In this document: positions 1 to 64,000 of the stretch, piece after piece
How positions within the stretch are numbered: position 1 is the stretch's first letter
Layout: the number at the start of each line of letters is the position of its first letter
Assembly: GCA_001189095.1 (NCBI GenBank)
Contig: LFCK01000002.1
Span: 1,937-65,936 of the forward strand
DNA from: Parcubacteria bacterium C7867-001
GTDB lineage: Bacteria > Patescibacteriota > Minisyncoccia > Phycocordibacterales > Phycocordibacteraceae
Length of the DNA stretch: 64,000 bases
Direction of reading: 5' to 3'
The notes under the pieces: model-generated
Database searches by the model: none
What the model saw: only the letters and a program-made list of their open reading frames with translations
What the model was told of the DNA's origin: nothing
Position numbers and translations under genes: made by a program

Positions 1-183
1 GTTTCACTTCCCGAGGTTCGCGATCTTCCTTGCGGAAGAACAATCCATACGGATTTGGTTTCCCTATTCGGACATTTCCGGATCAAAGGTTACAAGTCAC
101 CTCCCCGAAACATTTCGCAGACTAGTCACGTCCTTCATCGCTGTTGTAAGCCTAGGCATCCACCGTGCGCCCTTAATTGTTTC
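1..183 (-). rRNA. rrl: 23S rRNA, 5' end (partial, continues beyond window start)
   Basis: Reverse complement reads ...AATTAAGGGCGCACGGTGGATGCCTAGGC...GCGATGAAGGACGTG...GGGAAACC...GGGAAGTGAAAC, matching the universally conserved 5' domain of bacterial 23S rRNA; 5' boundary approximate. Confidence 0.85.
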
Positions 184-493
184 CTGTGCGGAAACCTGAA
201 CACCACATGTTCATTATGATCTTTTGCAATTCTTCCTCGGCACTAACAAATGCCGAGGTCGATTACCTTTTCTTTTTTCTTGCGTATTCAGTTATCAAGG
301 AGCCCGTATCTCTTGAAACGAAAACCGCCCCGAGGGGCGGCTTTCGTGTTTCCACGATGGGTCAGCGACCCGTTCCGCTCCTTGGTTTAGGTAGACTTCG
401 TAGTGATAGACACGTAGGGAGGAGTATATGCGTGTCCCCCTACCCTGTCAACACCTCGGGGTTTCAGCTGCTTTCTGGGGATACTGGGGACAG

Positions 494-520
494 AAAAAGC
501 CCGCATTTGCGGGCTTTTTC
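494..520 (-). terminator. rho-independent terminator hairpin (aaaaagcccgcatttgcgggcttttt), bidirectional in form
   Basis: Perfect GC-rich stem with flanking A/T runs, immediately 3' of the minus-strand gene ending at 542. Confidence 0.6.
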
Positions 521-541
521 TGTCGAACAAACGTTCGGAGA

Positions 542-1222
542 TTACTTGATCTCCTCGCGCATCTTGTCGAGGAACTTTGCTGCTGAAGCCTGACCTCCGA
601 GACCGAAGGAAAGACCGAGCGCGAGAGCGACGGCAACCACCACACCCGTGAAGAGGGTCTGGACGAATCCGGTCGCAACCTGAAGCTGGTTGAGGGCCGC
701 AAGGACTGCGAAGATCCAGATTGACCAACGAGCGATAGAGCCGAGGAGGTTTGCTGAACGCATGTTCGCCGTAGCTGCTGCACCTGAGACGACGCGCTGT
801 GCTGCATCCGCGACAACCGCTGCAACAAGAAGAATAAGGACTGCAACGATGACCTGTGGGAGGTAGCCGAGGACTACCGCACGGAGGAAGATCGTTACCT
901 GCGTAAGACCAAGCACATCAAGCGCTGCAACGAGGAAGACCACGATGAAGAACCACTTGACGAGCATGCCGAGGAACGCGCCCGAATTAAGCTTGAAGCC
1001 CGCGCGCTCCATGACTTTCTCAACGCCAGCGGCGCGGAGTGCGGCATCAACGCGAAGCGAGGAGATAACCTGCGCAACAACGCGACCGAGACCAGCGCCA
1101 ATAAGCCAGCCGACGACGAAGATGATAATCGCAACGATGAGATTCGGGATGAAGTCCACGAGACCAAAGAACAAGCTCTGGAATGAGGAATTCAACGTAT
1201 CAGCCCAAGTGGTGAGGAACAT
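542..1222 (-). CDS. Integral membrane protein with conserved TM-helix repeats (MscS-related N-terminal module / CmpX-like)
   Basis: 226 aa, multiple hydrophobic helices with repeated LxxxxVxxAxxxL pattern typical of PF05552-type TM repeats; own terminator. Confidence 0.5.
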   Translation of the reverse strand: MFLTTWADTLNSSFQSLFFGLVDFIPNLIVAIIIFVVGWLIGAGLGRVVAQVISSLRVDAALRAAGVEKVMERAGFKLNSGAFLGMLVKWFFIVVFLVAALDVLGLTQVTIFLRAVVLGYLPQVIVAVLILLVAAVVADAAQRVVSGAAATANMRSANLLGSIARWSIWIFAVLAALNQLQVATGFVQTLFTGVVVAVALALGLSFGLGGQASAAKFLDKMREEIK

Positions 1223-1363
1223 ACGTAAATTACTTAAGGTAGGTTAACGGAGTAATAGCAGCGCAGTCTGATAGGCAGTTCTGCTATCTATAAGTGTAGC
1301 AAGCGGGGGTAGCGGTTAGAGACCCTCTGTGGATAGGCCATTAGAGGCCAAAATAGCAAGGTT

Positions 1364-1936
1364 TTAGGAGAGCGAGCTCTTCTCGAAGACCGTTCGATGG
1401 GCGTAATCGAACACATCGCGAACAAGGCGGTCATAAACACCGACGCGATAGCGAAAATCCTGACTCGTAAAGGACGCGTAGCGCAATTCCCTGCCGAGCT
1501 CTGCTTCAAGCGCGTGCACTGCGGTCGAAAGGACGCGATCGTCGAGTCGATCACCAATTACGAGTATGTCGACTTTCGGTTCTAGGGCGCCAGTGAAAAC
1601 ACCGGTGAGGGTGATTTGGCGCAGGGTTCCTGCTTTCTTCAGATTCGAGATGATACGCGCATCGCTGATCTCGGTCGTATCGCGCACGAAGCGCTGGAGC
1701 GCGTCATAGACGCCGATGCGTCTGTTGGTCGTGAAGAGTGTACGACTCTGCACCGTACGCTTCTTTAAAACTCCCGCGGAGACGAGAAGCGCAAGCTCTT
1801 TTCGTGCTTGACTGAGCGAAACCTTCGCACGGAAGGCCGCATCTTTAGCGGAAAAAGCAGTGTCATCATTAAAAAGGAAGAGACGGAGAAGCTTCAGTCG
1901 AGCAGCAGAACTAAAGAGTTTCGAAAGGGTTTCCAT
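1364..1936 (-). CDS. Winged-helix (ArsR-like HTH) transcriptional regulator, probable
   Basis: ORF track 1364..2050; likely start at internal Met (METLSKLFSSAARLKLLRLF...), N-terminal HTH-like segment; remainder uncharacterised. Confidence 0.45.
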   Translation of the reverse strand: METLSKLFSSAARLKLLRLFLFNDDTAFSAKDAAFRAKVSLSQARKELALLVSAGVLKKRTVQSRTLFTTNRRIGVYDALQRFVRDTTEISDARIISNLKKAGTLRQITLTGVFTGALEPKVDILVIGDRLDDRVLSTAVHALEAELGRELRYASFTSQDFRYRVGVYDRLVRDVFDYAHRTVFEKSSLS

Positions 1937-2075
1937 GCAAGTCCGGTCATTGTACGTACTGGGCTCCCCCTTGCGCAAGCCAGAGAAACGAGACGTAAAT
2001 CCCCCTTCTGAAGGTACTTGCAGATTGTTGTTGTATATGTTGTAATACACTCAACCTAACAATTTGGAGGGTTAC

Positions 2076-2402
2076 ATGAAAAAGTTGTTCTTGTGTCTGA
2101 GCGCACTGGTCCTGCTTGCTGCGTGCGATCAAAAGTCCATGGAAAGTGCCTTCGGAAGTCCGAACAAAGAAGTACTCGGCAAGATCGAATCCCAGGAAAC
2201 GGTGACGAGCGACGGCAAAACTCTTTGCCAAGTCCGCTACACCATCCCTGAGGAGAAGGATGCGAGCATCCACACGGGTCTCGTGCTGAAGACAGAGGAT
2301 ACGGAGGGCTTGTTCCTCCGATGCAGCATGCTGAAGCAAGGCGATGTCGTCCACGTCCTTAAGACGCAGGCTTTCATCGCCATCAACTGGCGCAAAAGCT
2401 AA
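2076..2402 (+). CDS. Small lipoprotein of unknown function
   Basis: Start refined to MKKLFLCLSALVLLAAC (signal peptide plus lipobox Cys) with GGAGGG RBS 4 nt upstream; followed by tandem terminator hairpins at ~2423..2487. Confidence 0.65.
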   Translation: MKKLFLCLSALVLLAACDQKSMESAFGSPNKEVLGKIESQETVTSDGKTLCQVRYTIPEEKDASIHTGLVLKTEDTEGLFLRCSMLKQGDVVHVLKTQAFIAINWRKS

Positions 2403-2422
2403 CGCTCGACGCCAAATCCACA

Positions 2423-2487
2423 ACGGGCCGCCCTTCGGGCGGCCCGTTTTTCATACAAACAAAACCCCCGCGAGAGCGGGGGTTTTG
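2423..2487. terminator. Two tandem GC hairpins with T/A runs (bidirectional terminators between lipoprotein gene and rplL)
   Basis: acgggccgcccttcgggcggcccgttttt and aaaacccccgcgagagcgggggttttg; approximate coordinates. Confidence 0.6.
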
Positions 2488-2504
2488 CATAGAGGGGGGT
2501 TGGA

Positions 2505-2969
2505 TTACTTAAGGGTAACCTTACCGCCAGCCTCTTCAATCTTCTTCTTGAGTTCGTCAGCTTCCTCCTTCTTCATGCCTGCCTTGAGGACCGATGGAGC
2601 GCCATCAACGGCGTCCTTCGCCTCCTTGAGACCGAGACCGAGAGCTTCCTTAACTACCTTGATCACGGCAATCTTGTTGCCGCCTGCATCAGAGAGTTCA
2701 ACGTCAAACGATGACTTCTCTTCTGCCGCTGCACCGCCGGCTGCAGGACCTGCAACCGCGACTGCTGCTGCGGATACGCCGAACTTCTCTTCGAAGACCT
2801 TCACGAGCTCGGAGAGCTCGAGGACCGTCATCGCTTCGATTTCCTCGACGATTTTCTTAAACTTAGCCGGAACTTCGACTTCTTTCTTTTCTTCTACTGC
2901 AGGCGCTGCCGGAGCTGCAGTTTCTTCAACTGCTGCCGGAGCTGCTGCATCTGCCTGTACTTCGTCCAT
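2505..2969 (-). CDS. rplL: 50S ribosomal protein L7/L12, with ~35-aa Ala/Pro/Glu-rich N-terminal extension
   Basis: [37 protein letters not shown]...[31 protein letters not shown] matches full-length L7/L12; extra low-complexity N-terminus. Confidence 0.93.
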
Positions 2970-2988
2970 AGTGATTCAATTAAATAAG

Positions 2989-3483
2989 TTACGCTGCCTT
3001 CTTCTTTGCGATTTGGTCGAGAACAATCGCCATGCCCTGAATTGGGCTGTTGATTACGTTCACGAACATACCACGGAGAACTGGAAGCGGAGGAATAGTT
3101 GCGATTGCAGTCATCTTCGCTGCATCGGCGTATACGTTTTCGAACACGCCGCCGACGATACTGAGCGCTCCGTCATGTTTCTTGCCCGTCTCGTAAATGA
3201 GGCGCGCAGGTGCCGTAGCGTCAGTGTTGCTCCATGCAATTGCTATCTCACCGGGGAGCTCGGGAATAGTTCCCGTGTAGCCCTTCTCGGCAAGCGCGCG
3301 CTTGATGAGGCTTTTCTTGGCGACATAGTAGCCCACCTGCTCATCGCGCAAACCCTTACGCATTGCGTACGTGTTCGCAGCCGAAAGGCCGGTGAACTTA
3401 ACGAAAACCACCGAGGCCGCGTCTTTGAGCGACTCGCTGACTTTTCCTACGATGTCTACTTTCTTTGCTTTGGTAATTGCCAT
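2989..3483 (-). CDS. rplJ: 50S ribosomal protein L10
   Basis: Family-level similarity, position immediately upstream of rplL. Confidence 0.9.
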   Translation of the reverse strand: MAITKAKKVDIVGKVSESLKDAASVVFVKFTGLSAANTYAMRKGLRDEQVGYYVAKKSLIKRALAEKGYTGTIPELPGEIAIAWSNTDATAPARLIYETGKKHDGALSIVGGVFENVYADAAKMTAIATIPPLPVLRGMFVNVINSPIQGMAIVLDQIAKKKAA

Positions 3484-3672
3484 AATTGGTTTTACGTACA
3501 GAAACGAACAAGGTCATCCGTTATGGATGACCGAGGAGACAGTAGAACGAGAACGCGCCGAAACGCTTCCCCGTTCGTCCCTCGGCAGGAAATTAAGGCC
3601 TTTCGACCACCCGCTGTCTTCGGTCCGTACAGGAGGGACTATACCGAAGCTGGGCCGTTCTTGCAAACGTGG
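3484..3672 (-). promoter_or_regulatory. Long 5' leader of rplJ (candidate L10 autoregulatory leader)
   Basis: 189-nt untranslated region with stable hairpin (ggtcatccataacggatgacc) directly upstream of rplJ; functional assignment is inference only. Confidence 0.25.
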
Positions 3673-4317
3673 CTACACGATTGCCTGAGCAATTGATCCC
3701 ACCACAAAGGCGGCGAGGAAGTTAAATACAAAGGAGAGGAGAATGAACGTGCGCATGCGCATCTTCGTAAACCCTAGGATAGTGATACCAATCTCGTCCG
3801 GGAGCGGCGACGCAATGATGAGACCACCCACCAAAAACGCGAGCCAGCGCAACGACTTGAGCGACATGAGCCGCTTAAAGCGCCGATATGCGCCCTGCTC
3901 AGCAAGGAGTGAGGTGAGATGTTCGGAGAAACGATCGCGTATAAAGCGGAAGATGATGAGATCGCCACAGACCGCACCGAGCGCTGCCCAGAACGCCGTG
4001 AACAAAACCCCCTGCCCTAACGCGAGCTCACCAATGGTCACCGTCGCGGGAGCAACGGTGAGAAGCGACGTGAAAAAGATTCCGGCGATGAACGTACCGA
4101 GTATCGAAAGCTCTTTGGTCTGCTCGAGGAGAAGCGCGAACGAATTATTGCCGATAAGAATTCCGGCAACCACAAGACTTATCGCTATGATGACGAGATC
4201 AAACCAGATCTCCTGATGAGCTTTGGCTAGGCGTCGTCTCATGAGAAGCGGATTACCACGGAACACCGACTGAAGTAAAACGAAGCACGAGAAGCGCAAC
4301 CGCGAGAATGAGCGCAA
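3673..4317 (-). CDS. Integral membrane protein, unknown function
   Basis: 214 aa ORF, 5-6 predicted TM helices; start may be internal Met (MRRRLAKAH...). Confidence 0.5.
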   Translation of the reverse strand: MRSFSRLRFSCFVLLQSVFRGNPLLMRRRLAKAHQEIWFDLVIIAISLVVAGILIGNNSFALLLEQTKELSILGTFIAGIFFTSLLTVAPATVTIGELALGQGVLFTAFWAALGAVCGDLIIFRFIRDRFSEHLTSLLAEQGAYRRFKRLMSLKSLRWLAFLVGGLIIASPLPDEIGITILGFTKMRMRTFILLSFVFNFLAAFVVGSIAQAIV

Positions 4318-4376
4318 ACCCTGACGCGAATTTCATAAACTCGAAGAAGTAGCGCATACGTTTACCCTAGTATAAA

Positions 4377-4406
4377 CGAAAAACCGCCCCGTAGGGCGGT
4401 TTTTCG
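4377..4406 (-). terminator. rho-independent terminator (aaaaaccgccccgtagggcggttttt)
   Basis: GC stem plus T-run 3' of the 4448..6367 gene. Confidence 0.6.
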
Positions 4407-4447
4407 TTTCCTAACTTACGTTAGGGACCTACACATTAATCCGTAGA

Positions 4448-6367
4448 TTAACGCTTCGTGACGAAGACGAGGTCGCTCTTGAACGAGTCAAGATTCGACG
4501 TGTAGTAGGTGGTGCTGAGCGTGCTCGACGGACCGTAGTTGATACCAACGAGGGTAACACCAACGTTTCCAGCGGTCGGCGTACCAGTGGTGGTAGCGAT
4601 GAACGTGGAAGTGAAGGTGAACGTACGGCTCGTGTTTGCCGAGACCTTGTACGCAGTACCAGCAACGTCGCCGTTGATGGTGTCTGCGGCCGTGACTGCA
4701 GAGCCCTGCGGTTCACCCGTAGCGCCCTGAGTCGAGCCAGTCGACGTAGCGTAGTTCACACCGCCTGCCGAAGCTGACGGAGTGGTCGAGACAGAAGCCA
4801 CCTTGGTGGTTGCTGCACCGATGAAGACGTCCGTGTCACTTGCAGTGACTGTGAACGGCATCGTGAAGGTAACGACGTCGCCCGCACCTGCGAGACCTGC
4901 CGTAACCGTCTTCGAGAACGTACCCTTCGTAACCGAAACGCCGGTTGCGGTAAGGGTCTGGGTGTAACCGAGGACTGCCGACGACGGAGTAACCGAAGCG
5001 CCGTTGTCATCCGAGACATCCCAACCATACGTCGTGGTCGACGCGATGAGCGTCGTTCCGTCTGCGTATGCGCTGTCGCCCTTGAGGTCAACAACAACAT
5101 CGAGCGTAACGGTTTCGTCAGCATCGATATCGAGGTCAACACCATCGAAGGTCGTGGTACCGAAGGTACCAGTTGAAACGGTCTTCGACTTGAGGACGGT
5201 CGAACCGTTCATAAGCTTCACAGTCGAGATAACATCGTTAAGATTGTTATCCGAAGTGCCGAGCTGGACCGGGAGGTCCGTCACGGTGACGGTCTGATTC
5301 TTCGCCTTGAGTTTGAGCGAGAGGATCTTCACGCCAGTCGTGGTCGAGCTCGAAACAGCAACCTGGCTTGCGCGAGGAGAGCTGTCCGAGAGGCTCGAGG
5401 TAAGCGTACCAGCCGTGCTTGCCGAGACGGTGAAGTCCTGGGTGATAGCAGTGCTGACGTAGGTGTCCGAGATACCATCTGCACCGGCAGCGCGGAGGCT
5501 GTCAACGAGAAGTTTCGCGGTAACCGTCTTACCATCTTCGTTCGTGCCGATCGAAGCGACCGGGGTAACTTCGACGTAGATGTTGCCCGTCTGACCATTC
5601 TTCACGACCGTGTTGAGGTTCGAGAAGCGGAAGGTCCACGTGCGTCCATCCTTGTCGCCGTCCGAAGCATCCATCGAGGCAACTTTCTTGCCATCGATGT
5701 AGAGGCTGACCGTATCGACGTACTTGTCGAGGTTCGAGCTCTGGCTTGAAACGTTTGCGACCACGAAGGTTGCATCAACGCGCTGAATCATGACATCGCC
5801 ATCCGTAGCATCTCCAGAGACGCCGACGACTTTCGTCACTGCATCGCCCTCATCGAGGTCGGTGGTGACATCGCCGAGCGAGGTGATACCGGTGAGGCGG
5901 CCATTGCCAGTGAGGCCGGTGGTCGTACCAGGAGTGCTGGTCGTGCCGCCTGCCATAGCATTGACTGCTGCGCGGGTCTTCGGACCGAAGTAGCCAGCTG
6001 CCGGCGCAATGCCGTTAGCTGCCTGGAAAGCTGCGACTGCTGCCTGGGTCTGAGAACCAAAGTAGCCAGTTGCGCCTGCCGGGATCGAGAAGCCCTTGCT
6101 GATAAGCCAGTTCTGAAGACCGGTTACGTCAGTTCCCTTTGAACCGATAGTAAGGTCTGAATTGAACATGGTGCTTCCTGTTGAGTTGGAACCACCAGCC
6201 TGCGCCTGAAGGGCTGCAATCTGCGCCATAAGAGCGCTGATCTGTGCCTGAATATCAGTCGAGGTAGCTGCCTTCGCCGGAACGTAGGCAAACGACATCG
6301 CAACGAGACCGAAACCGGCCACTACCGCTGCGATTTTCGCGACTGTATTTGTGTTTGCATTAGACAT
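4448..6367 (-). CDS. Secreted/anchored surface protein with two peptidoglycan-binding (PG_binding_1-like) repeats and a long Thr/Ser/Val-rich beta-rich region
   Basis: N-terminal hydrophobic anchor; GSKGTDVTGLQNWLISKGF...AAVAAFQAANGI repeated twice; low-complexity T/S/V-rich C-terminal 450 aa. Confidence 0.7.
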   Translation of the reverse strand: MSNANTNTVAKIAAVVAGFGLVAMSFAYVPAKAATSTDIQAQISALMAQIAALQAQAGGSNSTGSTMFNSDLTIGSKGTDVTGLQNWLISKGFSIPAGATGYFGSQTQAAVAAFQAANGIAPAAGYFGPKTRAAVNAMAGGTTSTPGTTTGLTGNGRLTGITSLGDVTTDLDEGDAVTKVVGVSGDATDGDVMIQRVDATFVVANVSSQSSNLDKYVDTVSLYIDGKKVASMDASDGDKDGRTWTFRFSNLNTVVKNGQTGNIYVEVTPVASIGTNEDGKTVTAKLLVDSLRAAGADGISDTYVSTAITQDFTVSASTAGTLTSSLSDSSPRASQVAVSSSTTTGVKILSLKLKAKNQTVTVTDLPVQLGTSDNNLNDVISTVKLMNGSTVLKSKTVSTGTFGTTTFDGVDLDIDADETVTLDVVVDLKGDSAYADGTTLIASTTTYGWDVSDDNGASVTPSSAVLGYTQTLTATGVSVTKGTFSKTVTAGLAGAGDVVTFTMPFTVTASDTDVFIGAATTKVASVSTTPSASAGGVNYATSTGSTQGATGEPQGSAVTAADTINGDVAGTAYKVSANTSRTFTFTSTFIATTTGTPTAGNVGVTLVGINYGPSSTLSTTYYTSNLDSFKSDLVFVTKR

Positions 6368-6790
6368 AATAACGTTTTTGTAAGTTTAGGATGCGTGCGA
6401 CGCGGCGGTGCTAATAATGTGTCGCGCCGCGCGCATCTTGCATTCTTTGTAATTGGTGAGTACGGACGCGCGTGGCGCCCAGTACTCGTTCGCACATTCC
6501 TTGACTACCCGACGAGGAGCATTATCGACACGCTTCTCATCGGCTAGCTGGTAAAGTGGGTTCTTTCATTCTGAAGCACATCCGTAGCTGGGAGAATCAT
6601 CCGTTCTGGTCCCGCCTTATACGCTGACGGGCAAGCGGGCGTAGGATTACGCCTTGAACAATCAATTCCCTATTCGTTTTTCAACGAACAATCCTTACGG
6701 AAGCGCCCCAGAGGCGCAAGGTACAGTATCGCCTGCGCCCTAGGGTTTTCCTCGTTTTTTCATGTGGATAACAACACAACTTAGGTACGA
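6368..6790. other. ~530-nt region without convincing ORFs (long leader of the surface-protein gene / candidate structured RNA)
   Basis: Only short, low-complexity ORFs; several GC-rich inverted repeats; lies between divergent regions of differing GC. Confidence 0.3.
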
Positions 6791-6816
6791 AAAAGAGACC
6801 GTCTCCGGTCTTTTTT
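6790..6816 (-). terminator. rho-independent terminator (aaaaagagaccgtctccggtctttttt)
   Basis: Perfect hairpin plus T-run 3' of gene 6901..7674. Confidence 0.6.
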
Positions 6817-6900
6817 CATGCATGAGTTATGCCCATACCACCCCTCCACCCTACCCCAATTATGAAGAAAGGTCAATTCAGTCCGAGCCCAAACGAGGGG

Positions 6901-7674
6901 TTAGGAAATCGAGTATTGCGTCCAACGTCGATCCCCGCTTCGGGTAACCACCCCCTCAACCACAAGTGCTTGGAGTTCGCGCTGGATAGTCTTTTCGCTT
7001 ACATCCCGAATGACGGTCGAGATATCCTTTATATAGGAAGGGCTCTTTGTACGAAGGACAGAGAGGATTGCGTCCCTCCTCCCCTGCTGATTGTCCTTTA
7101 TGTCTTTTATCTGGACCTTGTGACCTGCCTCTTGGACAACCACTGGTTCTGGGACAGAAGTCGAAGCGACTCTTGCTTTCGGTTCGTAGCGCGGCTGAAC
7201 TGATGCGCGAGCCAGAGCTGCGAGCGTTGGAGCTTCCCCGAGACTCACCCGCGGCATTTCGTACGAAGCTGCTTCTTGCAGAAGAACATGCGCCTCCTCA
7301 GAAATAAGGTCTGCATTCATAGGAGAAAGTATGCCCGCACTTCTCGCTATTGAAAGAATGCTCGAAAGTGCGAGCAATTCCTTTGAAAGCGATTCAAGAG
7401 AAAACGCGACTCCACCAATGGTCGCATCGATAAGAGCGACTGATACGCGGTCGACGCGATCTCTCAAGGACGGATGGTCCCTGAATGCTGGCGTCACGAG
7501 CGTAAGAGCTTTTGAAAGGCGCTCGGCTTTCTTGTAGATATATATCCTTTGAATGTCTTTATTAAATACGTTGTTGAATATCGATTTTTCTAGGACGAAC
7601 GAGTCTGAATCAGCACCCTTGATTCGTGATTTATACTTCTCTATGTCCTTTATGTGTCCCTTGTTGGTATCCAT
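6901..7674 (-). CDS. Hypothetical protein with C-terminal winged-helix (DeoR/GntR-like) DNA-binding domain
   Basis: 257 aa; C-terminal ...ISTVIRDVSEKTIQRELQALVVEGVVTRSGDRRWTQY; AAGGA RBS and TTGCTC-17-TATAAT promoter upstream; visibly lower GC than neighbours. Confidence 0.55.
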   Translation of the reverse strand: MDTNKGHIKDIEKYKSRIKGADSDSFVLEKSIFNNVFNKDIQRIYIYKKAERLSKALTLVTPAFRDHPSLRDRVDRVSVALIDATIGGVAFSLESLSKELLALSSILSIARSAGILSPMNADLISEEAHVLLQEAASYEMPRVSLGEAPTLAALARASVQPRYEPKARVASTSVPEPVVVQEAGHKVQIKDIKDNQQGRRDAILSVLRTKSPSYIKDISTVIRDVSEKTIQRELQALVVEGVVTRSGDRRWTQYSIS

Positions 7675-7807
7675 TGTCCTTAATGTCGTACAGGGATTAT
7701 ACGTCCTTGAAATAGAGCGAGCAAATTATCCTGCTGCCCTATAGAAATCCGTGGCGCTAAGAGAGCGCTACGGCGACTGGGGACAAGGGTGATGGTGGTA
7801 AAATACC

Positions 7808-9970
7808 TTGATGAAGCGCAGCAAAAAGCGTGCGGAAACCGATTACGGACCGCTCATAAAATGGGTATCGGTCATTCTCCTTATAGCGTCGGGACTCATC
7901 CTTGGTGTTGCGGCGCTCGGCATAACAAATACTGGCGATGGCCAAGGATTCCTTGTAAACGAGGTCTTCGGATTCACTCGTACCCTCTTCGGTGTGGGTG
8001 CCTACCTCGTGCCGATTCTGGTCATCCTCCTTGGCCTTGGCATCGCACTGAAACGCACCTTCATCGGAGCACTTGCCGGCATTGGCATCGCCCTCATTGT
8101 GCTCGGCACCCTCGCGCTCCTTGGCATGTTCTCCGAACCGCTTGGCGGAATGCTCGGCACCTTTATTGGTGGACTTGCCAAAGACTTCCTTACGGTTTGG
8201 GGCGCAGCCATACTCCTGCTCGCGCTCATTGCGGTAGGCGTACTCATTGCGGCTGATGTGCCTGCCATTATTGCCGGCATACTGTCCTTTATACAAATGC
8301 TTCGCGCTCGGATTAATGGTGTCACACTTCCTGAGATCTCACTCAATCGAAATAAAGGAGACGAGTCTGCAGAAGACTCTGAGTCCGAACAACCTTACGA
8401 CGAACCGGTCCACACACCTTCAGCGGAACCTACGGTGACCGTTTTCAATCAGAATCAAACGAAGGGCAAGGCGCCGATGATTCCGAACTTCGATGCTGAA
8501 TACGACCCGCCGCCCGTTTCCCTTCTGAGCGAAGATAAAGGTAAACCGGGAGTCGGTGACATTAAGGCGAACGCAAATATCATCAAACGCACCTTCCAGA
8601 ATTTCGGTATCTCCGTCGAAATGGATGAGGTGTCTGTCGGCCCAACCGTCACCCGCTACGCAATAAAGCCGGCCGAAGGTGTTCGCCTCTCAAAAGTGGT
8701 GAGCCTCCAGAGTAATCTTGAGCTTGCCCTTGCCGCGCACCCCGTCCGCCTCGAAGCACCGATTCCGGGTAAGTCACTCGTCGGCATCGAAGTTCCAAAC
8801 GCAACAAAAGCGACCGTCGGTCTTGGCGGGGTGCTTTCAGCGCCAGAATGGGGCTCTTCCCAGAAGCCGCTCCTTGCTGCCGTCGGCCGCGACATCACCG
8901 GTACGCCGCACTATGTGAATATCGCCAAGATGCCGCACGGACTCGTTGCCGGCGCGACCGGTTCCGGTAAGTCAGTTGCCATACACGCACTCATCACCTC
9001 ACTCCTCTACCGCAATGGCCCGAACCAGCTTCGCTTCATCATGATTGATCCGAAGCGCGTCGAGCTCACGCTCTATAACGGTATTCCCCACCTCCTCACG
9101 CCAGTCATCACCGATCCGAGAAAATCAATTCTTGCGCTCAAGTGGGCAGCAAAAGAAATGGATCGCCGATACGGCATCCTCGAACAGGAGCAAGTGCGCG
9201 ACATTGAGTCATATCACAATTCGGTACTCGAGCCGGCTCGCAAGAAGAAGCAGACCGATCTTCCTGAAGCGATGCCCTACATCGTCATTGTGGTGGACGA
9301 ACTTGCCGATATCATGCAGACCTATCCGCGCGAACTCGAAGCCGCTATCGTTCGCCTTGCTCAGATGTCACGCGCCGTTGGTATTCACCTCATCCTTTCG
9401 ACCCAGCGTCCATCGGTAAACGTTATCACCGGCCTTATTAAGGCAAACGTCCCGACGCGCATGGCGCTTCAGGTTGCTTCCCAAATCGATTCGAGAACCA
9501 TTATCGACGGCGGCGGCGCAGAATTACTTCTTGGCGCCGGCGACATGCTCTATCTTTCCGCTGATATGCAGAAGCCGATACGTCTTCAGACCGCATACAT
9601 CGCCGAGACAGAAGTGAAAAAAATCGTGAGCTATATCAAGCAGAACAACGCCGGCTCACTCGATGCGCTTGACCTCGGAAATGGTGCGAATGGTACCGGT
9701 AACGAGCCAAACGATGCGCTCATGCTGCAAGACGAGGATGTCGATGACGATCTCTATGAGGCAGCTAAGGCGGCCGTCGAAGAAGCTGGAAAGGCCTCCA
9801 CCTCCTATCTGCAGCGCAAACTGCGTGTCGGATACGGTCGTGCCGCACGCCTTATCGACCTCCTCCACGAAAAAGGTGTTGTTGGCCCAGCCGATGGAGC
9901 TCGTCCTCGTGAAGTCTTAAGCCGTGCGGGAGCGGCTCCTTCGTCAGACGCGTCCGACGAGGTCTTCTAG
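7808..9970 (+). CDS. ftsK: DNA translocase FtsK/SpoIIIE
   Basis: N-terminal TM segments; C-terminal motor with Walker A GSGKSVAIHALITSLL and conserved FtsK gamma-like tail. Confidence 0.93.
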   Translation: MMKRSKKRAETDYGPLIKWVSVILLIASGLILGVAALGITNTGDGQGFLVNEVFGFTRTLFGVGAYLVPILVILLGLGIALKRTFIGALAGIGIALIVLGTLALLGMFSEPLGGMLGTFIGGLAKDFLTVWGAAILLLALIAVGVLIAADVPAIIAGILSFIQMLRARINGVTLPEISLNRNKGDESAEDSESEQPYDEPVHTPSAEPTVTVFNQNQTKGKAPMIPNFDAEYDPPPVSLLSEDKGKPGVGDIKANANIIKRTFQNFGISVEMDEVSVGPTVTRYAIKPAEGVRLSKVVSLQSNLELALAAHPVRLEAPIPGKSLVGIEVPNATKATVGLGGVLSAPEWGSSQKPLLAAVGRDITGTPHYVNIAKMPHGLVAGATGSGKSVAIHALITSLLYRNGPNQLRFIMIDPKRVELTLYNGIPHLLTPVITDPRKSILALKWAAKEMDRRYGILEQEQVRDIESYHNSVLEPARKKKQTDLPEAMPYIVIVVDELADIMQTYPRELEAAIVRLAQMSRAVGIHLILSTQRPSVNVITGLIKANVPTRMALQVASQIDSRTIIDGGGAELLLGAGDMLYLSADMQKPIRLQTAYIAETEVKKIVSYIKQNNAGSLDALDLGNGANGTGNEPNDALMLQDEDVDDDLYEAAKAAVEEAGKASTSYLQRKLRVGYGRAARLIDLLHEKGVVGPADGARPREVLSRAGAAPSSDASDEVF

Positions 9971-9973
9971 CCC

Positions 9974-10300
9974 ATGTTTCTGCGCGGCGCCATCGTTCTT
10001 GCTCTCGGTGCCCTCCTTATATACGGACTGGTGAAGGGCTACCCGCTTCTGCGCGGCCCCGAGCTTGCCCTAGAGTCCCCTGTTGACGGCGCTTCAGCGG
10101 AAGGCGGCTTTATCCTTGTACGCGGCACGGCCCATAGGTCTGAGACGCTCACGCTCAATGGCGCCCCGCTCCTTATGGACAAGGAAGGTCATTTCTCAAA
10201 GGAACTCCCCCTCCCTCGCGGGGGCGCTATACTATCTCTAACGGCGCATGATCGGTTCGGTCGGGAGATAACCGTAGAGCGTAGCGTCTTTGTTCCTTAA
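9974..10300 (+). CDS. Small membrane-anchored hypothetical protein, translationally coupled to ftsK
   Basis: ATG 4 nt after ftsK stop; N-terminal TM helix; no recognisable domain. Confidence 0.45.
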
Positions 10301-10344
10301 CCGTTCGTGTTTGGACGTTACCTATAAAAATTAATGCGTTAGCT

Positions 10345-11436
10345 ATGGCGAAAAAGACTGCAAGCAAGAAAGCTTCGAAAATCAAAGATACTGCCGAAGA
10401 TATTCCCCTTCACGTAATGGAAGAGGGTGATTTGCCTAAAGGAAAAGCGGAAGCTGCGAAGAGTAAATCCATCGAGCTTGCGATCAAAGAAATAAAAACG
10501 AAATTCGGCGAGGAAGCCATCATGACGTTCGGAGCAGGAAAAATCGCTGCGGTCCCTTCTATACCAACAGGCTCCATCGGCCTTGATGCCGCACTCGGCA
10601 TCGGAGGGCTTCCCCGTGGACGCATCATTGAAATTTTTGGACCGGAATCTTCCGGCAAAACAACCCTCGCACTTCATGCAATCGCTGAGGCGCAGAAGAA
10701 AGGCGGCGTATGCGCCTTCGTCGATGCAGAGCACGCACTCGACCCAGCGTACGCACGCCGCATCGGCGTGAAGCTTGAGGAGCTTCTCATCTCGCAACCC
10801 GACACCGGAGAGCAAGCACTTGAAATCGTTGACTCCCTTGTTCGCTCGAATTCGGTCGATATTATCGTGGTCGACTCAGTCGCTGCTCTTACGCCAAAAG
10901 ACGAACTCGAGGGTGAAATGGGCCAGCAACACATGGGCCGTCAGGCGCGACTTATGGCGCAGGCGCTTCGCAAGCTCACCGGCATCACCTCAAAATCAAA
11001 GACGATTATTATTTTCATCAACCAGATCCGCATGCAGATTGGGGTGATGTTTGGTAATCCGGAAACGACACCGGGGGGCAAATCACTTAAATTCTATGCG
11101 TCCGTGCGTCTCGATATTCGCCGTATCGCCCAGATAAAGAAAGGTGAAGAGGTTGTGGGAGGCCGCGTACGCGTGAAAGTGGTGAAGAACAAAGTCGCTG
11201 CGCCATTCAAGACAACTGAATTCGACCTTCTCTACAACGAAGGCATTAGTCGCGAAGGAGAAATCATCGCGCTTGGAGAGAAGCACGATATCATTCAGAA
11301 ATCAGGAGCGAGCTATAAGTACGGCGAGACCGCACTTGGCCGCGGATACGACGCGACTCGCACCTTCCTCCGCGACAACAAGCCGATAACCCGAGAAATC
11401 CTTAAGCAGATTGAGGCGAAGATTGCTGCCGAGTAG
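10345..11436 (+). CDS. recA: Recombinase RecA (with ~40-aa N-terminal extension)
   Basis: [46 protein letters not shown]... canonical RecA core. Confidence 0.95.
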
Positions 11437-11450
11437 CGGCGACGTTCCTC

Positions 11451-11768
11451 CTAAGCGCGAACGAGAGTGGTGTGCCCAATAGCGTGGGCGGTTTCGCGTG
11501 CGAGCCAGATGAGCGCGCCGAGGGAAACGATGGAGAGCGCCTGAACGACGAAGCGAGTGTTGAGGAACGCTGCGGTGAGGTAGGTGGTGATCGTCCCGTT
11601 CCCGAGCGCATTCGAAAGATTCTCGAACACGTGTGCCACCCACACTTCCCTTCCAATGCCATAGAGCGCAAGGACGAAAACGACCAGCGAGAGTGCGGTT
11701 GCAGAGACAAGCGGACGCAACGCATGGGCGGTGCGCACGCGAGACATAACGATTGATTTGGTATCCAT
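11451..11768 (-). CDS. Small membrane protein downstream of ECF sigma factor (candidate anti-sigma factor)
   Basis: 105 aa, two TM helices, 8-nt gap after sigma gene; anti-sigma role inferred from position only. Confidence 0.4.
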   Translation of the reverse strand: MDTKSIVMSRVRTAHALRPLVSATALSLVVFVLALYGIGREVWVAHVFENLSNALGNGTITTYLTAAFLNTRFVVQALSIVSLGALIWLARETAHAIGHTTLVRA

Positions 11769-11775
11769 ACGAAAA

Positions 11776-12348
11776 TTATAGCTGGTTGGTTTCTTGTAAT
11801 GCGTCCTTGAACTGCTTCTTGGCTCGATGTACGCGAGTCTTTACTGCCGACACCGTACTTCCCTCAAGCGCCGCGATTTCCTCCTGCGTCTTCCCTTCTA
11901 TGAACTGAAGCCTGAGGATGCGGGCGGCCGTATCGGGAATACGCGCGAGCGCAGCAAGCACTTCGCTTCGTATTGAGAGATCTTCGAGAAACACATCTTC
12001 TTCTCCCAACTTTTCATATAACTCGGGATCAAGGTCTTGGGTTACGCTGCGCTTTTTCTTCAGTTTCTGGTAGCGCGTGAAGGCAAGACGCGTAAGGATG
12101 GCGTACGCCCACGAGGAGAACGACGCCCCTTCCTGTGGTGTGTACCGGTCCGCATAGACGTAGATGCGCGTAAAGGCATCCTGCACCACCTCTTCCGCGT
12201 CCTCATGGCTGTAGATGATGGACTTCGCTTTCCGAAGAAAAGCTGCCTCGTACCGATCAACGAGCACCGCAAAGAGTTCTGGATTCTTTCGGGACGCCGA
12301 AAGAACCTCCTCGTCTCTAAGGTTGGTAGTTTCGGTTGAAATGCTCAT
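11776..12348 (-). CDS. RNA polymerase sigma-70 factor, ECF subfamily
   Basis: Region 2 (EEVVQDAFTRIYVYADRY) and region 4 HTH (RLQFIEGKTQEEIAALEGSTVSAVKTRVHRAKKQFK); start refined to internal Met (ORF track 11776..12423). Confidence 0.85.
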   Translation of the reverse strand: MSISTETTNLRDEEVLSASRKNPELFAVLVDRYEAAFLRKAKSIIYSHEDAEEVVQDAFTRIYVYADRYTPQEGASFSSWAYAILTRLAFTRYQKLKKKRSVTQDLDPELYEKLGEEDVFLEDLSIRSEVLAALARIPDTAARILRLQFIEGKTQEEIAALEGSTVSAVKTRVHRAKKQFKDALQETNQL

Positions 12349-12407
12349 GATGTCCTGTATGATACCCCTATCTCGCCCTTGGCGATATTTTTTATAACCC
12401 CGCGACC

Positions 12408-12983
12408 ATGGCAATCCTCTCATACAACGAAATCGTCCAGAAAACCGTCATCGACTACAACGGCGAGCCGTACAAAGTGCTCTCTTCGCACGTCTTCCGC
12501 ATGCAGCAGCGTAAGCCCGTGAACCAGACCAAGCTTCAGCACCTCGTGTCTGGCAAGGTCGTTGAAATCTCCTTCCATCAGAACGAAAGCGTTCCTGAAG
12601 CGGAAATCGAGCGCATGGAGACCACCTACCTCTACACGAACCGTGGCGAAAGCTGGTTTGCTGAGAAAGGAAACCCTAAGAATCGTTTCTCCTTCCCCGA
12701 GGACGCCGTGCATGAAAAAGTTCAGTGGCTCATACCAAACTTCGAAGTCGAAGTGCTTGTCTACAAGGAGAAACCAATCACGCTCGAAATCCCCGTGAAG
12801 GTTGAGCTCAAGGTTACCGAAGCACCTCCAGCAGTTAAAGGTGACACGGCAACTGGAGGAAATAAATTAGTTACGCTTGAAAGCGGCGCGACCGTTACTA
12901 CTCCCCTCTTCATCAATGAGGGCGACCTTGTGAAGGTGAATACTGAGACTGGAGAATACGTGGAAAGGATGGAGAAAGCATAA
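12408..12983 (+). CDS. efp: Translation elongation factor P
   Basis: EF-P KOW and OB-domain signature over 191 aa. Confidence 0.85.
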   Translation: MAILSYNEIVQKTVIDYNGEPYKVLSSHVFRMQQRKPVNQTKLQHLVSGKVVEISFHQNESVPEAEIERMETTYLYTNRGESWFAEKGNPKNRFSFPEDAVHEKVQWLIPNFEVEVLVYKEKPITLEIPVKVELKVTEAPPAVKGDTATGGNKLVTLESGATVTTPLFINEGDLVKVNTETGEYVERMEKA

Positions 12984-13285
12984 CAGCGCACTGCTGCGCT
13001 GTTATGCTTTTCGAAATCGGCCGGAGGCATGTTTTGCGAGCACGCAAAACAGCCGAGGCGGGATCGCGGAAGTTTGCGAGCGACGGGGAGCAAAATATCC
13101 GTGATTGGAGAAAGCGTAACCTTCACGAAATAAGCACACGGAGGCGTGCTATCGTTCGATGAGAAGTTCTGTTAGCCCGCAGGAACTATGGAGCGAAACG
13201 GGTCCTGTTGGGCTTCGCGGGCACAACCCGTTACGCAATTCAAAAGGCCCGCCGCATATGCGGCGGGCCTTTCTCATTTGCCTAG

Positions 13286-13492
13286 TTAGGCCTGGAGGTA
13301 CGGCATGAGCGCCATATAGCGGGCGCGCTTTATCGCAAGCGTGATTTCGCGCTGCTTCCCTGCTGAAACGCCCGTGCGCTTCTTTGAGAGAATCTTTGCG
13401 TACGGATTCGTGAACTGACGCAGATACACCACGTCCTTGTAGTCGACGAATTTCTTATTCTCTATTTCCTCCCGTTCTGCTTGAAATGCCAT
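13286..13492 (-). CDS. rpsR: 30S ribosomal protein S18
   Basis: YKDVVYLRQFTNPYAKILSKKRTGVSAGKQREITLAIKRARYMALMPY. Confidence 0.92.
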   Translation of the reverse strand: MAFQAEREEIENKKFVDYKDVVYLRQFTNPYAKILSKKRTGVSAGKQREITLAIKRARYMALMPYLQA

Positions 13493-13526
13493 AGTTCCCC
13501 CACCTTATCCTAGAGCGTCCCTGATG

Positions 13527-13982
13527 TCAAAAAGGAATATCCTCGGGATTGATCTCTTCGTCAGGGTACTGGATATCGCCGCCCTTATCCGATGGAGCGT
13601 CCTGACCGTAGTCTTCGCGCGGCGCCGAAGAGCGACTGCCACCCCCTTCGCCCGTGCCACCACCCGAGCCGAACTGGAAGGTGTCGACGATGATTTCAGT
13701 TCGATAGTTCTTCTTACCGTCCGCTTCCCACGAACGGGTCTGAAGTCGTCCTTCGATAAAAAGCGGACGCCCCTTCTTCATGTACTGACCGATGACTTCC
13801 GCCGTGCGACCGAAGGCAACGACATTGTGATACTCGACCTGCTCCTGCTTCGCGCCATTCTTGTCCTTGTAGGTACGATTCGTCGCAATCGAGAAATTAG
13901 CGACCTGCTGCCCCGACGGAAGCGCTTTCACTTCCGGATCGCGGGTGAGGTTACCGTATAAAAATACTTTGTTGAGATACAT
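13527..13982 (-). CDS. ssb: Single-stranded DNA-binding protein
   Basis: OB-fold core (VFLYGNLTRDPEVK...FSIATNR) and Gly-rich tail ending in acidic DIPF motif. Confidence 0.92.
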   Translation of the reverse strand: MYLNKVFLYGNLTRDPEVKALPSGQQVANFSIATNRTYKDKNGAKQEQVEYHNVVAFGRTAEVIGQYMKKGRPLFIEGRLQTRSWEADGKKNYRTEIIVDTFQFGSGGGTGEGGGSRSSAPREDYGQDAPSDKGGDIQYPDEEINPEDIPF

Positions 13983-14086
13983 ATGCAGTGATTTATGAGT
14001 CTTCTAGAAGCGAGGCCGCACCGCCAACTGACGAAGCGACACGCTACCCGTAAGTATACCCCTTCCTTGGGTACGCGCGATAAAAG

Positions 14087-14116
14087 AAAAGAGCCCGTAG
14101 GTACGGGCTCTTTTCT
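14087..14116 (-). terminator. Intra-operon hairpin plus T-run between rpsF and ssb (attenuator/partial terminator)
   Basis: aaaagagcccgtaggtacgggctcttttct; approximate coordinates. Confidence 0.45.
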
Positions 14117-14132
14117 GCGGAGAAACTAGTGG

Positions 14133-14639
14133 TTATACGCCAACCTCTTTGAGAGCAGCATCGATCTCAGAATCTGAGACCTCTTCATCCTGCCCTTCGT
14201 CGGCACCCGCCTTCTCTGCGGCCTTGAGCATGATCTCATGCATCTCAGCTGCATGGCGGGCGGCATCCTTGTCCGTACGAATATCGAGGAAACGGAACAC
14301 GCTCTTCTCGGCGCGAACGGCCTCCTGTACGGCCTGATGACCTTCGCCGTCAGTTTCGTATGCAATCCACGCGAAGAAACTTGCGGAAAAATCGCGGCGA
14401 CCTGCGGTCTCCATGCGCGAAACGACGTACGCGAGCTGAACCTTTTGTGGTTCGCCCTCTGCGACTACTTCTCCAGCCTTCGCGATCTGCTCGCGCACAT
14501 GCTTGTAGACCTGAGCGGCATCCTCAGCAGGAAGCTCGCCATCAATATGGAAACCAAGTTCATACACACGCTTTTCAGCGTGGTCGGCATCAATGAGTTC
14601 TGCCTCGTTTTCGAGGACCTCCTTTTCCTTCTTAGCCAT
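14133..14639 (-). CDS. rpsF: 30S ribosomal protein S6 (with acidic C-terminal tail)
   Basis: RVYELGFHIDGE...QKVQLAYVVS...FRFLDIRT pattern of S6; canonical rpsF-ssb-rpsR order. Confidence 0.8.
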   Translation of the reverse strand: MAKKEKEVLENEAELIDADHAEKRVYELGFHIDGELPAEDAAQVYKHVREQIAKAGEVVAEGEPQKVQLAYVVSRMETAGRRDFSASFFAWIAYETDGEGHQAVQEAVRAEKSVFRFLDIRTDKDAARHAAEMHEIMLKAAEKAGADEGQDEEVSDSEIDAALKEVGV

Positions 14640-14748
14640 GATTGGGGCATCCTACCACGGCCCATTTTGAACAGCAAATAGGCCTAAGCCACAAAAAACC
14701 CCGGAGCTTGTAGCTCCGGGGTTGTGAACCGTGTGTGTTCGGTTCGAT

Positions 14749-15591
14749 TTAGAACACGAGGACCGAGACGGCATACGCCATCCCGACTTGGCCGCCGCCA
14801 TAGGCGAGGGCCGAGGCGACATTCTTCGTCGACACCATCTGCTCGAGCGTTTGCCAACGCACGATCAGGAAGTCGACGAGCCAGCCGGCGATGTACAGGA
14901 ACAAGAGCCCTGCCGCTGCCGTAATGCCGAATGCCGTTAGGTCTTCGGCCCAGCCGGTGAACTGGCCGCCGGCCGCCATCGCAATGATGAGACCGAACGC
15001 CCAGAACTTCGCACCCATGATGACGCCAGCCGACAGATTGCCGGCTTCGACTTCTTTCACGAGCGCCGCTTTCCCATGAACGAGGGAGAACGACCACGCC
15101 ATGAACACGAGCGCGAGCTGACCGAGCGCGAAGAACGCGATCACGGGCAGCATGCCGCCGTTGGCGCCGCCAATGGCCGCGTGGGCGATGAGGCCCGTTG
15201 CGACCATGCTGCCGACTTCAGTCGCCGCGACGGCGCTGTTGCCGCCCTTCACCGCTGATGAGTTCGCCACGTTGGGGAGAACGAGTGCATCGTTCACCAA
15301 CAGCGCGATCTGCATCATCACGATGAGAAGGCCGGCGTATTCAGCCGTCACGATGAGGTCCGCAGTGAGATTGCCGCTCGACTCGCCGACGAGGATGCCG
15401 GAAAAGCCGATGAGCGTGCCAAGCAGGAAGCCGCCGCGGCGTAAGCCGATAGCGTTGTTGCCCGCGAGGAATTCAGCCGACGAAGTGGAGCGTTCCCGAA
15501 TCCTTAGCAGGAAGTCGGAAATGACCAATGTCAGCACCGCTACCCCAAGATAGGGCAGCAGCAGAAGCAGTTTCGGCAAAAGTGCCGTCAT
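14749..15591 (-). CDS. Membrane protein with tandem DUF350-like repeats
   Basis: Two repeats of NxAxGLxxGGxxLG pattern within hydrophobic helices; very high GC. Confidence 0.45.
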   Translation of the reverse strand: MTALLPKLLLLLPYLGVAVLTLVISDFLLRIRERSTSSAEFLAGNNAIGLRRGGFLLGTLIGFSGILVGESSGNLTADLIVTAEYAGLLIVMMQIALLVNDALVLPNVANSSAVKGGNSAVAATEVGSMVATGLIAHAAIGGANGGMLPVIAFFALGQLALVFMAWSFSLVHGKAALVKEVEAGNLSAGVIMGAKFWAFGLIIAMAAGGQFTGWAEDLTAFGITAAAGLLFLYIAGWLVDFLIVRWQTLEQMVSTKNVASALAYGGGQVGMAYAVSVLVF

Positions 15592-15685
15592 AGAGGAATC
15601 CTCCGTTTGTGTAGTCCAACGAACTGCCGACCTCGACTGAGGCCTGCAATCCGCTCAGGACCATAGCATTAAAAGTACCCTAGTG

Positions 15686-16480
15686 TCAATTGTTCGGGAG
15701 CGCGAACATTAGACGAGCATTCTGCAGGAGACTTGCTCGAACCACCTCTTCGTCCTCACTACGAATGGAGGCAAGAGCCTTCACCACGTCCCGAACGGCC
15801 AGTGGATCATTGCGTTTACCCCGATTCCCTGCCGGCGCAGCATACGGCGCGTCAGTCTCGGTGAGAATATTTGAAAGCGGAAGCGAACGAATCGTCTCGT
15901 CGTAATCGTGCGTAAAGGTAAGAACGGCTGTATAGGAAAGCGTGAAGTCAATCGAGACGAACTTCGCAGCAGTCACAGCGTCACCCACGAAGAAATGCAT
16001 ATCACCTCGCAGCTCCTGATGCGCATCCTTGTAAGGTTTTAGAATGTCGAACGCATCATCATAGGCATCCATCGTTCCCTTACTCGGTCGCGCGTGAATC
16101 ATGAGTGGTTTTCCAGTCTCTATCGCAAGTTCAATGTGCTTCTTAAAAATATCTTTTTGTCGTGCCTTTTCGGACTCCGGCTCTTCGGGACGATAGTAAT
16201 CAAGTCCGCATTCGCCTATCGCAACGACGTTCGGGCTCTGCGCAAGTGCGCGCATCGCGTCCATATCAAAAACCTCGTCCGGCGTATCGTTCGGGTGAAG
16301 GCCCACCGAAGCGAAAAGCGTCACACCGTTAGCGAGCGCGATCGCTTTCTCGGATGATTCCCTATCAACCCCGACGATGATGCCGCCAACTTCCGCCTCT
16401 TTCATGGAGGCGATGACCGCACTACGATCATCGTCATACTGATGCATCTGGATGTGGCAGTGAGCGTCGAAATACTTCAT
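15686..16480 (-). CDS. tatD: TatD-family metal-dependent deoxyribonuclease/hydrolase
   Basis: MKYFDAHCHIQ...GLHPN...GECGLDY...ETDAP motifs of TatD. Confidence 0.9.
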   Translation of the reverse strand: MKYFDAHCHIQMHQYDDDRSAVIASMKEAEVGGIIVGVDRESSEKAIALANGVTLFASVGLHPNDTPDEVFDMDAMRALAQSPNVVAIGECGLDYYRPEEPESEKARQKDIFKKHIELAIETGKPLMIHARPSKGTMDAYDDAFDILKPYKDAHQELRGDMHFFVGDAVTAAKFVSIDFTLSYTAVLTFTHDYDETIRSLPLSNILTETDAPYAAPAGNRGKRNDPLAVRDVVKALASIRSEDEEVVRASLLQNARLMFALPNN

Positions 16481-16533
16481 GCAGGAACCTTACCATAGGA
16501 GAGGCCACGCATCGCTGCGTGGCCTCATCCCCT

Positions 16534-16743
16534 TTAGTCTTCGGCTGGGGGAGCCGGAAGTGCAGCGACGAGCGCCGCAAACGCGGTTGGGGCGGAAAGC
16601 CCGAACGCGCGCCGAGCTTGAGCGAACTCCTTGATGCTTCCATCGTAGAGGTCGAGCTCGTTCTTCATTTGACCGATGATCTGAGCGCTTTCAGCCATTC
16701 CGGCGTAGAGCGTCTCGAGCGTCGAATCTTGTTCTTGGGCCAT
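16534..16743 (-). CDS. Small hypothetical protein (69 aa) co-transcribed with tatD
   Basis: AAAGGAGAA RBS 4 nt upstream of ATG and consensus sigma-70 promoter (TTGACT-17-TATAAT) ~40 nt upstream. Confidence 0.55.
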   Translation of the reverse strand: MAQEQDSTLETLYAGMAESAQIIGQMKNELDLYDGSIKEFAQARRAFGLSAPTAFAALVAALPAPPAED

Positions 16744-16789
16744 TCGTTCTCCTTTCAGGGGTCAGAGGTGGCACCACACCCTGATTTCT

Positions 16790-16818
16790 ATTATATAACA
16801 ATATAGACAGATAGTCAA
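16790..16818 (-). promoter_or_regulatory. Consensus sigma-70 promoter TTGACT-17nt-TATAAT
   Basis: Read on minus strand upstream of the 69-aa gene; approximate coordinates. Confidence 0.6.
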
Positions 16819-16871
16819 TATACCCAAGGACGGCCTAGGTAAGGCCTCTGTCCGTAAACGGCAGCAGACTG

Positions 16872-18308
16872 CTAGCCCAGTCTGGGAAAGAGGTTCTCGG
16901 GCTTTTTATTTTCTTGTACCGCAGCGAGTATTTTCGCCGACGTCTCCGGCATAACGCATGAAAGGTGTACCGTGAGTTTCGCGAGGTGACGCACGAGCTT
17001 TTCGATATCCTCCTTTGCTTCGTCTTTGGTAGCCTCGTCTTTTATCTTCTTATACGGTTCCCTGCTCGTCATATATTCATCTCCCTTTGCGACATGTTCG
17101 AAGATGAGATCCATTGCTTCGTTAAAGGCCTGATTTTTTATTTTGAGCGAAAAAGCAGTCTCAACCGGCGTGTTGGTTTCCGAAAGAGATACTGACTCAG
17201 TGCAGTGCTCTTCAGCAAGCTTCATAATGCGTGCAACGAGATTGCCAAGACCGTTCACGAGATTTGCGGTGTACCACTCATCGAGTTTCTCCCACGTAAC
17301 ATCAGAGTCTTCAGTTGGGTGCACGTGACGCAGGAGAAGGTAGCGCGTTGCTTCGGCGCCGTATTTCGCAACGAGCTCGTACGGGTTAATGACGTTCCCA
17401 AGTGACTTACTCATCTTCTGACCGCCACTCGTGATGAAGCCGTGATAGAACACCTGATCGGTATTCTTTACGTTTGCAGACATAAGCATCGCCTGCCACA
17501 TGAGCGACTGGAAACGCACCTGATCCTTCCCCGCTACCTGAAGCGTCGTGCCGTTCACCCAGAACTTCTCGAAATTGCCGTTCGGATCGCTCGGCCAGCC
17601 AAGCGTTGAAACGTAATCAGTAAGCGCATCGAACCAGACGTACATGACCTGCGACTCGTCATCCGGTACCGGGATACCCCACGAAAGACGCGACGCTTCG
17701 CGCGAAATACTGAAGTCCTCAAGACCGTTTTTTACGAAGTTAAGGGCTTCCTCGCGTCGCCACGAAGGAATGACACAGTCTGTGCGCGAAAGATACGCGA
17801 GGAGACGATCTTGATACTTCGAGAACGCAAAGAAATAATTCTCTTCTTGAATGAGCTGCAGCTCAAGATTGGGATGGAGAACGCAGCGATCATTCTCTAT
17901 TTCGCGCTCAGTCTTAAACGCTTCGCATCCGACACAGTACCTGCCGGTATATTTTTTCTTATAGATATCGCCCGCCGCATTGCAGCGGCGCCACATCTCC
18001 TGCGCCGCCTCCACATGGTGCGCGTCGGTCGTGCGGATGAACGTCGGATTATCGAGCGCAAGCGCGTCCTTCAGTTTTCGAAACTCGGCCGCATAGTGAT
18101 CCACGTATGCCTGTACGCTCTCCCCTTTCTTCTCGGCCGCCTCGAAAATCTTTTGCCCGTGCTCATCAGTACCCGTGTTGAAAAAGACCTCTTCGCCTTC
18201 GCTCCGATACTGACGAACGAGCACGTCGGCTTGTACGAGCTCGAGTGCAAAGCCGATGTGAGGATCGGCGTTCACGTATGGAAGAGTTGTCGTTATGTAT
18301 CGAGGCAT
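16872..18308 (-). CDS. metG: Methionyl-tRNA synthetase, short form lacking C-terminal tRNA-binding domain
   Basis: N-terminal HIGH-region variant, zinc knuckle CVGCE...RC, KMSKSLGN. Confidence 0.92.
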   Translation of the reverse strand: MPRYITTTLPYVNADPHIGFALELVQADVLVRQYRSEGEEVFFNTGTDEHGQKIFEAAEKKGESVQAYVDHYAAEFRKLKDALALDNPTFIRTTDAHHVEAAQEMWRRCNAAGDIYKKKYTGRYCVGCEAFKTEREIENDRCVLHPNLELQLIQEENYFFAFSKYQDRLLAYLSRTDCVIPSWRREEALNFVKNGLEDFSISREASRLSWGIPVPDDESQVMYVWFDALTDYVSTLGWPSDPNGNFEKFWVNGTTLQVAGKDQVRFQSLMWQAMLMSANVKNTDQVFYHGFITSGGQKMSKSLGNVINPYELVAKYGAEATRYLLLRHVHPTEDSDVTWEKLDEWYTANLVNGLGNLVARIMKLAEEHCTESVSLSETNTPVETAFSLKIKNQAFNEAMDLIFEHVAKGDEYMTSREPYKKIKDEATKDEAKEDIEKLVRHLAKLTVHLSCVMPETSAKILAAVQENKKPENLFPRLG

Positions 18309-19361
18309 TTACACCGCGGTTTGCGCGCGCTTGCCGCGATCAAGGTCGTCTATGAATTCACGGAGTGCGGCAGCAAGCGGAACGGAGAGGAGAACACCGA
18401 GGAATCCCGCGAGTGTGCCACCGGCGATAAGCGCGAGAATGACGAGGAGCGGCGGGATGCCCACCACCTTATTCACCACGAGCGGATAGAGGAGGTTCGC
18501 TTCAAACTGGTTCACGATGAAATACCAGCCTGCAACAAGAAGACCGAGCGTGAGGCCGCCCGAGGAAAGGGCGATGATAACCGCAAGTACGCCAGCAAAG
18601 GGCGAACCGAAGATCGGAATGAGATCGAAAATAGCTGCGAGAACCGCGAGAAGCAACGCGTACGGAACACCAAGAATAAGAAGTCCGAGGTAGACGAGTA
18701 CGCCCACGAGGAGCGAAAGGATGAGCTGGCCCTGCATCCAGAGACCGATTTTACGCTTCGCACGCTGCCATAGGTCGACGACATACTCCTCGTGCCTTTG
18801 CGGCGTAACGAGTCGTAGGAAGTCGTCGACACCGGTGTCGCGAATCGCGAAATAGAACGAGAGCACGATGACAAGCATGAGCGAGAACAAGCCCCCGAAG
18901 AATGAGGAGATGACACGAACGGCGCCCGACGGATCACCAAATGCTGACTGGAACGCGAACAGCATGTCGATGAGCGACTGGCCTTGGCTTTGTGTTTCCG
19001 AAAGAAGCGGAGTTACTGCTGGATCAAGTGAATGAGGAAGATCGAGCGTTTCAAGATACTGCGGGAGACCGGTCACGAAGCCTCGAGCGTCATCGACGAT
19101 AGGCGGGAACATGAAATACACGACGCTGAAGAGCGACCCGAACACCACGACATACATGAGCAGCACCGCGAACACGCGCGGAAGCTTATAGCGCATGATG
19201 CCAGCGACACCCGGCTCGATAGCGGAAGCGAGGACGATGGCAGTGATCACCAGAAGGGCCATGTCGCGCAGCGCCCAGAGCGCTGCTGCGACTGAGACAA
19301 TGACCAGAATCCGGATCATTGTGCCGGTCGTAATGGAGATGGTGGTGACGGGCTTTTCCAT
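18309..19361 (-). CDS. AI-2E family transporter (PerM/YdiK-like)
   Basis: 350 aa, 7-8 TM helices, conserved C-terminal PLAAALREF-like motif. Confidence 0.8.
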   Translation of the reverse strand: MEKPVTTISITTGTMIRILVIVSVAAALWALRDMALLVITAIVLASAIEPGVAGIMRYKLPRVFAVLLMYVVVFGSLFSVVYFMFPPIVDDARGFVTGLPQYLETLDLPHSLDPAVTPLLSETQSQGQSLIDMLFAFQSAFGDPSGAVRVISSFFGGLFSLMLVIVLSFYFAIRDTGVDDFLRLVTPQRHEEYVVDLWQRAKRKIGLWMQGQLILSLLVGVLVYLGLLILGVPYALLLAVLAAIFDLIPIFGSPFAGVLAVIIALSSGGLTLGLLVAGWYFIVNQFEANLLYPLVVNKVVGIPPLLVILALIAGGTLAGFLGVLLSVPLAAALREFIDDLDRGKRAQTAV

Positions 19362-19406
19362 AGCTGGATACTAGCATACAGCGGCGGATTTCTCCGCCGC
19401 TGCGTG

Positions 19407-19871
19407 TTATGCCCTTTCTTGATAGAGAACGAGCTCTTCGCGGAGCTTCATCCAGATCTTGCCGAGCATATTCTGCCCTTTTTGATCTGGACCCCAGCCC
19501 CAGAACGAATCCTTGTGGGAATCCTCAATGATTTCCCGCGTGCCCGTCTCAAGGAGACGCCGACGAATGAATTCGTGTTGCTGCAACTTGGCGCGGCAGA
19601 TCTCTTCCATAACAGTAATCTTGATAGATTCCCAGTCCTCGCGCTTGTATTGCTCATTTGCATGAGCGATCAGTTTTGCGTCATGTGCCGATCGCGCTTG
19701 CTGAATGATGCGCTTGAGGTGCGGACTCGAGAACTTCGCCGCTTGATAGGCGTGCTCGGACGTCATCCAGAGCTCGTCGCGCCATTCAACGGCGAACGAC
19801 GCAAAATTCGAAAAGCAATAGAACCGCCGCTCGTAGAAGAGCACTGGCTCGAGAACAGTATCCGACATCAA
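19407..19871 (-). CDS. NADAR domain protein (YbiA-like N-glycosidase, DUF1768)
   Basis: FYxxxxxxxCFSNF...W.TSEHAYQAAKF hallmark. Confidence 0.8.
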   Translation of the reverse strand: MMSDTVLEPVLFYERRFYCFSNFASFAVEWRDELWMTSEHAYQAAKFSSPHLKRIIQQARSAHDAKLIAHANEQYKREDWESIKITVMEEICRAKLQQHEFIRRRLLETGTREIIEDSHKDSFWGWGPDQKGQNMLGKIWMKLREELVLYQERA

Positions 19872-19919
19872 GAGTCTCCTTCTTCTGCCGAAGATACTAC
19901 TCGAAGGAGGGGTGAAAAG

Positions 19920-21239
19920 CTATGCGCGCAGACTATCCGCAAGTTCCGAAATCGGAACACGCTTCTGCTCGCCGGTGTCGCGGTCGCGAAGCGTCACGGT
20001 GTCCGTATGTTCTGGATTCTCACCGAGTGTGTCGAAGTCAATGGTGATGCAGGCCGGCGTACCGATTTCATCCTGTCGTCGATACCGCTTTCCAATGTTG
20101 CCGTTGTCGTCGAAGATAACCGAGACACCCGCCTTTTTAAGTATTGAAAAGACTTCGCGTGCTTTCTCGACGAGTTCTGGCTTATTCTTCAAAAGCGGAA
20201 AGACTGCTGCGCGGTACGGCGCAACGCTCGGTGAAAGCGCGAGGTACACACGCTTCTCGCCTCCAAGCTCATCCTCACGGTACGCCGATGCAAGAATTGC
20301 GAGCACGGTACGGTCGACACCGAGAGATGGCTCGATGACGTGCGGCACGATGCGCTCCTTGGTTTCTTCATCGAAATATGAGAGTTCGACACCCGACGCT
20401 TCTGCGTGGCGGGAGAGGTCGAAGTCGGTGCGATACGCAAGACCCCAGAGTTCTTTGCGGCCGAACGGATAGTCGAATTCGAAATCTATGGTGCGCTTGG
20501 AGTAGTGAGCGCGATCCCCATCGGCAACCTCGAGCTCGTGAACGCGCTCCTTGGTGAGACCAACCGCCGCAGCGAATGCGTGCATAGTCCCCTGCCATTC
20601 AGTGAACGCAGCTGCCCACGCCTCAGGCTTTACGAAATACTCCACCTCCATCTGCTCGAGCTCACGCAGGCGGAAGATGAAATCGCGCGGAGCTATTTCA
20701 TTTCTAAAAGCCTTTCCTATCTGCGCGATGCCGAACGGAAGCTTCGGGTGGAAGGAGTCGATGACGTTCTTGAAGTTCACGAAGATGCCACCGGCCGTCT
20801 CAGGACGAAGGTATGTTGCCGATGACTCATCTTCAGTAGCACCCACATTCGTGCGGAACATCATATTGAACTGGCGCGAAGGGCCGAGTGATCCTCCGCA
20901 ATTTGGACAAATGCCAGACTCATCAAGATGATCGGCACGGAAACGGCGCTTACACTTGGTGCACTCGACCAGCGGATCAGAGAAGCCGGAAACGTGTCCT
21001 GAAGCTTCCCATGCTTTCGGATTCATAAGAATGGCCGCATCGACGCCATACATGTCCTCGCGATCAGTAACGAACATCTTCCACCAGAGGTTCTTCACGT
21101 TCTGCTTGAGGGCGACGCCGAGCGGTCCATAGTCGAAGGTACCCGCGAGGCCGCCATAAATCTCCGAGCCGGGGTATACGAAACCGCGACGCTTAGCGAG
21201 CGAGACGATGTTCTCCATGAGGTTCGATTCCGAAGCCAT
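19920..21239 (-). CDS. glyQS: Glycyl-tRNA synthetase, alpha2 dimeric type
   Basis: Class II aaRS motifs, zinc-binding CTKCKRRFRADH...CPNCGG insertion; start refined to MASESNLMENIVSLAKRRGFVYPGSEIYGG. Confidence 0.92.
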   Translation of the reverse strand: MASESNLMENIVSLAKRRGFVYPGSEIYGGLAGTFDYGPLGVALKQNVKNLWWKMFVTDREDMYGVDAAILMNPKAWEASGHVSGFSDPLVECTKCKRRFRADHLDESGICPNCGGSLGPSRQFNMMFRTNVGATEDESSATYLRPETAGGIFVNFKNVIDSFHPKLPFGIAQIGKAFRNEIAPRDFIFRLRELEQMEVEYFVKPEAWAAAFTEWQGTMHAFAAAVGLTKERVHELEVADGDRAHYSKRTIDFEFDYPFGRKELWGLAYRTDFDLSRHAEASGVELSYFDEETKERIVPHVIEPSLGVDRTVLAILASAYREDELGGEKRVYLALSPSVAPYRAAVFPLLKNKPELVEKAREVFSILKKAGVSVIFDDNGNIGKRYRRQDEIGTPACITIDFDTLGENPEHTDTVTLRDRDTGEQKRVPISELADSLRA

Positions 21240-21243
21240 AATC

Positions 21244-23121
21244 CTACTGTTGTACCTCACCCTTGGAGAATTGGTAAGCGGGGTCGGTTTCGGTGCGCGT
21301 ATCGAGCGGGTCCGCATCGCTCTGCACCTGCTTACCTATGAAGCGATCGAAGCCCGAGAGCGTCTGCTTCCCTACCAAGACCGGCGAGATACCGCGCTGG
21401 GAAAGACTTGGAGTAAGCGCAACTTGGAAGGCTGCCTCACGGGACGTTCCTGCAGCCACATCTCCCAAATCCCACGTCACCACGCGGGAATTCTCGTTAT
21501 ACGTCACCGAACCGTTCGTTTTTCCGGTAAAGCGCACGTAGGAAGGCAGTGTCATCGTTGCCGTGCCTTCAGCAACTGAGTTCACGCTGTTGGTCGCAGA
21601 CAAGATGATGGTGTAGGTCGACTCTTTATCAGCGACCGGAGGCCATGGACCGGTGTTTACGAAAGGACCTACGGTCTTTACGACGCGCGAGGAAAGAAGG
21701 AAGTCAGTCGCGACCTTTAGGGTGCGCGTGATGGTTGAATTGACCGACGTCGGTACACCGGTCTCCCCTACTCGTTGGCCTGAGACTGAAACCGAAAGAT
21801 TGATGACTGGATTTCTAAGTGACGCGAGCGCACTGCCGGTCTTCGTCATGAGTGAGAACGAGCCGTTTCCAGTGTCCCCCGGCTGCAAGGAGCGAAGTCC
21901 CTGATCCTTATCGGAACTGAAGAGAATGCTTGTGTCGGACGAGCGATAAAAACCAGTTCCGCTCGTTATCTGTGCCGGATCGAGTGCCGAGCCTGAAAAC
22001 TTCACAATAATCTGAGCGTTCTTAATAGGCGTCGAGAGCGTGTTCTCCCACGAAAGGAGTCCTTGGATTGGCGTACCCCCTTGAACGATGAGAGGATCTG
22101 TTTCGTTTTGATTAATTGAGAGACGCGCAGCGAGGAAGGGCTTGCTTACCGTGAGCGGAACTTCCGCACTCGTATACGTGACGCCGAGCATCTGGCTCGT
22201 AATGCCGGGGGTACCGACATCAAAATGGAAGACGCGCTGTTCGTTGTCGGCTGCCGAGAGCGCTCCGGTGATGGTAATCTTGCGCTCTTCACCCGGCGCA
22301 AGCGTTCCAAGCACGAACACACTTCCTGTCTCCGGCTGCGGGTCTGCCTTAGTTACCGAGAATCCAAACGGATACGTTCCAATGAGTTCAACATTCTGGA
22401 GTGGCGTCGCAGAATTCGAACGCACCGTGATTGCAATAGTGAATGGCTGTGCCGACGAAACCTCCGAGAGCGTATTCACTGAGAGCCCCACCGGCGATGT
22501 GCCTATCGTAAGACTGTACTCGGTTTTCTTCTGGAAAATAGCTTTTGAGCCGTCGGTCTTGTATTCAAGCATAATCGGAATCACGACGCGCTGATTTTCA
22601 TTCCCGAAGAGCGTCGCACGAATGGTGCGTACGGCAGTCGCGCCCGCAGGAATGGTGCCAAGTGTATCGGCGTAATGCGAAAGCGGCGTGTTCTGTTCAT
22701 CACCCGAATAGGTCCCTTCCGGAAAATCGATCACGAGATTCGTATCGTTCATATCGACCGGATTGTTGTTCTTTATGGAAATGAGAAGCGGTATCGTATC
22801 GCCGCCCGCAGACGTCGTTGGCCCCTGCACCTTTATATCAATATGATCCGTCGAGACCGACCGACCGCCAGCGAACACAAGCCACGCAGCCACACCACAA
22901 GCGATAAGGAAGAAAACCGCCGCACCAATGAGGAAAATAGTTGAAGCGGCAATCTTCTTTTTTGGAGCAACTGGTACTGGCGCCGGTTCTTGCTGCCATC
23001 CGGTCGGTACCGAGGTGTCGCGGCGCGAAACAGTACGTTCGTTGAACGCTTCGGTTGGTGCCGGCGCATAGAGCCGTTTATTGAGCCGCTCAAGCGGGCT
23101 TCCTCCCTGCTCGCCTTCCAT
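21244..23121 (-). CDS. Large membrane-anchored extracellular protein with repeated beta-rich domains
   Basis: Pro-rich N-terminus, single TM helix, ~520 aa of S/T/V/N-rich repeat domains (DUF11/CARDB-like by composition). Confidence 0.55.
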   Translation of the reverse strand: MEGEQGGSPLERLNKRLYAPAPTEAFNERTVSRRDTSVPTGWQQEPAPVPVAPKKKIAASTIFLIGAAVFFLIACGVAAWLVFAGGRSVSTDHIDIKVQGPTTSAGGDTIPLLISIKNNNPVDMNDTNLVIDFPEGTYSGDEQNTPLSHYADTLGTIPAGATAVRTIRATLFGNENQRVVIPIMLEYKTDGSKAIFQKKTEYSLTIGTSPVGLSVNTLSEVSSAQPFTIAITVRSNSATPLQNVELIGTYPFGFSVTKADPQPETGSVFVLGTLAPGEERKITITGALSAADNEQRVFHFDVGTPGITSQMLGVTYTSAEVPLTVSKPFLAARLSINQNETDPLIVQGGTPIQGLLSWENTLSTPIKNAQIIVKFSGSALDPAQITSGTGFYRSSDTSILFSSDKDQGLRSLQPGDTGNGSFSLMTKTGSALASLRNPVINLSVSVSGQRVGETGVPTSVNSTITRTLKVATDFLLSSRVVKTVGPFVNTGPWPPVADKESTYTIILSATNSVNSVAEGTATMTLPSYVRFTGKTNGSVTYNENSRVVTWDLGDVAAGTSREAAFQVALTPSLSQRGISPVLVGKQTLSGFDRFIGKQVQSDADPLDTRTETDPAYQFSKGEVQQ

Positions 23122-23143
23122 ATTGGACTAGTATACCCCGCCG

Positions 23144-23704
23144 CTATAGACCGGATGCCGCGAGGCCGCGGTTGATACGCGAAACGATTGCGGAACGATC
23201 AGAAACAATCGCCGAAAGCGACTCGGGAACGAACTCAGTCGATGGAATCTCTCCGGCATCAAGACCCAGAATGCGCACAATGCGCAGCGCAACGAGACAC
23301 TCAGCAGCATCTTGCTCAGTCTCGCTAAGCGAGGGCAGCGCCGCGAGAAACGAAGCGAACGCGCCATAGAGCGCGATGTCCCCCGCTTCTCCATGCACGA
23401 GCCGCTGGATGAGGGAGGCGATACGTCCGGCGCGCAAACGCGCCGACCGCGAAAGCTGCCTAAACCAGTTCGTGCCGAGCACTGCGTTCGGAATCCTCCA
23501 CCCCTCTTTGCCGCGAACGAGCATGAGATCCGATTCGCAGAGTGTCTGGAGCGCTGACGAGAGCTTAGCCGAAGGAGTACGAACACCTTGCACGCGGGCG
23601 CGAATGAGCCCGAATTCGGGCGTGAGAATCGTAACGAGGAGTGACGCTTCCGCGAGCGGTATGCGAGAAAGGACAATGCCCGTCGTTACGTATTTATGGC
23701 GCAT
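23144..23704 (-). CDS. recO: DNA repair protein RecO
   Basis: [34 protein letters not shown]... OB-fold N-terminus. Confidence 0.8.
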
Positions 23705-26700
23705 GCTTCTTTAACGAGAATGCAACGGTGCCCGTCGAAAGCTCTGCTTTATGCGGACCTTCACCACGAACCGCTTCGACCGAATCCTTCGGCGAGAATC
23801 CTTCAGTCTTGCGCGCCTCGGCAACCGCACGGAGGAATGCTCGCTCATCCCCTTCCGCAACAAGCTCGGGAGTGAGATTCGTATCGAGCGAAATTTCGGA
23901 AGCATTCGGGAGTATCTTCTTTACATTCACTTCATCCGCGAGAATGGCTGCGAGCTCATCTGGAAGTCTGTCCGGAATCGAAAGCGACGCGAGCGGCTGA
24001 CGCACAATGACGCCGGCCTTCTGACGGAGCTTGAGCGCTTCGGAAGCGCGCGCCCGAACGAGACTCATCGCCTCAATAAGAGCTGGGTTCCTGTTACCAC
24101 CGATAATGCTTGAGAACGTGAACGGAAGGATCTGCACCGGCCAATTCGCGAGATGCACGCTTTCCGGATCATGCTCCGTACGCACGGTCTGGAATACCTC
24201 TTCCGCGAGAAACGGCGCGAACGGCGCAAGCATGAGCGCAGATACTCGAAGGGTCTCGCGGAGCGTTCGCAAAGCGGCAACATCGCCATCGCGCGCACGA
24301 TCGCGAACACGGCGGACGTACCACTGCGAAAGGTCCTCGAAGAGGCCTGCGAGTGTACGCGACGCTTCGTACAGCTTGTACGCGTCGAGGTGCTTCGTAA
24401 CAAGCATGAGCGTTTCGTTGGTGCGTTCTCGCATCCACTTATCGATAACCTCTTCCTTCCCTCCTTGGAGCGATTCGGTTTTGAATAGTTCGTAAAACTT
24501 TGCGCTGTTATCGAGCCATGAAAGCACGCGCGCCGTTTCCTTCACCGTTTTCGGATCGAAGTTCTTTGAATCGCCCGGCTGGTTCACATAGTACATCCAG
24601 TAGCGCAACGTATCGGCGCCGTATTCATCCATTGCCGAGAACGGTTCGATGACATTTCCTTTTGATTTACTCATCTTCTTTCCTTCCGCGTCGAGGAGAT
24701 GACCAAGGGAGACGACATTTTTGTACGGAGCGCCGCGACCCATAAGCGTTCCCACAGCAAGCAGCGTGTAGAACCACCCACGCGTTTGGTCTATCGCTTC
24801 TGAAATGTAGTCAGCGGGATACACGACATTTTTGGGATCCTGCGCGAACGGCATAGCGCCCGAGTCGAACCAGACATCCATAACTTCGGGTGTGCGGCGC
24901 AGTTCGGCTCCTGAATCACCGACAAGCACAACATCGTCAATGTACGGACGATGGAGATCGAGTTCGTAGTTATCGTTATGCGGGAGCGGAACAAATGGGA
25001 GTTCAACTGGTTCGGCATGCTTAGTGTCCATTGCGTCAATGCGTCGCTTTGCTTGGTCACTCGTAAGCCCCTCAGTGACCGCAGTCATTGATTCGACACC
25101 CACACCGTGGGTGATGATGAGAATAACTTCGTTTGAGTATGTTGCCTCAAGCTCGTAGAGAAATTCACCAAACCGCTGTTTGGCATCGAAATAACTTTCG
25201 CCGTTTGGCATTCGATCCGTGAACGAACTACCCTTACGCCACGCAAGAAATGTCTCGAACGGACCTCTATTTAAATCGCCGAACCGGAGCTCGCGCAGAC
25301 GATCGTCGTAGATAATATTCGATGCGTCGAGACCTAGGTTCTCCGTCATAATTTCCGCGGTTTGCCGCGTTCGTTCTATAGGAGACGCGAATATTTTCGT
25401 TGGGATTCCGGGCAGCTTCCCTGCGGCACTTTTCGCTTGCTCCTTCCCTGTTTCCGTAAGTCCGTACGTATCGTTGTCTGAGCAGAGAATATGCGCGACG
25501 TTGTTTTCCGCTTCTCCATGACGCACGACAATGTAGCGATTACCGCTCTTTTTGGTGCGCGACTTGAGTTCCTCGACCGAACCGGGGACGAACCGCTCCT
25601 TCTTGTCCGAGCTTTCCCACACCGGAAGCGGCGTGCCCCAATAGCGTTCGCGGCTTATCGCCCAATCCTTTACGTTTGCGAGCCATTCGCCCATGCGCCC
25701 TTCGCGCAAGTATGACGGTTCCCAATTCACCGACTGGTTCGACGCGAGGAGCTTTTCTTTGAGATCCGTCATACGGACATACCACGAGTCACGCGCGTAA
25801 TAGATGAGACGGTTCTTGCTGCGCCAGCAGTGCGGATAGGAGTGCGTGTAGCTTTCCTTCGCGAAATAGTTGCCGCGTTCCTGCAGATCTTTCAGGACTT
25901 CTATGTTCGTTTCCGCATCAATCACCGACTTTCCTTCGAGGAAGCCTGTCCCCCTGAGGAAGCGGCCATCGGGTCCGATAAGATGCACTTTCGGAAGTCC
26001 TATTTTCTGCCCGAGCTCAAAATCGTCCTGACCATACATGACGGCGGTATGCACGACGCCCGTACCGTCTTCGGTCGTAACAAAATCAGCTGCGTGCACT
26101 TTGTACGCATTCTCAAACTTCGATTTTTCGCTTTCTGCCGCAAGCTCTTTCGCAAATGAATAGAGTGGCTTGTATACCTTTCCGACCAACTCGCTCCCCT
26201 GCACATCCTTTTCTTTGGTCCACCCTTCACCAAGTTTTGCAGCCAGTGCATTCGCGATGACTACGCGTTCAGCGTCCTTACTATAGACTCCGTATGTAAT
26301 ATTTTTTCCTACCGCGAGCGCGACATTTCCCGGAAGCGTCCATGGCGTCGTCGTCCACGCAAGAATATAGGTGTTTGGTTCGTCGACAAGCTCGAACTTC
26401 GCGGTGAGTGAGAGGTCCTTCACGTCTTCGTATCCTTGCGCGAGTTCGTGACTTGAAAGCGCTGTTCCGCAAACCACACACCACGGCACCACTTTAAAAT
26501 CCTTGTAGAGTCGGTCATCATCGTTAATCTTTTTAACGACGCCAAAGAGCGCTTCCATGTAGGAAACGTCGAACGTGAAGTATGCCTGCGTACGATCGAC
26601 CCAATAGCCGATGCGCTCGGTGAATTTATCCCAGAGGTCGATGTAGGAAAGCACGCTCTCGCGGCATTTTGCATTGAACGCAGCAACACCGTACTTCTCT

Positions 26701-27020
26701 ATCTCCGGCTTTCCAGAAAATCCGAGCTGTTTCTCTACCTCGAGCTCGACCGGAAGACCATGCGTGTCCCAGCCTGCTTTGCGCGGAACGTGATAGCCGC
26801 GCATCGTCTTATAGCGCGGAATAGCGTCTTTGAAGGCTCGTGCCTCAAGGTGATGGATACCGGGTTTTCCGTTCGCGGTCGGAGGACCTTCAAAAAATAC
26901 GAAGTTCCCTTTCGGCGCCTTCTTGGCGAGCGTTTTCTCGAAAATCTTCTGCTCCTTCCAGAAAGCGAGGACCTTCTCTTCGCGCGTCGCCGCGTCCGAT
27001 TTCTGCACTGGTTCGGCCAT
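23694..27020 (-). CDS. ileS: Isoleucyl-tRNA synthetase with an internal histidine-phosphatase (PGAM-like) domain insertion
   Basis: HIGH region ([20 protein letters not shown]), CP1 editing domain, KMSKSKGN, anticodon-binding tail. Residues ~494-680 (nt ~24981..25541) carry [25 protein letters not shown] and ITHGVG, the catalytic signature of the histidine phosphatase superfamily, in place of the usual CxxC zinc-ribbon segment between PLPVW and LHRPYID. Confidence 0.9.
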
Positions 27021-27046
27021 AATTACTTATCCTATCGTTTGCGTCA

Positions 27047-27082
27047 TGAAAAAGAAACAACCGGCGCGTTTGCGCCGGTTGG
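27047..27082 (-). terminator. rho-independent terminator (caaccggcgcgtttgcgccggttg plus T-run on minus strand)
   Basis: 3' of gene 27119..27388, upstream of ileS. Confidence 0.55.
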
Positions 27083-27118
27083 GTGGTTTTTTTGCGATCG
27101 CGAGTCTAGTGAAGAGAC

Positions 27119-27388
27119 TCAGGCGGCCGCTTCGGAGAGTTCGAGAACGCCGAGCACATAGTGCCGGACGTGGTGCGGAATGAGCGGGGTTCTGCCCGTC
27201 TTCGCTTCGCGCGACCACTTGAATCGTGAGATGTTGTCCTCCCATAATTCGTGTTTGAATTCACGCCTTCCTTCAGCTGCGGTCTTCGCTTTCGCGAAGA
27301 GGCACTCGACAGAGCAATTGAGTTTCTTGCGGGCTGCCTCCATCATCTGGAGCCATTCCCAGCCAGTTCCCTGCTCTACTGAAAGCAT
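27119..27388 (-). CDS. Small hypothetical protein (89 aa)
   Basis: ORF track 27119..27481 begins with GTG; internal ATG (MLSVEQGTGWEW...) has GGAGG RBS. Confidence 0.45.
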   Translation of the reverse strand: MLSVEQGTGWEWLQMMEAARKKLNCSVECLFAKAKTAAEGRREFKHELWEDNISRFKWSREAKTGRTPLIPHHVRHYVLGVLELSEAAA

Positions 27389-27535
27389 GTACGCCTCCGT
27401 TATATGTACCCCTGCAGAATGCACGGGTCCAGTCGCGAAGCGTAACGTGAAGCGTTCATGAACGCAAGCAAGGTTATGCACGCATGAAAAACCGCCGCAC
27501 CAAAGGTGCGGCGGCGAATCACGTACGGAGCAGCG

Positions 27536-27718
27536 TTACTGCTCCTGTGCTTTTCGAGCGAATTCACTTGGTTCGATAGGCGCATCCGGATCCCGTACAG
27601 GGTGACGTGCTTCGAACATCATGCGGTCGAAATCTTGTCGCGGGGACTTTCCTTGTTTCCAACTATCGAACGTCGAGGGCGGTAGATCCACCTTCGGTGG
27701 CGTCGATTCTTCAGTCAT
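27536..27718 (-). CDS. Small hypothetical protein (60 aa)
   Basis: Start refined to MTEESTPPKV with ACGGAGT RBS; own hairpin terminator at ~27486..27514. Confidence 0.4.
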   Translation of the reverse strand: MTEESTPPKVDLPPSTFDSWKQGKSPRQDFDRMMFEARHPVRDPDAPIEPSEFARKAQEQ

Positions 27719-27808
27719 GAATGTACTCCGTGTGTATCGTGTATATGACGATCCACCTGTTCCCAATCTTGTAGACGGGCTGTGGTGTCTCGTATTACTT
27801 CACTAGAT

Positions 27809-29443
27809 TTACATTCGTTCTGGCGCGGGTATCCCAAGGAGCGTAAGTCCGTTGGTCATCGTCATCACAAATGCTTTCGCGACCCGCAGCTTATAACTCC
27901 TGTGACTACCGTCAAGGATGCGTTCTTTGGCATAAAAAGAATTCCACTCTCCCGCAAGCTGGGTGAGGTACTGCGCAATGTGGTGTGGAGCGCGTTCACG
28001 CTCGGCGCGAGCAGCGATTTCTGGAAAGCGCGCGATGAGTCGCTCGATGAGATACGGCGCATCTGGAGCATCTGTAACTTCAGATTCTTCCTTCGCCGCC
28101 GCAAGCACCGACTTTGCTCGCACGAGCGCGTACTGGAGATAGGGACCGGAGTCACCATCGAGTGAAAGCGACTTTTCAGCATCGTACACAATGCTTCCTC
28201 CTGCAGCCTGACGCAGAATCATATATTTCAGCGCCGCAACACCGACCTGCTGCGCAATCAAAGGATCTGCATTCTTTTCTCCTGCGCGCGTAATGACCTC
28301 CGACAAGAGACCGTTCGCGGTAATGGTGTTGCCGAGACGCGAAGACATCTTTCCGGTTGTAAGCGTCAAGAGACCATGAGAAATATGGCTCGTCTTTTCT
28401 GCGAGAAGTGGAGCGATTTCAGCAAGTGCTGCGAGGAATACTTTGAAGTGACCGACCTGCTCTGCACCTGTTTCGATAATGACTGCGTCGTTCGGTATGC
28501 GTTCTTCCTTATAAAAGGCGAGACCAACGTCTTTCGCTTCGTAGGTGGGAGTTCCGCGGCTCGTAATGAACACGAGCGTATGGAGTCCTTTTTTCTCTCC
28601 CGGATAAATGACCGCTCCGTCGCTTTCGACAAAAACACCCTTGGCGAGCGCGTCTTTCACCACCTCCATACCTTGCGGCGTTACTTCGCTCTCAAAGAAG
28701 TAGTAATCGAACTTCGTTCCGAGCACGACATAGATCTCGCGGAATGCTTCGAGACACACTTCGCGACACTTGCGCCACAAATCCATGAGTGCTACGTCTT
28801 CGCCTTTATAAATTGCAACATTCAGTGCGTTGATCTCGGCTTTTGCGTTTTCACTTTCTTCATACGCTTTTGCGCCGTGCGCATACGCTTTGTCGACTTC
28901 GCTGGCATTCGCCACATCAGTCACACCATCCCGTTGCAGCGCCCAAAGCGCTTTTGCAACATGCGGACCAACATCGCCTCCGTACGAGTCGCGGATAACG
29001 GTGGCGCCCGAGTTTTCGATGATGCGCGAGACCGATTCGCCGATGACCGTACTCATCAGGTGTCCCACATGCATTTCTTTAAACGGATTCGGGCAGGAAT
29101 ATTCCACAACGATACGCTTTCCTTCATTCTGTATTCCCTTCCCCCACTCTTCCTTGATTGCTGCTTCCATCGCCTCAGCAACCGCTTTCGCTGAAAGCGT
29201 AATGTTGATAAACCCCGGACCAGCAACATCTACGCGCTGCGCAATTTCGCCAAGCGCCTCCCGAATCTTCGGCGCAAGCTCCGCGGCAAGCTCGCGTGGA
29301 TTCTTACCAAGCGATTTTGCTGCAGCGAGCGCCACGTTCGTAGCGTAATCACCATGCGAAGCGTCCGTCGGGGTTTCAACCGCAAACGCAACTTCTACAC
29401 CCCCAAGCGCTTTGTGTACGGCATTTCGTATAAGGTCTTCCAT
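27809..29443 (-). CDS. argS: Arginyl-tRNA synthetase
   Basis: N-terminal Arg-tRNA add-1 domain, HVGH variant (MHVGHLMSTVIGE), C-terminal DALK domain. Confidence 0.93.
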   Translation of the reverse strand: MEDLIRNAVHKALGGVEVAFAVETPTDASHGDYATNVALAAAKSLGKNPRELAAELAPKIREALGEIAQRVDVAGPGFINITLSAKAVAEAMEAAIKEEWGKGIQNEGKRIVVEYSCPNPFKEMHVGHLMSTVIGESVSRIIENSGATVIRDSYGGDVGPHVAKALWALQRDGVTDVANASEVDKAYAHGAKAYEESENAKAEINALNVAIYKGEDVALMDLWRKCREVCLEAFREIYVVLGTKFDYYFFESEVTPQGMEVVKDALAKGVFVESDGAVIYPGEKKGLHTLVFITSRGTPTYEAKDVGLAFYKEERIPNDAVIIETGAEQVGHFKVFLAALAEIAPLLAEKTSHISHGLLTLTTGKMSSRLGNTITANGLLSEVITRAGEKNADPLIAQQVGVAALKYMILRQAAGGSIVYDAEKSLSLDGDSGPYLQYALVRAKSVLAAAKEESEVTDAPDAPYLIERLIARFPEIAARAERERAPHHIAQYLTQLAGEWNSFYAKERILDGSHRSYKLRVAKAFVMTMTNGLTLLGIPAPERM

Positions 29444-29445
29444 AG

Positions 29446-30702
29446 TTATGCAAAAGATTCAGGTATCGGGAACTTTTGCGCAAGTTCCTTAACCTCTGTG
29501 CGTACGCGCTCGACCGAGCTTTCGCCATTTTTGAGAACATCGAGCATAAGCTCCGCGACTCGTGTCGCTTCGACGCGGCCCATACCGCGAGAAGTAATCG
29601 CAGGTGTGCCAAAGCGGATACCGGACGGGTCGAGCGGCTTCCGCGTATCATCCGCGATCACGTTCTTGTTGAGTGTCATGCCAGCGGCATCGAGAAGCGT
29701 CTCTGCTTCGTGCCCTGAAATCCCGAACGAACTCCAGACGTCAGCAAGGATAAGGTGGTTGCTCGTGCCGCCCGCGATGAGACGTACTCCGCCTTTTTGA
29801 AACGCGATGGCCATTGCGCTCGCATTCTCGACGACCTGCTTTGCGTATGCCTCGAAAGAAGGTTTCAACGCTTCGCCGAAACACACCGCTTTCGCTGCGA
29901 TGGTATTCATCAAAGGGCCGCCTTGAAGGCCGGGGAATACCGCCTTGTCTATTTTCTTCGCGAGCTCTTCGCTCTCGCGCGTGAGTATGATTCCGCCGCG
30001 TGGGCCGCGTAGCGTCTTATGCGTCGTTGAGGTCATTACGTCGAATCCGTAATCAAACGGATTCTTTACTGCCTTTCCTGCGATGAGTCCGGCGATGTGC
30101 GAAATATCCATCACCGCAACCGCGCCGACTTCCCGCGCGATAGAAACAAACTTCGCGTAATCAAGTTCACGCGAATACGCGGAATATCCCGCAAGCAGGA
30201 CTTTCGGCTTCTCCCGTTTCGCGACTTCGAGCATTTCGTCGTAGTCGATCTCTCCCGTCGAAACATCTTTCATCTTGTAACGAATGAAATTGAACACCTT
30301 CGATATATAGGTCACGGGATGGCCGTGCGTGAGGTGGCCACCATGGGAAAGATCCATACCCATAACAGTGTCCCCCGGCTCCATAAGCGCCATGTAAAGG
30401 GCGATGTTCGCGTTGGCGCCTGAGTGTGGCTGCACGTTCGCGAACTTCGCACCGAAGAGTTGCTTCGCGCGCTCTATCGCGATGGTTTCCGCTTGGTCGG
30501 TGAATTCTTGGCCGCCATAGTAACGCTTCCCTGGATATCCTTCCGAGTACTTATTCGTGAGCACGCTGCCGAGCGCCTCACGCACCGCGAGCGAGACATA
30601 GTTTTCAGAAGGAATGAGCTCGAGCCCTTCAGCTTCGCGCTTCTCTTCCCCGTCTAGTGCGACAAAGACTTCCGCATCCCCTTGTTTAAGGTGTTCGTAC
30701 AT
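29446..30702 (-). CDS. glyA: Serine hydroxymethyltransferase
   Basis: LELIPSENYVS...TTHKTLRGPRGG PLP-lysine motif. Confidence 0.95.
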   Translation of the reverse strand: MYEHLKQGDAEVFVALDGEEKREAEGLELIPSENYVSLAVREALGSVLTNKYSEGYPGKRYYGGQEFTDQAETIAIERAKQLFGAKFANVQPHSGANANIALYMALMEPGDTVMGMDLSHGGHLTHGHPVTYISKVFNFIRYKMKDVSTGEIDYDEMLEVAKREKPKVLLAGYSAYSRELDYAKFVSIAREVGAVAVMDISHIAGLIAGKAVKNPFDYGFDVMTSTTHKTLRGPRGGIILTRESEELAKKIDKAVFPGLQGGPLMNTIAAKAVCFGEALKPSFEAYAKQVVENASAMAIAFQKGGVRLIAGGTSNHLILADVWSSFGISGHEAETLLDAAGMTLNKNVIADDTRKPLDPSGIRFGTPAITSRGMGRVEATRVAELMLDVLKNGESSVERVRTEVKELAQKFPIPESFA

Positions 30703-30711
30703 ATCGATATC

Positions 30712-31140
30712 TTATACGCCCGTCGAACCGAATCCGCCACGCGTCGCGACGCCGTGGGTTGCCACTTCGTTCCATGTAACTCGATCGAACGGGAGGACAA
30801 TGATTTGCGTGATGCGATCGCCCCGCGCGACCGTAACCTCGGCGTCCGTAAAATTGTAGACAACCGCATGATACTCATCATCGTCGCCCGAAAAGTCTTC
30901 GTCGAAGATTCCTATTGCATTCGGGAGGAGGAGTCCCTTCTTATGGAGCGAGCTGCGCGCGGCCATGATGACGGTGTAGCCCTTAGGAGGCTTCACGCCA
31001 ATATTAAGAGGAACATACGCAATACCACGCGCCGGAATCACCGTATCAACGCGTGCTGCGCAGTCCATGGCGACAGCGCCTTCCGTTTTATATTCGGGAA
31101 GAGATAGTTCGGTATCAATCCGACGAATGTCTACGTGCAT
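30712..31140 (-). CDS. dut: dUTP diphosphatase
   Basis: Start refined to MHVDIRRIDTEL... (ORF track 30712..31335); dUTPase motifs AARSSL, GIFDEDFSGD, RGGFGSTG. Confidence 0.88.
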   Translation of the reverse strand: MHVDIRRIDTELSLPEYKTEGAVAMDCAARVDTVIPARGIAYVPLNIGVKPPKGYTVIMAARSSLHKKGLLLPNAIGIFDEDFSGDDDEYHAVVYNFTDAEVTVARGDRITQIIVLPFDRVTWNEVATHGVATRGGFGSTGV

Positions 31141-31227
31141 GGACTCTATACTACTTGAAAAAGCCTGAATTGACCTGCTGCGCTTGAACGGTAGGATGGA
31201 GAAAGCAACCATCACTGGAGACTGCTT

Positions 31228-32112
31228 ATGGAGTATCCCTATAAACCTCAAGGAGAGCGGACGCCCGATACACAGTATCGGGATCGACTCCGCACCATTC
31301 TTGAAACAGGAGTCCGTGTTGCCGACACGCCGCAAGGCGTTGGGGCACTCACCTGCTTTGGCACCCTTTCCCCGATGGTATTCGATCTTTCAAATGGCGT
31401 TCCGCTCATCACTGAACGGAGTATCGGCTTTTGGCGGAAACCGGTGGCGGAAATAATCGCGTTCATGAACGGCGCGCGTACGATTCCGGAACTCGAAGCC
31501 TTTGGCTGCGATTTCTGGGGCGACTACCGCGGCAAAGGAAGCGAGCTCGGCCTCGACGCCGACGACCTTGGTCCGGGTTCCTATGGCCCCGGATTCCATG
31601 ACTTTGAAATTCCGGGCGGAGGTTTTCTTAATCAGTTCGCGCAAGTCGTTGACCAGATTAAGACGTATCCTTCGATTCGCACGCACTTGGTATCACCTTG
31701 GAAGCCGTATTACACGGCGCGCGGTCCAAACCGTAAAGTCATCGTGGCACCCTGCCACGGCTGGCTCCACTTCCGCGTGATCGACGGCAAGCTCCACATG
31801 CGGATGGACCAACGTTCGGCGGACATGCCAATCGGCGTCCCTTCGAACATGATCCAATACGCTGCGGTCCTGCTCATGGTGTCGCAGGTAACGGGGATTC
31901 CTCCCGGAACCTACATCCACAGCTTTGCGGATGCGCACATCTACGAAGACCAAGTTGAAAAGGTGCAGAAGCTCCTCGAACGCGAGCCACGGCCCTTTCC
32001 GGTCATGAAACTCGATCCTTCGATCACTGACCTGTTCGCGTTTCGACCCGAACATTTTACGATCGAAGAATACGACCCGCATAAGGGAATGCTCATTCCC
32101 TATCGGCCCTAA
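31228..32112 (+). CDS. thyA: Thymidylate synthase (ThyA family; divergent N-terminal region)
   Basis: APCHGWLHFRV nucleophile-Cys motif, MDQRSADMPIGVPSNMIQYA (Asp/Asn dUMP-specificity residues), C-terminal HIYEDQ; N-terminal DRTGTGT motif not recognisable. Confidence 0.75.
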   Translation: MEYPYKPQGERTPDTQYRDRLRTILETGVRVADTPQGVGALTCFGTLSPMVFDLSNGVPLITERSIGFWRKPVAEIIAFMNGARTIPELEAFGCDFWGDYRGKGSELGLDADDLGPGSYGPGFHDFEIPGGGFLNQFAQVVDQIKTYPSIRTHLVSPWKPYYTARGPNRKVIVAPCHGWLHFRVIDGKLHMRMDQRSADMPIGVPSNMIQYAAVLLMVSQVTGIPPGTYIHSFADAHIYEDQVEKVQKLLEREPRPFPVMKLDPSITDLFAFRPEHFTIEEYDPHKGMLIPYRP

Positions 32113-32117
32113 TGCGT

Positions 32118-32150
32118 ACGCCCTCCCGAAACGGGAGGGCGTTTTCGTTT
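32118..32150 (+). terminator. rho-independent terminator (acgccctcccgaaacgggagggcgtttt)
   Basis: Immediately 3' of thyA. Confidence 0.6.
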
Positions 32151-32178
32151 GTGAAAGTTCGCGTGGTATAAGAAGCGA

Positions 32179-32643
32179 ATGAAGAAGCCAATGGTGAATA
32201 CCATAAACGCTGATGTGATGCCTCGAAGTGACTACGGTCAGGTACTGAAAGCAATCTTGAAAGAGGGTCTCTGCCCATTTTGTGAAAAAAACTTGTTCCG
32301 TCATCACTCCAAACCCATTCTCATAAAAACAAAGCACTGGTTGGTGACCGAAAACGCTTGGCCGTATGAGGGGACGAAACACCACTTCGTTTTCATTGTT
32401 CGACATCACATCGAGGGCGCCGAACACCTTACACCTCTCATGTGGGCCGATCTTGGTGCTGCATTTAAGAAACTTATAAAGAAAACGAAGATCTCTGGAG
32501 GCTCATTCGTGATGCGTAACGGAAAGATGGAGTACACCGGAGCTTCAGTGCGGCATCTTCATGCGCAATTGATCGTTGGCGTACAACGCTCAAAGCAGAC
32601 CGAGCCCCTCAAGGCCCTCATCGGATACAAACGCAAAAAATAA
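32179..32643 (+). CDS. HIT-family (histidine triad) nucleotide hydrolase/transferase with N-terminal CxxC
   Basis: HLHAQLIVG histidine triad; CPFCE zinc-binding pair. Confidence 0.75.
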   Translation: MKKPMVNTINADVMPRSDYGQVLKAILKEGLCPFCEKNLFRHHSKPILIKTKHWLVTENAWPYEGTKHHFVFIVRHHIEGAEHLTPLMWADLGAAFKKLIKKTKISGGSFVMRNGKMEYTGASVRHLHAQLIVGVQRSKQTEPLKALIGYKRKK

Positions 32644-32654
32644 CTCCTCGCCCA

Positions 32655-33515
32655 TTATGAGCGAGGAGTTTCGATAACGCGGATAATTTCTATCCCGTTA
32701 GCACGCAGCGCATCCGCTCCGTTGATGAGTGAATACCCATCGGCAAAATAAAGACGCCGGATTCCGGACGCCGCGACTGCAGCAGCGCAGGGCGGGCACG
32801 GAAACGTCGTGACGAAGAGATCGCAGCCGCTTGTTGCAATACCGCAGCGAGCAGCTTCAGCAATAATCGCCACTTCCCCATGGAGCGCAGTCGAGACGTC
32901 GATACGCTCGCCCGGCTCAAAGGAGCTGCGGGGGTCGCCTTCAAGGTACGCCGTTTGTTCGTGCGGCACATGCCGATTGAACGCGCTTAGCACCATAACT
33001 CCGTCTCTTGCGAGAACGGCACCTACTTGGCGCCACCAGTCAGGACTTTTAGCCGCTGCTTTTCGGGCTTCTCCAATAAGCGCTCGATCGAGCTCATCGT
33101 ACGAGATCGTTCCTTGTTCAGGAGCCGACGGCTTCGTCGATGCGCTCCAGTCCCAGCGCAGGCGCCATCGGTCATCGTGGATGATTGATAGGTCCTCGCC
33201 GTAGGATCGTCGCCATGCATGCATGACGTCTTCGTCCGGCATGATGATCGAATCAAAGGAGCGGAGCTCCGGTAGAGTTTCGTGCGACAAAATACGAACA
33301 TCCGGAAGAATTCCGAGCGCTTGAATCATTACCGCCGATTCCGCAGGAGTATTGCCTGGCAAATGCTTAACGAGCGATAGATTCTCGGCGACAAACTCGT
33401 CGCCGAGAATGTAGAGCGTCGCTGTCGGGTACGCACGCAGGAACTTGAGGTATCCCGCATGCGGAGACGCGACATACATGACGAGCGCAACATTATTGTT
33501 TTCCGTTGAGCTCAT
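32655..33515 (-). CDS. Two-domain protein: N-terminal domain of unknown function fused to dCMP/cytidine deaminase domain (ComEB-like)
   Basis: C-terminal VGAVLARDGVMVLSAFN...HGEVAIIAEAARCG...TFPCPPCAAAVAASGIRRLYF = zinc-deaminase H-x-E / PCxxC; N-terminal ~160 aa unassigned; start refined to MSSTENNNVALVMYV. Confidence 0.7.
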   Translation of the reverse strand: MSSTENNNVALVMYVASPHAGYLKFLRAYPTATLYILGDEFVAENLSLVKHLPGNTPAESAVMIQALGILPDVRILSHETLPELRSFDSIIMPDEDVMHAWRRSYGEDLSIIHDDRWRLRWDWSASTKPSAPEQGTISYDELDRALIGEARKAAAKSPDWWRQVGAVLARDGVMVLSAFNRHVPHEQTAYLEGDPRSSFEPGERIDVSTALHGEVAIIAEAARCGIATSGCDLFVTTFPCPPCAAAVAASGIRRLYFADGYSLINGADALRANGIEIIRVIETPRS

Positions 33516-34179
33516 TGCGTGCCTCCTCAATCGCCTGCAGCAGTTTCGTTGACACTTTTTCAAGCGTCTCGATCCCACCATCGATGGCTAGAATGCGAAT
33601 GCGCGCAGTTGTCGACGTTTCCGCCTGCGGCGGAAGATTAACGAGATGTTCGCATTGCGCACGTATCGTGTCGTGGTCCGATGGCAGATCCTTCGTTGAT
33701 TCCGAAATGACCCGTACATCGTGATCGATAAGCGTGTAGAGCTGGTTCGCCTCGTACTGCGGAACAAGAATGTCCACAGTGCCGAGTTCGCACAAGATCT
33801 CATAGCGTTCCGCTTCAGGAACGATCGGACGCTTGGGGCCTTTGCGCTGCTTGGTGAGCGCATCGGTATCAACGCCAACCACCATGATGACGTGTTCGGC
33901 ATCTGGATAGAGCTGTCGTGCAGCCTCTTTTCCAGCGCGAATATATTTTGCGTGACCGATGTGGAAGAGATCCCACACGCCGGTTGTAAACGCAATAACG
34001 CAGCCCATAGAGCGGAGCTGCCCAATGACTTCGCTGAGTTCGTCGTGGTTCGGGAAGAACTTGTCGTCGAATTTCGCGTTGCCCTTGAGAATACGCGCTG
34101 CCCGCAACTGCGTCGGGTTCACGCGCTTTGAGTTTCGAGCGCCGGCTGTAGTAGATGCCTTTGCCATTGCATCGTCCAT
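33493..34179 (-). CDS. Cytidylyltransferase-like nucleotidyltransferase (HxGH family) with ~90-aa C-terminal extension
   Basis: FTTGVWDLFHIGHAKYIRAGKE (T/HxGH motif); start refined to MDDAMAKAS with GGAGGTG RBS; 23-nt overlap with downstream gene. Confidence 0.65.
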   Translation of the reverse strand: MDDAMAKASTTAGARNSKRVNPTQLRAARILKGNAKFDDKFFPNHDELSEVIGQLRSMGCVIAFTTGVWDLFHIGHAKYIRAGKEAARQLYPDAEHVIMVVGVDTDALTKQRKGPKRPIVPEAERYEILCELGTVDILVPQYEANQLYTLIDHDVRVISESTKDLPSDHDTIRAQCEHLVNLPPQAETSTTARIRILAIDGGIETLEKVSTKLLQAIEEARNELNGKQ

Positions 34180-34272
34180 GATACACCTCCAATGAACAAC
34201 GAGCCTGCCGAGAGAGTACCTTCGGTAAAGCTGCTTGTGCAACGAGCAAAGACGTGTCGTATAGTTTGTCTC

Positions 34273-34704
34273 ATGGATGAACTCCTAGGCGACCGACAGA
34301 CCTTCATCACCTACGTTCCCTTACGCACGGAAGTTCGCGCGCTCGACAACATCTCCCTTCCTCGAGGTGCGAATGTATACGAAATCGCGCCGCGCGCAGC
34401 CCTTGATCCGGTAGCTGAAGCGGCAGCGACACTCCGTACTGCAGGCGAAACGAAAACCGTCATACTCATTCCCGGTCGGAAATTCGATGCGGCAGGCACT
34501 CGGCACGGGCAAGGTGGCGGATGGTACGACCGTTTTCTTGCTCGAGTTCCGCGAGAGTGGCTGCGTGTCGGCTTCTGTTTCGAGCAGCAATTCTCGAACG
34601 AACCACTCCCCCGCGAGAACTGGGATCAAACAATGGATATCGTCTGCGTCGTCCGCAAGGATGGAATACTAGAAGTACGGGATATTCGTGCTAAGGTTCC
34701 GTAG
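34273..34704 (+). CDS. 5-formyltetrahydrofolate cyclo-ligase (MTHFS family)
   Basis: GQGGGWYDRFL signature; start refined to MDELLGDRQ (ORF track 34192..34704). Confidence 0.75.
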   Translation: MDELLGDRQTFITYVPLRTEVRALDNISLPRGANVYEIAPRAALDPVAEAAATLRTAGETKTVILIPGRKFDAAGTRHGQGGGWYDRFLARVPREWLRVGFCFEQQFSNEPLPRENWDQTMDIVCVVRKDGILEVRDIRAKVP

Positions 34705-34721
34705 GATTTATGGAGGACAAA

Positions 34722-35231
34722 ATGAATCACCGCATCAGTATGATCGCCGCACTTGGCACGGACACCCGCGCCATCGGCAAAGGCAACGATCTCATCTGGG
34801 ACATTCCACAAGACAAGAAGCGTTTCCGCACGATTACCAAAGGTCATCCGGTCATCATGGGTCGGAAGACGTGGGAGTCGCTACCGACGCAATTCCGTCC
34901 CTTGCCGGGGCGGGCGAACATCGTCATCTCGCGTGACCCAAACTACGAAGCGATCGGCGCCGTGTCCTGCACGTCGCTCGTAAAAGCGCTCGAAATCGCA
35001 CACTTGGCGCCCGGCAGCGATGAGATATTCATCATCGGCGGCGGCGAGATATACAAGGAAGGCCTCGCGCATGCGGACCGCCTCTATCTCACGCTTGTTG
35101 AGAGCAAAGCTGCGGGTGATGTGTTCTTTCCCTCATACGATGAGTTTACGAAAGCCATCGAGCGAGTGTCGTACTCGTATTTTAAAGACGGCATTCGTTT
35201 GCCGTATACTTTTCTAACGCTTGAACGATAA
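34722..35231 (+). CDS. folA: Dihydrofolate reductase
   Basis: ISMIAALGTDTRAIGKGNDLIWDIPQDKKRFRTITKGHPVIMGRKTWESLP...; start refined to MNHRISMIAAL with GGAGGA RBS. Confidence 0.9.
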   Translation: MNHRISMIAALGTDTRAIGKGNDLIWDIPQDKKRFRTITKGHPVIMGRKTWESLPTQFRPLPGRANIVISRDPNYEAIGAVSCTSLVKALEIAHLAPGSDEIFIIGGGEIYKEGLAHADRLYLTLVESKAAGDVFFPSYDEFTKAIERVSYSYFKDGIRLPYTFLTLER

Positions 35232-35234
35232 ACG

Positions 35235-35270
35235 AAAACGCCGGCGCGTAGCGCCGGCGTTTCCCTTTTG
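35235..35270. terminator. Bidirectional terminator between folA and rplK (aaaacgccggcgcgtagcgccggcgttt)
   Basis: Perfect GC stem flanked by A/T runs on both strands. Confidence 0.65.
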
Positions 35271-35279
35271 GAGTTTTCT

Positions 35280-35702
35280 TTACTTTACGTCGATACCCAT
35301 ACTTCGAGCCGTACCTTCAATGATGCGGTCCGCTGCTTCAGGAGATGCTGCCGTAAGGTCAGGGAGCTTCTGTTGGCTGACGGCTCGTACCTGCGCCTTT
35401 GAAAGCGTTGCGACTGCCTTGCTGCCACCTGCTTTACCCGAACCCTTCTCGATACCGAGGATCTTGAGGATGAGGCGGGACGCTGGCGGAGTCTTAAGGA
35501 CGAAGGAGAACGTGCGGTCCTCGTAGACCGAAAGGTCGACTGGAATGATGTCGCCCATCTTGTCGCGAGTTGCTTCGTTGAACTTGTTCACGAAGTCGCC
35601 GATGTTGACGCCTGCGGGACCAAGCACGGTACCCACCGGCGGAGCCGGAGTCGCTTTCCCTGCTGGGATCTGGAGCTTAATGAGTTTTACTACTTTAGGC
35701 AT
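35280..35702 (-). CDS. rplK: 50S ribosomal protein L11
   Basis: [34 protein letters not shown]... Confidence 0.95.
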
Positions 35703-35737
35703 AGTGGAATGACTTTACGCGAGAGGATAAGAAAAGT

Positions 35738-36307
35738 CTACACTTTTCGTATTTGAAGGAAATCGAGCTCGACCGGCGTCTCGCGACCGAACATGGCGAC
35801 AAGCACCTTCACCTTGCCGCGCTCCTCGTCGACTTCACCGACCTTACCCTCGAGGTCCTTGAATGGGCCGTCGGTAATAGCAACGTGGTCATCCTTCATG
35901 AGGTCGATGCGGTGCTTCGGAGCTTCTGCGCCCATGCGCTTCATAAGGGAGGAGATTTCCGCTTCCTCCATCGGAACGGGCGTCGTGCCCGAACCGACAA
36001 AGCCCGTCACGCGCGGCGTGTTGCGGACAACGAACCACGAATCCTCGTCGACAATCATCTTAACGAGAATGTAGCCCGGATAAATCTTTTCTTCCTCGAC
36101 AACGCGCTTCCCTGCCTTCACGCGAATCTTCTTTTCCGTCGGGACGACGACTTCGAAAATCTTGCTTTCCATGCCAAGCGATTCGATGCGCTGCTTCAAG
36201 TTACGCTCCACGGCATTCTCATAGCCTGCGTAGGTATGGATGGTGTACCAGCGCGGCTCGCTGTTAAGCGCGTCTTCGGAAAAATTTGGAGTGGTGTGGG
36301 TTTCCAT
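35738..36307 (-). CDS. nusG: Transcription termination/antitermination factor NusG
   Basis: NGN domain plus KOW (KDDHVAITDGPFKDLEGKVGEVDEERGKVKVLV). Confidence 0.93.
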   Translation of the reverse strand: METHTTPNFSEDALNSEPRWYTIHTYAGYENAVERNLKQRIESLGMESKIFEVVVPTEKKIRVKAGKRVVEEEKIYPGYILVKMIVDEDSWFVVRNTPRVTGFVGSGTTPVPMEEAEISSLMKRMGAEAPKHRIDLMKDDHVAITDGPFKDLEGKVGEVDEERGKVKVLVAMFGRETPVELDFLQIRKV

Positions 36308-36318
36308 AGAGAATCGGA

Positions 36319-36504
36319 TTACTGGCTAATAATCTGCGCGACACCCGTTGTGAAGAGGTAATCGAGACCTGCAATGAAGAGCGCGACCACCACCGAGATA
36401 ATGATGATGAGCACGGTGTTCGAGACGCCCTTCTGCCAACTTGGCCAGACGACATGCGAGAGCTCCGTGCGAACATGCGAGAGATACGAGACAAGTGATT
36501 TCAT
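36319..36504 (-). CDS. secE: Preprotein translocase subunit SecE
   Basis: 61 aa, single TM, canonical position upstream of nusG. Confidence 0.85.
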   Translation of the reverse strand: MKSLVSYLSHVRTELSHVVWPSWQKGVSNTVLIIIISVVVALFIAGLDYLFTTGVAQIISQ

Positions 36505-36515
36505 AGGGTGGGCTA

Positions 36516-36541
36516 TTTAAAAACGCCCCTTCGGGCGCGTA
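36516..36541 (-). terminator. Leader hairpin CGCCC-GAAG-GGGCG followed by TTTTT between promoter and secE start (candidate attenuator)
   Basis: Read on minus strand; sits inside the 5'UTR of secE-nusG-rplK. Confidence 0.4.
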
Positions 36542-36549
36542 CGTTGGCA

Positions 36550-36577
36550 ATTATACTCCTTTCCACACATGCGTCAA
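36550..36577 (-). promoter_or_regulatory. sigma-70 promoter TTGACG-16nt-TATAAT for secE-nusG-rplK
   Basis: Near-consensus hexamers read on minus strand ~45 nt upstream of secE ATG. Confidence 0.6.
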
Positions 36578-36630
36578 ATGACTACGGGCGCCACGCAAAG
36601 CGTGGCGCCCGTGTCCCTTTCCCTGAAATC

Positions 36631-37011
36631 CTAGCCGGCGAGACCCTTCGCGACGAGCATTTGCACGCGCGCGCTGATCTTCGGACCGAAGTCCCCTTCA
36701 CGGCAGCCGTCGTCGAGGACGCGAACCGCCATGCGGAGATACGCCGGCGTGAGCGTGCGTTCTTCGATCATCGTGACGATGTCGTTGAGCGCGAGCGAGC
36801 GTTGCGAGCGGACCGATTGACCCTTCGGGTAGTAGAGCGTACGCACGGCACGCTTCCACTTTTCGAGAGTCGCGGTATCCGGTTGGGCGGTTGGCTTCGC
36901 CGGCACAACGAGACGCAGTTCGTTCCGGCGAGCCGGAAGTTGCGAGATCTCACCGCGGGCGAGTCGGTCGCCGAGGGATTCGGGATGGGACGTTTTCGCA
37001 GCAGCAGCCAT
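36631..37011 (-). CDS. Hypothetical protein (126 aa)
   Basis: ORF with strong hairpin (gggcgccacgcaaagcgtggcgccc) 3' of it; no recognisable domain. Confidence 0.4.
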   Translation of the reverse strand: MAAAAKTSHPESLGDRLARGEISQLPARRNELRLVVPAKPTAQPDTATLEKWKRAVRTLYYPKGQSVRSQRSLALNDIVTMIEERTLTPAYLRMAVRVLDDGCREGDFGPKISARVQMLVAKGLAG

Positions 37012-37077
37012 GAGAGGCTCCTATCTGTGCCTGACCTAAACAGTGTTGAGGTGGGTCAGGGGTCACCTGCTAATTTA

Positions 37078-37099
37078 TAGTATATAACACTATATACTA
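37078..37099. promoter_or_regulatory. Perfect AT-rich palindrome TAGTATATA-acac-TATATACTA (candidate operator / -10 region)
   Basis: 9-bp inverted arms; upstream of gene 36631..37011 on minus strand. Confidence 0.35.
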
Positions 37100-37114
37100 T
37101 AAGTCAAGAGCATG

Positions 37115-37140
37115 AAAAACGGCCTATTCAGGCCGTTTTT
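37115..37140. terminator. Bidirectional terminator (aaaaacggcctattcaggccgttttt)
   Basis: Perfect hairpin flanked by A5/T5. Confidence 0.65.
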
Positions 37141-37162
37141 CATGCTCTTGCGAGACTGGGTT

Positions 37163-37963
37163 TTAGCGAATCTCGTAGGTGATCGAAACCGAGACGTTCG
37201 TCTCGTTCTGTCCTACCGGAAGATTCGGTGCTGCCTCAACAGCAGCGTCCATGGCTACACCACCCTTTCCGTATCCGTACATCATCGGATACCCGCCGCC
37301 ATTCTCAGAGAATGCGACGACTTTACCAAGACGAACGCCAAGCTGCTTCGCAAGCTTCTCCGCCTTTTCTCGAGCGTCTTCAATGGCTTTGCCGCGAGCT
37401 TCAGCGGTTACTTCGCTTGTGTCGTCGACGGTAAAGTTCGGTCCCGAGATATTCTGAACACCGAGCTTACCGAGACCCGCGAGAACCTCGCCCGCCTTCG
37501 CGGTATCGCGAACCTTAACTTCGATAGACTCCGTAACTTCATAGCCGATGATCTTTGAGGACTGCTGGATGCAGTAGACTCCCGGCGAGCAGTTCTGCGT
37601 CTCGTACTTCGGATAGACGTTATAACCGGATGCCTGTACATCCTTATCATCGATATCCTGCGACTTTACGAATTCGAGCGCAGCATTTGCCTTCTTCGTT
37701 GCAGCAGCCTGAGCATCAGCGACGGTCGCTGCTGATTCAGTGACCGAGAACGAGATGTGTGCGATGTTCGGAACCGCAGCGCTCTTCCCTGTTCCCGAGA
37801 CGGTAATCGTATTCGAGTACGGAATATTCGAGCGGCCGAAATCGCTTATCGCATTGAGCGAAATGACGAGCAGGAAGACGGCGAGAAGCCCGAGAGCGGC
37901 CGTAGCTGCATAGCGAACCGGTCGGCTCGCCGCAACGATTTTATCTATAACTGAATCATTCAT
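37163..37963 (-). CDS. SIMPL-domain protein (DUF541 / BP26-like), membrane anchored
   Basis: N-terminal TM anchor; SIMPL-like core ...VSFSVTESAATVADAQAAATKKANAALEFVK... Confidence 0.7.
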   Translation of the reverse strand: MNDSVIDKIVAASRPVRYAATAALGLLAVFLLVISLNAISDFGRSNIPYSNTITVSGTGKSAAVPNIAHISFSVTESAATVADAQAAATKKANAALEFVKSQDIDDKDVQASGYNVYPKYETQNCSPGVYCIQQSSKIIGYEVTESIEVKVRDTAKAGEVLAGLGKLGVQNISGPNFTVDDTSEVTAEARGKAIEDAREKAEKLAKQLGVRLGKVVAFSENGGGYPMMYGYGKGGVAMDAAVEAAPNLPVGQNETNVSVSITYEIR

Positions 37964-38046
37964 GGAAAATCTATGAGGGTTAATAAGCGTTTAGACGAAC
38001 AAAGTCTATCACGCTTACCGATACGGTTTTATGCTAGGCTTTTCGC

Positions 38047-38775
38047 ATGTACACCCTACCTGTGATCGGCATCGCGCTCGCCGCCTGCCTTGCAACCTTC
38101 ATCGGCGGCAGCATCGCGCTCAAGCTTAAAAATAAGATCCATCTCGTCCTCGGATTCTCCGCCGGAGCGGTTGTTGCTGTTGCCCTCTTCGATCTTCTTC
38201 CTGAGGCAATTGAGCTTGGTGAAGGTTTCTTCTCAACCACGACCCTTTTGCTCTGGGCTGCTATAGGCTTCTTCGCGTATCTCGTACTCGATCGCACCAT
38301 CATCATGCACACGCATCATGACGATGGACATGATCACGAGAAGCGCGGGAAGCTTGGCGCCGGCACACTCTCCCTACACAGTTTCATCGACGGACTCGCC
38401 ATCGGTGTCGCCTTTCAAGCCTCGGTGCCTGTCGGCCTTGTCGTCGCGGCCGCAGTCCTCACACACGACTTCTCGGACGGAATCAACACCGTGAACCTCA
38501 TTCTCAAGAACGGCGGCACACGCAAAGAGGCGATGAGGTGGCTCATACTTGATTCGCTCGCACCGGTACTCGGCGTCCTCTCGACACTCTTCTTCACTCT
38601 CCCGCAGGAGTGGTTGGCGCTCGTACTTGCAACGTTCGCTGGATTCTTCCTCTATATTGGTGCTTCAGATCTCATTCCCGAGAGTCATCATGCCCACCCT
38701 AAATTTCTTACGACCATCATGACGCTCCTTGGCGCTGCTGTGCTGTATGTCGTCGTACGTATTGCGGGAGTCTAG
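38047..38775 (+). CDS. ZIP-family divalent metal transporter (ZupT-like)
   Basis: His-rich loop HHDDGHDHE, conserved HSFIDGLAIG and HDFSDG motifs. Confidence 0.85.
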   Translation: MYTLPVIGIALAACLATFIGGSIALKLKNKIHLVLGFSAGAVVAVALFDLLPEAIELGEGFFSTTTLLLWAAIGFFAYLVLDRTIIMHTHHDDGHDHEKRGKLGAGTLSLHSFIDGLAIGVAFQASVPVGLVVAAAVLTHDFSDGINTVNLILKNGGTRKEAMRWLILDSLAPVLGVLSTLFFTLPQEWLALVLATFAGFFLYIGASDLIPESHHAHPKFLTTIMTLLGAAVLYVVVRIAGV

Positions 38776-38776
38776 G

Positions 38777-39448
38777 CTACTGAGAGAGCTGGATAGTTCC
38801 AAGAAGTGAGAGAAGTGCCTTGTGCGAGGGAAGCTCCTCAAGTACGAGTTTCGGATTGGTCCAGTCAAACACATTGCGCTCGATGACTTCAAAACGAAGG
38901 ACGTCCTTCTCGCGCGCGAGATAGTACTCGGTGTGAATGATTGCTTCGAATCGTTCGACGGTTATCACGTAGAACGTGTGCGTACCAATTGTTTTCTTCT
39001 TGAATTCAGAAATTGACTGAGGCTGATTTCCTGAAGTTTCAAACATGGTGTTCGCGAGAATCGCGTCAGTCGCCTTCTTCCCTTCCGGAATCGGATACCG
39101 GCGAATAACAAGCGAGTCAGGAGGAGTCGTAGTTCCCTGCTTATCGAGTACGACACGTAACGTTTCGTCTGGACCTATAGCGTCCGGATTCGAGACAAAG
39201 CCATTCGGAATAACGAACCCGAGTCCGATGGCCGCATCTTCAGCGTTCGGCAGCGGGCAAGCCGGAAATGCGCAGTTCGGACCTTGGCGACCAAGCCCCG
39301 TACCGTCAGGGCAAATTTTCGCATCGAGTGTGCAGACCGTTTGGTTATTGTTTCCGTTCGGCGCTGGATGCTCAAGCGTGTTGCGGTAGAAGAATCCGCC
39401 GAGGCCGATGAGAATGATGAGTACGATACCGAGAAGGAGTCCTTTCAT
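38777..39448 (-). CDS. Cys-rich secreted/anchored hypothetical protein
   Basis: Start refined to MKGLLLGIVLIILIGLGG (TM anchor); 6 Cys in CTLDAKICPDGTG...CAFPACP. Confidence 0.5.
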   Translation of the reverse strand: MKGLLLGIVLIILIGLGGFFYRNTLEHPAPNGNNNQTVCTLDAKICPDGTGLGRQGPNCAFPACPLPNAEDAAIGLGFVIPNGFVSNPDAIGPDETLRVVLDKQGTTTPPDSLVIRRYPIPEGKKATDAILANTMFETSGNQPQSISEFKKKTIGTHTFYVITVERFEAIIHTEYYLAREKDVLRFEVIERNVFDWTNPKLVLEELPSHKALLSLLGTIQLSQ

Positions 39449-39449
39449 A

Positions 39450-39839
39450 TTATTTCTTGAGCGCGTCGCGGATCTGTTCGAGCACAATAAGCTCCTCACT
39501 TTTCTTCGGCGCTTCTGCCGCGACCTCTTTTTGCTTCTGCAGCTTATTGAGACCCTTGAGCGCTAGAAAGAGTACGAATGCGATGATGACGAAATCGAGC
39601 ATTGCCTGCAGGAATACGCCGTACTTGATGAGTACTGGAGCGCCAATTCCCGTTTGAAGCGCAAATGCGAGGTCCGAGAAGTTCACTCCCCCGATGAGGA
39701 AGCCTACCGGCGGCATGATAATGTCTTCCACGAGCGAAGATACGATTTTGCCAAACGCTGCGCCGATGATAACCGCGAACGCGAGATCAATGACGTTGCC
39801 GCGCATCGCGAACGCCTTAAATTCTTGGATGAGTTTCAT
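39450..39839 (-). CDS. mscL: Large-conductance mechanosensitive channel
   Basis: Start refined to [33 protein letters not shown]... canonical MscL. Confidence 0.9.
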
Positions 39840-39857
39840 ATACGGGGAGTATAACAA

Positions 39858-39885
39858 AACGGGAGGATCAAAGATCCTCCCGTTT
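39858..39885 (-). terminator. rho-independent terminator (aacgggaggatcaaagatcctcccgtt plus T-run)
   Basis: 3' of gene 39889..40452. Confidence 0.6.
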
Positions 39886-39888
39886 GAC

Positions 39889-40452
39889 TTAGGCCACGAG
39901 TGACCGCGCGAGCGGCATGGTCGTGTGGACGACCCATTCGTTCGCTTTGCGTTCATAGAGCGTGACGGCCGGAACCTGTATTTCCATCGGAAATGCCGGA
40001 ACCTTGGACGCCTGAAACGCGTCCCAGACCTGCTCGTAGTACTTCGTCTTGAACTGCCGCGCAAGACTCACGTGCGGCGTGAAGTGCCGGTGATTGTCGC
40101 GACCGAGGTAGTAGAGAGCCGCGTTATGTAGCGCTCTAAGCTCCTCAAGGCAATGGTCGCCGATTTTTGCATAGACAACTTCATCGTCGAAATGATCGAG
40201 ACCGACGAGTGAAAACGTGAGCGGTTGAACGTTGCCAATGAGCGCAAGGCCGCGTTCGACCTGATCGATTCCTTTGGTCGTCTCGATTTCGAAGGGAGAG
40301 ACGAGTGTGAGATGAAGCGGGGCGAGACCCTGACTTATCTTCACGTCGACGCCCTGCTTGGTGAGTTTTTCCTGCGCTTCGGTTTGCAGCATCCAGAGAC
40401 GATCGGCAGCGCCTTTCGGTAAATGGATGCCCAAGAAATAGCGAGTTCCCAT
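39889..40452 (-). CDS. 2H-phosphoesterase family protein (LigT/ThpR, 2'-5' RNA ligase-like)
   Basis: Two H-x-T/S-x motifs (PLHLTLV, TPHVSLA); start refined to [11 protein letters not shown] with GGAGG RBS. Confidence 0.8.
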
Positions 40453-40557
40453 TCCACAATCCTCCATCGAGCGTGATGCCCGATCTTGCTCGAGCATACG
40501 AGCTTTTTTGAATTATTCAAATACCGCTGGGCAATACTCATGCGCTGTGCTTAGATT

Positions 40558-41010
40558 TTGGCAGAACGGAGAAAACACATGATCTTCGATACCGAACCCG
40601 CGGACTTCAGCGCTCGCATGCAGGTGGTCGGCTGCTATGTCGAACACGCAGGCAGGATACTCTTGCTGCGTCGTCATGAGAAAAAACCGGAAGGCGGCAC
40701 CTGGTGCGTTCCGGGTGGAAAAATCGATGCCGGAGAGGCTGTCCTCGAGGCGGCGATTCGCGAAACCGAAGAAGAAACCGGCTATCGCATTCCGCCTGAA
40801 CTCATCACCGAACACGAGATGGTATTCGTTCGGTATCCAACGGTCGACTTTACCTACAAGCTCTTCCACGCAAAGCTCGACGAGCGTCCGCACATTATCC
40901 TGCGGCCGAATGAACACACTGACTTCAGGTGGGTACTGCCACACGATGCACTCACCTTCGCCCTCATCGAGGATGAGGGCGCGTGCATCCGACGGATCTT
41001 CAAGATATGA
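40558..41010 (+). CDS. NUDIX hydrolase
   Basis: Nudix box GGKIDAGEAVLEAAIRETEEETG. Confidence 0.88.
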   Translation: MAERRKHMIFDTEPADFSARMQVVGCYVEHAGRILLLRRHEKKPEGGTWCVPGGKIDAGEAVLEAAIRETEEETGYRIPPELITEHEMVFVRYPTVDFTYKLFHAKLDERPHIILRPNEHTDFRWVLPHDALTFALIEDEGACIRRIFKI

Positions 41011-41040
41011 AAAGCGCCGCCCTCTGGGCGGCGCTTTTTT
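41011..41040. terminator. Bidirectional terminator (aaagcgccgccctctgggcggcgctttttt)
   Basis: Between nudix gene and tRNA-His. Confidence 0.6.
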
Positions 41041-41052
41041 CTTTCTCTGTTG

Positions 41053-41126
41053 GGCGACTTATGGGACTCGAACCCATGACCGCCTGGACCACAACCAGGA
41101 GCTCTACCAGCTGAGCTAAAGCCGCC
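41053..41126 (-). tRNA. tRNA-His (anticodon GTG) with genome-encoded G-1; CCA not encoded
   Basis: Hand-folded: G-1:C73 pair, acceptor GCGGCTT/AAGTCGC, D-arm GCTC-AGCTGGTA-GAGC, anticodon arm CCTGG-TTGTGGT-CCAGG, T-arm ATGGG-TTCGAGT-CCCAT. Confidence 0.8.
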
Positions 41127-41159
41127 ATGCTTCGTCCTTATAACACGCAAACGACAACG

Positions 41160-41182
41160 AAAAAAGCGCCGAAGCGCTTTTT
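41160..41182. terminator. Hairpin terminator between tRNA-Leu and tRNA-His (aaaaagcgccgaagcgcttttt)
   Basis: Perfect stem flanked by A5/T5. Confidence 0.55.
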
Positions 41183-41188
41183 CCTTAG

Positions 41189-41270
41189 TGCCCAGGAGAG
41201 GACTCGAACCTCCACGCCTTGCGGCACATCCACCTCAAGGATGCATGTATACCAATTTCATCACCTGGGC
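41189..41270 (-). tRNA. tRNA-Leu (anticodon GAG), type II with long variable arm
   Basis: Acceptor GCCCAGG/CCTGGGC, discriminator A, anticodon arm CATCC-TTGAGGT-GGATG, variable arm TGCCGCAAGGCGT, T-arm GGAGG-TTCGAGT-CCTCT. Confidence 0.8.
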
Positions 41271-41947
41271 CTGTATCGTCTCGTACTGAGCGACTCGCCC
41301 ACTATACGCAAAGCGCGTTGTATTTTCAACCGCTTCCGCGCAAGACAAACCACACCTCTTCCAGAATACATCTTCCGTAAAATGAGCAGCGATTCTCTCT
41401 TTCCGTATTTCAATTGAATAACGGTGGTGAGTTTTGATTTTCCGATATGGCCACGAACGCCAAGTAAGCGTAAAAGAGTCTCCCGGACCCAGCTTATGTG
41501 AGCTTCGCTCGCGGAAACAAAAGCGAGATAGAAAAGATAGCTAGTTTTCCAGCGCGGATCAAAATAACTATAAAAAGAGCCGTCGCCATCATGGTGACCA
41601 CGAAGGAAGTCGAAGAAATAAAGATCTGGAATGGCAAGTTTACCGAGTGTCTTTGTCTTACCCGAGGAAAGCCCGATTGAAACGAGAAAACGGTACAGCG
41701 TAACGTCGCTAAATTGAATCCGTGTAATCTGCCTACCAGTATACCCAGAGACTTTTTTAGTTATAGAAACCTTCTTACCAATGCACTTCATGAAATTCCT
41801 CAGCTGCTGAATGTCCTTCGACGTAATTTCTATGTGACGTCCGTCGATAGAAAGGCAGCCGTCAGTGGCGAGCAAACCAACAGCGTACGCAATATTCGGC
41901 GACCATTGCACTTCCCTTCTTATTGGTCTGCGTCCTCGTTCTTTCAC
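41261..41947 (-). mobile_element. LAGLIDADG-family homing endonuclease gene (two-motif, single-chain), GTG start
   Basis: Motif 1 AYAVGLLATDGCLSIDG, motif 2 FLRGHHDGDGSF ~100 aa apart; AT-rich relative to flanks; 3' end overlaps tRNA-Leu 5' end by ~10 nt; -10 TATAAT just upstream. Confidence 0.75.
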
Positions 41948-42017
41948 CCATCAATTATAAGCGCATACCATTTAAAATAAAAAGAAACTCGGCACGTGGC
42001 CGGAGTTCTTCGGGAGG

Positions 42018-42548
42018 TTACGCTGCAGGAGCTTCTGCTTTCTCTTCAGCGACCGGAGCGGCTTCTTCTACAGCCACTTCGACTGCCTGAGCCTCTTCTG
42101 CGCTCATGTCTGCCTCTGGAGCAGCCTCGATAGGTGGTGCGGTTTCCGCAATCGGCTCAGCGACTTCCTTCTCTGCAAAGTCATCGGTAGAGACGTTCAT
42201 CATGCGCATGTTGCGGAGCTGGCGCTTCACTTCACGAGCGACCTTTTCACGGATGAAGTAGAGCTTTGCACGACGGACCTTCGAGCGACGGACGATTTCT
42301 ATTTTCTCGATGAAAGGAGCGAAGAGCGGGAAGATGCGTTCAACACCGATGCCCGACATAGTTGCACGAACGGTGAAGGTCGCACCTGCTTCTGTACCGT
42401 GCTTTACGGCAAGAACGAGGCCTTCGAAGACCTGCGTGCGGGTCTTCCCTTTTTCGACGATCTTCTGGTGGACGCGGACGGTATCGCCCGGGCGAATCCC
42501 GAGTTTCGTGCGCTCCTCTGTTTTGACTGGAGTGATGACGGTTTGCAT
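42018..42548 (-). CDS. rplS: 50S ribosomal protein L19 with ~60-aa Ala/Glu-rich C-terminal extension
   Basis: Start refined to MQTVITPV...; core [31 protein letters not shown]...[10 protein letters not shown]. Confidence 0.9.
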
Positions 42549-42658
42549 AACTTTTATGCGCGGAACTGTACCACGCATCCCCCGTAAAAGCAAAATGGCC
42601 GTGTTTTGACCCGTCGCTCAGCAAGCTATAGTATCGAGACAGAAAAGGAGGCCTACCT

Positions 42659-43312
42659 ATGCAACTGGTCTACGGAACAATGAACAAAGGCAAGCTCGCC
42701 GAGGTGAGCCGTCGCTTCGGCGATCATGGATTCACCATTGTAGGCCTTGCCGATATGGGCATTCCCGATATCGACATCCCAGAAACCGGTACGACCCTCG
42801 GCGAGAATGCGGCACTCAAAGTGCGCGGCTATCTCGAAGAGATTCGTAAGACGAATCCGAACGATACCGTCGTACTCTTCTCAGATGATACGGGGCTTGA
42901 AATCGACGGACTCGGTGGCGAGCCGGGAATTCACGTGCGCCGCTGGCGCGACCGCTCGACGCGCATGAGCGACGAGGAAGTCATTGAGTACGCGCTCACG
43001 CGTATGCAGGGACTCACTGGAGACCAGCGCGCCGCGCGCTTTAGGTGCATTCTTACCGCAGGCATTCTGTACCCAAACGGTACAACCTCGAAACTCATAT
43101 CATTCTGCGGAACGCTGAAGGGTCGAATTCTCGAAGAGCCGGAAGCCGAGCGAATGGAAGGATTCCCCTTCGCCTCGCTCATGTTCATCGACGAATGGGG
43201 CATGCTGCTCGGCACCGCCGAACGGCTACCGCAAGGCGAAAAGGAAAAATATCTGAGTCACCGCGAGAAAGCGATCGACTTCGCCATCCCCTTCCTTACC
43301 GGTATCAAATGA
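42659..43312 (+). CDS. rdgB: Non-canonical purine NTP pyrophosphatase (RdgB/Ham1 family)
   Basis: TTLGENAALKV...SDDTGLEIDGLGGEPGIH. Confidence 0.85.
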   Translation: MQLVYGTMNKGKLAEVSRRFGDHGFTIVGLADMGIPDIDIPETGTTLGENAALKVRGYLEEIRKTNPNDTVVLFSDDTGLEIDGLGGEPGIHVRRWRDRSTRMSDEEVIEYALTRMQGLTGDQRAARFRCILTAGILYPNGTTSKLISFCGTLKGRILEEPEAERMEGFPFASLMFIDEWGMLLGTAERLPQGEKEKYLSHREKAIDFAIPFLTGIK

Positions 43313-43351
43313 ACAACGGGCGCCGCTAAAGCGGCGCCCGTTTCTTTGTGT

Positions 43352-44074
43352 TTAAAAACTGAAACGCTTCGCGCTCTCCGCAAGGTCCGGCGGGAGCGGT
43401 GATTCAAGAATCTTTCGCTCTCCACTTGGAAGCGGAATATCGAGTTTATGGGCATGCAGGCCAAGCCGGTTGAACCCGAGATCCGCCGCGTGATTTGGTG
43501 CGTAGAGGGGATCCCCAACAACGGGATGATGAATAGCTTTCAGGTGCACGCGAATTTGGTGCGTACGTCCTGTGAGCGGCATCATGTGCAAGAGTGCGTG
43601 TTTTCCTTCGGCGTCTTCACCGAGCACTTCGTACTTCGTAAGTGCTTCACGCATGGTGCCCTTCGCTTTCGGCTGCGCGGAACGTAAGCGGAAATCCTTC
43701 CGTGAACGACCGATGGCGAAATCAATAGTTCCCTTCCGCTCTTTTGGTGTGCCGTACACAAACGCGAGATACGACTTGTGAACCTCGCGATTCTGAAATG
43801 CTTCTTTAAGAAAAGCGTGTGCTTCCTGCGTTTTCGCGAAGACGAGGATGCCTGATGTCTCTCGGTCGAGACGATGAACAACGCCGGGGCGCGTTATTTC
43901 CGTGCCATCCACCAGTCGCTGCATCTCGCCTACCGTTGCACTTTCTGGATATCGCCTCGCGAACCAGTCGCTCGCCGTTTCCTCGGTCGTCTTTCCGTCT
44001 GGGTGCGTCATGACGCCCGCAGGCTTATCGACCGCAACGATATCGGTGTCTTCGTAGATAATAGGTAGCTCCAT
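43352..44074 (-). CDS. RluA-family pseudouridine synthase
   Basis: Catalytic HRLDRETSGILVFAKT motif. Confidence 0.88.
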   Translation of the reverse strand: MELPIIYEDTDIVAVDKPAGVMTHPDGKTTEETASDWFARRYPESATVGEMQRLVDGTEITRPGVVHRLDRETSGILVFAKTQEAHAFLKEAFQNREVHKSYLAFVYGTPKERKGTIDFAIGRSRKDFRLRSAQPKAKGTMREALTKYEVLGEDAEGKHALLHMMPLTGRTHQIRVHLKAIHHPVVGDPLYAPNHAADLGFNRLGLHAHKLDIPLPSGERKILESPLPPDLAESAKRFSF

Positions 44075-44174
44075 GTCACTACCCTACTATCAAGTGAGCG
44101 AGAAACATAGATGCGTCTTCGCATCTATGTTTGAGCGAACGCTGAGAGCAAGCGGTGCGAAGCAGCCGCTTAAC

Positions 44175-44861
44175 TTATTTTCCGTGCCGGCGCTCGCGCT
44201 CAGCGTATTCAGCGAGAATGGCGTTGAATTCTTCTTTCGAAAAATCAGGGAGCTGCGTATCGATAAAAAAGAGTTCGCTATAGACGGACTGCCACGTAAG
44301 GAAGTTGGAGAGGCGTTTCTCGCCGCCAGTACGGATAATGATGTCAGGATCACTAAGCCCCGCACTCCACATCGCGCCACGCAATTCTTCTTCAGTTACC
44401 TGCTCACGATCTTTGGCAAGAAGCGTATTCACCGCATCGAGAATTTCGGCGCGGCCACCATAGGAAAGCGCGAAGGTGAGAATTCCGCTCGTACCGTCTT
44501 TCGTTTCTTCTTCAGCCAACGTCATGACCTCCTGAACCTTTGGGGAAAATCGTCCGCGCTCACCGATGAACCGAATGCGAACCTTCTGCTTTTTCGCTTC
44601 GTCTTTCCATGTGCCAAAAAACTCCACGAAGAGATCCATGAGGTACGCAACCTCTTCCGGAGCTCGATTCCAGTTTTCTGTTGAGAACGCGTAGAGAATA
44701 AGCTCTCCGATACCCGCTTCATTCGACCATGAGATGAGCTCTTTCAGCTTTTCAGCGCCGCGACGGTGCCCTTCGAGCGTCGGCAGATTCCGTGCTTTTG
44801 CCCATCGGCGGTTACCGTCGAGGATAATGCCTACTGAGCGCGGTACCGAAGAATTATTCAT
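44175..44861 (-). CDS. uppS: Undecaprenyl diphosphate synthase (cis-prenyltransferase)
   Basis: GIILDGNRRWAK...ILYAFSTENWNR. Confidence 0.9.
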   Translation of the reverse strand: MNNSSVPRSVGIILDGNRRWAKARNLPTLEGHRRGAEKLKELISWSNEAGIGELILYAFSTENWNRAPEEVAYLMDLFVEFFGTWKDEAKKQKVRIRFIGERGRFSPKVQEVMTLAEEETKDGTSGILTFALSYGGRAEILDAVNTLLAKDREQVTEEELRGAMWSAGLSDPDIIIRTGGEKRLSNFLTWQSVYSELFFIDTQLPDFSKEEFNAILAEYAERERRHGK

Positions 44862-45132
44862 ACGCGATGACGAATTTCATAAACTCGCCGGTTGCGGGAT
44901 GCCAACTTGGCGACACGGTGTCGACTTTTGAGAGAAGCGAACCTTTGTGGAGACGCGCGAGAAGACGTTCGAGTGATTCACGCGAACCTTCTGCGACAAC
45001 GCGGACCGTCCCATCCGGAATATTCTTCACGAAGCCCGTCAATTTGAGTCCGCTCGCCTTACGCTGCACGAAATCGCGATACATGACGAGCTGCACGCGA
45101 CCTGAAACAGTCGCCTCCAATCGTTCGTTCAT
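44854..45132 (-). CDS. acyP: Acylphosphatase
   Basis: VSGRVQLVMYRDFVQRKASGLKLTGFVKNIPDGTVRVVAEG. Confidence 0.85.
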   Translation of the reverse strand: MNERLEATVSGRVQLVMYRDFVQRKASGLKLTGFVKNIPDGTVRVVAEGSRESLERLLARLHKGSLLSKVDTVSPSWHPATGEFMKFVIAYE

Positions 45133-45206
45133 AGGGATAAGAACCGATACTAGCGTGGAAACGTTACTTTAAAAAGTGCGCCGAGTGCGCTATGGTCATT
45201 CGGTAA

Positions 45207-45279
45207 GGGCGCTTAGCTCAGTTGGTAGAGCACCCCGTTTACACCGGGATGGTCAGAGGTTCGAGTCCTCTAGCGCCCA
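45207..45279 (+). tRNA. tRNA-Val (anticodon TAC)
   Basis: Acceptor GGGCGCT/AGCGCCC, D-arm GCTC-AGTTGGTA-GAGC, anticodon loop TTTACAC, T-arm AGAGG-TTCGAGT-CCTCT; C27-A43 mismatch. Confidence 0.78.
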
Positions 45280-45281
45280 CC

Positions 45282-46718
45282 TTACGCAGCTTTCTTTTTA
45301 GGTCCCTCGGCCTTTTCTTCCGACTGCCCCCTTGCCCACATCGGAACAGTTTTTTCTTCCGAACGTTTCGCGTTCGCTGCTATTTTCTCAATAAATGGCT
45401 TGAAGTCGCCTCGAATTTTCGTGATCAACGAGAGTTGTACGTAGTTGAATGCGCCTTCGAGTTCTTTTTTCGTAACTGATTTCTTCTCTCCTATCCTACG
45501 CAAGATAGCCGCGCGAATTTCAACGAACTCGGCGCGATTACTAGGATCTTCGATACAGTCCTTAAGGAAGACGTGTACTTCTTCGCGCGGAGCCTTGTCG
45601 GTTGTTCGACCATCAAAAAACCCTTTGATTTTACTCTTCCCTTCGAGGAGAGCGCGCTCCTTCCGCGCAACAACCTCTTCCACGGTCTTCGATAGGGTTT
45701 CGGGAATCTTGCCGAGCGCACGCGCTTGTTCGTAGACGTAGCTCGCTTTGCGGTGTTCTTGTTTCGTTGCAGTTAAATCAACCGCATACCTATTAAGAAG
45801 ACCAATCTCGAGCGCAATGCGTTCGAAAAACTTCTTAATTCCGGCGAGTTCATTGAGGGTTGGATCGAGAATCAAGGCGCCCTCCATTTTTTGCTCTCGT
45901 AGTCGTTGCGCTGATTTTGTTCGAGCATTGTGTGGCGTGCGTGATGCTGGGGATTCGCGTACGTCGCGATCAAGTATCTTTCGTTCTGATTCAAAATATT
46001 CTTGAAGTTCGTTAAATGTTCTGAGGAGAACGGCGGCCTGACCATCGAAATACTCGCTCTCGACGTCTACCTCTCCCTTTCGGGGCGCATGAGCACGGAT
46101 ATGCTCGGGGTCTAGTGCCTCGAGTGCCTCATTGAACCTTTCGATTTCGTGACTAAATATCGCTGCTTTTTCGGGGAAAAGACGTTCCAGCTGATTTTCG
46201 ACCACATCGAAATCGTAGAGTCGTAGGCGCTCCACAAGATCCGAAACTCCTTCGGAGGTTTCTTCATAATCCTCGCGTAGTTGTTGTATGTCAGCGTTAA
46301 ATTCTGAGTCGAACTTTTCGCTCGTTGCGTATAGGTCCGTCTTCTTGGCGCCGACTGCTTGCGCTGCCTCCTTGCGTTTCTTGTTCCGATTCGCTGCCGC
46401 CGTAAGCACCTCCTTCGAGTTTATGGACTTGCGCGCCATTCCTTTCGTGATGATCTTCTCGACTCCAGCATGTAAGCCGGCCCACACGGAACGATCGCCG
46501 CGAAGCACGGCACTTGCGTATCGCGTGAGAGCAACGTTGAGTTCTCTGGCGAGTTGCTCAGGCGTCTTTGGTCCCTTTTCTGCCTTCGCCTTTTTTTTAG
46601 GCTGTTTGTCAGGAGAATGATTCGGCCCAGCGCCTATGCGCGCAACAATTTTTCCAGATTCAATACCCATACAGAGCATTGTAGCAGCCGACTCGACGAG
46701 CGCGTTTATTGTCCTCAC
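45282..46718 (-). CDS. Hypothetical highly charged (K/E/R-rich) protein, 478 aa
   Basis: Long ORF, coiled-coil-like composition, no recognisable catalytic motif; stop abuts tRNA-Val 3' end on opposite strand. Confidence 0.5.
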   Translation of the reverse strand: MRTINALVESAATMLCMGIESGKIVARIGAGPNHSPDKQPKKKAKAEKGPKTPEQLARELNVALTRYASAVLRGDRSVWAGLHAGVEKIITKGMARKSINSKEVLTAAANRNKKRKEAAQAVGAKKTDLYATSEKFDSEFNADIQQLREDYEETSEGVSDLVERLRLYDFDVVENQLERLFPEKAAIFSHEIERFNEALEALDPEHIRAHAPRKGEVDVESEYFDGQAAVLLRTFNELQEYFESERKILDRDVRESPASRTPHNARTKSAQRLREQKMEGALILDPTLNELAGIKKFFERIALEIGLLNRYAVDLTATKQEHRKASYVYEQARALGKIPETLSKTVEEVVARKERALLEGKSKIKGFFDGRTTDKAPREEVHVFLKDCIEDPSNRAEFVEIRAAILRRIGEKKSVTKKELEGAFNYVQLSLITKIRGDFKPFIEKIAANAKRSEEKTVPMWARGQSEEKAEGPKKKAA

Positions 46719-46758
46719 GTCTTGGTGATGCTAAGGTTCTCGCAGAAAGGAGGGTCTC

Positions 46759-47073
46759 ATGACACCAGAAAAGATCCTTGCCGTCGCACGCATGTATCGG
46801 GAGCGTCTTGAACGCGAACATATTCCGAAGCACGCGATGGATCCGAACAGACGGTTCAGTCCGAATATGACCGGCTTCCATCACCAAATGCTCGGACACG
46901 CGCACTACATGCTCGACGCGGTCGAACAATACGCGCCTGATCCGTCTCGCGAGCAGAAGACAATGCAGCGACTCGCTGCCTGCCAGACACTGCTCTGGCT
47001 CGCCGGCTGGTACACCAAGAATGAGATCAAGAGCCATCTGCAAGAAGCAGACGAGCTCGCCGCCATCGACTAA
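46759..47073 (+). CDS. Small hypothetical protein (104 aa)
   Basis: AAAGGAGGG RBS; strong terminator immediately downstream. Confidence 0.55.
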   Translation: MTPEKILAVARMYRERLEREHIPKHAMDPNRRFSPNMTGFHHQMLGHAHYMLDAVEQYAPDPSREQKTMQRLAACQTLLWLAGWYTKNEIKSHLQEADELAAID

Positions 47074-47075
47074 CG

Positions 47076-47113
47076 AAAAGCGCCGCAGCAAAGCTGCGGC
47101 GCTTCCCTCTTTT
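47076..47113 (+). terminator. rho-independent terminator (aaaagcgccgcagcaaagctgcggcgcttccctctttt)
   Basis: Abuts tRNA-Leu(CAG) on opposite strand. Confidence 0.6.
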
Positions 47114-47114
47114 G

Positions 47115-47196
47115 TGGGCATGGGGAGACTCGAACTCCCAAGGATTGCTCCATACGCTTCTGAGACGTACGCGTATACCAATTCCGCCACATGCCC
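47115..47196 (-). tRNA. tRNA-Leu (anticodon CAG), type II
   Basis: Acceptor GGGCATG/CATGCCC, discriminator A, anticodon arm TACGT-CTCAGAA-GCGTA, variable arm TGGAGCAATCC, T-arm GGGAG-TTCGAGT-CTCCC. Confidence 0.75.
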
Positions 47197-47347
47197 ACCG
47201 CTCGCTTTCGCTTGTGTCACGGATATTTCCTCGCCGACGCTCGGAAATTCCGCGACCCCACCTCGCGGTTTTGCCTGCTGGCAAAACATCGCTCCGGCCG
47301 CACATGGGCAAGAGCCCTTTGCGCAGGCAAAGTGCTCATGTCCCATG

Positions 47348-47419
47348 TGCCCCCGCTAGGAATCGAACCTAGAATAGCGGCTTAGAAGTCCGCAGTTATA
47401 TCCATTTAACTACAGGGGC
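47348..47419 (-). tRNA. tRNA-Arg (anticodon TCT)
   Basis: Acceptor GCCCCTG/CGGGGGC, D-arm GTTA-AATGGATA-TAAC, anticodon loop CTTCTAA (identical to E. coli argU loop), T-arm CTAGG-TTCGATT-CCTAG; A31-G39 mismatch. Confidence 0.7.
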
Positions 47420-47436
47420 TCCTAAAGCCTAGCGCA

Positions 47437-47742
47437 TCACCGCGACGGGTCAATAAACCGATACTCCTTTTTATAGCGTTCTTCCTCTACCGCTCGTGCA
47501 TCAAAGACCGTCTGTGCGGCTGAAAGCGAGGCAGTATCAAATAAAGGGGTCGTCGAGGCTGTCGCGGAACCGAGCGACTCTCCGTTAAGGACGCGGTAAA
47601 ACAGCCAGACATTCCATCCGACACTCGCGACGAGAAGAACCGCGCTTACGATAAGAAGAACGAACCAATCACGCAGTGGATGTATGTATTCACCGTAGGA
47701 GAACGAACTGAGTTTTAGTTTTGAAAGAAAAGGTAGAGTCAT
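47437..47742 (-). CDS. Small single-TM protein coupled to pilO (candidate pilus assembly accessory protein)
   Basis: Start refined to MTLPFLSKL... giving ATGA overlap with pilO stop. Confidence 0.45.
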   Translation of the reverse strand: MTLPFLSKLKLSSFSYGEYIHPLRDWFVLLIVSAVLLVASVGWNVWLFYRVLNGESLGSATASTTPLFDTASLSAAQTVFDARAVEEERYKKEYRFIDPSR

Positions 47743-48284
47743 GGTTTTGTCGTCGAAGCTGTTTGTGGTGCGCGTGTTCCGACAGTAATTGCTCCCGTTG
47801 CTGTCCACGTCGTCCCCTTCTCTCCCATGGAACTGGTGAGCGTAAGATCGTTCACCACAAGATCGCGCGGTGCGTATTCGAGCGCGCCCACGGTGCGCAT
47901 TACTGCGTCAAAACTTCCATCTATCTTGAGCGCAATCGTAAGATGCGGCGGCTTCGTTGCGTTATCTGCAGAAACAGACACAACATCGACTGAGGCACCG
48001 AAAGGCTTGCCTTTCGCCTGCAGTTCCTCGAGGAAGGCAACGATACCCGTCTGCGAGACAAAGTATGAGTTGATAGCGTCTTCATTGCTTACGACTGACG
48101 CGAAGGCGGCACGAGCAACGGCAATGCGTGCCACCTCATCGTTCTTCTCACTGACGCTCTGCGTGAGCGTTGCTGCGCGCTCGCTCAATCCAATAACCGA
48201 ACGGTACCAAAAGAAATAGCCCGCACCGATCGCGCAAACGATCAGGGTTGTGATTACAAGATGAATGAGCGCGGAGCGTGTCAT
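47739..48284 (-). CDS. pilO: Type IV pilus assembly protein PilO-like
   Basis: N-terminal TM plus coiled coil, position after pilN, 4-nt overlap. Confidence 0.55.
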   Translation of the reverse strand: MTRSALIHLVITTLIVCAIGAGYFFWYRSVIGLSERAATLTQSVSEKNDEVARIAVARAAFASVVSNEDAINSYFVSQTGIVAFLEELQAKGKPFGASVDVVSVSADNATKPPHLTIALKIDGSFDAVMRTVGALEYAPRDLVVNDLTLTSSMGEKGTTWTATGAITVGTRAPQTASTTKP

Positions 48285-48841
48285 GGCGTTAGTGATCCCG
48301 TAAGCGTTATCGTAAACGGAATGTCGGAATCTTTTGCGAACGCAGCTATGGGCAGATCCGCATTATCGACGAACGGCAGCGCAGCAAGCGCCGCCTGATA
48401 AGCCCGCAACGCTTCGCGCGTCGACGCAGAACCGGTGAGTACCATACGACCAAGGGCTCCGGCCTTCGGTGGTGCAAAGGTAAGGCCGGAAAGCGTGATG
48501 CCGTTTGGTGTCACTGCGAGCACCGCGCGTATCGCCGCACTTGCGGTAGGGGTTGAGCCGAGACGTGCAAGATATTTGGTATCAGTCGCGAGTGCTGCGA
48601 GACGCGCGCTCGTTTCTCGTTCCTCCGTTGAGTCTAGGTGCGAGGAAAGTGTCTGTAACTGGTGGTCGCGCTCGTCGACCTGCTGCGAAAGGAACGCATA
48701 GGATGGTATGAGCATCACGGCGTGCAGCACAAGGAGCGCACCAAGGAGCGCAATGATTACCGTAACGAGACGAATGAAATATTCGCTTCTGAATGCGCGT
48801 CGGCGATCACGTGGAAGGAGGTTGGTAAGCTGATGCGACAT
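48281..48841 (-). CDS. pilN: Type IV pilus assembly protein PilN
   Basis: N-terminal xxNLLP motif (MSHQLTNLLPRDRRRA), single TM. Confidence 0.65.
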   Translation of the reverse strand: MSHQLTNLLPRDRRRAFRSEYFIRLVTVIIALLGALLVLHAVMLIPSYAFLSQQVDERDHQLQTLSSHLDSTEERETSARLAALATDTKYLARLGSTPTASAAIRAVLAVTPNGITLSGLTFAPPKAGALGRMVLTGSASTREALRAYQAALAALPFVDNADLPIAAFAKDSDIPFTITLTGSLTP

Positions 48842-48843
48842 AT

Positions 48844-49926
48844 CTAAGAATTATATTCGCGTAGAGCAAGACCTATCGCGGTCCCGTAGGCGAGCGATGC
48901 GGTGTAGTCCATCGGCGGGAGCCAGTCGTCTCGTTTTGCCATATTTATGAATACATTACCCTCTTCGACCGGAAGTTTAAGGGTTGACTGCAGATACTCC
49001 GGAAGTCCGCGCACCGTTGCATTACCGCCGACAAGAATGACTCGCTTGATGAGATCCTCCTGTTTCTCGCCGACGTGCGTCTGCCAATAATCGATACGTC
49101 GACCGATTTCTTCCCTCAGCACCGACACCGTCGAGAGCATCGCGGAAAGATATTCTTCATTCCCCGCAGACGGAGCGATACCCTTCTCTGCTTTCACCTT
49201 CTTTGCCTCCTCTTCGGTTACACCGAAATGTTTTTGGACAGCGAGCGTGAGCGCATGTCCGCCAATGGTAAGCGTCGTCGCAAAGCGCGGTACGCGGCCG
49301 GAGACCACAAGGAGTTTGGACGTTGTCTTGCCAATATCGATAATGAGAACGGTTTCTGTACTGTCGTGCGAAAGAAGCGCGCGCGGGAGCGCGAAATTCT
49401 CACTTTCAATGGAACGGACGCGCAGTCCAGCATCTTCAAGCACCGCGAGTGTCGTATCAATAACGCGGCGCGCGTAGCCAATGCCGATTACGTGCGTTCC
49501 CTTTTCCGTCTTTTCTTCCGAAACAACGTCGAATACGACTTCCGCGGGTGGAAGCGGTACGAGCTCGTCGATGCGTGACTCGACGGCCGAGCGGCGGGCT
49601 GCAGGCGAATCGCCTTCGACATCGGTTTCAAATAAATATCCGCGCGCCTCAGGCAGTGCGATGTTGACCGTGTGTACGTGATGCGTTTTTGCGAGCTTTT
49701 TTATGGCCGCGACAACCGCGGACTGGTCAGTAATCTCGCCATCAGTAACCGCACCGAGGTTAAGCGGCTCTTCGCCGAAGGCTTCGAGCTCAAGACCATG
49801 CAGTGTCTCTTTAAGGCGTGCGATTTTTATCCCGCTGGTTGAAATATCGATGCCCGCCGTCGGAAAACCGAGGAAATTGGGTGGGGGGAAAACGACGCGA
49901 GCGAACCGAGCAAATGAACTATCCAT
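48844..49926 (-). CDS. pilM: Type IV pilus assembly protein PilM (actin-like ATPase fold)
   Basis: 360 aa; GIDISTSGIKIARLKE N-terminus and FtsA/PilM-like fold signature. Confidence 0.75.
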   Translation of the reverse strand: MDSSFARFARVVFPPPNFLGFPTAGIDISTSGIKIARLKETLHGLELEAFGEEPLNLGAVTDGEITDQSAVVAAIKKLAKTHHVHTVNIALPEARGYLFETDVEGDSPAARRSAVESRIDELVPLPPAEVVFDVVSEEKTEKGTHVIGIGYARRVIDTTLAVLEDAGLRVRSIESENFALPRALLSHDSTETVLIIDIGKTTSKLLVVSGRVPRFATTLTIGGHALTLAVQKHFGVTEEEAKKVKAEKGIAPSAGNEEYLSAMLSTVSVLREEIGRRIDYWQTHVGEKQEDLIKRVILVGGNATVRGLPEYLQSTLKLPVEEGNVFINMAKRDDWLPPMDYTASLAYGTAIGLALREYNS

Positions 49927-49976
49927 GCGTATGAGTATACCTTGCAGGCAGGGTCTCCCAATACTGAATCTATGAA

Positions 49977-50312
49977 TTAGTGAGTCTTGGTGCCGGACGG
50001 AACCTCTCGATGCGGCGAGAGGAACGCAAATGAATCGCCCTCGCCTGCCGCAAAGAGCATGCCATTACTCTCGATACCTTTAATAGTACGTGGCTCGAGA
50101 TTCGTAACGAACGTAAACTGCTTTCCGACGAGCCATTCGGGCTCAGGAACGTAAGCGGCGATACCTGAAACAATCGTGCGCGGACCTGTTTCCTCACCGA
50201 AATCGACGGAGAGCTTGAGGAGCTTATCCGTTTCTAGAACACGCTCGGCTGCACGAACCGTACCGAGACTTACTTCGACCTTACTGACATCAGTAATGCT
50301 AATTTTTTCCAT
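49977..50312 (-). CDS. Stand-alone tRNA-binding protein (Trbp111/CsaA, MetRS-C-terminal-like OB domain)
   Basis: Start refined to MEKISITDV...; LLKLSVDFGEETGPRTIVSGIAAYVPEPEWLVGKQFTFVTNLEPRTIKGIESNGML. Confidence 0.75.
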   Translation of the reverse strand: MEKISITDVSKVEVSLGTVRAAERVLETDKLLKLSVDFGEETGPRTIVSGIAAYVPEPEWLVGKQFTFVTNLEPRTIKGIESNGMLFAAGEGDSFAFLSPHREVPSGTKTH

Positions 50313-50700
50313 GGTGGGAGAGATAGCTCGTAAGAATAAGGGCTGCGGCGGCTGCGTCAACATGTCCAAGGTCACCGCGGCGCTCCCCTTCTATGGTGCG
50401 GCTTGCTTCCTGCGTCGTAAGCGCTTCCGGCTCAAAGTCGACCGTACGCCCAGTCCTCTGCTCAAGCAGCTGTGCGAATGCGCGGGCCGCGTGCGCAACC
50501 GGATTATCCTTTCCGGAGAAGTCACGCGAGTCTCCCATGACAACATGATCAACGTTCTTCTCGGCTATGATTCGCGTGACTTCGTCGATAAGTCGTCCGT
50601 CGTTTGGGACTATGGCGTGCGGAAAACCCATCGTCCCCGCTTCGTCTGAGAGTGCGAGTCCAACTTTTCTGCTACCAAAATCAATCCCAAGATATCGCAT
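50299..50700 (-). CDS. ruvX: Holliday junction resolvase-like protein YqgF/RuvX
   Basis: MRYLGIDFGSRKVGLALSD... Confidence 0.85.
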   Translation of the reverse strand: MRYLGIDFGSRKVGLALSDEAGTMGFPHAIVPNDGRLIDEVTRIIAEKNVDHVVMGDSRDFSGKDNPVAHAARAFAQLLEQRTGRTVDFEPEALTTQEASRTIEGERRGDLGHVDAAAAALILTSYLSHHGKN

Positions 50701-50761
50701 ACAGGCATCCTACACCACTTGGTTGCAGAATCATCTCCGACAGAATAGATTCATTCATACG

Positions 50762-50789
50762 GGAGGAGTGGCAGAGTGGTCTATCGCAC
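50762..50789 (+). repeat. 28-nt direct repeat identical to the 5' end of tRNA-Ser (partial tRNA copy)
   Basis: ggaggagtggcagagtggtctatcgcac occurs at ~50762 and again at 50855 (start of intact tRNA-Ser). Confidence 0.7.
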
Positions 50790-50854
50790 TTGTATTGTTC
50801 AATGAGACAACGAGCGCGGAGCGCGACTATGTCGAATTAATCCCGATTCAGCGC

Positions 50855-50939
50855 GGAGGAGTGGCAGAGTGGTCTATCGCACCTGTCTTGAAAACAGGAG
50901 TGGGGCAACCCACCGTGAGTTCGAATCTCACCTCCTCCG
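50855..50939 (+). tRNA. tRNA-Ser (anticodon TGA), type II
   Basis: Acceptor GGAGGAG/CTCCTCC, discriminator G, anticodon arm CCTGT-CTTGAAA-ACAGG, variable arm AGTGGGGCAACCCACC, T-arm GTGAG-TTCGAAT-CTCAC. Confidence 0.85.
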
Positions 50940-50968
50940 CGGTGCATCGGGGAAAACAATTTAAATAG

Positions 50969-50986
50969 GAATCTCACCTCCTCCGC
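50969..50986 (+). repeat. 18-nt direct repeat of the tRNA-Ser 3' end (att-like remnant)
   Basis: gaatctcacctcctccgc repeats tRNA positions ~50923..50940, ~30 nt downstream of the tRNA. Confidence 0.65.
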
Positions 50987-50997
50987 TAAAGAGTGCT

Positions 50998-51501
50998 ATG
51001 CACTGGTGGTATCATACGAAAGGTATGCCGCCGTTCGCAGTATTCGCTTGGGAAGCGAAAGAATACGTTCACGAAGAAAAAGGCGCCGATTGGTACTGGG
51101 CGCTTGGCATTATTGCGACCGCCGTCGTTATCGTTTCTATCCTTTTCAACAATATCCTTCTCGCGCTCGTAATAGCCGCCGGTACCGGCGCGCTCGCGCT
51201 CGCCGCCGCTCGTCGTCCGGAAATACACCGCTTCGCAGTGACGCGAGAGGGTGTCGCTATCGATTCAAGTCTGTATCTCTTCAAGAACATGCGTTCATTT
51301 TCTATTCTCGAGTACGTCGACAGCACGATTCCTCCCACTATTTCTATAAAGACGAATCATATGCTCTCTCCGCACATAACCATGCCTATCGTCGGCTACG
51401 ACCCGCTCGAAATCTACGACTACATCAGCGAGCACGTTCCCGAAGGAAATCATCACCACCCTTCCCTTATGGAAGAGGTGGTCGGTCTTCTTCGTCTTTA
51501 G
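50998..51501 (+). CDS. Hypothetical membrane protein (167 aa)
   Basis: ORF with 2 TM helices and His-rich C-terminus; weak RBS. Confidence 0.4.
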   Translation: MHWWYHTKGMPPFAVFAWEAKEYVHEEKGADWYWALGIIATAVVIVSILFNNILLALVIAAGTGALALAAARRPEIHRFAVTREGVAIDSSLYLFKNMRSFSILEYVDSTIPPTISIKTNHMLSPHITMPIVGYDPLEIYDYISEHVPEGNHHHPSLMEEVVGLLRL

Positions 51502-51599
51502 CTGCACCCAAGAGTACTTCCAATTTCTAAACTTAAGAAAGTAAAGAAAAAGGGGCGCGTCTTGCGAATCGCGTATTGAGACGGTACAGTCATTTTCAC

Positions 51600-51671
51600 G
51601 CTCCCGTCGTTCAATGGATAGGACGCATCCTTGCGGAGGATGTAATGTAGGTTCGATTCCTACCGGGAGCA
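51600..51671 (+). tRNA. tRNA-Arg (anticodon GCG as read; unusual)
   Basis: Acceptor GCTCCCG/CGGGAGC, D-arm GTTC-AATGGATA-GGAC, anticodon arm CATCC-TTGCGGA-GGATG, T-arm GTAGG-TTCGATT-CCTAC; followed by hairpin terminator ~51680..51716. Confidence 0.65.
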
Positions 51672-51897
51672 CAAAAGACAGAAACGCCTGCCCTTCGGCA
51701 GGCTTTCTGCTTTTGTGCTCCCGGAGGAAAGCGTCTGCACGCTTTCCGTTAGGAATCGAAAGGCGCAGCGATGTTCGGCCAGCAGGCCGAACCGCGAGCC
51801 GGGGTCGAGAAATTTTGTTTGCGTCGGCAAACAAAATATTCGTGACCGAAAGGCGTAATCGCCGGTTCCTACCGTAAAAAATGCTATAACTCCTCCA

Positions 51898-51972
51898 GCT
51901 CCCGTCGTTCAATGGATAGGACAGCTCCCTCCGAAGGAGCAAATGCAGGTTCGATTCCTGCCGAGAGCACCA
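51898..51972 (+). tRNA. tRNA-Arg (anticodon CCG), CCA encoded
   Basis: Shares first 25 nt with preceding tRNA-Arg; anticodon arm GCTCC-CTCCGAA-GGAGC; acceptor has C5-A68 mismatch; terminal A of CCA is the A of the next gene's ATG. Confidence 0.7.
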
Positions 51973-52670
51973 TGCAAGAAAAAGTTTGGGAACGCGAATA
52001 CCGCTCAAAAAAGATGCTCTCGCCGAGCAATGTTCCGCATGCCGATGTCGTGCGCTTCGCGAAGTGGTACAAGAAGCGTGAGCGCCAAATTGATCGTGAA
52101 TTCGATTTCGACCGCGTTACGATTCTTGATTTAGGTTCCGGTACTGGGAGGAACGCTTTTTACTTCGCGGAACGCGGCGCAAAGGCCATCGGATATGAAA
52201 TCTCAGATACGGCGCTTTCCTACGCTCGCTCCTTCGCGAGCGACGCTGGACTTTCGATTACGTACGAGAAACGCAGCATCGGTGAACAATTCGCACTCCC
52301 TGACGCATCTATCGATATCATTCTCGACATCACTTCTTCCAATTCCCTTTCGGACAGCGAACGCGCGGTCTATCTCGCAGAAACCCATCGCGTCTTAAAA
52401 CCAAATGGGATTCTTCTCGTTCGAGCGCTTTCAAAGGAAGCTGACAAACACGCCAAAGAACTCATCGCCCGCTTCCCCGGCCCCGATGAGGACACCTACA
52501 TACACCCTGACCTCGGCGTTACGGAAAAGGTATTTACCAAAGAATCCTTCACAAAAACATACGGTGACCACTTTTCTTTCATCGACCTTGAAAGGATCGA
52601 ACACTACGCAACGGTCGCTGGGCGTAAGTACAAACGACAATACTGGCTTGCGTATCTTGCCAAGAATTGA
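51972..52670 (+). CDS. Class I SAM-dependent methyltransferase
   Basis: Motif I ILDLGSGTGRNAFYFAERGA; start refined to MQEKVWERE (ORF track 51912 start lies inside the tRNA). Confidence 0.7.
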   Translation: MQEKVWEREYRSKKMLSPSNVPHADVVRFAKWYKKRERQIDREFDFDRVTILDLGSGTGRNAFYFAERGAKAIGYEISDTALSYARSFASDAGLSITYEKRSIGEQFALPDASIDIILDITSSNSLSDSERAVYLAETHRVLKPNGILLVRALSKEADKHAKELIARFPGPDEDTYIHPDLGVTEKVFTKESFTKTYGDHFSFIDLERIEHYATVAGRKYKRQYWLAYLAKN

Positions 52671-52729
52671 CTTGAGTTAAATAGATCGGTACTTTCAAGA
52701 ACGACTACCTGACATAAGGAGGAGTCGCC

Positions 52730-53653
52730 ATGATCTTTGAAGGATCGAGGGAGGTGCTTGAGCGCTTACACCTCAAACAGAAGTTGTTGCGCGAAAAAGA
52801 TCCTGCGCATGAAGAAATTCGACCCGCGCTCCTCATTTTAAGTGGAGTTATGCGTGGAGTGTATGGAGGAGGTCAGACAATCGCTCTCCACCAGCATGGA
52901 CTAAGCAATGTCTTCGACACGGTCGTTGGAATATCGACTGGTGCTCCCGTTGCTGCGTACTTCGTCGCAAATGACATTGAACGCGGTCTTACCATCTACT
53001 GGAACGAGTGTGCGACACCGGAATTTCTCTCTTTTAGAAGAAGCTTTGGCGCTGAGCGCCCGATGGACATCGACTATCTAGGGAGTGTATTCCGCGGAGA
53101 AACAGCTCGAGGAGTGCGTCTTAGTCAGGAAGCACTGTCTCGCTCTCGCTCCGCGCTTTACACAGGCGTGACCTGCAGACGCACTGGCGAGGGTATCTTT
53201 CTTGATGCAAAGCTCGCGCAACCAGATGTTGTGCAAGCAGTTCAAGCCTCACTCGCAGCGCCATGGCTCTCTCACGGCAACGTTGTGGTCGATGGTAACT
53301 CATACATCGATGGTGCTGGCGCCCTTCCCTTTCCTGCACAGGAAGTGATTGAACGGTTTCGCCCAACAGACTTGCTTGTTCTTGCAAACTGTTCGCCGGA
53401 ACTGAAGTCTTCGCTGCCTCGTTCACTCCTGCGCTCGATTCTTGTAGCTTCACTCCCGCCGAGTGTACGCGATGCGTTTGCGACGATGGACACTCGATTC
53501 CAATCGAGTCTTGCGTATCTTCGCTCGCAGGAGGATTGCCGCTACGCAATTGTATGGACCGATGACGACCTCACGGGGTTCGAACAAAATCCCGTGCGAT
53601 TGGAGTGCGCCGCAGAACGTGCACGAAAACACCTTAGCGATCTTCTTGCTTAA
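52730..53653 (+). CDS. Patatin-like phospholipase
   Basis: Oxyanion GGG (GVYGGGQ), nucleophile elbow GISTG (GxSxG), catalytic Asp in VDGNSYIDGAG; lower GC and different codon usage than core genes. Confidence 0.78.
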   Translation: MIFEGSREVLERLHLKQKLLREKDPAHEEIRPALLILSGVMRGVYGGGQTIALHQHGLSNVFDTVVGISTGAPVAAYFVANDIERGLTIYWNECATPEFLSFRRSFGAERPMDIDYLGSVFRGETARGVRLSQEALSRSRSALYTGVTCRRTGEGIFLDAKLAQPDVVQAVQASLAAPWLSHGNVVVDGNSYIDGAGALPFPAQEVIERFRPTDLLVLANCSPELKSSLPRSLLRSILVASLPPSVRDAFATMDTRFQSSLAYLRSQEDCRYAIVWTDDDLTGFEQNPVRLECAAERARKHLSDLLA

Positions 53654-53667
53654 CTAGCTTGAAAAAT

Positions 53668-53702
53668 AAAAACCCGATGCAGAGCATCGGGTTTTCTTTT
53701 TT
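53668..53702. terminator. Bidirectional terminator (aaaaacccgatgcagagcatcgggtttt)
   Basis: Between patatin gene and rpsT. Confidence 0.65.
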
Positions 53703-53946
53703 ATTTCTTCGCTCCGGCGAGTGCCTTTGCGAGGCGAGCCTTCTTGCGGTTCGCCGTGTTCTTCTTGATGACTCCGCGCTTTGCCGCCTTATCGATTGCC
53801 TGATAGGCCTTCGAGAGGGCTTCTGCGCTCATCTCCTTGCGGACATCCTTTACGGCCGAACTGAGGGCGCGCTTGCGGCGAATGTTGAAAACACGCTTCG
53901 TGAGAGAGGCGCGGTGAGCTTTCTTCGCGTTCTTGGTGATTGCCAT
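53701..53946 (-). CDS. rpsT: 30S ribosomal protein S20
   Basis: MAITKNAKKAHRASLTKRVFNIRRKRALSSAVK... Confidence 0.9.
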   Translation of the reverse strand: MAITKNAKKAHRASLTKRVFNIRRKRALSSAVKDVRKEMSAEALSKAYQAIDKAAKRGVIKKNTANRKKARLAKALAGAKK

Positions 53947-54004
53947 GTGAACTCGAATATACGCTACCGGCGTCCTTTACGCAATATTTGCTACTATACG
54001 TCTA

Positions 54005-54553
54005 ATGATCCGTGAAATTAGAGGAAAAGTGTTGAATGTTGAGGCTGACGGCGCGGTTATCGACGTGAACGGCTGGGGGGTCAAAGTCTGTATGGCCACC
54101 CACGAAGCCCTTGTTCCAAGCTCCGAGGTCCGTCTCCTCACCTATCTCGCATTCAAGCAGGATGGGGCCGAGCTCTACGGCTTTAGCGAAGAAGCTGACC
54201 GTCGCTTTTTCGAGCTTGCCCTACTGGTCCCCGGCGTTGGCCCTAAGACCGCCATTTCCCTCCTACGCCGTGCGCCGCGCGAATCTCTTGAAGGCGCCAT
54301 CGGACGCCGTGATGTGAATTACCTCACGCGCGTCGTCGGCCTCGGAAAGAAAGCGGCAGAGAAGCTCGTCGTTGAGCTCGCAGAGAAAATCGGTAGCGAG
54401 GGCAGGGCTCCGGTGAGCGGAGATGACGAGGTGTTCGACATGCTGGTCGCTCTTGGTTACACCGAACGCGAAGCGCGCACTGCGCTTACGAAAATTCCTA
54501 TGGAGACCACCGGCACCGATGCGCGCTTCAAAGCGGCGCTCGCCGCTCATTAA
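54005..54553 (+). CDS. ruvA: Holliday junction DNA helicase subunit RuvA
   Basis: MIREIRGKV...VNGWGVKV OB domain, HhH (VPGVGPKTAISLL), C-terminal domain III. Confidence 0.9.
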   Translation: MIREIRGKVLNVEADGAVIDVNGWGVKVCMATHEALVPSSEVRLLTYLAFKQDGAELYGFSEEADRRFFELALLVPGVGPKTAISLLRRAPRESLEGAIGRRDVNYLTRVVGLGKKAAEKLVVELAEKIGSEGRAPVSGDDEVFDMLVALGYTEREARTALTKIPMETTGTDARFKAALAAH

Positions 54554-54554
54554 T

Positions 54555-55814
54555 ATGGGTGCGCTCAAGCCCGTCATCGCTCGCCTGCTTCCCCGCTCGA
54601 TGTATCGAGCGCTTCTTTCTCCGTATCACTATCTCTGGGCGTTCGGCTCCGCACTTGTCTACGGCTTCCCAGGGAAGAAGCTCACCGTCATCGGCGTTAC
54701 GGGCACGAAAGGAAAATCATCCGTCTGCGAAATGCTCACGGCCGTCCTTGAGGCGCATGGCTACAAGGTCGTGCTCTCAAGCACCATCCGCTTCTCAATA
54801 AACGGCGAATCGCGCCCGAATCTCTACAAAATGACGCTTCCGGGGCGCGGGTTCCTCCAGAAATTCCTCCGCGACGCACTCGACTCCGGATCGACCCACG
54901 TCGTGATTGAGCTCACCAGCGAGAGCGCGCTCCAGTACCGCCACAGCTTTACCTATCTCAACGCGCTCGTGTTCACAAATCTTCAGAAGGAACACATCGA
55001 GTCGCACGGCAGCATGGAGAAATACTTTGGGGCCAAGTTTTCGCTCGGGAAGGAACTTGCACGTTCACCGAAGCGCCCACGTGCCATCATCGCAAATGCT
55101 GATGATGAGTACGGGAAGCGATTCCTCGAACTTCCGGTCGAGCAGAAGATAGACTTCTCATTCGCGAATGCGCAGAACGTGCGCAGCAACGAGTCCGGAA
55201 TCTCGTTTGAGTTCGCGGGCATGAGCGTCTCCCTTAAGCACCCCGGAAAATTCTCGCTCTTGAACGCGATTGCAACGCTTAAAGCAGCGGAATTCCTCGG
55301 CGTTCCTCTTTCAGAAGGAGCAGAAACACTTGCAGCTCATGCACGCATCCCCGGGCGCGCTGAGCGCATCGATCGCGGACAAGACTTCCTCGCCGTTGTC
55401 GATTATGCGCACACGCCCGATTCCCTTTCCGCGCTCTACGACGCATTCAAAGACAAGCGAAAGATTTGCGTGCTTGGCAACACCGGCGGCGGACGCGACA
55501 CATGGAAGCGTCCTGACATGGGCCGCATCGCGGATGAAGCGTGCGCGCATGTGATTCTCACCGACGAAGATCCATACGACGAAGATCCGAAGAAAATCGT
55601 CGACGAAATGGCTGCGGGAATGAAACGAACGCCAAAAGTCATCATGGATCGCCGCGAAGCTATTCGTGAAGCGCTCATACTCGCGCAGCCGGGGGATGCC
55701 GTGCTCATCACCGGTAAAGGAACCGACCCGTACATCATGCAGGCTGGCGGAAAAAAGCTTGAGTGGAGCGACGCACGTGTAGTTGCTGAAGAACTCGAAC
55801 GAATGAAACCGTAG
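54555..55814 (+). CDS. murE: Mur ligase family protein, MurE-like (short N-terminus)
   Basis: Start refined to MGALKPV (TAATATG junction with ruvA); P-loop GVTGTKGKSS, C-terminal ILTDEDPYDEDP resembling MurE TSDNPRxEDP. Confidence 0.7.
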   Translation: MGALKPVIARLLPRSMYRALLSPYHYLWAFGSALVYGFPGKKLTVIGVTGTKGKSSVCEMLTAVLEAHGYKVVLSSTIRFSINGESRPNLYKMTLPGRGFLQKFLRDALDSGSTHVVIELTSESALQYRHSFTYLNALVFTNLQKEHIESHGSMEKYFGAKFSLGKELARSPKRPRAIIANADDEYGKRFLELPVEQKIDFSFANAQNVRSNESGISFEFAGMSVSLKHPGKFSLLNAIATLKAAEFLGVPLSEGAETLAAHARIPGRAERIDRGQDFLAVVDYAHTPDSLSALYDAFKDKRKICVLGNTGGGRDTWKRPDMGRIADEACAHVILTDEDPYDEDPKKIVDEMAAGMKRTPKVIMDRREAIREALILAQPGDAVLITGKGTDPYIMQAGGKKLEWSDARVVAEELERMKP

Positions 55815-55830
55815 CTGGTATCATTAGCGC

Positions 55831-56775
55831 ATGCAGAGCGACATTCTTTTTTTCCTCGGTGTTTTCCTCTTTATCTTCATTGTGTGGGTCGCGACCGGCG
55901 GCCCTGATCGTCCGATCTCATTTGCAGGCCCCTATCTCTACCCCATCACGACCTCTGGCGTGAACGCGACCGCGTACGGCACTGCGCGCACGCAAGGAGA
56001 TGCGCCGAAAGGCAGCATCGGCTCGCAATTGAAGGGCGCGGAACAGAATCTCGAAGAGCTGAAGAAACAGGTCGCTGATCTTAAGACGTGGGGAGAGTCC
56101 TCGCCCTACCGCGGCCTCGTAACCATCGACCACAGTACAAGCGGCCCATCGGAAACTGATCGTAAGAAGGAATACGTCACCATCCGTCTTTCTTCGAGCG
56201 CAGACACCGACGTGAACATTAGTGGCTGGAAACTTGAATCTGCAGCGAGCAACCTCTCCGCAACCATAGGACATGGAGCGAAGACCGCGCGCACCGGCCA
56301 CATCAATAACGACGCGCCTATCGTCCTCACGCCGGGGGATTCCGCTATCATCGAAACCGGCTCCTCCCCTATCGGCGAATCCTTCAAGGAAAATATCTGC
56401 AGCGGGTACCTTGAGGAGTTCCAAGATTTCAATCCTTCCCTTTCGCAAAGCTGCCCTGCACCTGCGGATGAATTCAAATATTACGAAGGCAACGACACGC
56501 CGCGTGCTGATCAGTGCTACGACTACCTGAAGACACTTCGTCGCTGCACACTCACCACGGAAGTTCCGAAGGGTGCCTCAAGCGAATGTCGAAACCTCGT
56601 GCAGGATTACCTTAATTACAACGGTTGCGTGAGCGCCCACCAGAACGAAAGCAAATTCTACGGTACTGCGTGGCGCGTCTTCCTCGGAAAGAGCAAGGAG
56701 CTCTGGCGCTCCGCGCACGAGACCATCCGCCTCATCGACCAGAACGGTAAGACGGTCGACGTCTTCGCCTACTAA
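55831..56775 (+). CDS. Membrane-anchored protein with lamin-tail-like (LTD) domain and Cys-rich C-terminus
   Basis: N-terminal TM; EYVTIRLSSSADTDVNISGWKLES...IVLTPGDSAIIETG resembles LTD; 8 Cys in C-terminal 120 aa; followed by terminator at ~56781..56809. Confidence 0.55.
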   Translation: MQSDILFFLGVFLFIFIVWVATGGPDRPISFAGPYLYPITTSGVNATAYGTARTQGDAPKGSIGSQLKGAEQNLEELKKQVADLKTWGESSPYRGLVTIDHSTSGPSETDRKKEYVTIRLSSSADTDVNISGWKLESAASNLSATIGHGAKTARTGHINNDAPIVLTPGDSAIIETGSSPIGESFKENICSGYLEEFQDFNPSLSQSCPAPADEFKYYEGNDTPRADQCYDYLKTLRRCTLTTEVPKGASSECRNLVQDYLNYNGCVSAHQNESKFYGTAWRVFLGKSKELWRSAHETIRLIDQNGKTVDVFAY

Positions 56776-56823
56776 AAGACAAAACCCGCGCCACTGGCGC
56801 GGGTTTTCTGACGTTGAGCCTCT

Positions 56824-57075
56824 TCATGAGGTCCGTTCTTCGTAATCCGTCGGATCGAAGTCCCAGCGCGCGCCAAATATCCAGATCAGGATATAGAGCG
56901 CGAATAGCGTAGAGCCGATGTAATTCGTGTACGGAGTCGAGAGGATGAACACAAAGAAGATGAACGCTATCCGGAGCAGAAGCACCGGAAGTCCGAACGT
57001 ATAAGCGATGCCGCCGAGTATCCCAGCGACCCAGTTATGATCCGAAACTTTCTTGAACGGCTTGCGAGCAAGCAT
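56824..57075 (-). CDS. PspC-domain membrane protein
   Basis: Start refined to MLARKPFKKVSDHNWVAGILGGIAYTFGLPVLLLRIAFIFFV... Confidence 0.75.
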   Translation of the reverse strand: MLARKPFKKVSDHNWVAGILGGIAYTFGLPVLLLRIAFIFFVFILSTPYTNYIGSTLFALYILIWIFGARWDFDPTDYEERTS

Positions 57076-57251
57076 TACTGTCTCCTTTTCTTGCCTAAGA
57101 GGCACATTACGCCAGCGCCGCATTTTGTCCACTCATTAGAAATTACGCTATCTTTTTGCTAGTATCCAAGCACGCGCCCATATGGAAATGCCCATATGGC
57201 CGCTCGTTCGGCGAGACAGAGTGCCTTCGGGCATTCTATCTGCCTCACTTC

Positions 57252-57324
57252 GCGCCCATAGCTCAGTCGGTAGAGCAACTCCCTTTTAAGGAGTGGGTCC
57301 CTGGTTCGAGCCCAGGTGGGCGCA
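57252..57324 (+). tRNA. tRNA-Lys (anticodon TTT)
   Basis: Acceptor GCGCCCA/TGGGCGC, anticodon arm ACTCC-CTTTTAA-GGAGT, T-arm CCTGG-TTCGAGC-CCAGG; hairpin terminator at ~57333..57359. Confidence 0.85.
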
Positions 57325-57472
57325 CAAAGACGAAAATCCTGACCTGCGTCAGGATTTTTCGCTTTGTGCGAGGCGGAGCCATGTCGCCTTAGCGACGGCG
57401 AGCCCGGGTCGGGGTTGCGAGCTAGATTGCGAAGACATGGAGCAATCTAGCCGCAAACCGTGACCACATGAA

Positions 57473-57985
57473 TTAACTCTGATTTTCTAGTATTTCTCTA
57501 AAATTCTTCCTTAATTCCTCTTTGGCTTTTTTTAATTCATCTTCCGAAATTTCGTAAGCCTTATACCATTGATCATAAGATATTTTTCCATCCGCCAGCT
57601 GCTCCGAAAAGTTTGAACTTACTAAATTACTTAACACGCGAATGGAAGCGTCAATAAAATTTTGAATTGCTTCCGAGGAGCCTTGATTAAATAGAATCTC
57701 TTTTTTTAAGAAAAAAGATCTTAGGGCATAAAGTTGATTTAGAAGCATCTGAACCTCTTTTTTCTTTTCCTCTAGGCGATCTCCGCCAAACATTGAACCT
57801 TTCGTTGCAATGTACTTCCTTAGACTGTCTTCCAAATCGATAACTTTTTCGAAAACATCTTCAATATGCAGAAGTTGTTTTTCGTAAAGTTTCTCGAACT
57901 TATATCTTCGTTTGGCGAAAAAGTATGTAAGGACTGCGGCTGCCAACCCGCTTGCAAGGGCTTTAACTATATCGGGGTCCAACAT
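57473..57985 (-). CDS. Hypothetical protein, strongly AT-rich gene (probable horizontally acquired)
   Basis: 170 aa, N-terminal TM then K/E-rich coiled-coil-like region; base composition and codon usage unlike the surrounding high-GC genes; 1 nt after holA-like stop. Confidence 0.6.
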   Translation of the reverse strand: MLDPDIVKALASGLAAAVLTYFFAKRRYKFEKLYEKQLLHIEDVFEKVIDLEDSLRKYIATKGSMFGGDRLEEKKKEVQMLLNQLYALRSFFLKKEILFNQGSSEAIQNFIDASIRVLSNLVSSNFSEQLADGKISYDQWYKAYEISEDELKKAKEELRKNFREILENQS

Positions 57986-57986
57986 A

Positions 57987-58640
57987 TCAACTCAAATTTA
58001 GAGCCCACCTCTCCAAACTCTCCTTCAGTGGGAGCTCTCCACTCCTTGAGTCACTCAACAACTCAATCAAATCCCTCGATAACACCCTCGTCTCCTCCTT
58101 CGTCCACCCCTTCCCTCCTTTCTGCATCATGTCCCTCGCCTTCCAGTGAAGAAGACCATGCAGCATTTCGGGAGCATCTCCCTGCCGCTCTGCTTTTACG
58201 ATCTCCTTCCAGAGCGCGAGCGCATCCTTTGATGCGAGCGCGTTTACGAGCGCACCATTAAAACCACGCGCTGCCGGTTTTTCTTTTGCATCGACCGTGA
58301 AAACCTTTTCTGCTTTCGCTTCGATTTTCTTCGCACGCGCAGCGAGGAGTTTCGGTGCAAGAATTGCAACAACATTTTCTGAATCCTTAAGTTCTCCGAG
58401 ACGCTCGAGCACAAGCTCGCCTGCTTCGCTTAGAGCAAACGGATCATCAAGCAGAACGAGAGACTTCGCGTGGAAGAGTCCGCGCGATGAGAGTGCTTCG
58501 TTGAGGACCGCTTCCGAAAGATCGTCCGCCGGAATGCGAAGGTACGGAGCGTCAGGAGCTTTCGCACGGGCCGCAGCGACCCATGCGAACGCCTTTGCGC
58601 GCACCTTCCCTGAGTCAGAACCCGTAAAGAGGTAAATCAC
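57987..58640 (-). CDS. holA: DNA polymerase III delta subunit-like (HolA, short)
   Basis: MIYLFTGSDSGKV... N-terminus and overall pattern resemble HolA; weak. Confidence 0.45.
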   Translation of the reverse strand: MIYLFTGSDSGKVRAKAFAWVAAARAKAPDAPYLRIPADDLSEAVLNEALSSRGLFHAKSLVLLDDPFALSEAGELVLERLGELKDSENVVAILAPKLLAARAKKIEAKAEKVFTVDAKEKPAARGFNGALVNALASKDALALWKEIVKAERQGDAPEMLHGLLHWKARDMMQKGGKGWTKEETRVLSRDLIELLSDSRSGELPLKESLERWALNLS

Positions 58641-58709
58641 GCTTGTATTCTAGACCAAAAAAGCTAAGGGCGCTCCTTGCGGAGCGCCCTAGTCACACGC
58701 GATTCGTGG

Positions 58710-58844
58710 ATCAGTTGAGGAGTGGCTTCAGTACGAGCGCCCACATGAGCGCACAGTACAGAATCACGCCTACTGCCACGAGACCCGGTGAAAGCTTTTT
58801 CGGTTTCGGAACGTTCTGTTCCGAAGAACGAGCAGGTGAGATCA
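58710..58844 (-). CDS. Candidate 44-aa small membrane protein (not in ORF track)
   Basis: Translated by hand: MISPARSSEQNVPKPKKLSPGLVAVGVILYCALMWALVLKPLLN; GGAGG 5 nt upstream of ATG; between polA and holA-like genes. Confidence 0.35.
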
Positions 58845-58869
58845 TTCTGTCCTCCCTTGAACCCTTCTA

Positions 58870-61281
58870 TTATACCAACTTTGTTTGGTCTTGTAAAGCA
58901 TCTAGTTGTCCCCAGTTCTTCCCCGTCTTGCCCTCGGCTATGACTGGCACATTGTGCGCCTCCTCGAGGGGAAGGATAGATTCCATTACCTCCTTTATCT
59001 TAGGCGCGATACTGCCCACAATAGACTCCTCCACCTCGAAGACTAGTTCGTCGTGAACTTGGAGCAAAAGGTGCACTTTCTCGCGGACGCCCTCTTTCCT
59101 GAGCATTTCTTCGATGCGCACCATCGCGAGCTTAATGATGTCGGACTGCGTTCCTTGAAGCGGTGCGTTAATAGCCATGCGTTCTGCCTGCGCCCGAACA
59201 TATGGGAGTGACGATTTCATTTCTGGGAACTGGCGGCGTCGGCCGAAGATGGTTTCTGTGTAGCCGTGCTTACGTGCGAAGCCCTTCGTGCTCTCGAGAT
59301 ACGCGGAAAGTGTGGTGAAGGTGCCAAAGTAATCATCGTAGAACTTATGCGCTTCCGCGGTTGAGGAACCAAGCGAAGCACGGAGCGAATTTACGCCCAT
59401 CCCGTAGAGAATACCGAAGTTGATTATCTTCGCGCGTCGACGCATTTCGTAGTCGACCTTATCGGGCTCTACCTTGAATACTGCGGCCGCGACTTCCTTA
59501 TGAACATCGCGTCCCGAGCGAAAAATGTCGCAGAGCTTCTCATCGCCGGAAAGGATGGCCGCGAGACGTAGCTCGATTTGCGAATAATCGAGTGCAATTA
59601 ATACCGAGCCTTTCGGTGCGACAAACGCATTGCGAATAGCTTTCCCGCGATCGCTTCGAATCGGAATGTTTTGTACGCTCGGATTCGTGGTCGCCATGCG
59701 TCCAGTCACCGCGCCCGTCTGTATGAAATGCGGATGGATGCGCCCCTCCTTGTCCATAAGCGGCGGAATCGCATCGATGTAGGTGCCCAACAGCTTCTGT
59801 ATTTCCCGATATTCAAGGATATCTTCCACGATGGGATGGAGATCGCGGATTTTCTCGAGCTCGCTCTCGCGCGTCGAGCGCTGACCGGTCGAGGTTTTCT
59901 TCTGTCCCTTCGCAACAAGTTCAAGGTCATCGAAGAGAACTTCCGCAAGCTGCTTAGGCGAACCGACGTTGAACTCCTTCCCCGCATGCTTATGGATGCG
60001 CTTTTCAATTATTGAAAGCTCGGCGTGATATTTCTTTGCAAGCTCAGCGAGTGCCTTCTTGTCGATGAGAACGCCGTGCGTTTCCATCTCGCGGAGAATT
60101 GGCACGAGCGGCTTCTCGATGCTGTCATACACAAAGGAAAGCTTACCTGTTTCCTTAATGAGTCGCTCCAGCTCCACGTAGGCATCATCGAACTTGGTCT
60201 TCTTCGTGAATGCGAGTACGTCCTCGAGCGAAGGATTCGTGAAATCAGACGCCACAAGCCAGAGCATTACCTTCGCTTCGTCGAGACGAATAGGGTCAAC
60301 CGACTCCTCGTCTATCTCGTCTTCGATTTCTTCGTCTGCGTCGTCACCCTCATGACCGAGTACTGATTTTGCACGTGCGCGCAGCGAGCGGAATCCGAGC
60401 TCATCAAAGAGATTAAGGATGGTCGGAAGCTGCTTACCGTCCTTCCACTGGGAGTCTTCAAGTGAGAACGCGATGGGCGCGTCCGTCCGAATGGTCGCGA
60501 GATGCTTCGAAAAACGCGCATCCTCTTCATGCGTCTTTAAGAGTTCGACGATGCGCGGCTTAATACCGACTTCGATGAATTTTTTATCGCTCTTCGCGAG
60601 CGTCTTATACATATCCTCAATGGTGCCGAAGTTCTTGATGAGTTCCGTCGCCGTCTTTTCGCCGATGCCCGGTACCCCCTTGATGTTGTCGGACGGATCA
60701 CCGCGCAAGCCCTTGTAGTCCGCAATGAGGTTAGCCGGGAATCCGTAGCGCTCCTCGATGGCCTTTGCGTCGTAGAGGATGGTGTCATTGATTCCCTTCT
60801 TAAGGGTGTACACCTTCACGCGATCGCCCTCGGCGAGCTGCATGGTATCCATATCACCCGACGCAATGATGACTTCGAGTCCTTCCTCATTTTTCATGAG
60901 CTCAGCGACCGTGCCGAGAATGTCGTCCGCTTCAAATCCTTCGCGGTCGTACATAGGAATCTGGAACGCTTTGAACACATCGCGTGAGCGCTTCAACTGC
61001 GCGATGAGAAGTTCGTCTGTCTTTGCGCGCGTACCTTTATAGTCCGCATACACTTCGTGGCGAATCGTCGGCTTCGGAAGGTCATAGCACGCTGCGATGT
61101 AATCGGGTTCGAGGTCAGCGACGATACGCAGCAGCATCGACGAGAGGCCGTAGAGGGCTCCGGTTGGTTCGCCGGTAGGCGACGTGAAGTCAGGAAGCGC
61201 GTGATACGCGCGATGGATGATTGCATGCGCGTCGAGAAGGACGAGCTGCTTCTTCGAGCGGTTGATGGTTCGTTTAGGCAT
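58870..61281 (-). CDS. polA: DNA polymerase I (5'-3' exonuclease plus polymerase domains)
   Basis: FEN-like N-terminus, HhH (KGLRGDPSDNIKGVPGIGEKTA), pol motifs RRRAKIINFGILYG and QVHDELVFE; start refined to MPKRTINRSKKQLVLLDAH. Confidence 0.92.
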   Translation of the reverse strand: MPKRTINRSKKQLVLLDAHAIIHRAYHALPDFTSPTGEPTGALYGLSSMLLRIVADLEPDYIAACYDLPKPTIRHEVYADYKGTRAKTDELLIAQLKRSRDVFKAFQIPMYDREGFEADDILGTVAELMKNEEGLEVIIASGDMDTMQLAEGDRVKVYTLKKGINDTILYDAKAIEERYGFPANLIADYKGLRGDPSDNIKGVPGIGEKTATELIKNFGTIEDMYKTLAKSDKKFIEVGIKPRIVELLKTHEEDARFSKHLATIRTDAPIAFSLEDSQWKDGKQLPTILNLFDELGFRSLRARAKSVLGHEGDDADEEIEDEIDEESVDPIRLDEAKVMLWLVASDFTNPSLEDVLAFTKKTKFDDAYVELERLIKETGKLSFVYDSIEKPLVPILREMETHGVLIDKKALAELAKKYHAELSIIEKRIHKHAGKEFNVGSPKQLAEVLFDDLELVAKGQKKTSTGQRSTRESELEKIRDLHPIVEDILEYREIQKLLGTYIDAIPPLMDKEGRIHPHFIQTGAVTGRMATTNPSVQNIPIRSDRGKAIRNAFVAPKGSVLIALDYSQIELRLAAILSGDEKLCDIFRSGRDVHKEVAAAVFKVEPDKVDYEMRRRAKIINFGILYGMGVNSLRASLGSSTAEAHKFYDDYFGTFTTLSAYLESTKGFARKHGYTETIFGRRRQFPEMKSSLPYVRAQAERMAINAPLQGTQSDIIKLAMVRIEEMLRKEGVREKVHLLLQVHDELVFEVEESIVGSIAPKIKEVMESILPLEEAHNVPVIAEGKTGKNWGQLDALQDQTKLV

Positions 61282-61705
61282 AAGAAATGATACGTCCCTC
61301 TCCTTCAACCCGAAGCGAAATTGCGTGATCGGCGTTCGGTAGTCCGTCTGCAACGAGCTCCGGCCACTCGAGGCATACGAGTGTTGCTGGATCCTTCAGC
61401 AGCTCGTCAAAACCGAGCGCCGGAAGATCCTTTCCTCCTTTAAGCCGATACGCATCGATATGCGCGAGGCGCGCATATGGCCCCTTCCCTGTTGCATAGA
61501 CTTTCTCGAGCACGAACGTCGGACTCGTCACCGCGTCCTCAATGGCAAGCGCGCGAGCAAGTCCCTGCACAAAGGATGTTTTCCCCGCACCAAGCTCACC
61601 GATGAGCGTGACGAGGGTCGCCCCCTCCGTTTTCGGCGAAAGCTTCTGGGCGAATGCTGCTGCCTCTTCCTGCAGCATCTCGAGGTTGGCGAGGTGTTTC
61701 TCCAT
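61274..61705 (-). CDS. tsaE: tRNA threonylcarbamoyladenosine biosynthesis ATPase TsaE
   Basis: Walker A GELGAGKTSF, YjeE family. Confidence 0.85.
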   Translation of the reverse strand: MEKHLANLEMLQEEAAAFAQKLSPKTEGATLVTLIGELGAGKTSFVQGLARALAIEDAVTSPTFVLEKVYATGKGPYARLAHIDAYRLKGGKDLPALGFDELLKDPATLVCLEWPELVADGLPNADHAISLRVEGEGRIISYA

Positions 61706-61750
61706 CTACGCATTCTACCAAGCGAGGCTTCTAAGCGTTATCATGGCTGT

Positions 61751-63424
61751 ATGCCCGCTCATTTCGACTCCGACGCGCAAGACGCGAAGCTCGCCTCGAT
61801 GCGCGAGCAAGAAGAAGAGGATCTTGCTCGTATCCTTTCCGAGAAATACGGCCTTGTGTACGCCGACCTTTCCCTCGCCTCGATAAACGGCGACGCGCTC
61901 CGACTCATACCTGAAGAAAAAGCGCGTGAAGCGGAAGCGGTCGCGTTCGATAAGGTTTCGAAGAATGTCTCCGTCGCGGTGAGGAACCCGAACAACCCTG
62001 CACTCCCTCCCATCATTAGCGGGCTCGAAGAAATGGGATTGCGCGTCCAGCAGTTCATGGTGTCGCAAAAGAGTATCGATCGCGCACTCGCGCGTTATAA
62101 GGATCTTTCTCTTGCGCATGAAAGCACTGCCGGCACGTTCGACATTTCTGGCGCACAGCTCGATACCCTTTCAGCGCAACTCACGAGTGTGAAGGCGCTC
62201 ACGGACCACCTCGCGTCTATCGTCGAGCAAAAGAAAGGCGTGCAAATCTCTCGTGTGTTCGAGGAAGTGCTCGCGGCAGCATTCGTGCTCAAAGCGTCCG
62301 ACATACACATGGAGCCGGAGGAAACGCAGGTGCGTCTGCGTTTGCGCCTCGACGGTCTTTTGACCGACGTGTTCATGTTCGAGCCGAAGGGATACCACTT
62401 CCTCAACTCGCGCGTGAAGCTTCTTTCCGGATTGAAGCTCAACGTTACAAACCGCGCGCAAGACGGCCGCTTCAGCGTTGCGGTGAACGGAAAGGCGGTT
62501 GAGATACGCACCTCGGTCATTCCGGGGAATTATGGCGAGTCGGTGGTGCTTCGTATTCTCGATCCGAATTCCATACAGCGAACGTTCGAAGACGCTGGCG
62601 TGAACCCGAAACTGCTCGCGCGTTTGCGCGAGGAAATAAAGCGCCCGAACGGCATGTTGCTCACCACCGGTCCAACCGGCTCCGGTAAAACGACGACGCT
62701 CTATACCTTCCTTCGCGAGATGCATACGCCGGACGTGAAAATCGTCACGATTGAAGATCCGATTGAATATCACCTCGAAGGAATCGTGCAGACGCAGACG
62801 AACGGCAAAGACTACACCTTCGCTTCCGGACTTCGCTCCGTGCTCCGCCAAGACCCTGACGTCATTCTCGTCGGAGAAATCCGCGATGCAGAAGTCGCGG
62901 AAACAGCGATACAAGCTGCGCTCACCGGACACTTCGTGTTCTCAACGCTCCACACCAACAACGCAGCCGGCACCTTCCCTCGCCTTGTCGACCTCAAAGT
63001 CGATCCGAAGCTCTTTGCGTCCGCAGTTACGGTCGCCATGGCGCAGCGCCTCCTTCGCACACTCGACGACTCGACGAAAAAAGCGCGTCCCGCGACTGAC
63101 GCCGAAAAGAAGCTTATGGAGAAGGTCCTTTCAACGCTTACCGATAAATCACTCATCCCTGCGTCGTTTGATACGGTCTATGACGCAGTTCCGAGCGACG
63201 ACGGCTCAACCGGATATAAAGGACGGCTCGGTGTGCACGAAGCCATATTCATGGACGACGAGCTCGGCACCTTCCTCCGCGATAATCCGTCTGAGGGCGA
63301 CATTGCCAAGAACGTTATCCGTCAGGGCTACCCCACCATGGCGCAGGACGCGGTGCTTAAAGTACTCGCTGGTCGCACCACCCTCGAAGAAGTAACACGT
63401 ACGGTGGATCTCCCACGCGACTAG
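61751..63424 (+). CDS. pilB: Type IV pilus assembly ATPase PilB (GspE family)
   Basis: Walker A TGPTGSGKTTT, Asp box, His box (TLHTN), GspE N-terminal domain; start refined to MPAHFDSD (ORF track start 61460 is antisense overlap with tsaE). Confidence 0.9.
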   Translation: MPAHFDSDAQDAKLASMREQEEEDLARILSEKYGLVYADLSLASINGDALRLIPEEKAREAEAVAFDKVSKNVSVAVRNPNNPALPPIISGLEEMGLRVQQFMVSQKSIDRALARYKDLSLAHESTAGTFDISGAQLDTLSAQLTSVKALTDHLASIVEQKKGVQISRVFEEVLAAAFVLKASDIHMEPEETQVRLRLRLDGLLTDVFMFEPKGYHFLNSRVKLLSGLKLNVTNRAQDGRFSVAVNGKAVEIRTSVIPGNYGESVVLRILDPNSIQRTFEDAGVNPKLLARLREEIKRPNGMLLTTGPTGSGKTTTLYTFLREMHTPDVKIVTIEDPIEYHLEGIVQTQTNGKDYTFASGLRSVLRQDPDVILVGEIRDAEVAETAIQAALTGHFVFSTLHTNNAAGTFPRLVDLKVDPKLFASAVTVAMAQRLLRTLDDSTKKARPATDAEKKLMEKVLSTLTDKSLIPASFDTVYDAVPSDDGSTGYKGRLGVHEAIFMDDELGTFLRDNPSEGDIAKNVIRQGYPTMAQDAVLKVLAGRTTLEEVTRTVDLPRD

Positions 63425-63430
63425 AAAGAA

Positions 63431-64000
63431 ATGAGCGCTGAAAAACGTACATTCACACCGACCGAAGCAGACCTCACGTTAGTGCGTGAGACGCGAAAAG
63501 CAGCTGACCCGACAACAATTTCTGAAATTGGTCCTCAAGAACTGCGGTTTGCAGGAACTAGTCTGTATAGACGCAACATATATACCGATGAGGTCGGTAA
63601 CCGCTGGCACCAGATGAGCGAACATAAACATCCGCAAACACAGCAATTTCTCGCGGGACTTTTAAAAGGTCTTGTGAATATTTCTGACGTGGTGAAAGCC
63701 CCATCGGGCGAGTACGTTTCTAAAGAGCTTGATCTAGAAAAAATAAAGAAAGAGACCCTCTTGCCTGAGGTTGAAGCGGAGGTGGCACTCCTTGCTGTTC
63801 TTGGCGATGTTGACCACTCCTCCACCAAAGAGCTCTACCACCCAGACGGCGTTCTACACAATATACGCTACGAAGATGAACGAGTTGCATACTTTGATAC
63901 TGAGTTTGCTTTCCGTGGATTATTTGAAAAGCCGCAGGATGCCGTTGTGCCTCTAGCTGAGGAGGAGATGCGGAAAATGACTCAGCTTGGTTTTGATGAA
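63431..64000 (+). CDS. Partial ORF (runs off window): hypothetical protein with protein-kinase-like HxDxxxxN motif
   Basis: Hand-translated open frame from ATG 63431 to window end (MSAEKRTFTPTEADL...LYHPDGVLHNIRY...DTEF); lower GC than core. Confidence 0.4.
   Translation, partial: MSAEKRTFTPTEADLTLVRETRKAADPTTISEIGPQELRFAGTSLYRRNIYTDEVGNRWHQMSEHKHPQTQQFLAGLLKGLVNISDVVKAPSGEYVSKELDLEKIKKETLLPEVEAEVALLAVLGDVDHSSTKELYHPDGVLHNIRYEDERVAYFDTEFAFRGLFEKPQDAVVPLAEEEMRKMTQLGFDE

Follow-up and report, generated by a model that had tools for sequence, protein, structure and literature searches.

A histidine phosphatase domain nested in the CP3 subdomain of a type-2 isoleucyl-tRNA synthetase from a Parcubacteria bacterium

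Background

Aminoacyl-tRNA synthetases are among the best-studied enzymes, and the catalytic modules known to have been added to them are the editing domains and a few terminal appendages. For isoleucyl-tRNA synthetase (IleRS), a curated precedent of an acquired extra catalytic domain is the NCBIfam family NF040702 (ileS_w_GNAT), in which the addition is a GNAT domain and not a histidine phosphatase (HP). The type-2, mupirocin-resistant, eukaryote-like enzymes, such as Deinococcus radiodurans IleRS2 and the GVHH mutant of P. megaterium IleRS2 (8c8w), are built in the order Rossmann fold, CP core, CP1 editing domain, CP2, CP3, KMSKS, anticodon-binding domain and type-2 C-terminus (the CP nomenclature used here follows PMC7191050 and PMC7955072). 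The G/AXHH motif of IleRS2 has been tied experimentally to mupirocin hyper-resistance (PMC10485003). No other CP element of IleRS varies as much as CP3: its topologies differ, zinc can be present or absent, and the zinc motif is missing from the S. aureus and Candida enzymes (PMC7191050). In yeast IleRS the linker between CP2 and CP3 lines the tRNA CCA / reveromycin pocket (PMC7955072). In no IleRS described or solved does CP3 contain a catalytic domain.

Histidine phosphatases of branch 1 include the stand-alone enzymes PhoE/YhfR (1h2e), PspA (4ij5), GpgP (Rv2419c, 4pz9), CobC and the short archaeal dPGM (NF038349). An intact HP is joined to a nucleic-acid or nucleotide enzyme in the RNase H/acid phosphatase proteins (PRK07238, Rv2228c type) and in mycobacterial MutT1 (Nudix + HP), both of which are end-to-end fusions.

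The gene described here lies in a 64,000-nucleotide stretch of contig LFCK01000002.1 of Parcubacteria bacterium C7867-001, referred to below as the window. A first-pass annotation had proposed that its ileS contains an internal, catalytically intact HP domain (24981-25541, corresponding to aa 494-680) that had taken the place of a zinc ribbon.

Results

The host protein is a type-2 isoleucyl-tRNA synthetase

The gene and the landmarks of the synthetase body are the following.

23694..27020, minus strand: ileS, type-2 isoleucyl-tRNA synthetase with a nested histidine-phosphatase domain, 1108 aa (open reading frame, profile and structure matches)
26850..26861, minus strand: GIHH, aa 54-57, non-canonical G/AXHH form of the class I HIGH motif (sequence)
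25635..25664, minus strand: CP2-CP3 linker, aa 453-462 (sequence; homologous segment 453-ARDWNVSRNRYWG-465, PMC7955072)
24858..24878, minus strand: DVWFDSG, aa 715-721, where the second half of the Rossmann fold begins (alignment and sequence)
24663..24677, minus strand: KMSKS loop, aa 782-786, intact (alignment and sequence)

The protein scored 790 bits against the NCBIfam ileS equivalog TIGR00392 (cutoff 621), and its next-best NCBIfam matches were the MupA/MupB-type (type 2) IleRS models. The best PDB matches were PmIleRS2 (E=3e-204) and TtIleRS (1ile, 7e-200), against 2e-90 for the type 1 enzymes (S. aureus, PmIleRS1), which indicates a type-2 relationship. The CP1 region aligns with the isolated editing-domain structures 1wk8 and 1ue0, and NF040702 is matched over its IleRS part only. 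The domain order of IleRS2 is preserved, and so is membership of the G/AXHH class; G/AxHH is also present in 116 of 132 HP-bearing full-length relatives. The full-length AF2 model (pLDDT 89.8, pTM 0.79) was matched by Foldseek to IleRS2 structures with TMt values of 0.73-0.84. Isoleucine activation and the charging of tRNAIle are its predicted functions. The flanking synthetase motifs had been reported as intact in the earlier reading; this is correct for KMSKS, but the "HIGH region" is the non-canonical GIHH.

A complete phosphatase fold occupies the distal loop of CP3

In the alignment to 8c8w, residues 8-488 of the query correspond to residues 8-477 of the chain and residues 685-1035 to residues 484-846. 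Because the alignment splits at 488/685, about 196 aa stand in the window IleRS, at the tip of CP3, where 8c8w has 6 aa. The Pfam tRNA-synt_1 match is interrupted at the His_Phos_1 match. Features of the insert and of its immediate surroundings are listed below; the conservation percentages refer to 157 embedded HP domains, non-redundant at 60% identity.

25557..25616, minus strand: N-terminal half of the CP3 subdomain, aa 469-488, first zinc-knuckle CxxC lost (alignment to 8c8w "VWECEGCQHQVAPKSIKELQKH")
24969..25556, minus strand: inserted module, aa 489-684, branch-1 histidine phosphatase (alignment to 8c8w)
24879..24968, minus strand: C-terminal half of CP3, aa 685-714, second CxxC lost (alignment to 8c8w)
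25044..25532, minus strand: Pfam His_Phos_1 (PF00300), aa 497-659, 100.8 bits against a cutoff of 21.7
25515..25523, minus strand: RHG motif with R500, nucleophile H501 and G502; R and H 100% conserved
25371..25373, minus strand: R550, second phosphate-binding Arg (SPxxR motif), 99% conserved
25290..25292, minus strand: E577, putative proton-donor Glu (in RLRELRFG), 98% conserved
25107..25109, minus strand: H638, second catalytic His (THG motif; in ITHGVG), 99% conserved

The HP occupies the distal loop of the CP3 subdomain, which itself starts just after the linker segment. The His_Phos_1 match had an E value of 1e-28 with the whole protein and 6.5e-30 with the insert alone. An AF2 model of aa 486-690 (pLDDT 96.4, pTM 0.92) was matched by Foldseek with probability 1.00, TM 0.70-0.76 and E of about 1e-12 to PspA (4ij5/4ij6), Rv2419c (4pz9), PhoE (1h2e) and the S. 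pombe PGM (1fzt); further relatives in the PDB were TIGAR, F26BPase and a riboflavin-pathway HFP. The insert shares with the stand-alone branch-1 enzymes the fold (TM of about 0.75) and the residue set RHGxxxxN, SPxxR, E and H-G, but identity to them is just 22-29%, and it differs from them in a cap that is not conserved and in a C-terminal helix and strand, which lead the chain back to CP3 and permit nesting. In the full-length model the phosphatase is predicted to pack rigidly on the synthetase (pLDDT of at least 90 at the junctions). In the HP fold the catalytic pocket and the chain termini are at opposite ends, the pocket being where strand beta-1 ends, so that it probably faces away from the attachment to CP3.

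These results bear out the in-frame internal HP of the first-pass annotation, with the RHG, second Arg and ITHGVG motifs that it had quoted, in a synthetase that looks functional. Its statement that the gene is no pseudogene also stands. Frameshift, pseudogene and assembly chimera were considered and rejected: the protein is encoded by a single open reading frame with no break in composition, and the insert is not foreign in composition. A chimera is excluded because a 100% identical protein has been deposited from Parcubacteria bacterium C7867-001 and PF00133 and PF00300 occur together in 120/120 of the best full-length homologues, which come from many independent assemblies. An intein or another self-splicing or mobile in-frame element was likewise rejected, as the junctions (KSR|TKKSGN and PLPHNDN|YELD) have no intein-type residues and the HP fold fills the whole insert.

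It was correctly noted before that no Cys pairs are left at this position, both halves of CP3 in the window IleRS being devoid of Cys. The conclusion that the phosphatase replaced a zinc ribbon did not survive comparison with the orthologues. Four HP-bearing orthologues (L006, L007, L008 and L009) keep the CP3 Cys pairs around the insert, and in a Saccharimonadales IleRS2 (L039) the Cys are gone and the insert is absent. Nor can a CP3 zinc motif be regarded as normal for all IleRS in view of the S. aureus and Candida enzymes cited above.

Conservation and family assignment of the embedded domain

Among homologues, mean identity was 48% in the insert and 69% in the rest of the protein, while the catalytic residues were at least 98% conserved. 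The R and H of RHG were invariant in alignments A2 and A3 too. Across the 157 embedded domains only the generic phosphate pocket is conserved, and the substrate "cap" (aa 582-606) is variable. Of 344 scored matches to the HP domain, 286 had the complete pentad R-H-R-E-H; 11 carried substitutions and most of the others were truncated fragments. As judged from these alignments, the embedded HP is under purifying selection on R500, H501, N507, R550, E577 and H638, and the insertion is old. The domain in the window IleRS is complete and apparently active.

Membership in a curated phosphatase family was rejected in every case, all cutoffs being missed widely. The best NCBIfam match of the insert was the archaeal dPGM (dPGM_arch, NF038349; 91-95 bits against 225), followed by CobC (TIGR03162; 67-71 against 163), GpmB and PspA phosphoserine phosphatase (NF045917; 44-49 against 350). 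The other dPGM models, pgm_1 (TIGR01258) and PRK14115, gave 20.8 bits against 81.7 and 18 against 305, respectively, and SixA (TIGR00249) gave 24 against 74.5; the PRK07238-type and MutT1 models also matched weakly. In dPGM the catalytic Glu is followed in the pattern E-R-H-Y-G. The window sequence has E-L-R-F-G, and the orthologue consensus is ExxFG with the two positions after E577 variable.

Assignment to a known defence system was rejected as well, PADLOC-DB giving no match to the embedded or the stand-alone HP. In PHROGs the only family matched was phrog_12933, of unknown function (E=1e-23).

The phosphatase recurs in IleRS and ValRS at several sites and as a separate gene

Taking IleRS and ValRS together, six different loops were seen to hold HP domains; all these loops belong to the catalytic body or adjoin it, and one comes shortly after KMSKS. 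Tandem arrays of two to four copies occur; the copies are 22-36% identical to one another, and each keeps the catalytic residues that it covers. The RNase H and MutT1 fusions differ from these proteins, in which the HP is nested, in several alternative loops and sometimes in tandem. A genome scan with alignment A2 placed carriers at least in Paceibacteria, Yanofskybacteria, Spechtbacterales, Peregrinibacteria and Peribacteria. About 95 of the best 150 cluster representatives were HP fusions, and among these no host other than IleRS or ValRS was seen; MetRS, ArgRS and a class II synthetase encoded in the window have no HP. The lineage comparison proposed in the earlier reading showed the insertion to be carried by many related uncultured CPR bacteria and not to be unique to this genome. 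Within CPR this HP subfamily is more widely associated with class Ia synthetases, the window ileS being one instance.

The phosphatase also exists as a stand-alone gene, conserved in over 120 clusters of proteins at 90% identity; JGI names such relatives "broad specificity phosphatase PhoE". In Staskawiczbacteria argS and ileS have a separate gene for a basic HP between them, in a synteny as in the window (L011, L081-L085), and recO follows ileS in two of these loci (L083, L084). The neighbours of the window gene are as follows.

27809..29443, minus strand: argS, upstream neighbour, ArgRS-like translation; conserved argS-(HP)-ileS-recO synteny
23144..23704, minus strand: recO-like gene, downstream neighbour (RecO_N, E=4.6e-15)

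A full-sensitivity HMM search of the 788-bp argS-ileS gap (27021-27808) in six frames found no remnant of a stand-alone HP.

The two forms differ in charge. With a median pI of 9.7 and a net charge of +13, the stand-alone HPs are strongly basic; the embedded ones, at a median pI of 5.7 and net -6, are acidic. Per 100 aa the stand-alone form carries +6 to +12, against +0.5 to +2.5 for the adjoining ArgRS and IleRS, and its other small neighbours carry +3 to +6; the basic charge partly reflects the AT-rich genomes.

In public databases the HP-bearing synthetases are already present, with machine-assigned Pfam domains alone. Automated annotation calls them just "isoleucyl-tRNA synthetase" or "class I tRNA ligase", and some stand-alone phosphatases are labelled IleRS. 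The architecture is lineage-wide and on deposit, yet not annotated by name. As the first-pass annotation had supposed, no description of it was found in the literature searched, and two recent papers on IleRS phylogeny and domains (PMC10485003; 10.64898/2026.02.03.703510) do not mention it.

Discussion

The window IleRS is a bifunctional protein in its architecture, a housekeeping type-2 synthetase with a nested, complete branch-1 HP fold, for which phosphatase activity is predicted from the catalytic residues. In the mechanism that we favour, the domain would hydrolyse a terminal phosphate via a phospho-His501 intermediate, with E577 as the likely proton donor and both Arg, N507 and H638 holding the phosphoryl group. 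The target would be a phosphorylated tRNA acceptor end, that is, an A76 that cannot be charged because it bears a 3'-phosphate or 3'-pyrophosphate. Recognition of the tRNA would come from the synthetase body, the flexible CCA end could visit the HP as it visits the editing site, and removal of the phosphate would make the tRNA chargeable again. Taken as a whole, this is our best explanation, offered tentatively, and its substrate is a preferred guess held with low confidence. The aminoacyl-adenylate, which the first-pass annotation had named as a possible substrate beside tRNA ends, is chemically unlikely, since the HP pocket binds a terminal phosphate and not a diester-like acyl-adenylate; aa-AMP is a substituted phosphate, a type of compound handled by HIT-type enzymes.

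Several observations are consistent with a tRNA-end substrate. The charge contrast fits it, as a free, basic HP must bind RNA by itself and an embedded, acidic one can borrow the tRNA binding of the synthetase. So far as the alignments go, the variability of the cap speaks against any one small metabolite as the substrate. Hydrolases that restore tRNA 3' ends include the HD domain of the bacterial CCA-adding enzyme, the fold of which, like that of the small alarmone hydrolases, is unrelated to HP. The latter, which reverse toxSAS pyrophosphorylation, are alike in the proposed function alone, the removal of a blocking CCA phosphate (10.1101/2021.04.30.441581; PMC11782079). The lesion itself has been described: tRNA-specific pyrophosphorylation of the 3'-CCA blocks aminoacylation and serves as a toxin and antiphage mechanism (10.1101/2021.04.30.441581; PMC11559606; PMC9712102).

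Other observations count against it. One is the probable orientation of the active site, away from CP3. An acidic domain beside tRNA is not expected of an RNA-end enzyme, and the best NCBIfam match is an archaeal dPGM. That the HP is inserted at six positions, and in as many as four tandem copies, does not suggest a need for one precise geometry and is equally compatible with tethering or co-expression of a general phosphatase. A general role in tRNA repair does not explain why the carriers seen are IleRS and ValRS only. Furthermore, we know of no branch-1 histidine phosphatase that acts on RNA 3' ends.

The strongest competitor, though itself unlikely, is that the HP works on small molecules, for instance as phosphoglycerate mutase, phosphoserine phosphatase or a broad sugar/nucleotide phosphatase, and is parked in an essential, constitutively expressed protein of a streamlined genome with no mechanistic link to aminoacylation. 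The closest curated families (dPGM_arch, CobC, GpmB, PspA) and structures (PGM, TIGAR, PhoE, F26BPase) are small-molecule enzymes, the JGI name of the stand-alone relatives agrees with this, and the many sites and diverged tandem copies would suit a toolkit of phosphatases of varied specificity with no fixed geometry. However, all the curated equivalog matches are far under their cutoffs and the dPGM-type E-R-H-Y residues are absent from positions that vary among the orthologues (E-L-R-F; ExxFG). The lack of conservation in the cap, which contacts the substrate in characterised members, would be unexpected for a dedicated metabolic enzyme. The repeated and exclusive choice of IleRS and ValRS as hosts is hard to square with chance parking, and the operonic stand-alone gene next to ileS is likewise hard to explain.

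A phosphatase that splits PPi, or Ap4A-derived or other nucleoside polyphosphates, arising from the synthetase could pull activation forward and ease product inhibition, and both hosts are ATP-costly editing synthetases. Tethering would suffice here, without precise geometry, in keeping with the multiple sites and extra copies, and a conserved phosphate pocket alone is what a tiny substrate would need. Cleavage of phosphoanhydrides is within the range of HPs, as in E. coli AppA and the HP domain of MutT1, which the insert matches weakly. We nevertheless consider such a role improbable: PPi diffuses freely and is made by every synthetase, which gives no reason for the restriction to IleRS and ValRS or for the absence of an HP from the MetRS, ArgRS and class II synthetase of the window, the strong basicity of the stand-alone form is left unexplained, and tandem copies as diverged as these suggest different jobs and not dosage.

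By analogy with other branch-1 members, among which PGAM5 and Sts-1 are protein phosphatases (SixA, a weak match to the insert, belongs here too), the HP might act on the synthetase or a partner protein. It might, for example, strip an inhibitory phosphate set on a serine of the KMSKS loop by a HipA/HipT-like toxin kinase and so confer built-in immunity. Hip kinases phosphorylate the class I synthetases GltX and TrpS, the insertion sites are all on or beside the catalytic body, including the one that follows KMSKS, and a variable cap would fit a macromolecular substrate. This is very unlikely in our judgement, as the case is wholly one of analogy, the neighbourhoods examined turned up no kinase, PADLOC gave no match, self-dephosphorylation would not need four tandem copies, and again the basic stand-alone form finds no explanation.

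It is scarcely credible that the fold is non-catalytic, whether it serves only to replace or enlarge CP3 structurally, binds a ligand for regulation or entered in frame as a selfish element of no benefit to the host. CP3 does tolerate insertions (PMC7191050), and by its many sites, its tandem arrays and its two host genes the HP superficially behaves like a mobile insertion, but the catalytic His/Arg/Glu/His are 98-100% conserved while the domain drifted to 22-50% identity, tandem copies included, the stand-alone orthologue is itself conserved, the junctions have no intein-like N-terminal Cys/Ser and the composition is not foreign.

Returning to action on the tRNA end, a broader and rather doubtful extension is that CPR class Ia synthetases have repeatedly been given a third active site, and that the HPs are "de-blocking" phosphatases reversing the (pyro)phosphorylation of specific tRNAs, or of the synthetase, by toxins or antiphage systems. 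If this were true, IleRS and ValRS would be self-repairing charging machines, in which the diverged tandem copies treat successive or different phosphate lesions.

Because annotation hides the HP, metabolic reconstructions of CPR bacteria may mis-score phosphatase activity. A second hydrolase, unrelated and apparently active, that sits within the catalytic body would make this a synthetase architecture of a new type. The domain has long been under selection, was acquired in several loops of two synthetases, has multiplied up to fourfold and has its counterpart in the operon partner of a sister lineage. The question raised is which phosphate needs to be removed beside IleRS and ValRS in tiny symbiotic bacteria; the HP-bearing synthetases may expose an unrecognised step in the maintenance of tRNAs or synthetases, or a conflict with toxins or phages.

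A histidine-phosphatase domain within a type-2 IleRS

Features of the ileS gene (window coordinates):
23694..27020, minus strand: ileS, an ORF of 1108 aa
26850-26861, minus strand, aa 54-57: class I signature motif GIHH (swapped G/AXHH, not HIGH), read from the sequence
24969-25556, minus strand, aa 489-684: inserted histidine-phosphatase (HP) module, delimited by alignment to P. megaterium IleRS2

The ileS product scored 790 bits with TIGR00392, the NCBI ileS equivalog (cutoff 621), followed by the models of the type-2 enzymes MupA and MupB, and its closest solved structures were P. megaterium IleRS2 (PmIleRS2) and T. thermophilus IleRS (TtIleRS; E ~1e-200). No break in base composition was found along the gene. 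The host enzyme is a member of the type-2 IleRSs with the non-canonical G/AXHH signature, a variant present in 116 of 132 HP-bearing relatives (canonical HxGH in 14) and tied experimentally to the mupirocin hyper-resistance of IleRS2 (Brkic et al., PMC10485003). The first-pass annotation, made from the sequence alone, had described the HIGH region as intact; the motif is present, but in the GIHH form.

Residues 8-488 of the window IleRS aligned to residues 8-477 of the reference chain and residues 685-1035 to 484-846, thus the window enzyme has ~196 residues where the reference has six. Pfam divided the class I synthetase domain into two parts, on either side of a His_Phos_1 match (PF00300; aa 497-659, E=1e-28, or 6.5e-30 with the insert alone). 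An AlphaFold2 model of aa 486-690, built from a 58-sequence alignment, had a pLDDT of 96.4 and a pTM of 0.92, and its Foldseek matches in the PDB were all branch-1 histidine phosphatases (TM ~0.70-0.76, identity 22-29%, E ~1e-12), among them S. pombe PGM, PspA phosphoserine phosphatase, Rv2419c glucosyl-3-phosphoglycerate phosphatase, a riboflavin-pathway phosphatase, TIGAR, PhoE and CobC; a sequence search with the insert agreed with this picture. The Pfam, AlphaFold2 and Foldseek results bear out the in-frame, intact HP domain recognized at first pass, whose coordinates (24981-25541, aa 494-680) and quoted motifs were correct when the translation was re-checked. The insert fell below the cutoff of every curated equivalog (archaeal dPGM, 91-95 bits against 225; CobC, 67-71 against 163; PspA, 44-49 against 350), and identity as dPGM, CobC, PspA or SixA was rejected because the curated cutoffs were missed. 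It is a generic superfamily member (PF00300) outside all curated functional families.

The database entry 'isoleucyl-tRNA synthetase [Parcubacteria bacterium C7867-001]' is identical to the window protein, and PF00133 and PF00300 occur together in each of the best 120 full-length homologues, which are 1098-1173 aa long, 61-67% identical and drawn from many independent assemblies. The identical deposited protein and the same architecture in 120/120 best homologues rule out an assembly chimera or a pseudogene.

Position in CP3 and the zinc knuckle

The connective subdomain CP3 extends from the WxxSRxRYWG linker to the second half of the Rossmann fold; in yeast IleRS this linker lines the tRNA-CCA / reveromycin pocket, and the CP3 zinc motif is present in T. 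thermophilus IleRS and absent from Candida and S. aureus IleRS, the three topologies being different (PMC7191050, PMC7955072). In the window IleRS the HP interrupts CP3 at its tip, and all four knuckle cysteines of PmIleRS2 and TtIleRS are replaced, in line with the loss of Cys pairs noted at first pass. The accompanying proposal that the HP takes the place of the zinc ribbon was refuted: CxxC...CxxC flanks the insert in some HP-bearing IleRSs of other lineages (for example loci L006, L007 (Yanofskybacteria), L008 (Spechtbacterales) and L009 (Peregrinibacteria)), and a Saccharimonadales IleRS2 (L039) has lost the cysteines although it has no insert at all. Among 132 full-length enzymes with an HP in CP3, both Cys pairs were found in 6 and none in 119. 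The second zinc site of the window protein, in the CP core, also looks eroded: C181/C184 are kept, and the other pair reads C398-x-x-S401 (aa 398-401) where the orthologue consensus is CWRCK.

A full-length AlphaFold2 model (pLDDT 89.8, pTM 0.79) superposed on IleRS2 structures with TMt values of 0.73-0.84. The model blocks spanning both HP junctions scored ~90 or above, from which the HP is predicted to pack firmly onto the synthetase body and not to dangle. None of the matching solved synthetase structures (longest 1061 aa) is long enough for an extra domain.

Conservation of the active site

Over the 120 orthologues mean identity to the window protein was 48% in the insert and 69% in the remainder, and R500, H501, R550, E577 and H638 were conserved to at least 98%. 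The R-H-R-E-H pentad was complete in 286/344 scored HP matches, a set that mixes embedded and tandem copies with stand-alone proteins and numerous truncated fragments; those with an incomplete pentad were mostly fragments short of all five positions, and a substitution was seen in only 11 of the 344. Among 157 embedded domains, non-redundant at 60% identity, the positions conserved to at least 90% (N494, R500, H501, G502, N507, L521, T522, G525, S546, R550, A555, E577, G581, E608, R616, H638) belong to the generic phosphate pocket and to the fold. The cap is the part that touches substrates in characterised histidine phosphatases. Not one position of the cap segment (aa 582-606) reached 90% in this set, and G585 alone reached 80%. 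Judged from the alignments, this pattern shows strong purifying selection on the presumed HP chemistry and little on any specific small-molecule pocket.

Other carriers, insertion sites and tandem copies

When 1.84 billion cluster representatives were scanned with the insert, 581 matches below 1e-10 were obtained. The best 150 of these included ~95 class Ia synthetases, the others being short proteins or fragments, and no other host protein was found among them. In a survey of one genome per species, the HP carriers among the matches listed were Patescibacteria/Paceibacteria, Yanofskybacteria, Spechtbacterales, Peregrinibacteria and Peribacteria; IleRS2 of Bacteroidota, Firmicutes, Actinobacteria, Chloroflexi and Saccharimonadales among the same matches had no insert. 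The insertion is lineage-wide and not peculiar to the genome of the window. MetRS (16872-18308), ArgRS and a class II synthetase (19920-21317) of the window are without an HP insert.

Four of the fusion clusters were of the ValRS type and carried the same HP subfamily (proteins P0254, P0358, P0326 and P0362). Motif flanks of the HP domains defined six loop positions across IleRS and ValRS:
Site 1: IleRS CP3
Site 2: IleRS loop following DCWFESGSMPYA
Site 3: IleRS loop immediately before the anticodon-binding domain
Site 4: ValRS CP2 region following EPMISPQWF
Site 5: ValRS CP3
Site 6: ValRS loop following DTWFSS

Some relatives have two to four HP domains. P0254, a ValRS fragment, has four in tandem; P0358, a complete ValRS, has one in the CP2 region, with Ala for the proton-donor Glu, and a second in CP3; and the IleRSs P0266, P0348 and P0336 have two each. 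In the P0266 family (proteins of 1419 aa, with one member located on a contig of 1.06 Mb) and in P0348 these lie after DCWFESGSMPYA and just before the anticodon-binding domain, CP3 is uninterrupted and the signature motif is the canonical HYGH. A Peribacteria IleRS (L010, CAYRXE010000008.1, ORF 2504-6919) has two tandem HPs in CP3; the conserved CP3 segment DLHRPYID is apparently absent after the second (...SAPHNAETKKLTFTPVMKRIPDVLDCWFESG). The copies of one protein are mutually 22-36% identical, yet the covered catalytic residues are kept in every tandem copy except one ValRS copy (Ala for Glu) and a truncated terminal copy, which points to old, separately maintained active sites.

Three proteins from a Woesearchaeota (DPANN) archaeon (P0380, P0398 and P0399) have two HPs of the same subfamily and no synthetase part, which extends the subfamily to the second radiation of ultra-small symbionts. 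A phage family of no assigned function, phrog_12933, matches both embedded and stand-alone HPs (E ~1e-23), so related histidine phosphatases are encoded by phages too.

A stand-alone HP gene next to ileS

In a Staskawiczbacteria locus (L011) argS and ileS are separated by a stand-alone gene for a 202-aa HP, located 4 bases upstream of ileS; the 947-aa product of this ileS lacks the insert and has an intact zinc knuckle. This HP is represented by at least 120 protein clusters (90% identity clustering) at 56-83% identity, and because its C-terminus, KRIHKAEIRELN, matches the C-terminal segment of the insert, the two belong to one subfamily. The gene order AA_kinase - argS - HP - ileS (no insert) - unknown - recO was found in all contexts examined; in one Staskawiczbacteria lineage (L081/L082 5678-7686) an RHH / YafQ-like toxin-antitoxin pair and two unknown ORFs stand between HP and ileS. 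Two ~195-aa stand-alone histidine phosphatases (P0455, P0502) are named 'isoleucyl-tRNA synthetase' by JGI, probably by annotation transfer from fused proteins.

The window preserves this synteny, but here the HP is part of ileS (SHMT - argS - gap - ileS[HP] - recO - DUF11 protein), and it has one further feature:
27021-27808: argS-ileS gap, 788 bp, unusually long and exactly where Staskawiczbacteria have the stand-alone HP

Neither an HP remnant nor an Rfam family was found in this gap, which contains just one 120-aa ORF (27119-27481, minus strand) with no Pfam match. Terminator-like hairpins occur there at four sites against ~1.3 expected, two of the four being one palindrome (27058-27081) read on both strands; another is at 27491-27515. 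Elsewhere, the window edge holds the 5' end of a 23S rRNA gene (1-186, minus strand), and nine tRNA genes, single or paired, lie at 41052-57325 (His, Leu x2, Val, Arg x3, Ser, Lys).

Since the HP is fused in one lineage and an operon neighbour in another, phosphatase and IleRS would be functionally linked, fusion plus operonic adjacency being classical (Rosetta-stone) evidence.

Embedded HPs are acidic (median pI 5.7, net -6; n=255) and short stand-alone HPs basic (median pI 9.7, net +13; n=176, a class that includes some fusion fragments). Expressed per 100 aa at four loci, net charge was +6 to +12 for the stand-alone HP, about -0.7 to +2.5 for the ArgRS and IleRS next to it, and about +1.5 to +6.5 for other small proteins encoded in the same AT-rich genomes. 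The charge signal is suggestive, not decisive.

Possible substrates and significance

What the comparative evidence shows is a complete histidine-phosphatase active site, long under selection and genetically coupled to IleRS and ValRS, in a polypeptide that would be bifunctional. By family chemistry, H501 would attack a terminal phosphoryl group that R500, R550, N507 and H638 hold in place, E577 would protonate the leaving group, and the phospho-histidine would then be hydrolysed. Since the pocket accepts a terminal phosphate, action on aminoacyl-adenylate, as suggested at first pass, is unlikely.

The substrate we rank first, tentatively, is a phosphorylated tRNA acceptor end (3'-phosphate or 3'-pyrophosphate). 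To our knowledge there is no RNA-end phosphatase in this branch of histidine phosphatases, which counts against it, as do the many alternative insertion sites, the up to four HP copies and a pocket that probably faces outward. It is favoured by the variable cap, by the free HP being basic whereas the embedded one is acidic, by the position in CP3, which follows immediately on the CCA-pocket linker, and by precedent, for tRNA-specific CCA pyrophosphorylation by toxSAS and CapRel effectors blocks charging (10.1101/2021.04.30.441581; PMC11559606; PMC9712102). Somewhat less probable is a metabolic role, the HP being a phosphatase or mutase of small molecules for which an essential protein serves as a parking place: the nearest characterised relatives are all small-molecule enzymes, but the cap is unconserved and the association with two synthetases exclusive. 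Hydrolysis of PPi or another phosphoanhydride by-product is a fainter prospect, and it seems improbable that the HP dephosphorylates the synthetase protein, for instance to counter Hip-type kinases. A non-catalytic or selfish HP is contradicted by the conservation pattern and is the least credible.

Partial analogues are RNase H/acid phosphatase and MutT1, in which the HP is fused end-to-end whereas that of the window is nested, and the NCBI 'IleRS with GNAT domain' family, which has an extra domain in IleRS but no nested HP. Full-text literature searches, which took in recent papers on IleRS evolution and structure, gave no mention of a phosphatase in any synthetase, in agreement with the first-pass annotation, which knew of no description of the architecture. 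Public-database names of the HP-bearing proteins say only IleRS or class I tRNA ligase, and precomputed Pfam assignments show both domains; the proteins being public and their names silent on the HP, the sequence is not new and the HP-in-synthetase architecture appears to be undescribed. For the synthetase field, a second hydrolase kept by selection inside the catalytic body would be surprising, and so would the tandem arrays and the fact that several loops have acquired it convergently.

Follow-up and report, generated by a model that had tools for sequence, protein, structure and literature searches.

A probable free-standing LAGLIDADG homing endonuclease cassette adjoining tRNA-Leu(GAG) in Patescibacteria

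Homing endonuclease genes usually spare their host by hiding in self-splicing introns or inteins, and free-standing homing endonuclease genes are best known from phages and organelles. In fungal and algal organelles, free-standing LAGLIDADG genes bring along a substitute for the host gene portion that they displace and leave a scar of the original; these elements usually fuse in frame to protein-coding genes. Not all proteins of this fold are nucleases. WhiA, the product of a conserved single-copy host gene, carries a C-terminal helix-turn-helix and has lost the catalytic acidic residues, and pure maturases, like WhiA, are usually without the catalytic Asp residues. For phage T4, the abstract of the SegB study describes a site-specific endonuclease on which the preferred inheritance of the tRNA gene region of T4 depends (PMC2330249). 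In Candidate Phyla Radiation (CPR) bacteria, I-ShaI was shown to home into an RNA gene that is highly conserved; the respective paper mentions neither tRNA nor free-standing copies (PMC11270868).

Here we analysed an open reading frame (ORF) from Parcubacteria bacterium C7867-001, located in a stretch of 64,000 nucleotides of contig LFCK01000002.1 (the window). We consider it probable that this gene is a free-standing two-domain LAGLIDADG homing endonuclease gene that forms a compact mobile cassette 5' of tRNA-Leu(GAG) in Patescibacteria.

Endonuclease gene and layout of the locus

The following features were assigned to the locus, given in the direction of transcription:

42018..42593, minus strand: rplS (ribosomal protein L19) with an acidic C-terminal tail, from the ORF list; the usual left neighbour of the cassette
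41974..42011, minus strand: weak hairpin and T-run after rplS (-11 kcal/mol; z-score 0.17, no better than shuffles)
41948..41973, minus strand: scar resembling tRNA-Leu positions ~14-40, AAATGGTATGCGCTTATAATTGATGG, from motif counts and alignments; holds a -10 TATAAT
41261..41947, minus strand: gene for a predicted LAGLIDADG homing endonuclease with two domains (228 aa, GTG start)
41301..41329, minus strand: promoter-like site for tRNA-Leu in the last helix codons (unbiased scan, 10/12 consensus matches)
41188..41270, minus strand: tRNA-Leu(GAG), complete (ARAGORN; Rfam tRNA, 49.3 bits)
41159..41184, minus strand: terminator-like hairpin between tRNA-Leu and tRNA-His (11-pair stem, then T-run)
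41052..41125, minus strand: tRNA-His(GTG), a frequent right neighbour outside the cassette

The 228-aa ORF with GTG start, reported in a preliminary description made from the sequence of the window alone, was confirmed. Its N-terminus, MKERGRRPIRREVQWSP, lines up with the family consensus MxxRGxKPKRxEVxWSP; thus, the GTG at 41947 is the likely start, and the database gene call of 216 aa is probably too short. Two LAGLIDADG motifs had been placed about 100 residues apart, and we found them at a distance of 93 residues (GLLATDGCL, residues 24-32, and GHHDGDGSF, residues 117-125). The catalytic Asp residues D29 (GLLATDG) and D122 (GHHDGDG) are each kept in at least 97% of 83 family members. The Pfam search that had been proposed as a check returned LAGLIDADG_3, marginally for the window protein (22.8 bits, cut-off 22.5) and for 22 of 22 family members (best E-value 3e-9); PHROG 4645 ('endonuclease') matched the protein with E=5e-23.

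The AlphaFold2 model (pLDDT 90, pTM 0.86) shows two alpha-beta-beta-alpha-beta-beta-alpha domains in tandem, which matches the element order of LAGLIDADG proteins. A Foldseek comparison with the PDB gave I-Tsp061I (2dch) as top match (E=1e-11; sequence match E=1.8e-5), followed by other LAGLIDADG enzymes, and all 50 structural matches listed are LAGLIDADG-fold proteins. The single-chain homing endonuclease architecture suggested earlier agrees with this predicted fold. The model, together with the residues, confirms the ORF product as a two-domain LAGLIDADG endonuclease with both catalytic Asp, which would be expected to cleave DNA.

The gene had been described as lying outside of any host intron or intein and next to an uninterrupted tRNA, and this holds. 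No group I intron or other non-tRNA RNA family was found by Rfam in 40900..42300 (E<=10), and tRNA-Leu(GAG) is complete according to both ARAGORN and Rfam. The ORF has its own start and stop and no Hint splicing domains, Pfam having found LAGLIDADG_3 alone. 'Intein-containing protein', the source name of the relative P0088, was not borne out either. A second endonuclease copy was not found within the 64-kb window. The 23S rRNA gene is present in the window with 186 nt only.

The placement between rplS and the tRNA-Leu/tRNA-His pair proved correct with respect to the neighbours; the rplS terminator that had been part of this description amounts to only a weak hairpin and T-run, which scores no better than shuffled sequences. 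Of 80 genome loci, 76 have an L19 gene upstream of the endonuclease gene, 72 of them with a gap of 10-429 nt, and Pfam Ribosomal_L19 matched the upstream gene in three related genomes. At the other end, the TGA stop (41263..41261) falls within tRNA-Leu(GAG), and the overlap is 10 nt, as had been estimated. The hairpin between the two tRNA genes is a probable end of the transcription unit, judged from its stem and T-run. The gap from tRNA-Leu to tRNA-His varies across loci from 2 nt to more than 3 kb.

Distribution, mobility and selection

Homologues of the endonuclease were identified in at least 362 species genomes. Of 80 fetched genomes, 75 have tRNA-Leu(GAG) directly next to the endonuclease gene, with a spacer of -107 to +46 nt between the two genes; in the other five the contig ends first. 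Three loci (L032, L040, L049) keep the link to tRNA-Leu though their upstream neighbour is not rplS, and four more distant relatives adjoin tRNA-Leu too, of the GAG or CAA type. The family of endonuclease cassettes is phylum-wide in Patescibacteria and tied to tRNA-Leu, and the order RluA-like gene, rplS, endonuclease gene, tRNA-Leu is conserved across phylum-level diversity. Viral contigs contained one weak relative only. Visible disruption was seen in 4 of 93 copies; 89 are intact.

The conserved neighbourhood and the high number of intact copies would also fit a domesticated LAGLIDADG-fold host protein, such as a WhiA-like regulator or an RNA maturase, that is inherited vertically in the rplS/tRNA-Leu operon and often lost. 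WhiA (3hyi), with its double LAGLIDADG-like fold, ranks second among the structural matches, the maturases bI3 and I-AniI are also among the best ones, and Pfam LAGLIDADG_WhiA was touched by 2 of 22 family members. However, both catalytic Asp residues are kept, a WhiA-type C-terminal helix-turn-helix is missing, and the NCBIfam models gave no match to the protein.

Presence and absence of the gene among the closest relatives (L19 65-93% identical) was determined in an rplS-based metagenome scan. Altogether, rplS is directly followed by tRNA-Leu(GAG) without endonuclease gene in 52 loci (empty sites), whereas 12 loci are occupied; about 80% of the closest relatives thus lack the gene at this site, which speaks against a domesticated host gene. 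Purifying selection on the endonuclease is strong (dN/dS 0.04-0.11), as would be expected for a domesticated protein as well, but dS is higher than in both flanking host genes in five of six comparable genome pairs, in four of them 1.4- to 6.5-fold. For three pairs, the values for the endonuclease and the adjacent L19/RluA-like genes were 0.66 vs 0.29/0.42, 1.40 vs 0.51/0.65 and 1.40 vs 0.22/0.78. Protein constraint combined with synonymous divergence above that of the host genes argues for continuing mobility.

Relationships of the endonucleases also disagree with those of the hosts, contrary to what domestication would predict. The window endonuclease has its nearest counterparts in hosts at 0.53-0.57 marker identity rather than in the most closely related hosts, which stand at 0.75-0.79 (bootstrap 0.99), and for only 18 of 58 loci do the closest endonuclease and the closest host coincide. 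A positive correlation between endonuclease and host distances nevertheless persists (Spearman 0.27-0.38), a point in favour of a domesticated gene; much of the inheritance is therefore vertical, and the patchiness could in part be explained by repeated loss. The closest occupied/empty pair (L014/L098, rplS 94% identical) was inspected for a co-conversion gradient and showed no clean one; L014 contains an extra ~850 nt that disturb the right flank.

The AT-richness seen previously was reproduced: the ORF has a GC content of 46.5% compared to 54.0% in its flanks, about 8 points lower, and in 87 of 88 loci the GC content of the gene is below that of the flanks, a consistent bias that is again at odds with a domesticated host gene. 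Conservation with normal composition, which the preliminary description had named beforehand as evidence against its proposal, was not observed; the gene is widespread yet sporadic and deviates in composition. Domestication was dropped as the main reading after the finding of empty sites in most close relatives and the dS and incongruence tests, and we regard it as unlikely. Of the two origins considered in the preliminary description, a free-standing selfish endonuclease is favoured by the empty and occupied sites, dN/dS, the dS excess, the disagreement with the hosts and the AT-richness.

A further explanation would be an accessory nuclease that benefits the host, in defence or in DNA uptake or processing, and lies next to the tRNA incidentally. 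The PADLOC model 'HEase' matches the protein (E=9e-6), and variable island-like DNA is present 3' of tRNA-Leu in several loci; that of L001 contains a helicase, a Fic protein and a transposase. However, the PADLOC model is itself a homing endonuclease model, the gene is located 5' of the tRNA in a fixed cassette (scar and dual-coding promoter) and not in the variable 3' region, and no partner genes are conserved beside it. An accessory role is thus very improbable.

The two ends of the cassette and its proposed spread

Junction comparisons showed that the T-run after rplS directly abuts the tRNA-like scar in occupied loci. The scar motif (GG[TC]A..C..-N5-9-TTGA[GT]), searched up to 80 nt upstream of the endonuclease start, was detected in 52 of 83 occupied loci but in none of the 52 empty sites. 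Real tRNA-Leu genes contain it 73 times, compared to only 20 occurrences in the remainder of 1.7 Mb. When aligned to the cognate tRNA, the scars span positions ~13-17 to ~37-55. The scar corresponds to tRNA-Leu from D loop to anticodon loop and breaks off near positions 38-40, by the classical tRNA intron site, which makes an origin by insertion into tRNA-Leu near this position plausible. A tRNA-derived scar at the 5' end of the gene is a further argument against a domesticated host gene. Upstream of the four distant relatives (L170-L173), no tRNA scars were found, local matches being at chance level.

The extent of the scar might also point to an immobile remnant, in which the tRNA-Leu anticodon loop once housed an endonuclease-carrying intron whose ribozyme disappeared, so that the gene merely persists. 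The closest solved structure is that of an archaeal intron-encoded enzyme, and rRNA insertions with LAGLIDADG genes are very common among these bacteria (PMC11270868). However, these rRNA-insertion enzymes are mostly single-domain, whereas the present enzyme has two domains, and no intron RNA was detected at E<=10. Nothing interrupts the downstream tRNA, which is complete, and the protein shows strong constraint together with a synonymous divergence above that of the host genes. As a description of the present state, the remnant after intron loss that had been offered as the second option is therefore not supported, and we consider it quite unlikely.

The -10 TATAAT box that had been noted just upstream of the ORF is present at 41959..41954 (minus strand), inside the scar and 6 nt ahead of the GTG. 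In 65 of 83 loci, the endonuclease start is preceded at 4-10 nt by the end of a TAnnnT hexamer, compared to 10% at random positions, and a Shine-Dalgarno-like motif precedes the gene in only 9 of 83 loci. The -10 box in the scar is a probable promoter of a leaderless endonuclease mRNA; this and the other promoter assignments rest on consensus motifs from organisms with uncharacterised promoters. The left end of the cassette is a tRNA-Leu-like scar that holds the gene's own -10 box, a feature which appears not to have been described before. By analogy with I-TevI, the scar possibly also acts as an operator for self-repression.

The right end contains the promoter-like site within the coding region. 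The -35 hexamer TTGAAA (41329..41324) corresponds to codons L207-K208 of the conserved RKRLKI, and the -10 hexamer TATAGT (41306..41301), 17 nt after TTGAAA, falls within R-I-V codons. Codon usage at these positions is biased: L207 is encoded by TTG in 56 of 66 Leu cases, compared to 21% of the Leu codons in the rest of these genes (p=2e-28), AAA encodes K208 in 61 of 70 cases, and a TAnnnT hexamer is located 17 nt downstream of the -35 in about 50 of 70 loci. The native TATAGT promoter of the empty sites is missing from occupied sites. TTGAAA-17-TATAGT in the endonuclease codons is likely a replacement promoter for the tRNA, a reading that is backed by the codon bias, and a tRNA promoter embedded in endonuclease codons appears to be undescribed. 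The promoter sequences of three empty sites (L090, L100, L120) are nearly identical to the endonuclease gene 3' end, which makes it ambiguous where the cassette ends on the right and in which direction events proceeded. A TTGACA-like motif just 5' of the tRNA is found in 28 of 83 occupied loci and partly encodes the basic C-terminal tail. A resemblance of the 'GESL' codons to the tRNA T arm was judged to be over-reading.

Candidate target sites were sought by comparison of empty and occupied alleles. A CACCT leader immediately 5' of the tRNA is present in 26 of 52 empty and 0 of 83 occupied sites, and CACCT together with the following GCCCAGGTG forms a near-palindrome at the leader/tRNA junction of empty sites. 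As a cleavage target, this junction is a weak alternative candidate; it was demoted because half of the empty sites lack it and the scar points to the anticodon arm. Sequence variants of the tRNA were compared as a possible source of immunity. The anticodon stem CTACC is found in 24 of 52 empty sites and in 0 of 14 occupied close relatives (p=0.001), a comparison confounded by phylogeny, and in 13 of all 83 occupied loci. For the D-stem pair 10:25, no consistent pattern was seen.

Based on these observations, we propose the following course of events. The enzyme would cut endonuclease-free alleles at or in the tRNA-Leu gene, with the scar pointing to the segment that spans the D and anticodon arms. 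An occupied allele would then serve as the repair template, and the cassette would be copied in, with rplS and the tRNA providing homology. Entry of the cassette would replace the native tRNA promoter and leader, and harm would be avoided because the codons of the last helix also act as a sigma-70-type promoter (TTGAAA-17-TATAGT) of the complete downstream tRNA. The endonuclease itself would be expressed from the -10 box inside the tRNA-Leu-derived scar, 6 nt before its start, as a leaderless mRNA. Occupied alleles would have to escape cleavage; since they carry a complete tRNA-Leu, a target wholly inside the tRNA would leave self-immunity without explanation, which counts against the proposal. 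The general version of this proposal is that phylum-wide cassettes specialised on tRNA-Leu displace or destroy the tRNA promoter and 5' region, compensate by a promoter in their own codons and reuse the scar as a leaderless promoter, and for this version we see the chances as evenly balanced.

Comparison with described endonucleases

A free-standing LAGLIDADG gene is tied here to one tRNA gene in hundreds of species of an ultra-small-genome phylum. The problem of harm to the host is apparently solved differently than by introns or inteins, by a replacement promoter for the tRNA inside the endonuclease reading frame. If true, this would be an undescribed way for a selfish endonuclease without intron or intein to stay harmless beside an essential RNA gene. 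If confirmed, the cassettes would further represent a natural case in which one sequence codes for both protein and promoter under measurable selection. They could also serve as a marker for DNA exchange between uncultured Patescibacteria and would add a new group of two-domain meganucleases whose probable target is conserved tRNA-Leu DNA. Caution is required with annotations, because such genes are often named 'hypothetical' or 'intein-containing' or are extended across tRNA genes.

I-Tsp061I (2dch) and I-DmoI, which match best in sequence and structure, share the monomeric two-domain LAGLIDADG fold of ~200-230 aa with the present enzyme, and in all three an acidic residue is located at the end of each LAGLIDADG helix; identity in the structural alignments is about 22%. 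The two archaeal enzymes are encoded inside introns of rRNA genes, whereas the present gene is free-standing in a bacterial intergenic region by a tRNA. Unlike WhiA, the present protein keeps the catalytic Asp residues, has one short C-terminal helix in the model and is absent from most close relatives. The free-standing LAGLIDADG elements of organelles offer a parallel, as the upstream tRNA scar and the complete downstream tRNA resemble the displaced original and its replacement copy; their hosts are protein-coding genes, whereas here the host would be a tRNA gene and the replaced part its promoter and 5' region.

Phage T4 SegB is, like the present gene, encoded by a free-standing endonuclease gene among or beside tRNA genes, and the inheritance logic given in its abstract is the same as that proposed for the present cassette (PMC2330249). 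SegB, however, is a phage-borne GIY-YIG enzyme, whereas the present one is a LAGLIDADG enzyme of a cellular chromosome, and the SegB abstract mentions neither a coding-embedded promoter nor a tRNA-derived scar (PMC2330249). The LAGLIDADG enzymes of CPR rRNA insertions, for example I-ShaI, belong to the same host phylum and the same superfamily as the present family (PMC11270868). They are mostly single-domain homodimers encoded in rRNA insertions, many of which are group-I-like (PMC11270868), whereas the members of the present family are two-domain, free-standing and tied to tRNA-Leu.

The endonuclease gene and its product

The endonuclease reading frame lies between the L19 gene (rplS) and two tRNA genes. 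The features of the locus are:

42593..42018, minus strand: L19 (rplS) gene, upstream of the endonuclease ORF
41973..41948, minus strand: tRNA-Leu-like stretch before the start codon ("scar"), sequence AAATGGTATGCGCTTATAATTGATGG
41947..41261, minus strand: endonuclease ORF, 228 aa, GTG start
41329..41324, minus strand: -35-like TTGAAA, codons L207-K208 of the conserved RKRLKI
41306..41301, minus strand: -10-like TATAGT in R-I-V codons, 17 nt past TTGAAA
41270..41188, minus strand: tRNA-Leu(GAG), downstream of the endonuclease ORF
41125..41052, minus strand: tRNA-His(GTG), downstream, after tRNA-Leu(GAG)

All features listed in the preliminary description were found in the window. The ORF overlaps the 5′ end of tRNA-Leu by 10 nt, its stop codon (41263..41261) lying inside the tRNA; it encodes two LAGLIDADG-like motifs (residues 24-32 and 117-125), has a TATAAT 6 nt upstream of the GTG (41959..41954) and is AT-richer than its surroundings (46.5% GC versus 54.0% in the flanks). 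The proposed rplS terminator is a weak hairpin (z-score 0.17).

Pfam LAGLIDADG_3, suggested there as a profile to search, matches the window protein just over threshold (22.8 versus 22.5 bits) and matches 22 of 22 aligned relatives; PHROG 4645 ("endonuclease") matches the protein at 5e-23. By sequence, the closest solved structure is I-Tsp061I, an archaeal intron enzyme (E = 1.8e-5). The AlphaFold2 model built from the family alignment (pLDDT 90, pTM 0.86) consists of two alpha-beta-beta-alpha-beta-beta-alpha domains. I-Tsp061I is also its top Foldseek match in the PDB (1e-11), followed by WhiA, an intein endonuclease, I-AniI, bI3, I-DmoI and I-SceI. D29 and D122, the acidic residues ending the two LAGLIDADG helices, are kept in at least 97% of 83 full-length family members, among which the first hairpin of the second domain (GsFYSY...D.RW..S) is near-invariant. 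The active site thus appears intact and one substrate-binding surface conserved. Judged by profiles, motifs and predicted fold, the protein is a member of the two-domain LAGLIDADG family.

WhiA was rejected as an identity, since the catalytic Asp residues are kept, the model ends in a single short C-terminal helix and the protein matches no NCBIfam model. An intein was rejected because Pfam shows LAGLIDADG_3 as the sole domain of the window protein. An intron-encoded enzyme was rejected as well: an Rfam search of 40900..42300, around the ORF, gave no intron RNA.

Public annotations of family members read "hypothetical", "LAGLIDADG family homing endonuclease" or, wrongly, "intein-containing". 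The related protein P0088 (locus L006, 5001..5666) bears the public name "Intein-containing protein"; its gene is a stand-alone 221-aa ORF, and no intein-type domain was found in its window homologue. Gene calls of relatives often run across adjacent tRNA genes (L170 436..612, L171 2378..2484, P0072), and spurious N- or C-terminal "extensions" are translated tRNA (...IRVQVPSPAQ in P0139, ...VRVQIPPP in P0175). At the contig end of locus L114 (near 4048..4106) the translation reads LIHISEPTRLRRISYAVFCLK, apparently derived from a sequencing adapter and joined to a truncated endonuclease gene, and so probably an assembly artefact.

Elsewhere in the window, L19 carries a long acidic C-terminal tail (42018..42180, minus strand; about 50-60 aa, rich in Glu, Ala and Pro), whose length and sequence differ among close relatives. 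A strong hairpin with T-runs on either side (41009..41039), likely a bidirectional terminator, lies between tRNA-His and a convergent NUDIX-like ORF (40558..41010, plus strand). A 23S rRNA gene has its 5′ end at 1..186 on the minus strand, the rest lying beyond the window edge; LAGLIDADG-encoding rRNA insertions are common in Patescibacteria (PMC11270868).

Distribution, occupied and empty sites

A protein search returned 898 relatives. The best 120 of these are about 210-245 aa long with 55-69% identity (the database copy of the window gene excepted), and the named organisms among them are all Patescibacteria. Among 1.84 billion cluster representatives searched with a profile, 271 clusters matched at E<=1e-30 and 18,396 at E<=1e-3. 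In a species-representative genome collection a relative is encoded at 362 loci, 80 of which were fetched. tRNA-Leu(GAG) lies directly downstream on the same strand in 75 of the 80, and the remaining five contigs end before it; spacer lengths run from -107 to +46 nt, mostly -22 to +13. The L19 gene is upstream in 76 of the 80, and in most loci it is preceded by a gene for an RluA-type pseudouridine synthase. In L032, L040 and L049 rplS is not upstream, yet the endonuclease gene still adjoins tRNA-Leu(GAG); therefore, the element follows the tRNA and not rplS. The profile search also yielded four more remote relatives next to a tRNA-Leu gene: L171 and L172 lie upstream of tRNA-Leu(CAA), L173 upstream of tRNA-Leu(GAG) and L170 downstream of tRNA-Leu(CAA).

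Read by eye, the LAGLIDADG core of the more distant relatives P0147 and P0201 (L172 605..1459) seems to be joined at its N-terminal side to a helix-turn-helix region (...LTQAEIADVLGCSATTIARRM...); the P0147 gene lies 33 nt upstream of tRNA-Leu(CAA). Depending on the locus, tRNA-Leu and tRNA-His are 2 nt to more than 3 kb apart (window gap 41126..41187). The contig ends within 300 nt past tRNA-Leu(GAG) in 19 of the 80 genome loci, and none ends close upstream. Helicase, Fic protein and transposase genes follow tRNA-Leu in L001, and an extra 297-aa ORF in L014. Insertions or strain variation appear to concentrate on the 3′ side of tRNA-Leu(GAG).

Given such uniform surroundings, a domesticated host gene seemed likely at first, a reading made improbable by the mostly empty sites in close relatives. 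Presence or absence at the same locus, a comparison proposed in the preliminary description, was read from a metagenome scan queried with the window's own L19, so that the closest relatives were sampled regardless of the endonuclease. The readable downstream regions comprised 52 empty and 12 occupied sites, the gene always sitting in the same slot between rplS and tRNA-Leu(GAG); at the empty ones the endonuclease gene is absent and the tRNA lies within about 40-80 nt of the rplS stop codon.

Endonuclease dN/dS is 0.04-0.11 in substantially diverged pairs, and the protein is therefore under selection; one near-identical pair gives 0.26. In five of the six genome pairs with all three values, endonuclease dS is higher than the dS of either host gene next to it (e.g., against L19/RluA-like, 0.66 versus 0.29/0.42, 1.40 versus 0.51/0.65 and 1.40 versus 0.22/0.78), the exception being L028/L031. 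Endonuclease identity correlates weakly with host-marker identity (Spearman 0.27-0.38), compared with 0.66 between the two host markers. The nearest relatives of the window protein are the L009 and L012 proteins, from hosts with marker identities of 0.57 and 0.53; it is farther from those of the five closest hosts (0.75-0.79; bootstrap 0.99). Nearest endonuclease and nearest host neighbour coincide in 18 of 58 loci. In 87 of 88 loci the gene has a higher AT content than its flanks (mean 8.2 points), yet it tracks host GC (r = 0.86); 4 of 93 copies are disrupted, by a frameshift (L119) or premature stops (L138, L072, L046). Altogether, this is what would be expected of a homing endonuclease gene that passes vertically across short spans and is exchanged or lost across longer ones. 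We consider it likely that the gene belongs to a mobile endonuclease cassette. A free-standing selfish endonuclease, the first of the two readings offered in the preliminary description, is supported.

The two ends of the probable cassette

On the left, a stretch of 25-45 nt ahead of the start codon is similar to tRNA-Leu from D loop to anticodon loop (consensus AATTGGTAKACGCTATATAC-TTGAGG). This pattern occurs upstream of 52 of 83 endonuclease genes and at none of the 52 empty sites; elsewhere it matched 73 times in real tRNA-Leu genes and 20 times in the rest of 1.7 Mb. Local alignments of scar and cognate tRNA run from positions ~13-17 to ~37-55. Scars of different lineages are more similar to each other than to their own lineage's tRNA, and therefore the scar appears to travel with the cassette. 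In 65 of 83 loci the scar includes a -10-like hexamer whose end lies 4-10 nt ahead of the start codon, compared with 10% at random positions, and Shine-Dalgarno-like motifs occur in only 9 of 83. This pattern suggests that the endonuclease mRNA is leaderless.

At empty sites, the rplS stop is followed by a hairpin with T-run (in many), a TATAGT box, 11-35 nt and the tRNA; CACCT directly precedes the tRNA in 26 of 52 empty but 0 of 83 occupied loci. The native TATAGT promoter is missing from occupied sites, where a promoter-like sequence encodes the last predicted helix of the protein. In the window, an unbiased promoter scan picked this site (TTGAAA-17-TATAGT). Of 66 Leu cases at position 207, 56 have the codon TTG, compared with 21% of other Leu codons in the same genes (p = 2e-28). 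AAA encodes K208 in 61 of 70 cases (65% elsewhere), and about 50 of 70 loci have a TAnnnT hexamer 17 nt downstream. About 20 loci, many without a match at the first position, have a second in-frame TTGAAA-18-TATAAT/TATGAT slightly further upstream. Codon usage and spacing suggest that these codons also serve as a promoter for the tRNA, which the cassette has separated from its native one. In the empty loci L090, L100 and L120 the promoter is near-identical to the 3′ end of the endonuclease gene; the gene could have been lost leaving its promoter, or an ancestral promoter could have been captured by the reading frame.

A TTGACA-like motif (TTGACAAAGTAAT) lies 9-15 nt before tRNA +1 in 28 of 83 occupied loci (e.g., L034, L046, L115, L135) compared with 2 of 52 empty ones, kept at the nucleotide level despite differing C-terminal tail residues.

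Proposed mechanism and known systems

The scar suggests that the ancestral insertion hit a tRNA-Leu gene immediately 3′ of its anticodon loop, and that the enzyme might recognise tRNA-Leu DNA; the position of distant relatives beside other tRNA-Leu genes would fit this. We infer that an empty allele would be cleaved and then repaired from an occupied one, with rplS and the tRNA as homology, so that the whole cassette (scar, endonuclease gene, embedded promoter and tRNA 5′ region) would be copied in.

LAGLIDADG genes within rRNA insertions of these bacteria have been surveyed systematically; their enzymes are mostly single-domain, and the study mentions neither tRNA nor free-standing copies (PMC11270868). 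In the literature searched, no relevant report of a free-standing LAGLIDADG gene at tRNA-Leu turned up. We read the element as a probable homing endonuclease cassette, free-standing and dedicated to tRNA-Leu, with a putative dual-coding promoter and a tRNA-derived scar. The nearest functional analogue found is SegB of phage T4, which is free-standing like the window gene and lies in a tRNA gene cluster, but is a GIY-YIG endonuclease (PMC2330249), whereas the window enzyme belongs to the LAGLIDADG type.

What the first reader, a model, noticed from the sequence alone, without database searches (positions are those of the whole stretch)
50762..51972. tRNA-Ser locus flanked by partial 5' and 3' tRNA duplicates, with a downstream island (membrane protein, two tRNA-Arg genes, methyltransferase, patatin)
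An intact tRNA-Ser(TGA) is preceded ~65 nt upstream by an exact 28-nt copy of its own 5' end. It is followed ~30 nt downstream by an exact 18-nt copy of its 3' end, which includes the discriminator base. Such tRNA-end duplications are the footprints of site-specific integration and excision at tRNA genes (att sites). The next 2.7 kb holds a hypothetical membrane protein and two tRNA-Arg genes that share identical 5' halves. The second tRNA-Arg uniquely encodes CCA, has an acceptor mismatch, and overlaps the start codon of a SAM methyltransferase. A patatin-like phospholipase with atypical GC and codon usage follows. No integrase is present in the window, so this may be a decayed island or a hotspot rearranged by successive insertions.
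Basis: seen in the sequence. Interest (0 to 1): 0.6.

Follow-up and report, generated by a model that had tools for sequence, protein, structure and literature searches.

The report
Working tRNA nested inside dead tRNA
The two partial tRNA-Ser copies are the two halves of an older tRNA-Ser gene that was split in its anticodon by a small mobile DNA cassette carrying its own working tRNA-Ser, and most of the supposed downstream "island" is conserved core genome.

Summary
The repeats are real: 28 nt exact at 50762/50855 and 18 nt exact at 50923/50969. Other assemblies reproduce them. They are not att sites bounding an island. The upstream copy stops at anticodon position 35. The downstream relic (50953-50986) starts at position 36 and keeps a compensated anticodon-stem pair. 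Together they are one old tRNA-Ser(TGA) gene, split by a 155-nt insert (50798-50952) that carries the present tRNA-Ser. Homologous inserts sit at the same anticodon position in distant Paceibacteria (L042, L045, L108). Fuller versions add a GIY-YIG nuclease ORF and about 30-nt GC palindromes (L028, L038, L106, L107), and deleting them in silico restores a tRNA-Ser call. The window copy is an ORF-less, decayed relic of this cassette family. Homing by the nuclease is inferred, not shown. The order tRNA-Ser, membrane protein, tRNA-Arg(GCG), tRNA-Arg(CCG), rpsT is conserved in dozens of relatives. Only the methyltransferase and patatin genes (51972-53653) are lineage-specific, and their composition is unremarkable. 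The spacer between the two tRNA-Arg genes holds one of four window copies of an undescribed structured RNA motif. That motif lies downstream of tRNA genes and shows strong covariation.

The parts
50762..50797 (+). 5' half of the old (outer) tRNA-Ser(TGA) gene, positions 1-35, ending ...TTG inside the anticodon. It is now a pseudogene fragment.
   Evidence: The first 28 nt are identical to the inner tRNA and the next 8 nt differ at 2 positions. It lies 61 nt from the RuvX start, where relatives without an insert (L002, L005, L006) have their tRNA-Ser.
50798..50841 (+). Conserved 5' module of the inserted cassette (TTCAATGAG..GAGCG..GCGACTAT..GAATTAAT).
   Evidence: It is homologous to sequence at the identical junction (..CTTG|TTCAATGA..) in L042, L045 and L108. 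In L108 the module is followed by a GIY-YIG ORF that the window lacks.
50842..50854 (+). Leader of the inner tRNA, probably a remnant of the left GC palindrome. It pairs with the trailer at 50940-50952.
   Evidence: Inverted repeat I3 is 20 nt and 90% complementary. It extends the acceptor stem by 11 of 13 pairs. The same leader/trailer pairing with different sequence occurs in L042, L045 and L028.
50855..50939 (+). Inner, intact tRNA-Ser(TGA), presumably the functional gene, brought in by the cassette.
   Evidence: ARAGORN calls it and Rfam tRNA scores 56.3 bits.
50940..50952 (+). Trailer of the inner tRNA and right end of the cassette (CGGTGCATCGGGG), a remnant of 'CTTG + palindrome'.
   Evidence: It aligns with GTTGCGGCGG in L042, GGTGTGGCGG in L045 and ..CTTG+palindrome in L028, L038, L106 and L107.
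50953..50968 (+). Old tRNA-Ser, positions 36-42 (AAAACAA), then a 9-nt A/T-rich filler (TTTAAATAG). The filler replaces the 25 nt that encode the variable arm, the T-stem 5' strand and the first T-loop bases.
   Evidence: The relic starts exactly where the 5' half stops. Outer pair T28-A42 is compensated relative to inner C28-G42, and functional tRNA-Ser genes with CTTGT/ACAAG stems exist in L051 and L020. ARAGORN finds no tRNA after in-silico excision, so the outer gene is dead.
50969..50986 (+). 3' end of the old tRNA-Ser (T-loop 3' part, T-stem 3' strand, acceptor 3' strand, discriminator and one further base).
   Evidence: It is an exact 18-nt copy. L108 keeps the same 18-nt relic, and its acceptor strand matches the outer 5' half, not the inner tRNA.
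50998..51501 (+). Conserved membrane protein of unknown family (the true start is probably the ATG at 51025). This is core genome, not island cargo.
   Evidence: A homologue lies between tRNA-Ser and tRNA-Arg(GCG), directly upstream of tRNA-Arg(GCG), in nearly all relatives whose contig reaches it, at 25-59% identity. It has no Pfam, NCBIfam or PADLOC match.
51600..51672 (+). tRNA-Arg(GCG), conserved in position.
51654..51733 (+). Long hairpin formed by the tRNA-Arg(GCG) 3' end and trailer with a downstream antisense copy. It contains a terminator-like inner hairpin at 51686-51703.
   Evidence: Inverted repeat I1 has 24-nt arms. The terminator scan found the inner hairpin and the fold supports the structure.
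51749..51874 (+). Copy of a structured RNA motif found downstream of tRNA genes (model R1). P1 is closed by an antisense copy of the tRNA-Arg T-loop/T-stem (51749-51757) and a truncated sense copy (51863-51874).
   Evidence: The match to model R1 scores 80.3 bits, E = 3.7e-18. The spacer folds at -102.7 kcal/mol, z = -7.5. The family shows strong covariation. No Rfam family matches.
51898..51972 (+). tRNA-Arg(CCG) with a genomic CCA and a C5.A68 mismatch, conserved in position.
   Evidence: The first 25 nt shared with tRNA-Arg(GCG) are also shared in relatives.
51972..53653 (+). Lineage-specific insertion: a class I SAM methyltransferase (51972-52670) and a patatin-like phospholipase (52730-53653). 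It sits between the tRNA-Arg(CCG) 3' end and the conserved rpsT terminator.
   Evidence: Pfam identifies both. Both are absent from this slot in all relatives, where tRNA-Arg(CCG) and rpsT lie only tens of nt apart. A methyltransferase homologue (69%) sits after tRNA-Leu(GAG) in L007. The GC z-scores are -0.9 and -0.2. No tRNA-end repeat flanks the insertion.
53662..53702 (.). Bidirectional terminator hairpin shared with rpsT. It corresponds to the hairpin that directly follows tRNA-Arg(CCG) in relatives.
   Evidence: Inverted repeat I5, and the comparison with L006, L010 and L012 flanks.

Best explanation
The locus is a nested tRNA gene. The resident tRNA-Ser(TGA) gene was split between anticodon positions 35 and 36 by a small mobile cassette (window 50798-50952). 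The cassette carries a complete tRNA-Ser(TGA) of its own, so decoding was never lost. The old gene's two halves were left as the 5' duplicate (50762-50797) and the 3' duplicate (50953-50986). The 3' half has since lost its variable arm and T-stem. The cassette belongs to a family found in Paceibacteria (CPR bacteria). Its fuller members consist of a roughly 30-nt GC-rich palindrome, an 84-90-aa GIY-YIG nuclease ORF, the replacement tRNA with a leader and trailer that pair, and a second copy of the palindrome. The window copy has lost the ORF and most of both palindromes. The remnants of the palindromes form the inverted repeat that extends the acceptor stem. This architecture, its homology across genomes and the insertion site are shown. 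The mechanism is inferred. The GIY-YIG protein probably cuts cassette-free tRNA-Ser genes near the anticodon-coding DNA. Repair then copies the cassette from an occupied allele, with co-conversion of the 3' flank. The carried tRNA makes the insertion harmless, where an intron would instead rely on self-splicing.
For: 1. The 5' copy ends at G35 and the 3' relic begins with A36-A42 (AAAACAA). Outer pair 28:42 is T-A where the inner is C-G. Functional tRNA-Ser genes with that stem exist in L051 and L020.
2. The old 5' half sits 61 nt from RuvX, the position of tRNA-Ser in relatives without an insert.
3. The 44-nt module, leader, inner tRNA and trailer align with inserts at the same ..CTTG|..|AAAAC junction in L042, L045 and L108. 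In L108 about 300 nt holding a GIY-YIG ORF lie between module and tRNA.
4. Full cassettes in L028, L038, L106 and L107 have the layout outer 5' half, palindrome, GIY-YIG ORF, inner tRNA-Ser, palindrome, outer 3' half. Deleting them in silico restores an ARAGORN tRNA-Ser(TGA) call in L028 and L038.
5. The ORFs match Pfam GIY-YIG above the curated cut-off. The protein search with the L028 ORF returned 22 homologues; every source name given is Patescibacteria-group, and three of the six contexts examined lie in this same RuvX to tRNA-Ser slot.
6. Most relatives have an uninterrupted tRNA-Ser, which is the empty-site state.
7. In the full cassettes the host flanks are 25-71% identical while the palindromes are 90-97% and the outer 3' half 96-100%. 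That 3' half mismatches the local outer 5' half in L038, L106 and L107, as expected if it travels with the cassette.
8. Analogous ORF-less cassettes of 116-119 nt with terminal inverted repeats split tRNA-Arg(TCT) at 35/36 in L032 and L045, and L036 keeps the left junction only.
9. Synteny and composition rule out an island between tRNA-Ser and tRNA-Arg(CCG).
Against: - The window has no nuclease ORF, no intact palindrome and no GIY-YIG match anywhere in its 64 kb. Its membership rests on homology of a 44-nt module and of the junctions.
- No relative closer than about 64-68% protein identity was found, so no empty site at species level is available.
- Nuclease activity and target specificity are untested. 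Small GIY-YIG proteins without a DNA-binding domain are not proven homing enzymes.
- The inner tRNA carries the same anticodon-loop sequence as the target, so how occupied alleles escape re-cutting is unexplained. The chimeric outer halves in L028 suggest repeated invasion.
- In the window the inner and outer copies have identical ends. Gene conversion, or a donor from a very close relative, must be assumed.
- The 96-100% identity of the outer 3' half in full cassettes is higher than expected for a dead relic.
Confidence: 0.75

Rival explanations
1. One reading: the tRNA-end copies are att-site duplications left by integrase-mediated integration and excision, and the following 2.7 kb is a decayed genomic island.
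For: The 18-nt copy runs from the T-loop to the 3' end, the classical identity block of T-loop-crossing integrases (general knowledge of tRNA integration sites). The methyltransferase and patatin genes are lineage-specific and abut a tRNA 3' end. Copies of tRNA 3' ends downstream of tRNAs are frequent in this lineage.
Against: The 18-nt repeats enclose only 28 nt. The 5' fragment cannot be produced by 3'-end att recombination. The fragment ends and the relic starts at the same anticodon position, so they are two halves of one gene. The membrane protein and both tRNA-Arg genes are conserved core synteny. No integrase lies nearby. No repeat flanks the methyltransferase and patatin genes. Their composition is ordinary.
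Confidence: 0.06
2. Local replication slippage or tandem duplication of parts of the tRNA-Ser gene (units of 93 and 46 nt), followed by decay, with no mobile element involved.
For: The 5' copy includes 5 bases of identical upstream flank (ATTCA). The copy spacings are short. L026 shows a true 65-nt tandem duplication of the tRNA-Ser 3' end including its trailer.
Against: The 44 nt between the 5' copy and the leader are not a decayed tRNA half. They are conserved, at the same junction, in L042, L045 and L108, genomes whose RuvX is at most about 48% identical to the window's. Divergence is sharply non-uniform: 28/28 identical, then about 45% in the remainder. The compensated 28:42 pair shows the outer copy was a distinct functional allele.
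Confidence: 0.07
3. The insert is an intron-like element. The outer tRNA-Ser would still be functional, its halves rejoined by splicing or trans-association through the GC palindromes, with the inner tRNA released by RNase P and RNase Z.
For: The insertion lies in the anticodon loop. In full cassettes GC-rich complementary palindromes abut both halves, as in archaeal split tRNAs. The outer 3' half is 96-100% conserved among cassettes whose ORFs differ by 11-34%. L038 shows stem changes that improve pairing with its own 5' half.
Against: In the window, L045 and L108 the outer 3' half has lost its variable arm and T-stem, and no tRNA is detected after excision. Rfam finds no group I or II intron and no ribozyme in the regions searched (window 50700-52000 and L045 5200-10900). 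Acceptor strands of the outer halves mismatch in L038 and L106. Bacteria are not known to have a tRNA splicing endonuclease (general knowledge).
Confidence: 0.07
4. Assembly artefact: strain variants of the tRNA-Ser locus were collapsed into a chimeric contig.
For: The source is a metagenome-assembled genome. Two apparent tRNA 'fragments' in relatives (L001, L075) turned out to flank runs of N.
Against: The JGI contig of 279,860 nt and an independent Logan assembly of SRR5324955 are 100% identical to the window across the repeats. An NCBI MAG contig (GCA_002396685.1) carries the same gene layout there. The same architecture recurs in many unrelated MAGs from different studies and assemblers.
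Confidence: 0.02

Closest known systems
Group I introns with homing endonuclease genes in bacterial tRNA anticodon loops (for example cyanobacterial tRNA-Leu(UAA) and tRNA-fMet introns; review PMC3984707 listed; otherwise general knowledge)
   Same: A selfish insertion in the anticodon loop of a conserved tRNA gene, sometimes with a nuclease ORF. Occupied and empty alleles coexist among relatives, and the host keeps a working tRNA.
   Different: There is no ribozyme: no Rfam intron match, and the window insert is 155 nt, of which 85 nt are a tRNA. The interrupted gene is not rescued by splicing. It is replaced by a second complete tRNA carried in the insert, and it then decays.
Free-standing GIY-YIG homing endonuclease genes such as phage T4 segB in the tRNA gene cluster (general knowledge)
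   Same: A small GIY-YIG ORF sits beside tRNA genes. Spread is presumed to occur by a double-strand break and co-conversion of flanking markers. The conserved outer 3' half fits co-conversion.
   Different: The cassettes are chromosomal in CPR bacteria, and no viral relative was found. They insert inside the tRNA gene itself, carry a spare tRNA, and are bounded by about 30-nt palindromes. Activity is unproven.
Integrase-mediated integration into tRNA genes, where the element carries the tRNA 3' segment and restores the gene (general knowledge)
   Same: A mobile element targets a tRNA gene and compensates for the damage by bringing tRNA sequence. Displaced tRNA fragments remain as footprints.
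   Different: A whole tRNA is carried rather than a 3' segment. Both a 5' and a 3' fragment are left. The elements are 116-436 nt long. No integrase was seen in the window or in five of the six cassette contexts examined. L109 is the exception, with a truncated Phage_integrase ORF beside its GIY-YIG ORF.
Caldiarchaeum subterraneum tRNA-Thr(GGU) disruption model (PMC3293823)
   Same: A 5' fragment of a tRNA gene lies upstream of an intact copy, with a putative mobile element between them. This was interpreted as tRNA gene disruption by integration and recombination.
   Different: That case is archaeal, involves a 1.8-kb element encoding a recombinase, and is linked to the gain of protein-spliced introns and to split tRNAs. 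Here the host is bacterial, the context is GIY-YIG, and the insertion is at 35/36 rather than the canonical 37/38 intron site.
Nanoarchaeum equitans split tRNA genes (PMC3491384 and PMC4390854, listed; general knowledge)
   Same: tRNA halves are bordered by GC-rich complementary sequences next to the break in the anticodon loop.
   Different: In Nanoarchaeum the halves are functional and are trans-spliced by the archaeal endonuclease. Here the outer halves decay (window, L045, L108) and a complete replacement tRNA is present.

Membership tests
Integrase-type tRNA att site / genomic island | A tyrosine or serine recombinase gene next to the tRNA | tested here: not met
   The ORFs from 48.8 to 58.6 kb are pilM, a tRNA-binding protein, RuvX, the membrane protein, the methyltransferase, patatin, S20, RuvA, a Mur ligase, an LTD protein, PspC, an unknown ORF and HolA.
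Integrase-type tRNA att site / genomic island | Direct repeats of the tRNA 3' segment bounding the variable DNA | tested here: not met
   The 18-nt repeats enclose 28 nt only. No copy of the tRNA-Arg(CCG) end lies beyond the patatin gene.
Integrase-type tRNA att site / genomic island | The segment is variably present among relatives and compositionally distinct | tested here: not met
   The segment from tRNA-Ser to tRNA-Arg(CCG) is conserved in dozens of relatives. The methyltransferase and patatin genes are lineage-specific, but their GC z-scores are only -0.9 and -0.2.
Homing-endonuclease (GIY-YIG) cassette | A nuclease ORF within the insert | tested here: not met
   No GIY-YIG match in the window. 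The ORF is present in the homologous insert of L108 and in L028, L038, L106 and L107, with Pfam PF01541 above the cut-off. The window copy is therefore filed as an ORF-less derivative, not an autonomous member.
Homing-endonuclease (GIY-YIG) cassette | The same precise insertion site in a conserved target across genomes, with empty-site alleles in relatives | tested here: met
   The junction ..CTTG|insert|AAAAC, between anticodon positions 35 and 36, is found in the window, L028, L038, L042, L045, L106, L107 and L108. Most other relatives have an uninterrupted tRNA-Ser.
Homing-endonuclease (GIY-YIG) cassette | The endonuclease cleaves the empty target and the insert spreads by repair | not testable with these tools
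   Only indirect support exists: the cassette and its outer 3' half are far more conserved than the host flanks.
Group I or group II intron in a tRNA gene | A catalytic RNA core | tested here: not met
   Permissive Rfam searches of window 50700-52000 and L045 5200-10900 return only tRNAs and chance hits.
Group I or group II intron in a tRNA gene | Exons that join into a functional tRNA | tested here: not met
   In-silico excision in the window gives no tRNA call. 25 nt of the 3' half are replaced by 9 unrelated nt.
Archaeal-type split or BHB-intron tRNA | A bulge-helix-bulge motif at the splice sites and a splicing endonuclease in the genome | not tested
   The break is at 35/36, not 37/38. 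Neither the motif nor an endonuclease was searched for.
Known RNA families (Rfam 15), for the spacer between the tRNA-Arg genes | A match to a curated covariance model | tested here: not met
   Nothing apart from tRNAs at gathering scores, and only sub-threshold chance hits at E <= 10.

The most novel reading that the evidence does not exclude
In organisms carrying the full cassette, the interrupted outer tRNA-Ser may not be dead. Its halves, each bordered by a copy of the GC palindrome, could be brought together by palindrome pairing and rejoined after RNase P and RNase Z excise the inner tRNA. That would be a bacterial, protein-dependent or processing-dependent split or intron-containing tRNA. 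The near-perfect conservation of the outer 3' half (96-100%, against 66-89% for the neighbouring ORF) is the observation this reading would explain.
Probability: 0.08. Interest if true: 0.9.

Novelty: new variant of a known kind. Interest (0 to 1): 0.62.

Why it matters
Selfish elements that target essential, conserved genes normally avoid killing the host by self-splicing (introns, inteins) or by restoring the cut end of the gene (integrative elements). Here the element seems to use a third route: it brings a complete spare copy of the gene it destroys. If the GIY-YIG protein does drive homing, these cassettes act as a gene drive for tRNA alleles in CPR bacteria. That would explain why sharply different tRNA-Ser alleles occupy the same locus in related genomes. 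It would also explain why tRNA halves litter these very small genomes. There is a practical lesson too: tRNA fragments next to tRNA genes in such genomes should not be read as island boundaries. The separate RNA motif found downstream of tRNA genes (four copies in this window) is a well-supported, undescribed structured RNA. It is tied to tRNA 3' ends and may bear on tRNA maturation in organisms with reduced RNA-processing machinery.

Tried and rejected
- **Decayed tandem duplicate.** The upstream unit was aligned to the tRNA unit. I rejected this once the 44-nt module proved conserved in L042, L045 and L108.
- **Hammerhead ribozyme.** CUGAUGAG...GAAAC flanks the tRNA-Arg(TCT) cassette of L045. 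Rfam finds no hammerhead and the homologous L032 and L036 flanks lack the motif, so it is chance.
- **Promoter in the module.** No sigma-70-like site was found in 50600-52100.
- **Known RNA family for the spacer or the module.** None was found.
- **Defence-system reading of the methyltransferase and patatin genes.** There is only a generic methyltransferase-domain hit to a PADLOC model, nothing for patatin, and only sub-threshold NCBIfam hits.
- **Closer relatives.** The genome and metagenome scans gave nothing above about 68% (RuvX) and 64% (membrane protein) identity. Exact-protein look-ups returned only identical contigs. Species-level presence or absence could therefore not be tested.
- **Phage vectors.** No viral relative of the GIY-YIG ORF was found.
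- **Apparent tRNA fragments in L001 and L075.** These are scaffold-gap artefacts.
- **Literature.** Seven full-text searches found no description of these cassettes or of the RNA motif. The nearest parallel is archaeal.
Full report
**Observation.**
ARAGORN and Rfam agree on tRNA-Ser(TGA) at 50855-50939, tRNA-Arg(GCG) at 51600-51672 and tRNA-Arg(CCG) at 51898-51972. The first 28 nt of tRNA-Ser recur exactly at 50762-50789. Its last 18 nt, including the base after the discriminator, recur exactly at 50969-50986. Each sequence occurs only twice in the 64-kb window, against 0.00-0.01 expected by chance. With two mismatches the upstream copy extends to 50797. The genomic CCA, the C5.A68 mismatch and the overlap of the CCA with the ATG at 51972 are all real. 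A JGI contig and a Logan assembly of a different run are 100% identical to the window across the repeats. The window comes from MAG GCA_002396685.1, and a further run has the same methyltransferase, patatin and rpsT layout. The repeats are therefore not an assembly artefact.

**Context and the 'island'.**
The organism is a Paceibacteria (Kaiserbacteria-like) CPR bacterium. The best RuvX relatives are 60-68% identical. Dozens of relatives whose proteins are only 25-70% identical share one gene order: pilM, tRNA-binding protein, RuvX, then divergently tRNA-Ser(TGA), membrane protein, tRNA-Arg(GCG), tRNA-Arg(CCG), rpsT, ruvA, Mur ligase, LTD protein, tRNA-Lys, holA. The membrane protein and both tRNA-Arg genes are thus core genome.

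The shared 25-nt 5' end of the two tRNA-Arg genes, and occasional genomic CCA, are also seen in relatives. Only the methyltransferase and patatin genes (51972-53653) are missing from this slot in every relative. There, tRNA-Arg(CCG) is followed within tens of nt by the terminator shared with rpsT. These two genes are generic members of their families and are compositionally ordinary, with GC z-scores of -0.9 and -0.2 and a patatin GC3 z of -1.7. No tRNA-end repeat flanks them.

**What the tRNA-Ser fragments are.**
The upstream copy stops at ...TTG, which is anticodon position 35. After the inner tRNA and a 13-nt trailer the sequence resumes with AAAACAA, positions 36-42. Then come 9 A/T-rich nt where 25 nt of variable arm and T-stem should be, and then the 18-nt 3' end. 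The outer anticodon stem has T28-A42 where the inner tRNA has C28-G42. Functional tRNA-Ser genes with that stem exist in L051 and L020. The two 'duplicates' are therefore the halves of one older, distinct tRNA-Ser allele. That allele sat 61 nt from RuvX, where relatives without an insert have their gene. It is now dead, because in-silico excision gives no tRNA call.

**The insert is a member of a cassette family.**
The 155 nt between the halves (50798-50952) consist of a 44-nt module, a 13-nt leader, the intact tRNA-Ser and a 13-nt trailer. The leader and trailer pair at 11 of 13 positions and so extend the acceptor stem. The whole unit aligns with inserts at the identical junction (..CTTG|TTCAATGA.. 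and ..GG|AAAAC..) in L042 (Taylorbacteria) and L045. It also aligns with L108, where about 300 nt encoding a GIY-YIG protein lie between the module and the tRNA.

A related, fuller form occurs in L028, L038, L106 and L107. Its layout is outer 5' half, a 30-nt GC palindrome, an 86-87-aa GIY-YIG ORF (Pfam PF01541 above the cut-off), the inner tRNA-Ser with pairing leader and trailer, a second palindrome, and the outer 3' half. Removing these 434-436-nt inserts in silico restores an ARAGORN tRNA-Ser(TGA) call in L028 and L038, the two tested.

The protein search with the L028 ORF returned 22 homologues; every source name given is Patescibacteria-group, and three of the six contexts examined lie in this same RuvX to tRNA-Ser slot. 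Short cassettes with terminal inverted repeats split tRNA-Arg(TCT) at the same 35/36 position in L032 and L045, and L036 keeps the left junction only. Among the full cassettes the host flanks are 25-71% identical. The palindromes are 90-97% identical and the outer 3' half 96-100%. That 3' half mismatches the local 5' half in L038, L106 and L107, as if it travels with the cassette. The leader/trailer inverted repeat in the window is best read as the vestiges of the two palindromes.

**Mechanism.**
Three things are shown. The architecture is nested. The insertion site is shared. The ORF-less and ORF-bearing inserts are homologous. The mechanism itself is inferred: homing driven by the GIY-YIG nuclease, with the carried tRNA compensating for the destroyed gene, followed by loss of the ORF and decay of the old 3' half.

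Several points weaken this inference. Nuclease activity is untested. The window has no ORF. It is unclear how the inner tRNA escapes re-cutting. The outer 3' half is unexpectedly well conserved in full cassettes, which keeps a splicing or split-tRNA reading alive at low probability.

**Rivals.**
- *att-site island.* This fails on synteny, on the geometry of the fragments and on the absence of a recombinase.
- *Pure tandem duplication.* This fails on the cross-genome conservation of the module and on the compensated stem pair. L026 does show a genuine 65-nt tandem duplication at the same tRNA.
- *Intron.* This fails on the decayed exon and the lack of any ribozyme match.

**The spacer between the tRNA-Arg genes.**
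The 225-nt spacer folds at -102.7 kcal/mol, z = -7.5. It contains a long hairpin that includes the tRNA 3' end, and then a three-way-junction motif. A covariance model built from seven copies found 47 matches in the window and the first 80 loci. Of these, 43 lie within 200 nt downstream of a tRNA gene on the same strand. Of all cells, 92.6% are paired. 26 of 27 pairs show changes on both sides. A G-U pair is conserved in 34 of 47 copies, which points to an RNA on the tRNA strand.

Of the 43 copies next to a tRNA, 21 begin with an antisense copy of at least 8 nt of their own tRNA's T-arm. Nine end with a sense copy of at least 10 nt of its 3' end. The window has copies at 51749-51874, 47215-47298 (-), 57363-57481 and 13004-13126. 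The last of these follows what looks like the elongation factor P gene. No Rfam family matches, and the searches that touched on tRNA-linked RNA motifs found no description.

**Comparison and novelty.**
The closest known systems are:
- homing-endonuclease-bearing group I introns in bacterial tRNA anticodon loops;
- free-standing GIY-YIG genes in phage tRNA clusters;
- integrative elements that restore the tRNA 3' end;
- the archaeal Caldiarchaeum tRNA-Thr disruption model.

The present system differs in carrying a whole replacement tRNA, in its very small size, in its palindromic borders and in its CPR host. I class it as a new variant of a known kind. The window copy itself is a degenerate relic.

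Noticed in passing
window 51749-51874 (+), 47215-47298 (-), 57363-57481 (+), 13004-13126 (+); 43 further matches in L005-L079: An undescribed structured RNA motif (three-way junction; consensus ..GSCGGAG-hairpin-CGAGSCGGGGUCGCGG-hairpin-CCGUGACC..). It lies 36-200 nt downstream of tRNA genes of many identities, after a terminator-like hairpin. Covariation is strong: 26 of 27 pairs change on both sides, and a G-U pair is conserved. The closing helix often pairs an antisense copy of the tRNA's own T-arm with a sense copy of its 3' end. One window copy follows what looks like the elongation factor P gene instead of a tRNA. No Rfam match.
   Followed up: partly
L020, L023, L025, L038, L043, L050, L058, L065, L074 (inserts listed); related motif after tRNA-Ser in L020, L022, L028, L098: A second recurrent element downstream of tRNA genes ('type A'..GAUUGAGAUAUUUU..AAAAUAUCCAAUUGGGGUACUGAnnCUGUAAGnnUC..). 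It also ends in a 15-22-nt sense copy of the upstream tRNA's 3' end. It was neither modelled nor searched.
   Followed up: no
window 57473-57985 (-): A 170-aa ORF with GC 0.363 (z = -4.9 against window ORFs) lies between tRNA-Lys with its trailing RNA motif and holA. In several relatives those two neighbours lie close together, so the ORF is probably a recent lineage-specific insertion next to a tRNA. It has no Pfam, NCBIfam or PADLOC match.
   Followed up: partly
window 51972-53653 (+): The methyltransferase and patatin pair is inserted exactly between the tRNA-Arg(CCG) 3' end and the conserved rpsT terminator. The only methyltransferase homologue in the fetched loci (L007, 69%) also sits just after a tRNA, tRNA-Leu(GAG). 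This suggests that cargo genes accumulate at tRNA 3' ends.
   Followed up: partly
L028 9210-9239 and 9614-9643; L038, L106, L107, L109, L110, L111; also L022 10313-10342 and L052 15151-15180, away from tRNAs: A roughly 30-nt GC-rich double palindrome (CCCGCCGGAGGCGGGTCCGCCTCCGGCGGA), always bordered by CTTG and AAAAC when it lies in a tRNA-Ser anticodon loop. In L111 it sits alone inside a tRNA-Ser remnant. In L108 a copy interrupts the D-loop region of the outer tRNA half. It may be a small mobile unit or a recombination site in its own right.
   Followed up: partly
L045 9909-10094; L032 about 5045-5206; L036 15176-15304: ORF-less cassettes of 116-119 nt that carry a tRNA-Arg(TCT), bounded by inverted repeats CCCGCCCGACTCGCCTG / GACGAGTCAGGCGGGCGGG. 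They are inserted between anticodon positions 35 and 36 of an older tRNA-Arg(TCT). L036 keeps only the left junction.
   Followed up: partly
L051 7065-7295, L078 7836-8066, L079 6849-7079, L056 3463-3531: A second subgroup of 77-aa GIY-YIG ORFs lies 70-114 nt downstream of tRNA-Ser genes, behind a conserved leader (TTCGGNCCGCAGTAGC..CTTCGGCGTGACGNAGTCCGC). In L051 the ORF is followed by a 16-nt copy of the tRNA 3' end.
   Followed up: no
L002-L030 tRNA-Ser(TGA) genes: Two sharply different tRNA-Ser(TGA) alleles (D-arm GGCAGAGTGGTCTATCGC against GCGTGAGTGGTCGAAACG) occupy the same syntenic locus in closely related genomes. This is consistent with repeated allele replacement.
   Followed up: no
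L003, L004, L008-L012, L106-L108, between RuvX and tRNA-Ser: A small DUF5652 membrane-protein gene (86-130 aa) is variably present between RuvX and tRNA-Ser. It is absent in the window, L002, L005 and L006.
   Followed up: no
L109 1080-1526: A truncated Phage_integrase (tyrosine recombinase) ORF overlaps the start of a GIY-YIG ORF. That ORF in turn runs into the 5' half of an interrupted tRNA-Ser(CGA), so a recombinase may be involved in some variants.
   Followed up: no
window 1-186 (-): The 5' end of a 23S rRNA gene is cut off by the start of the window.
   Followed up: no
L001 about 3511-3610; L075 about 6218-6318: Runs of N (scaffold gaps) sit next to tRNA genes and create spurious partial tRNA duplicates in public MAGs. 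This is a caveat for any survey of tRNA fragments.
   Followed up: yes
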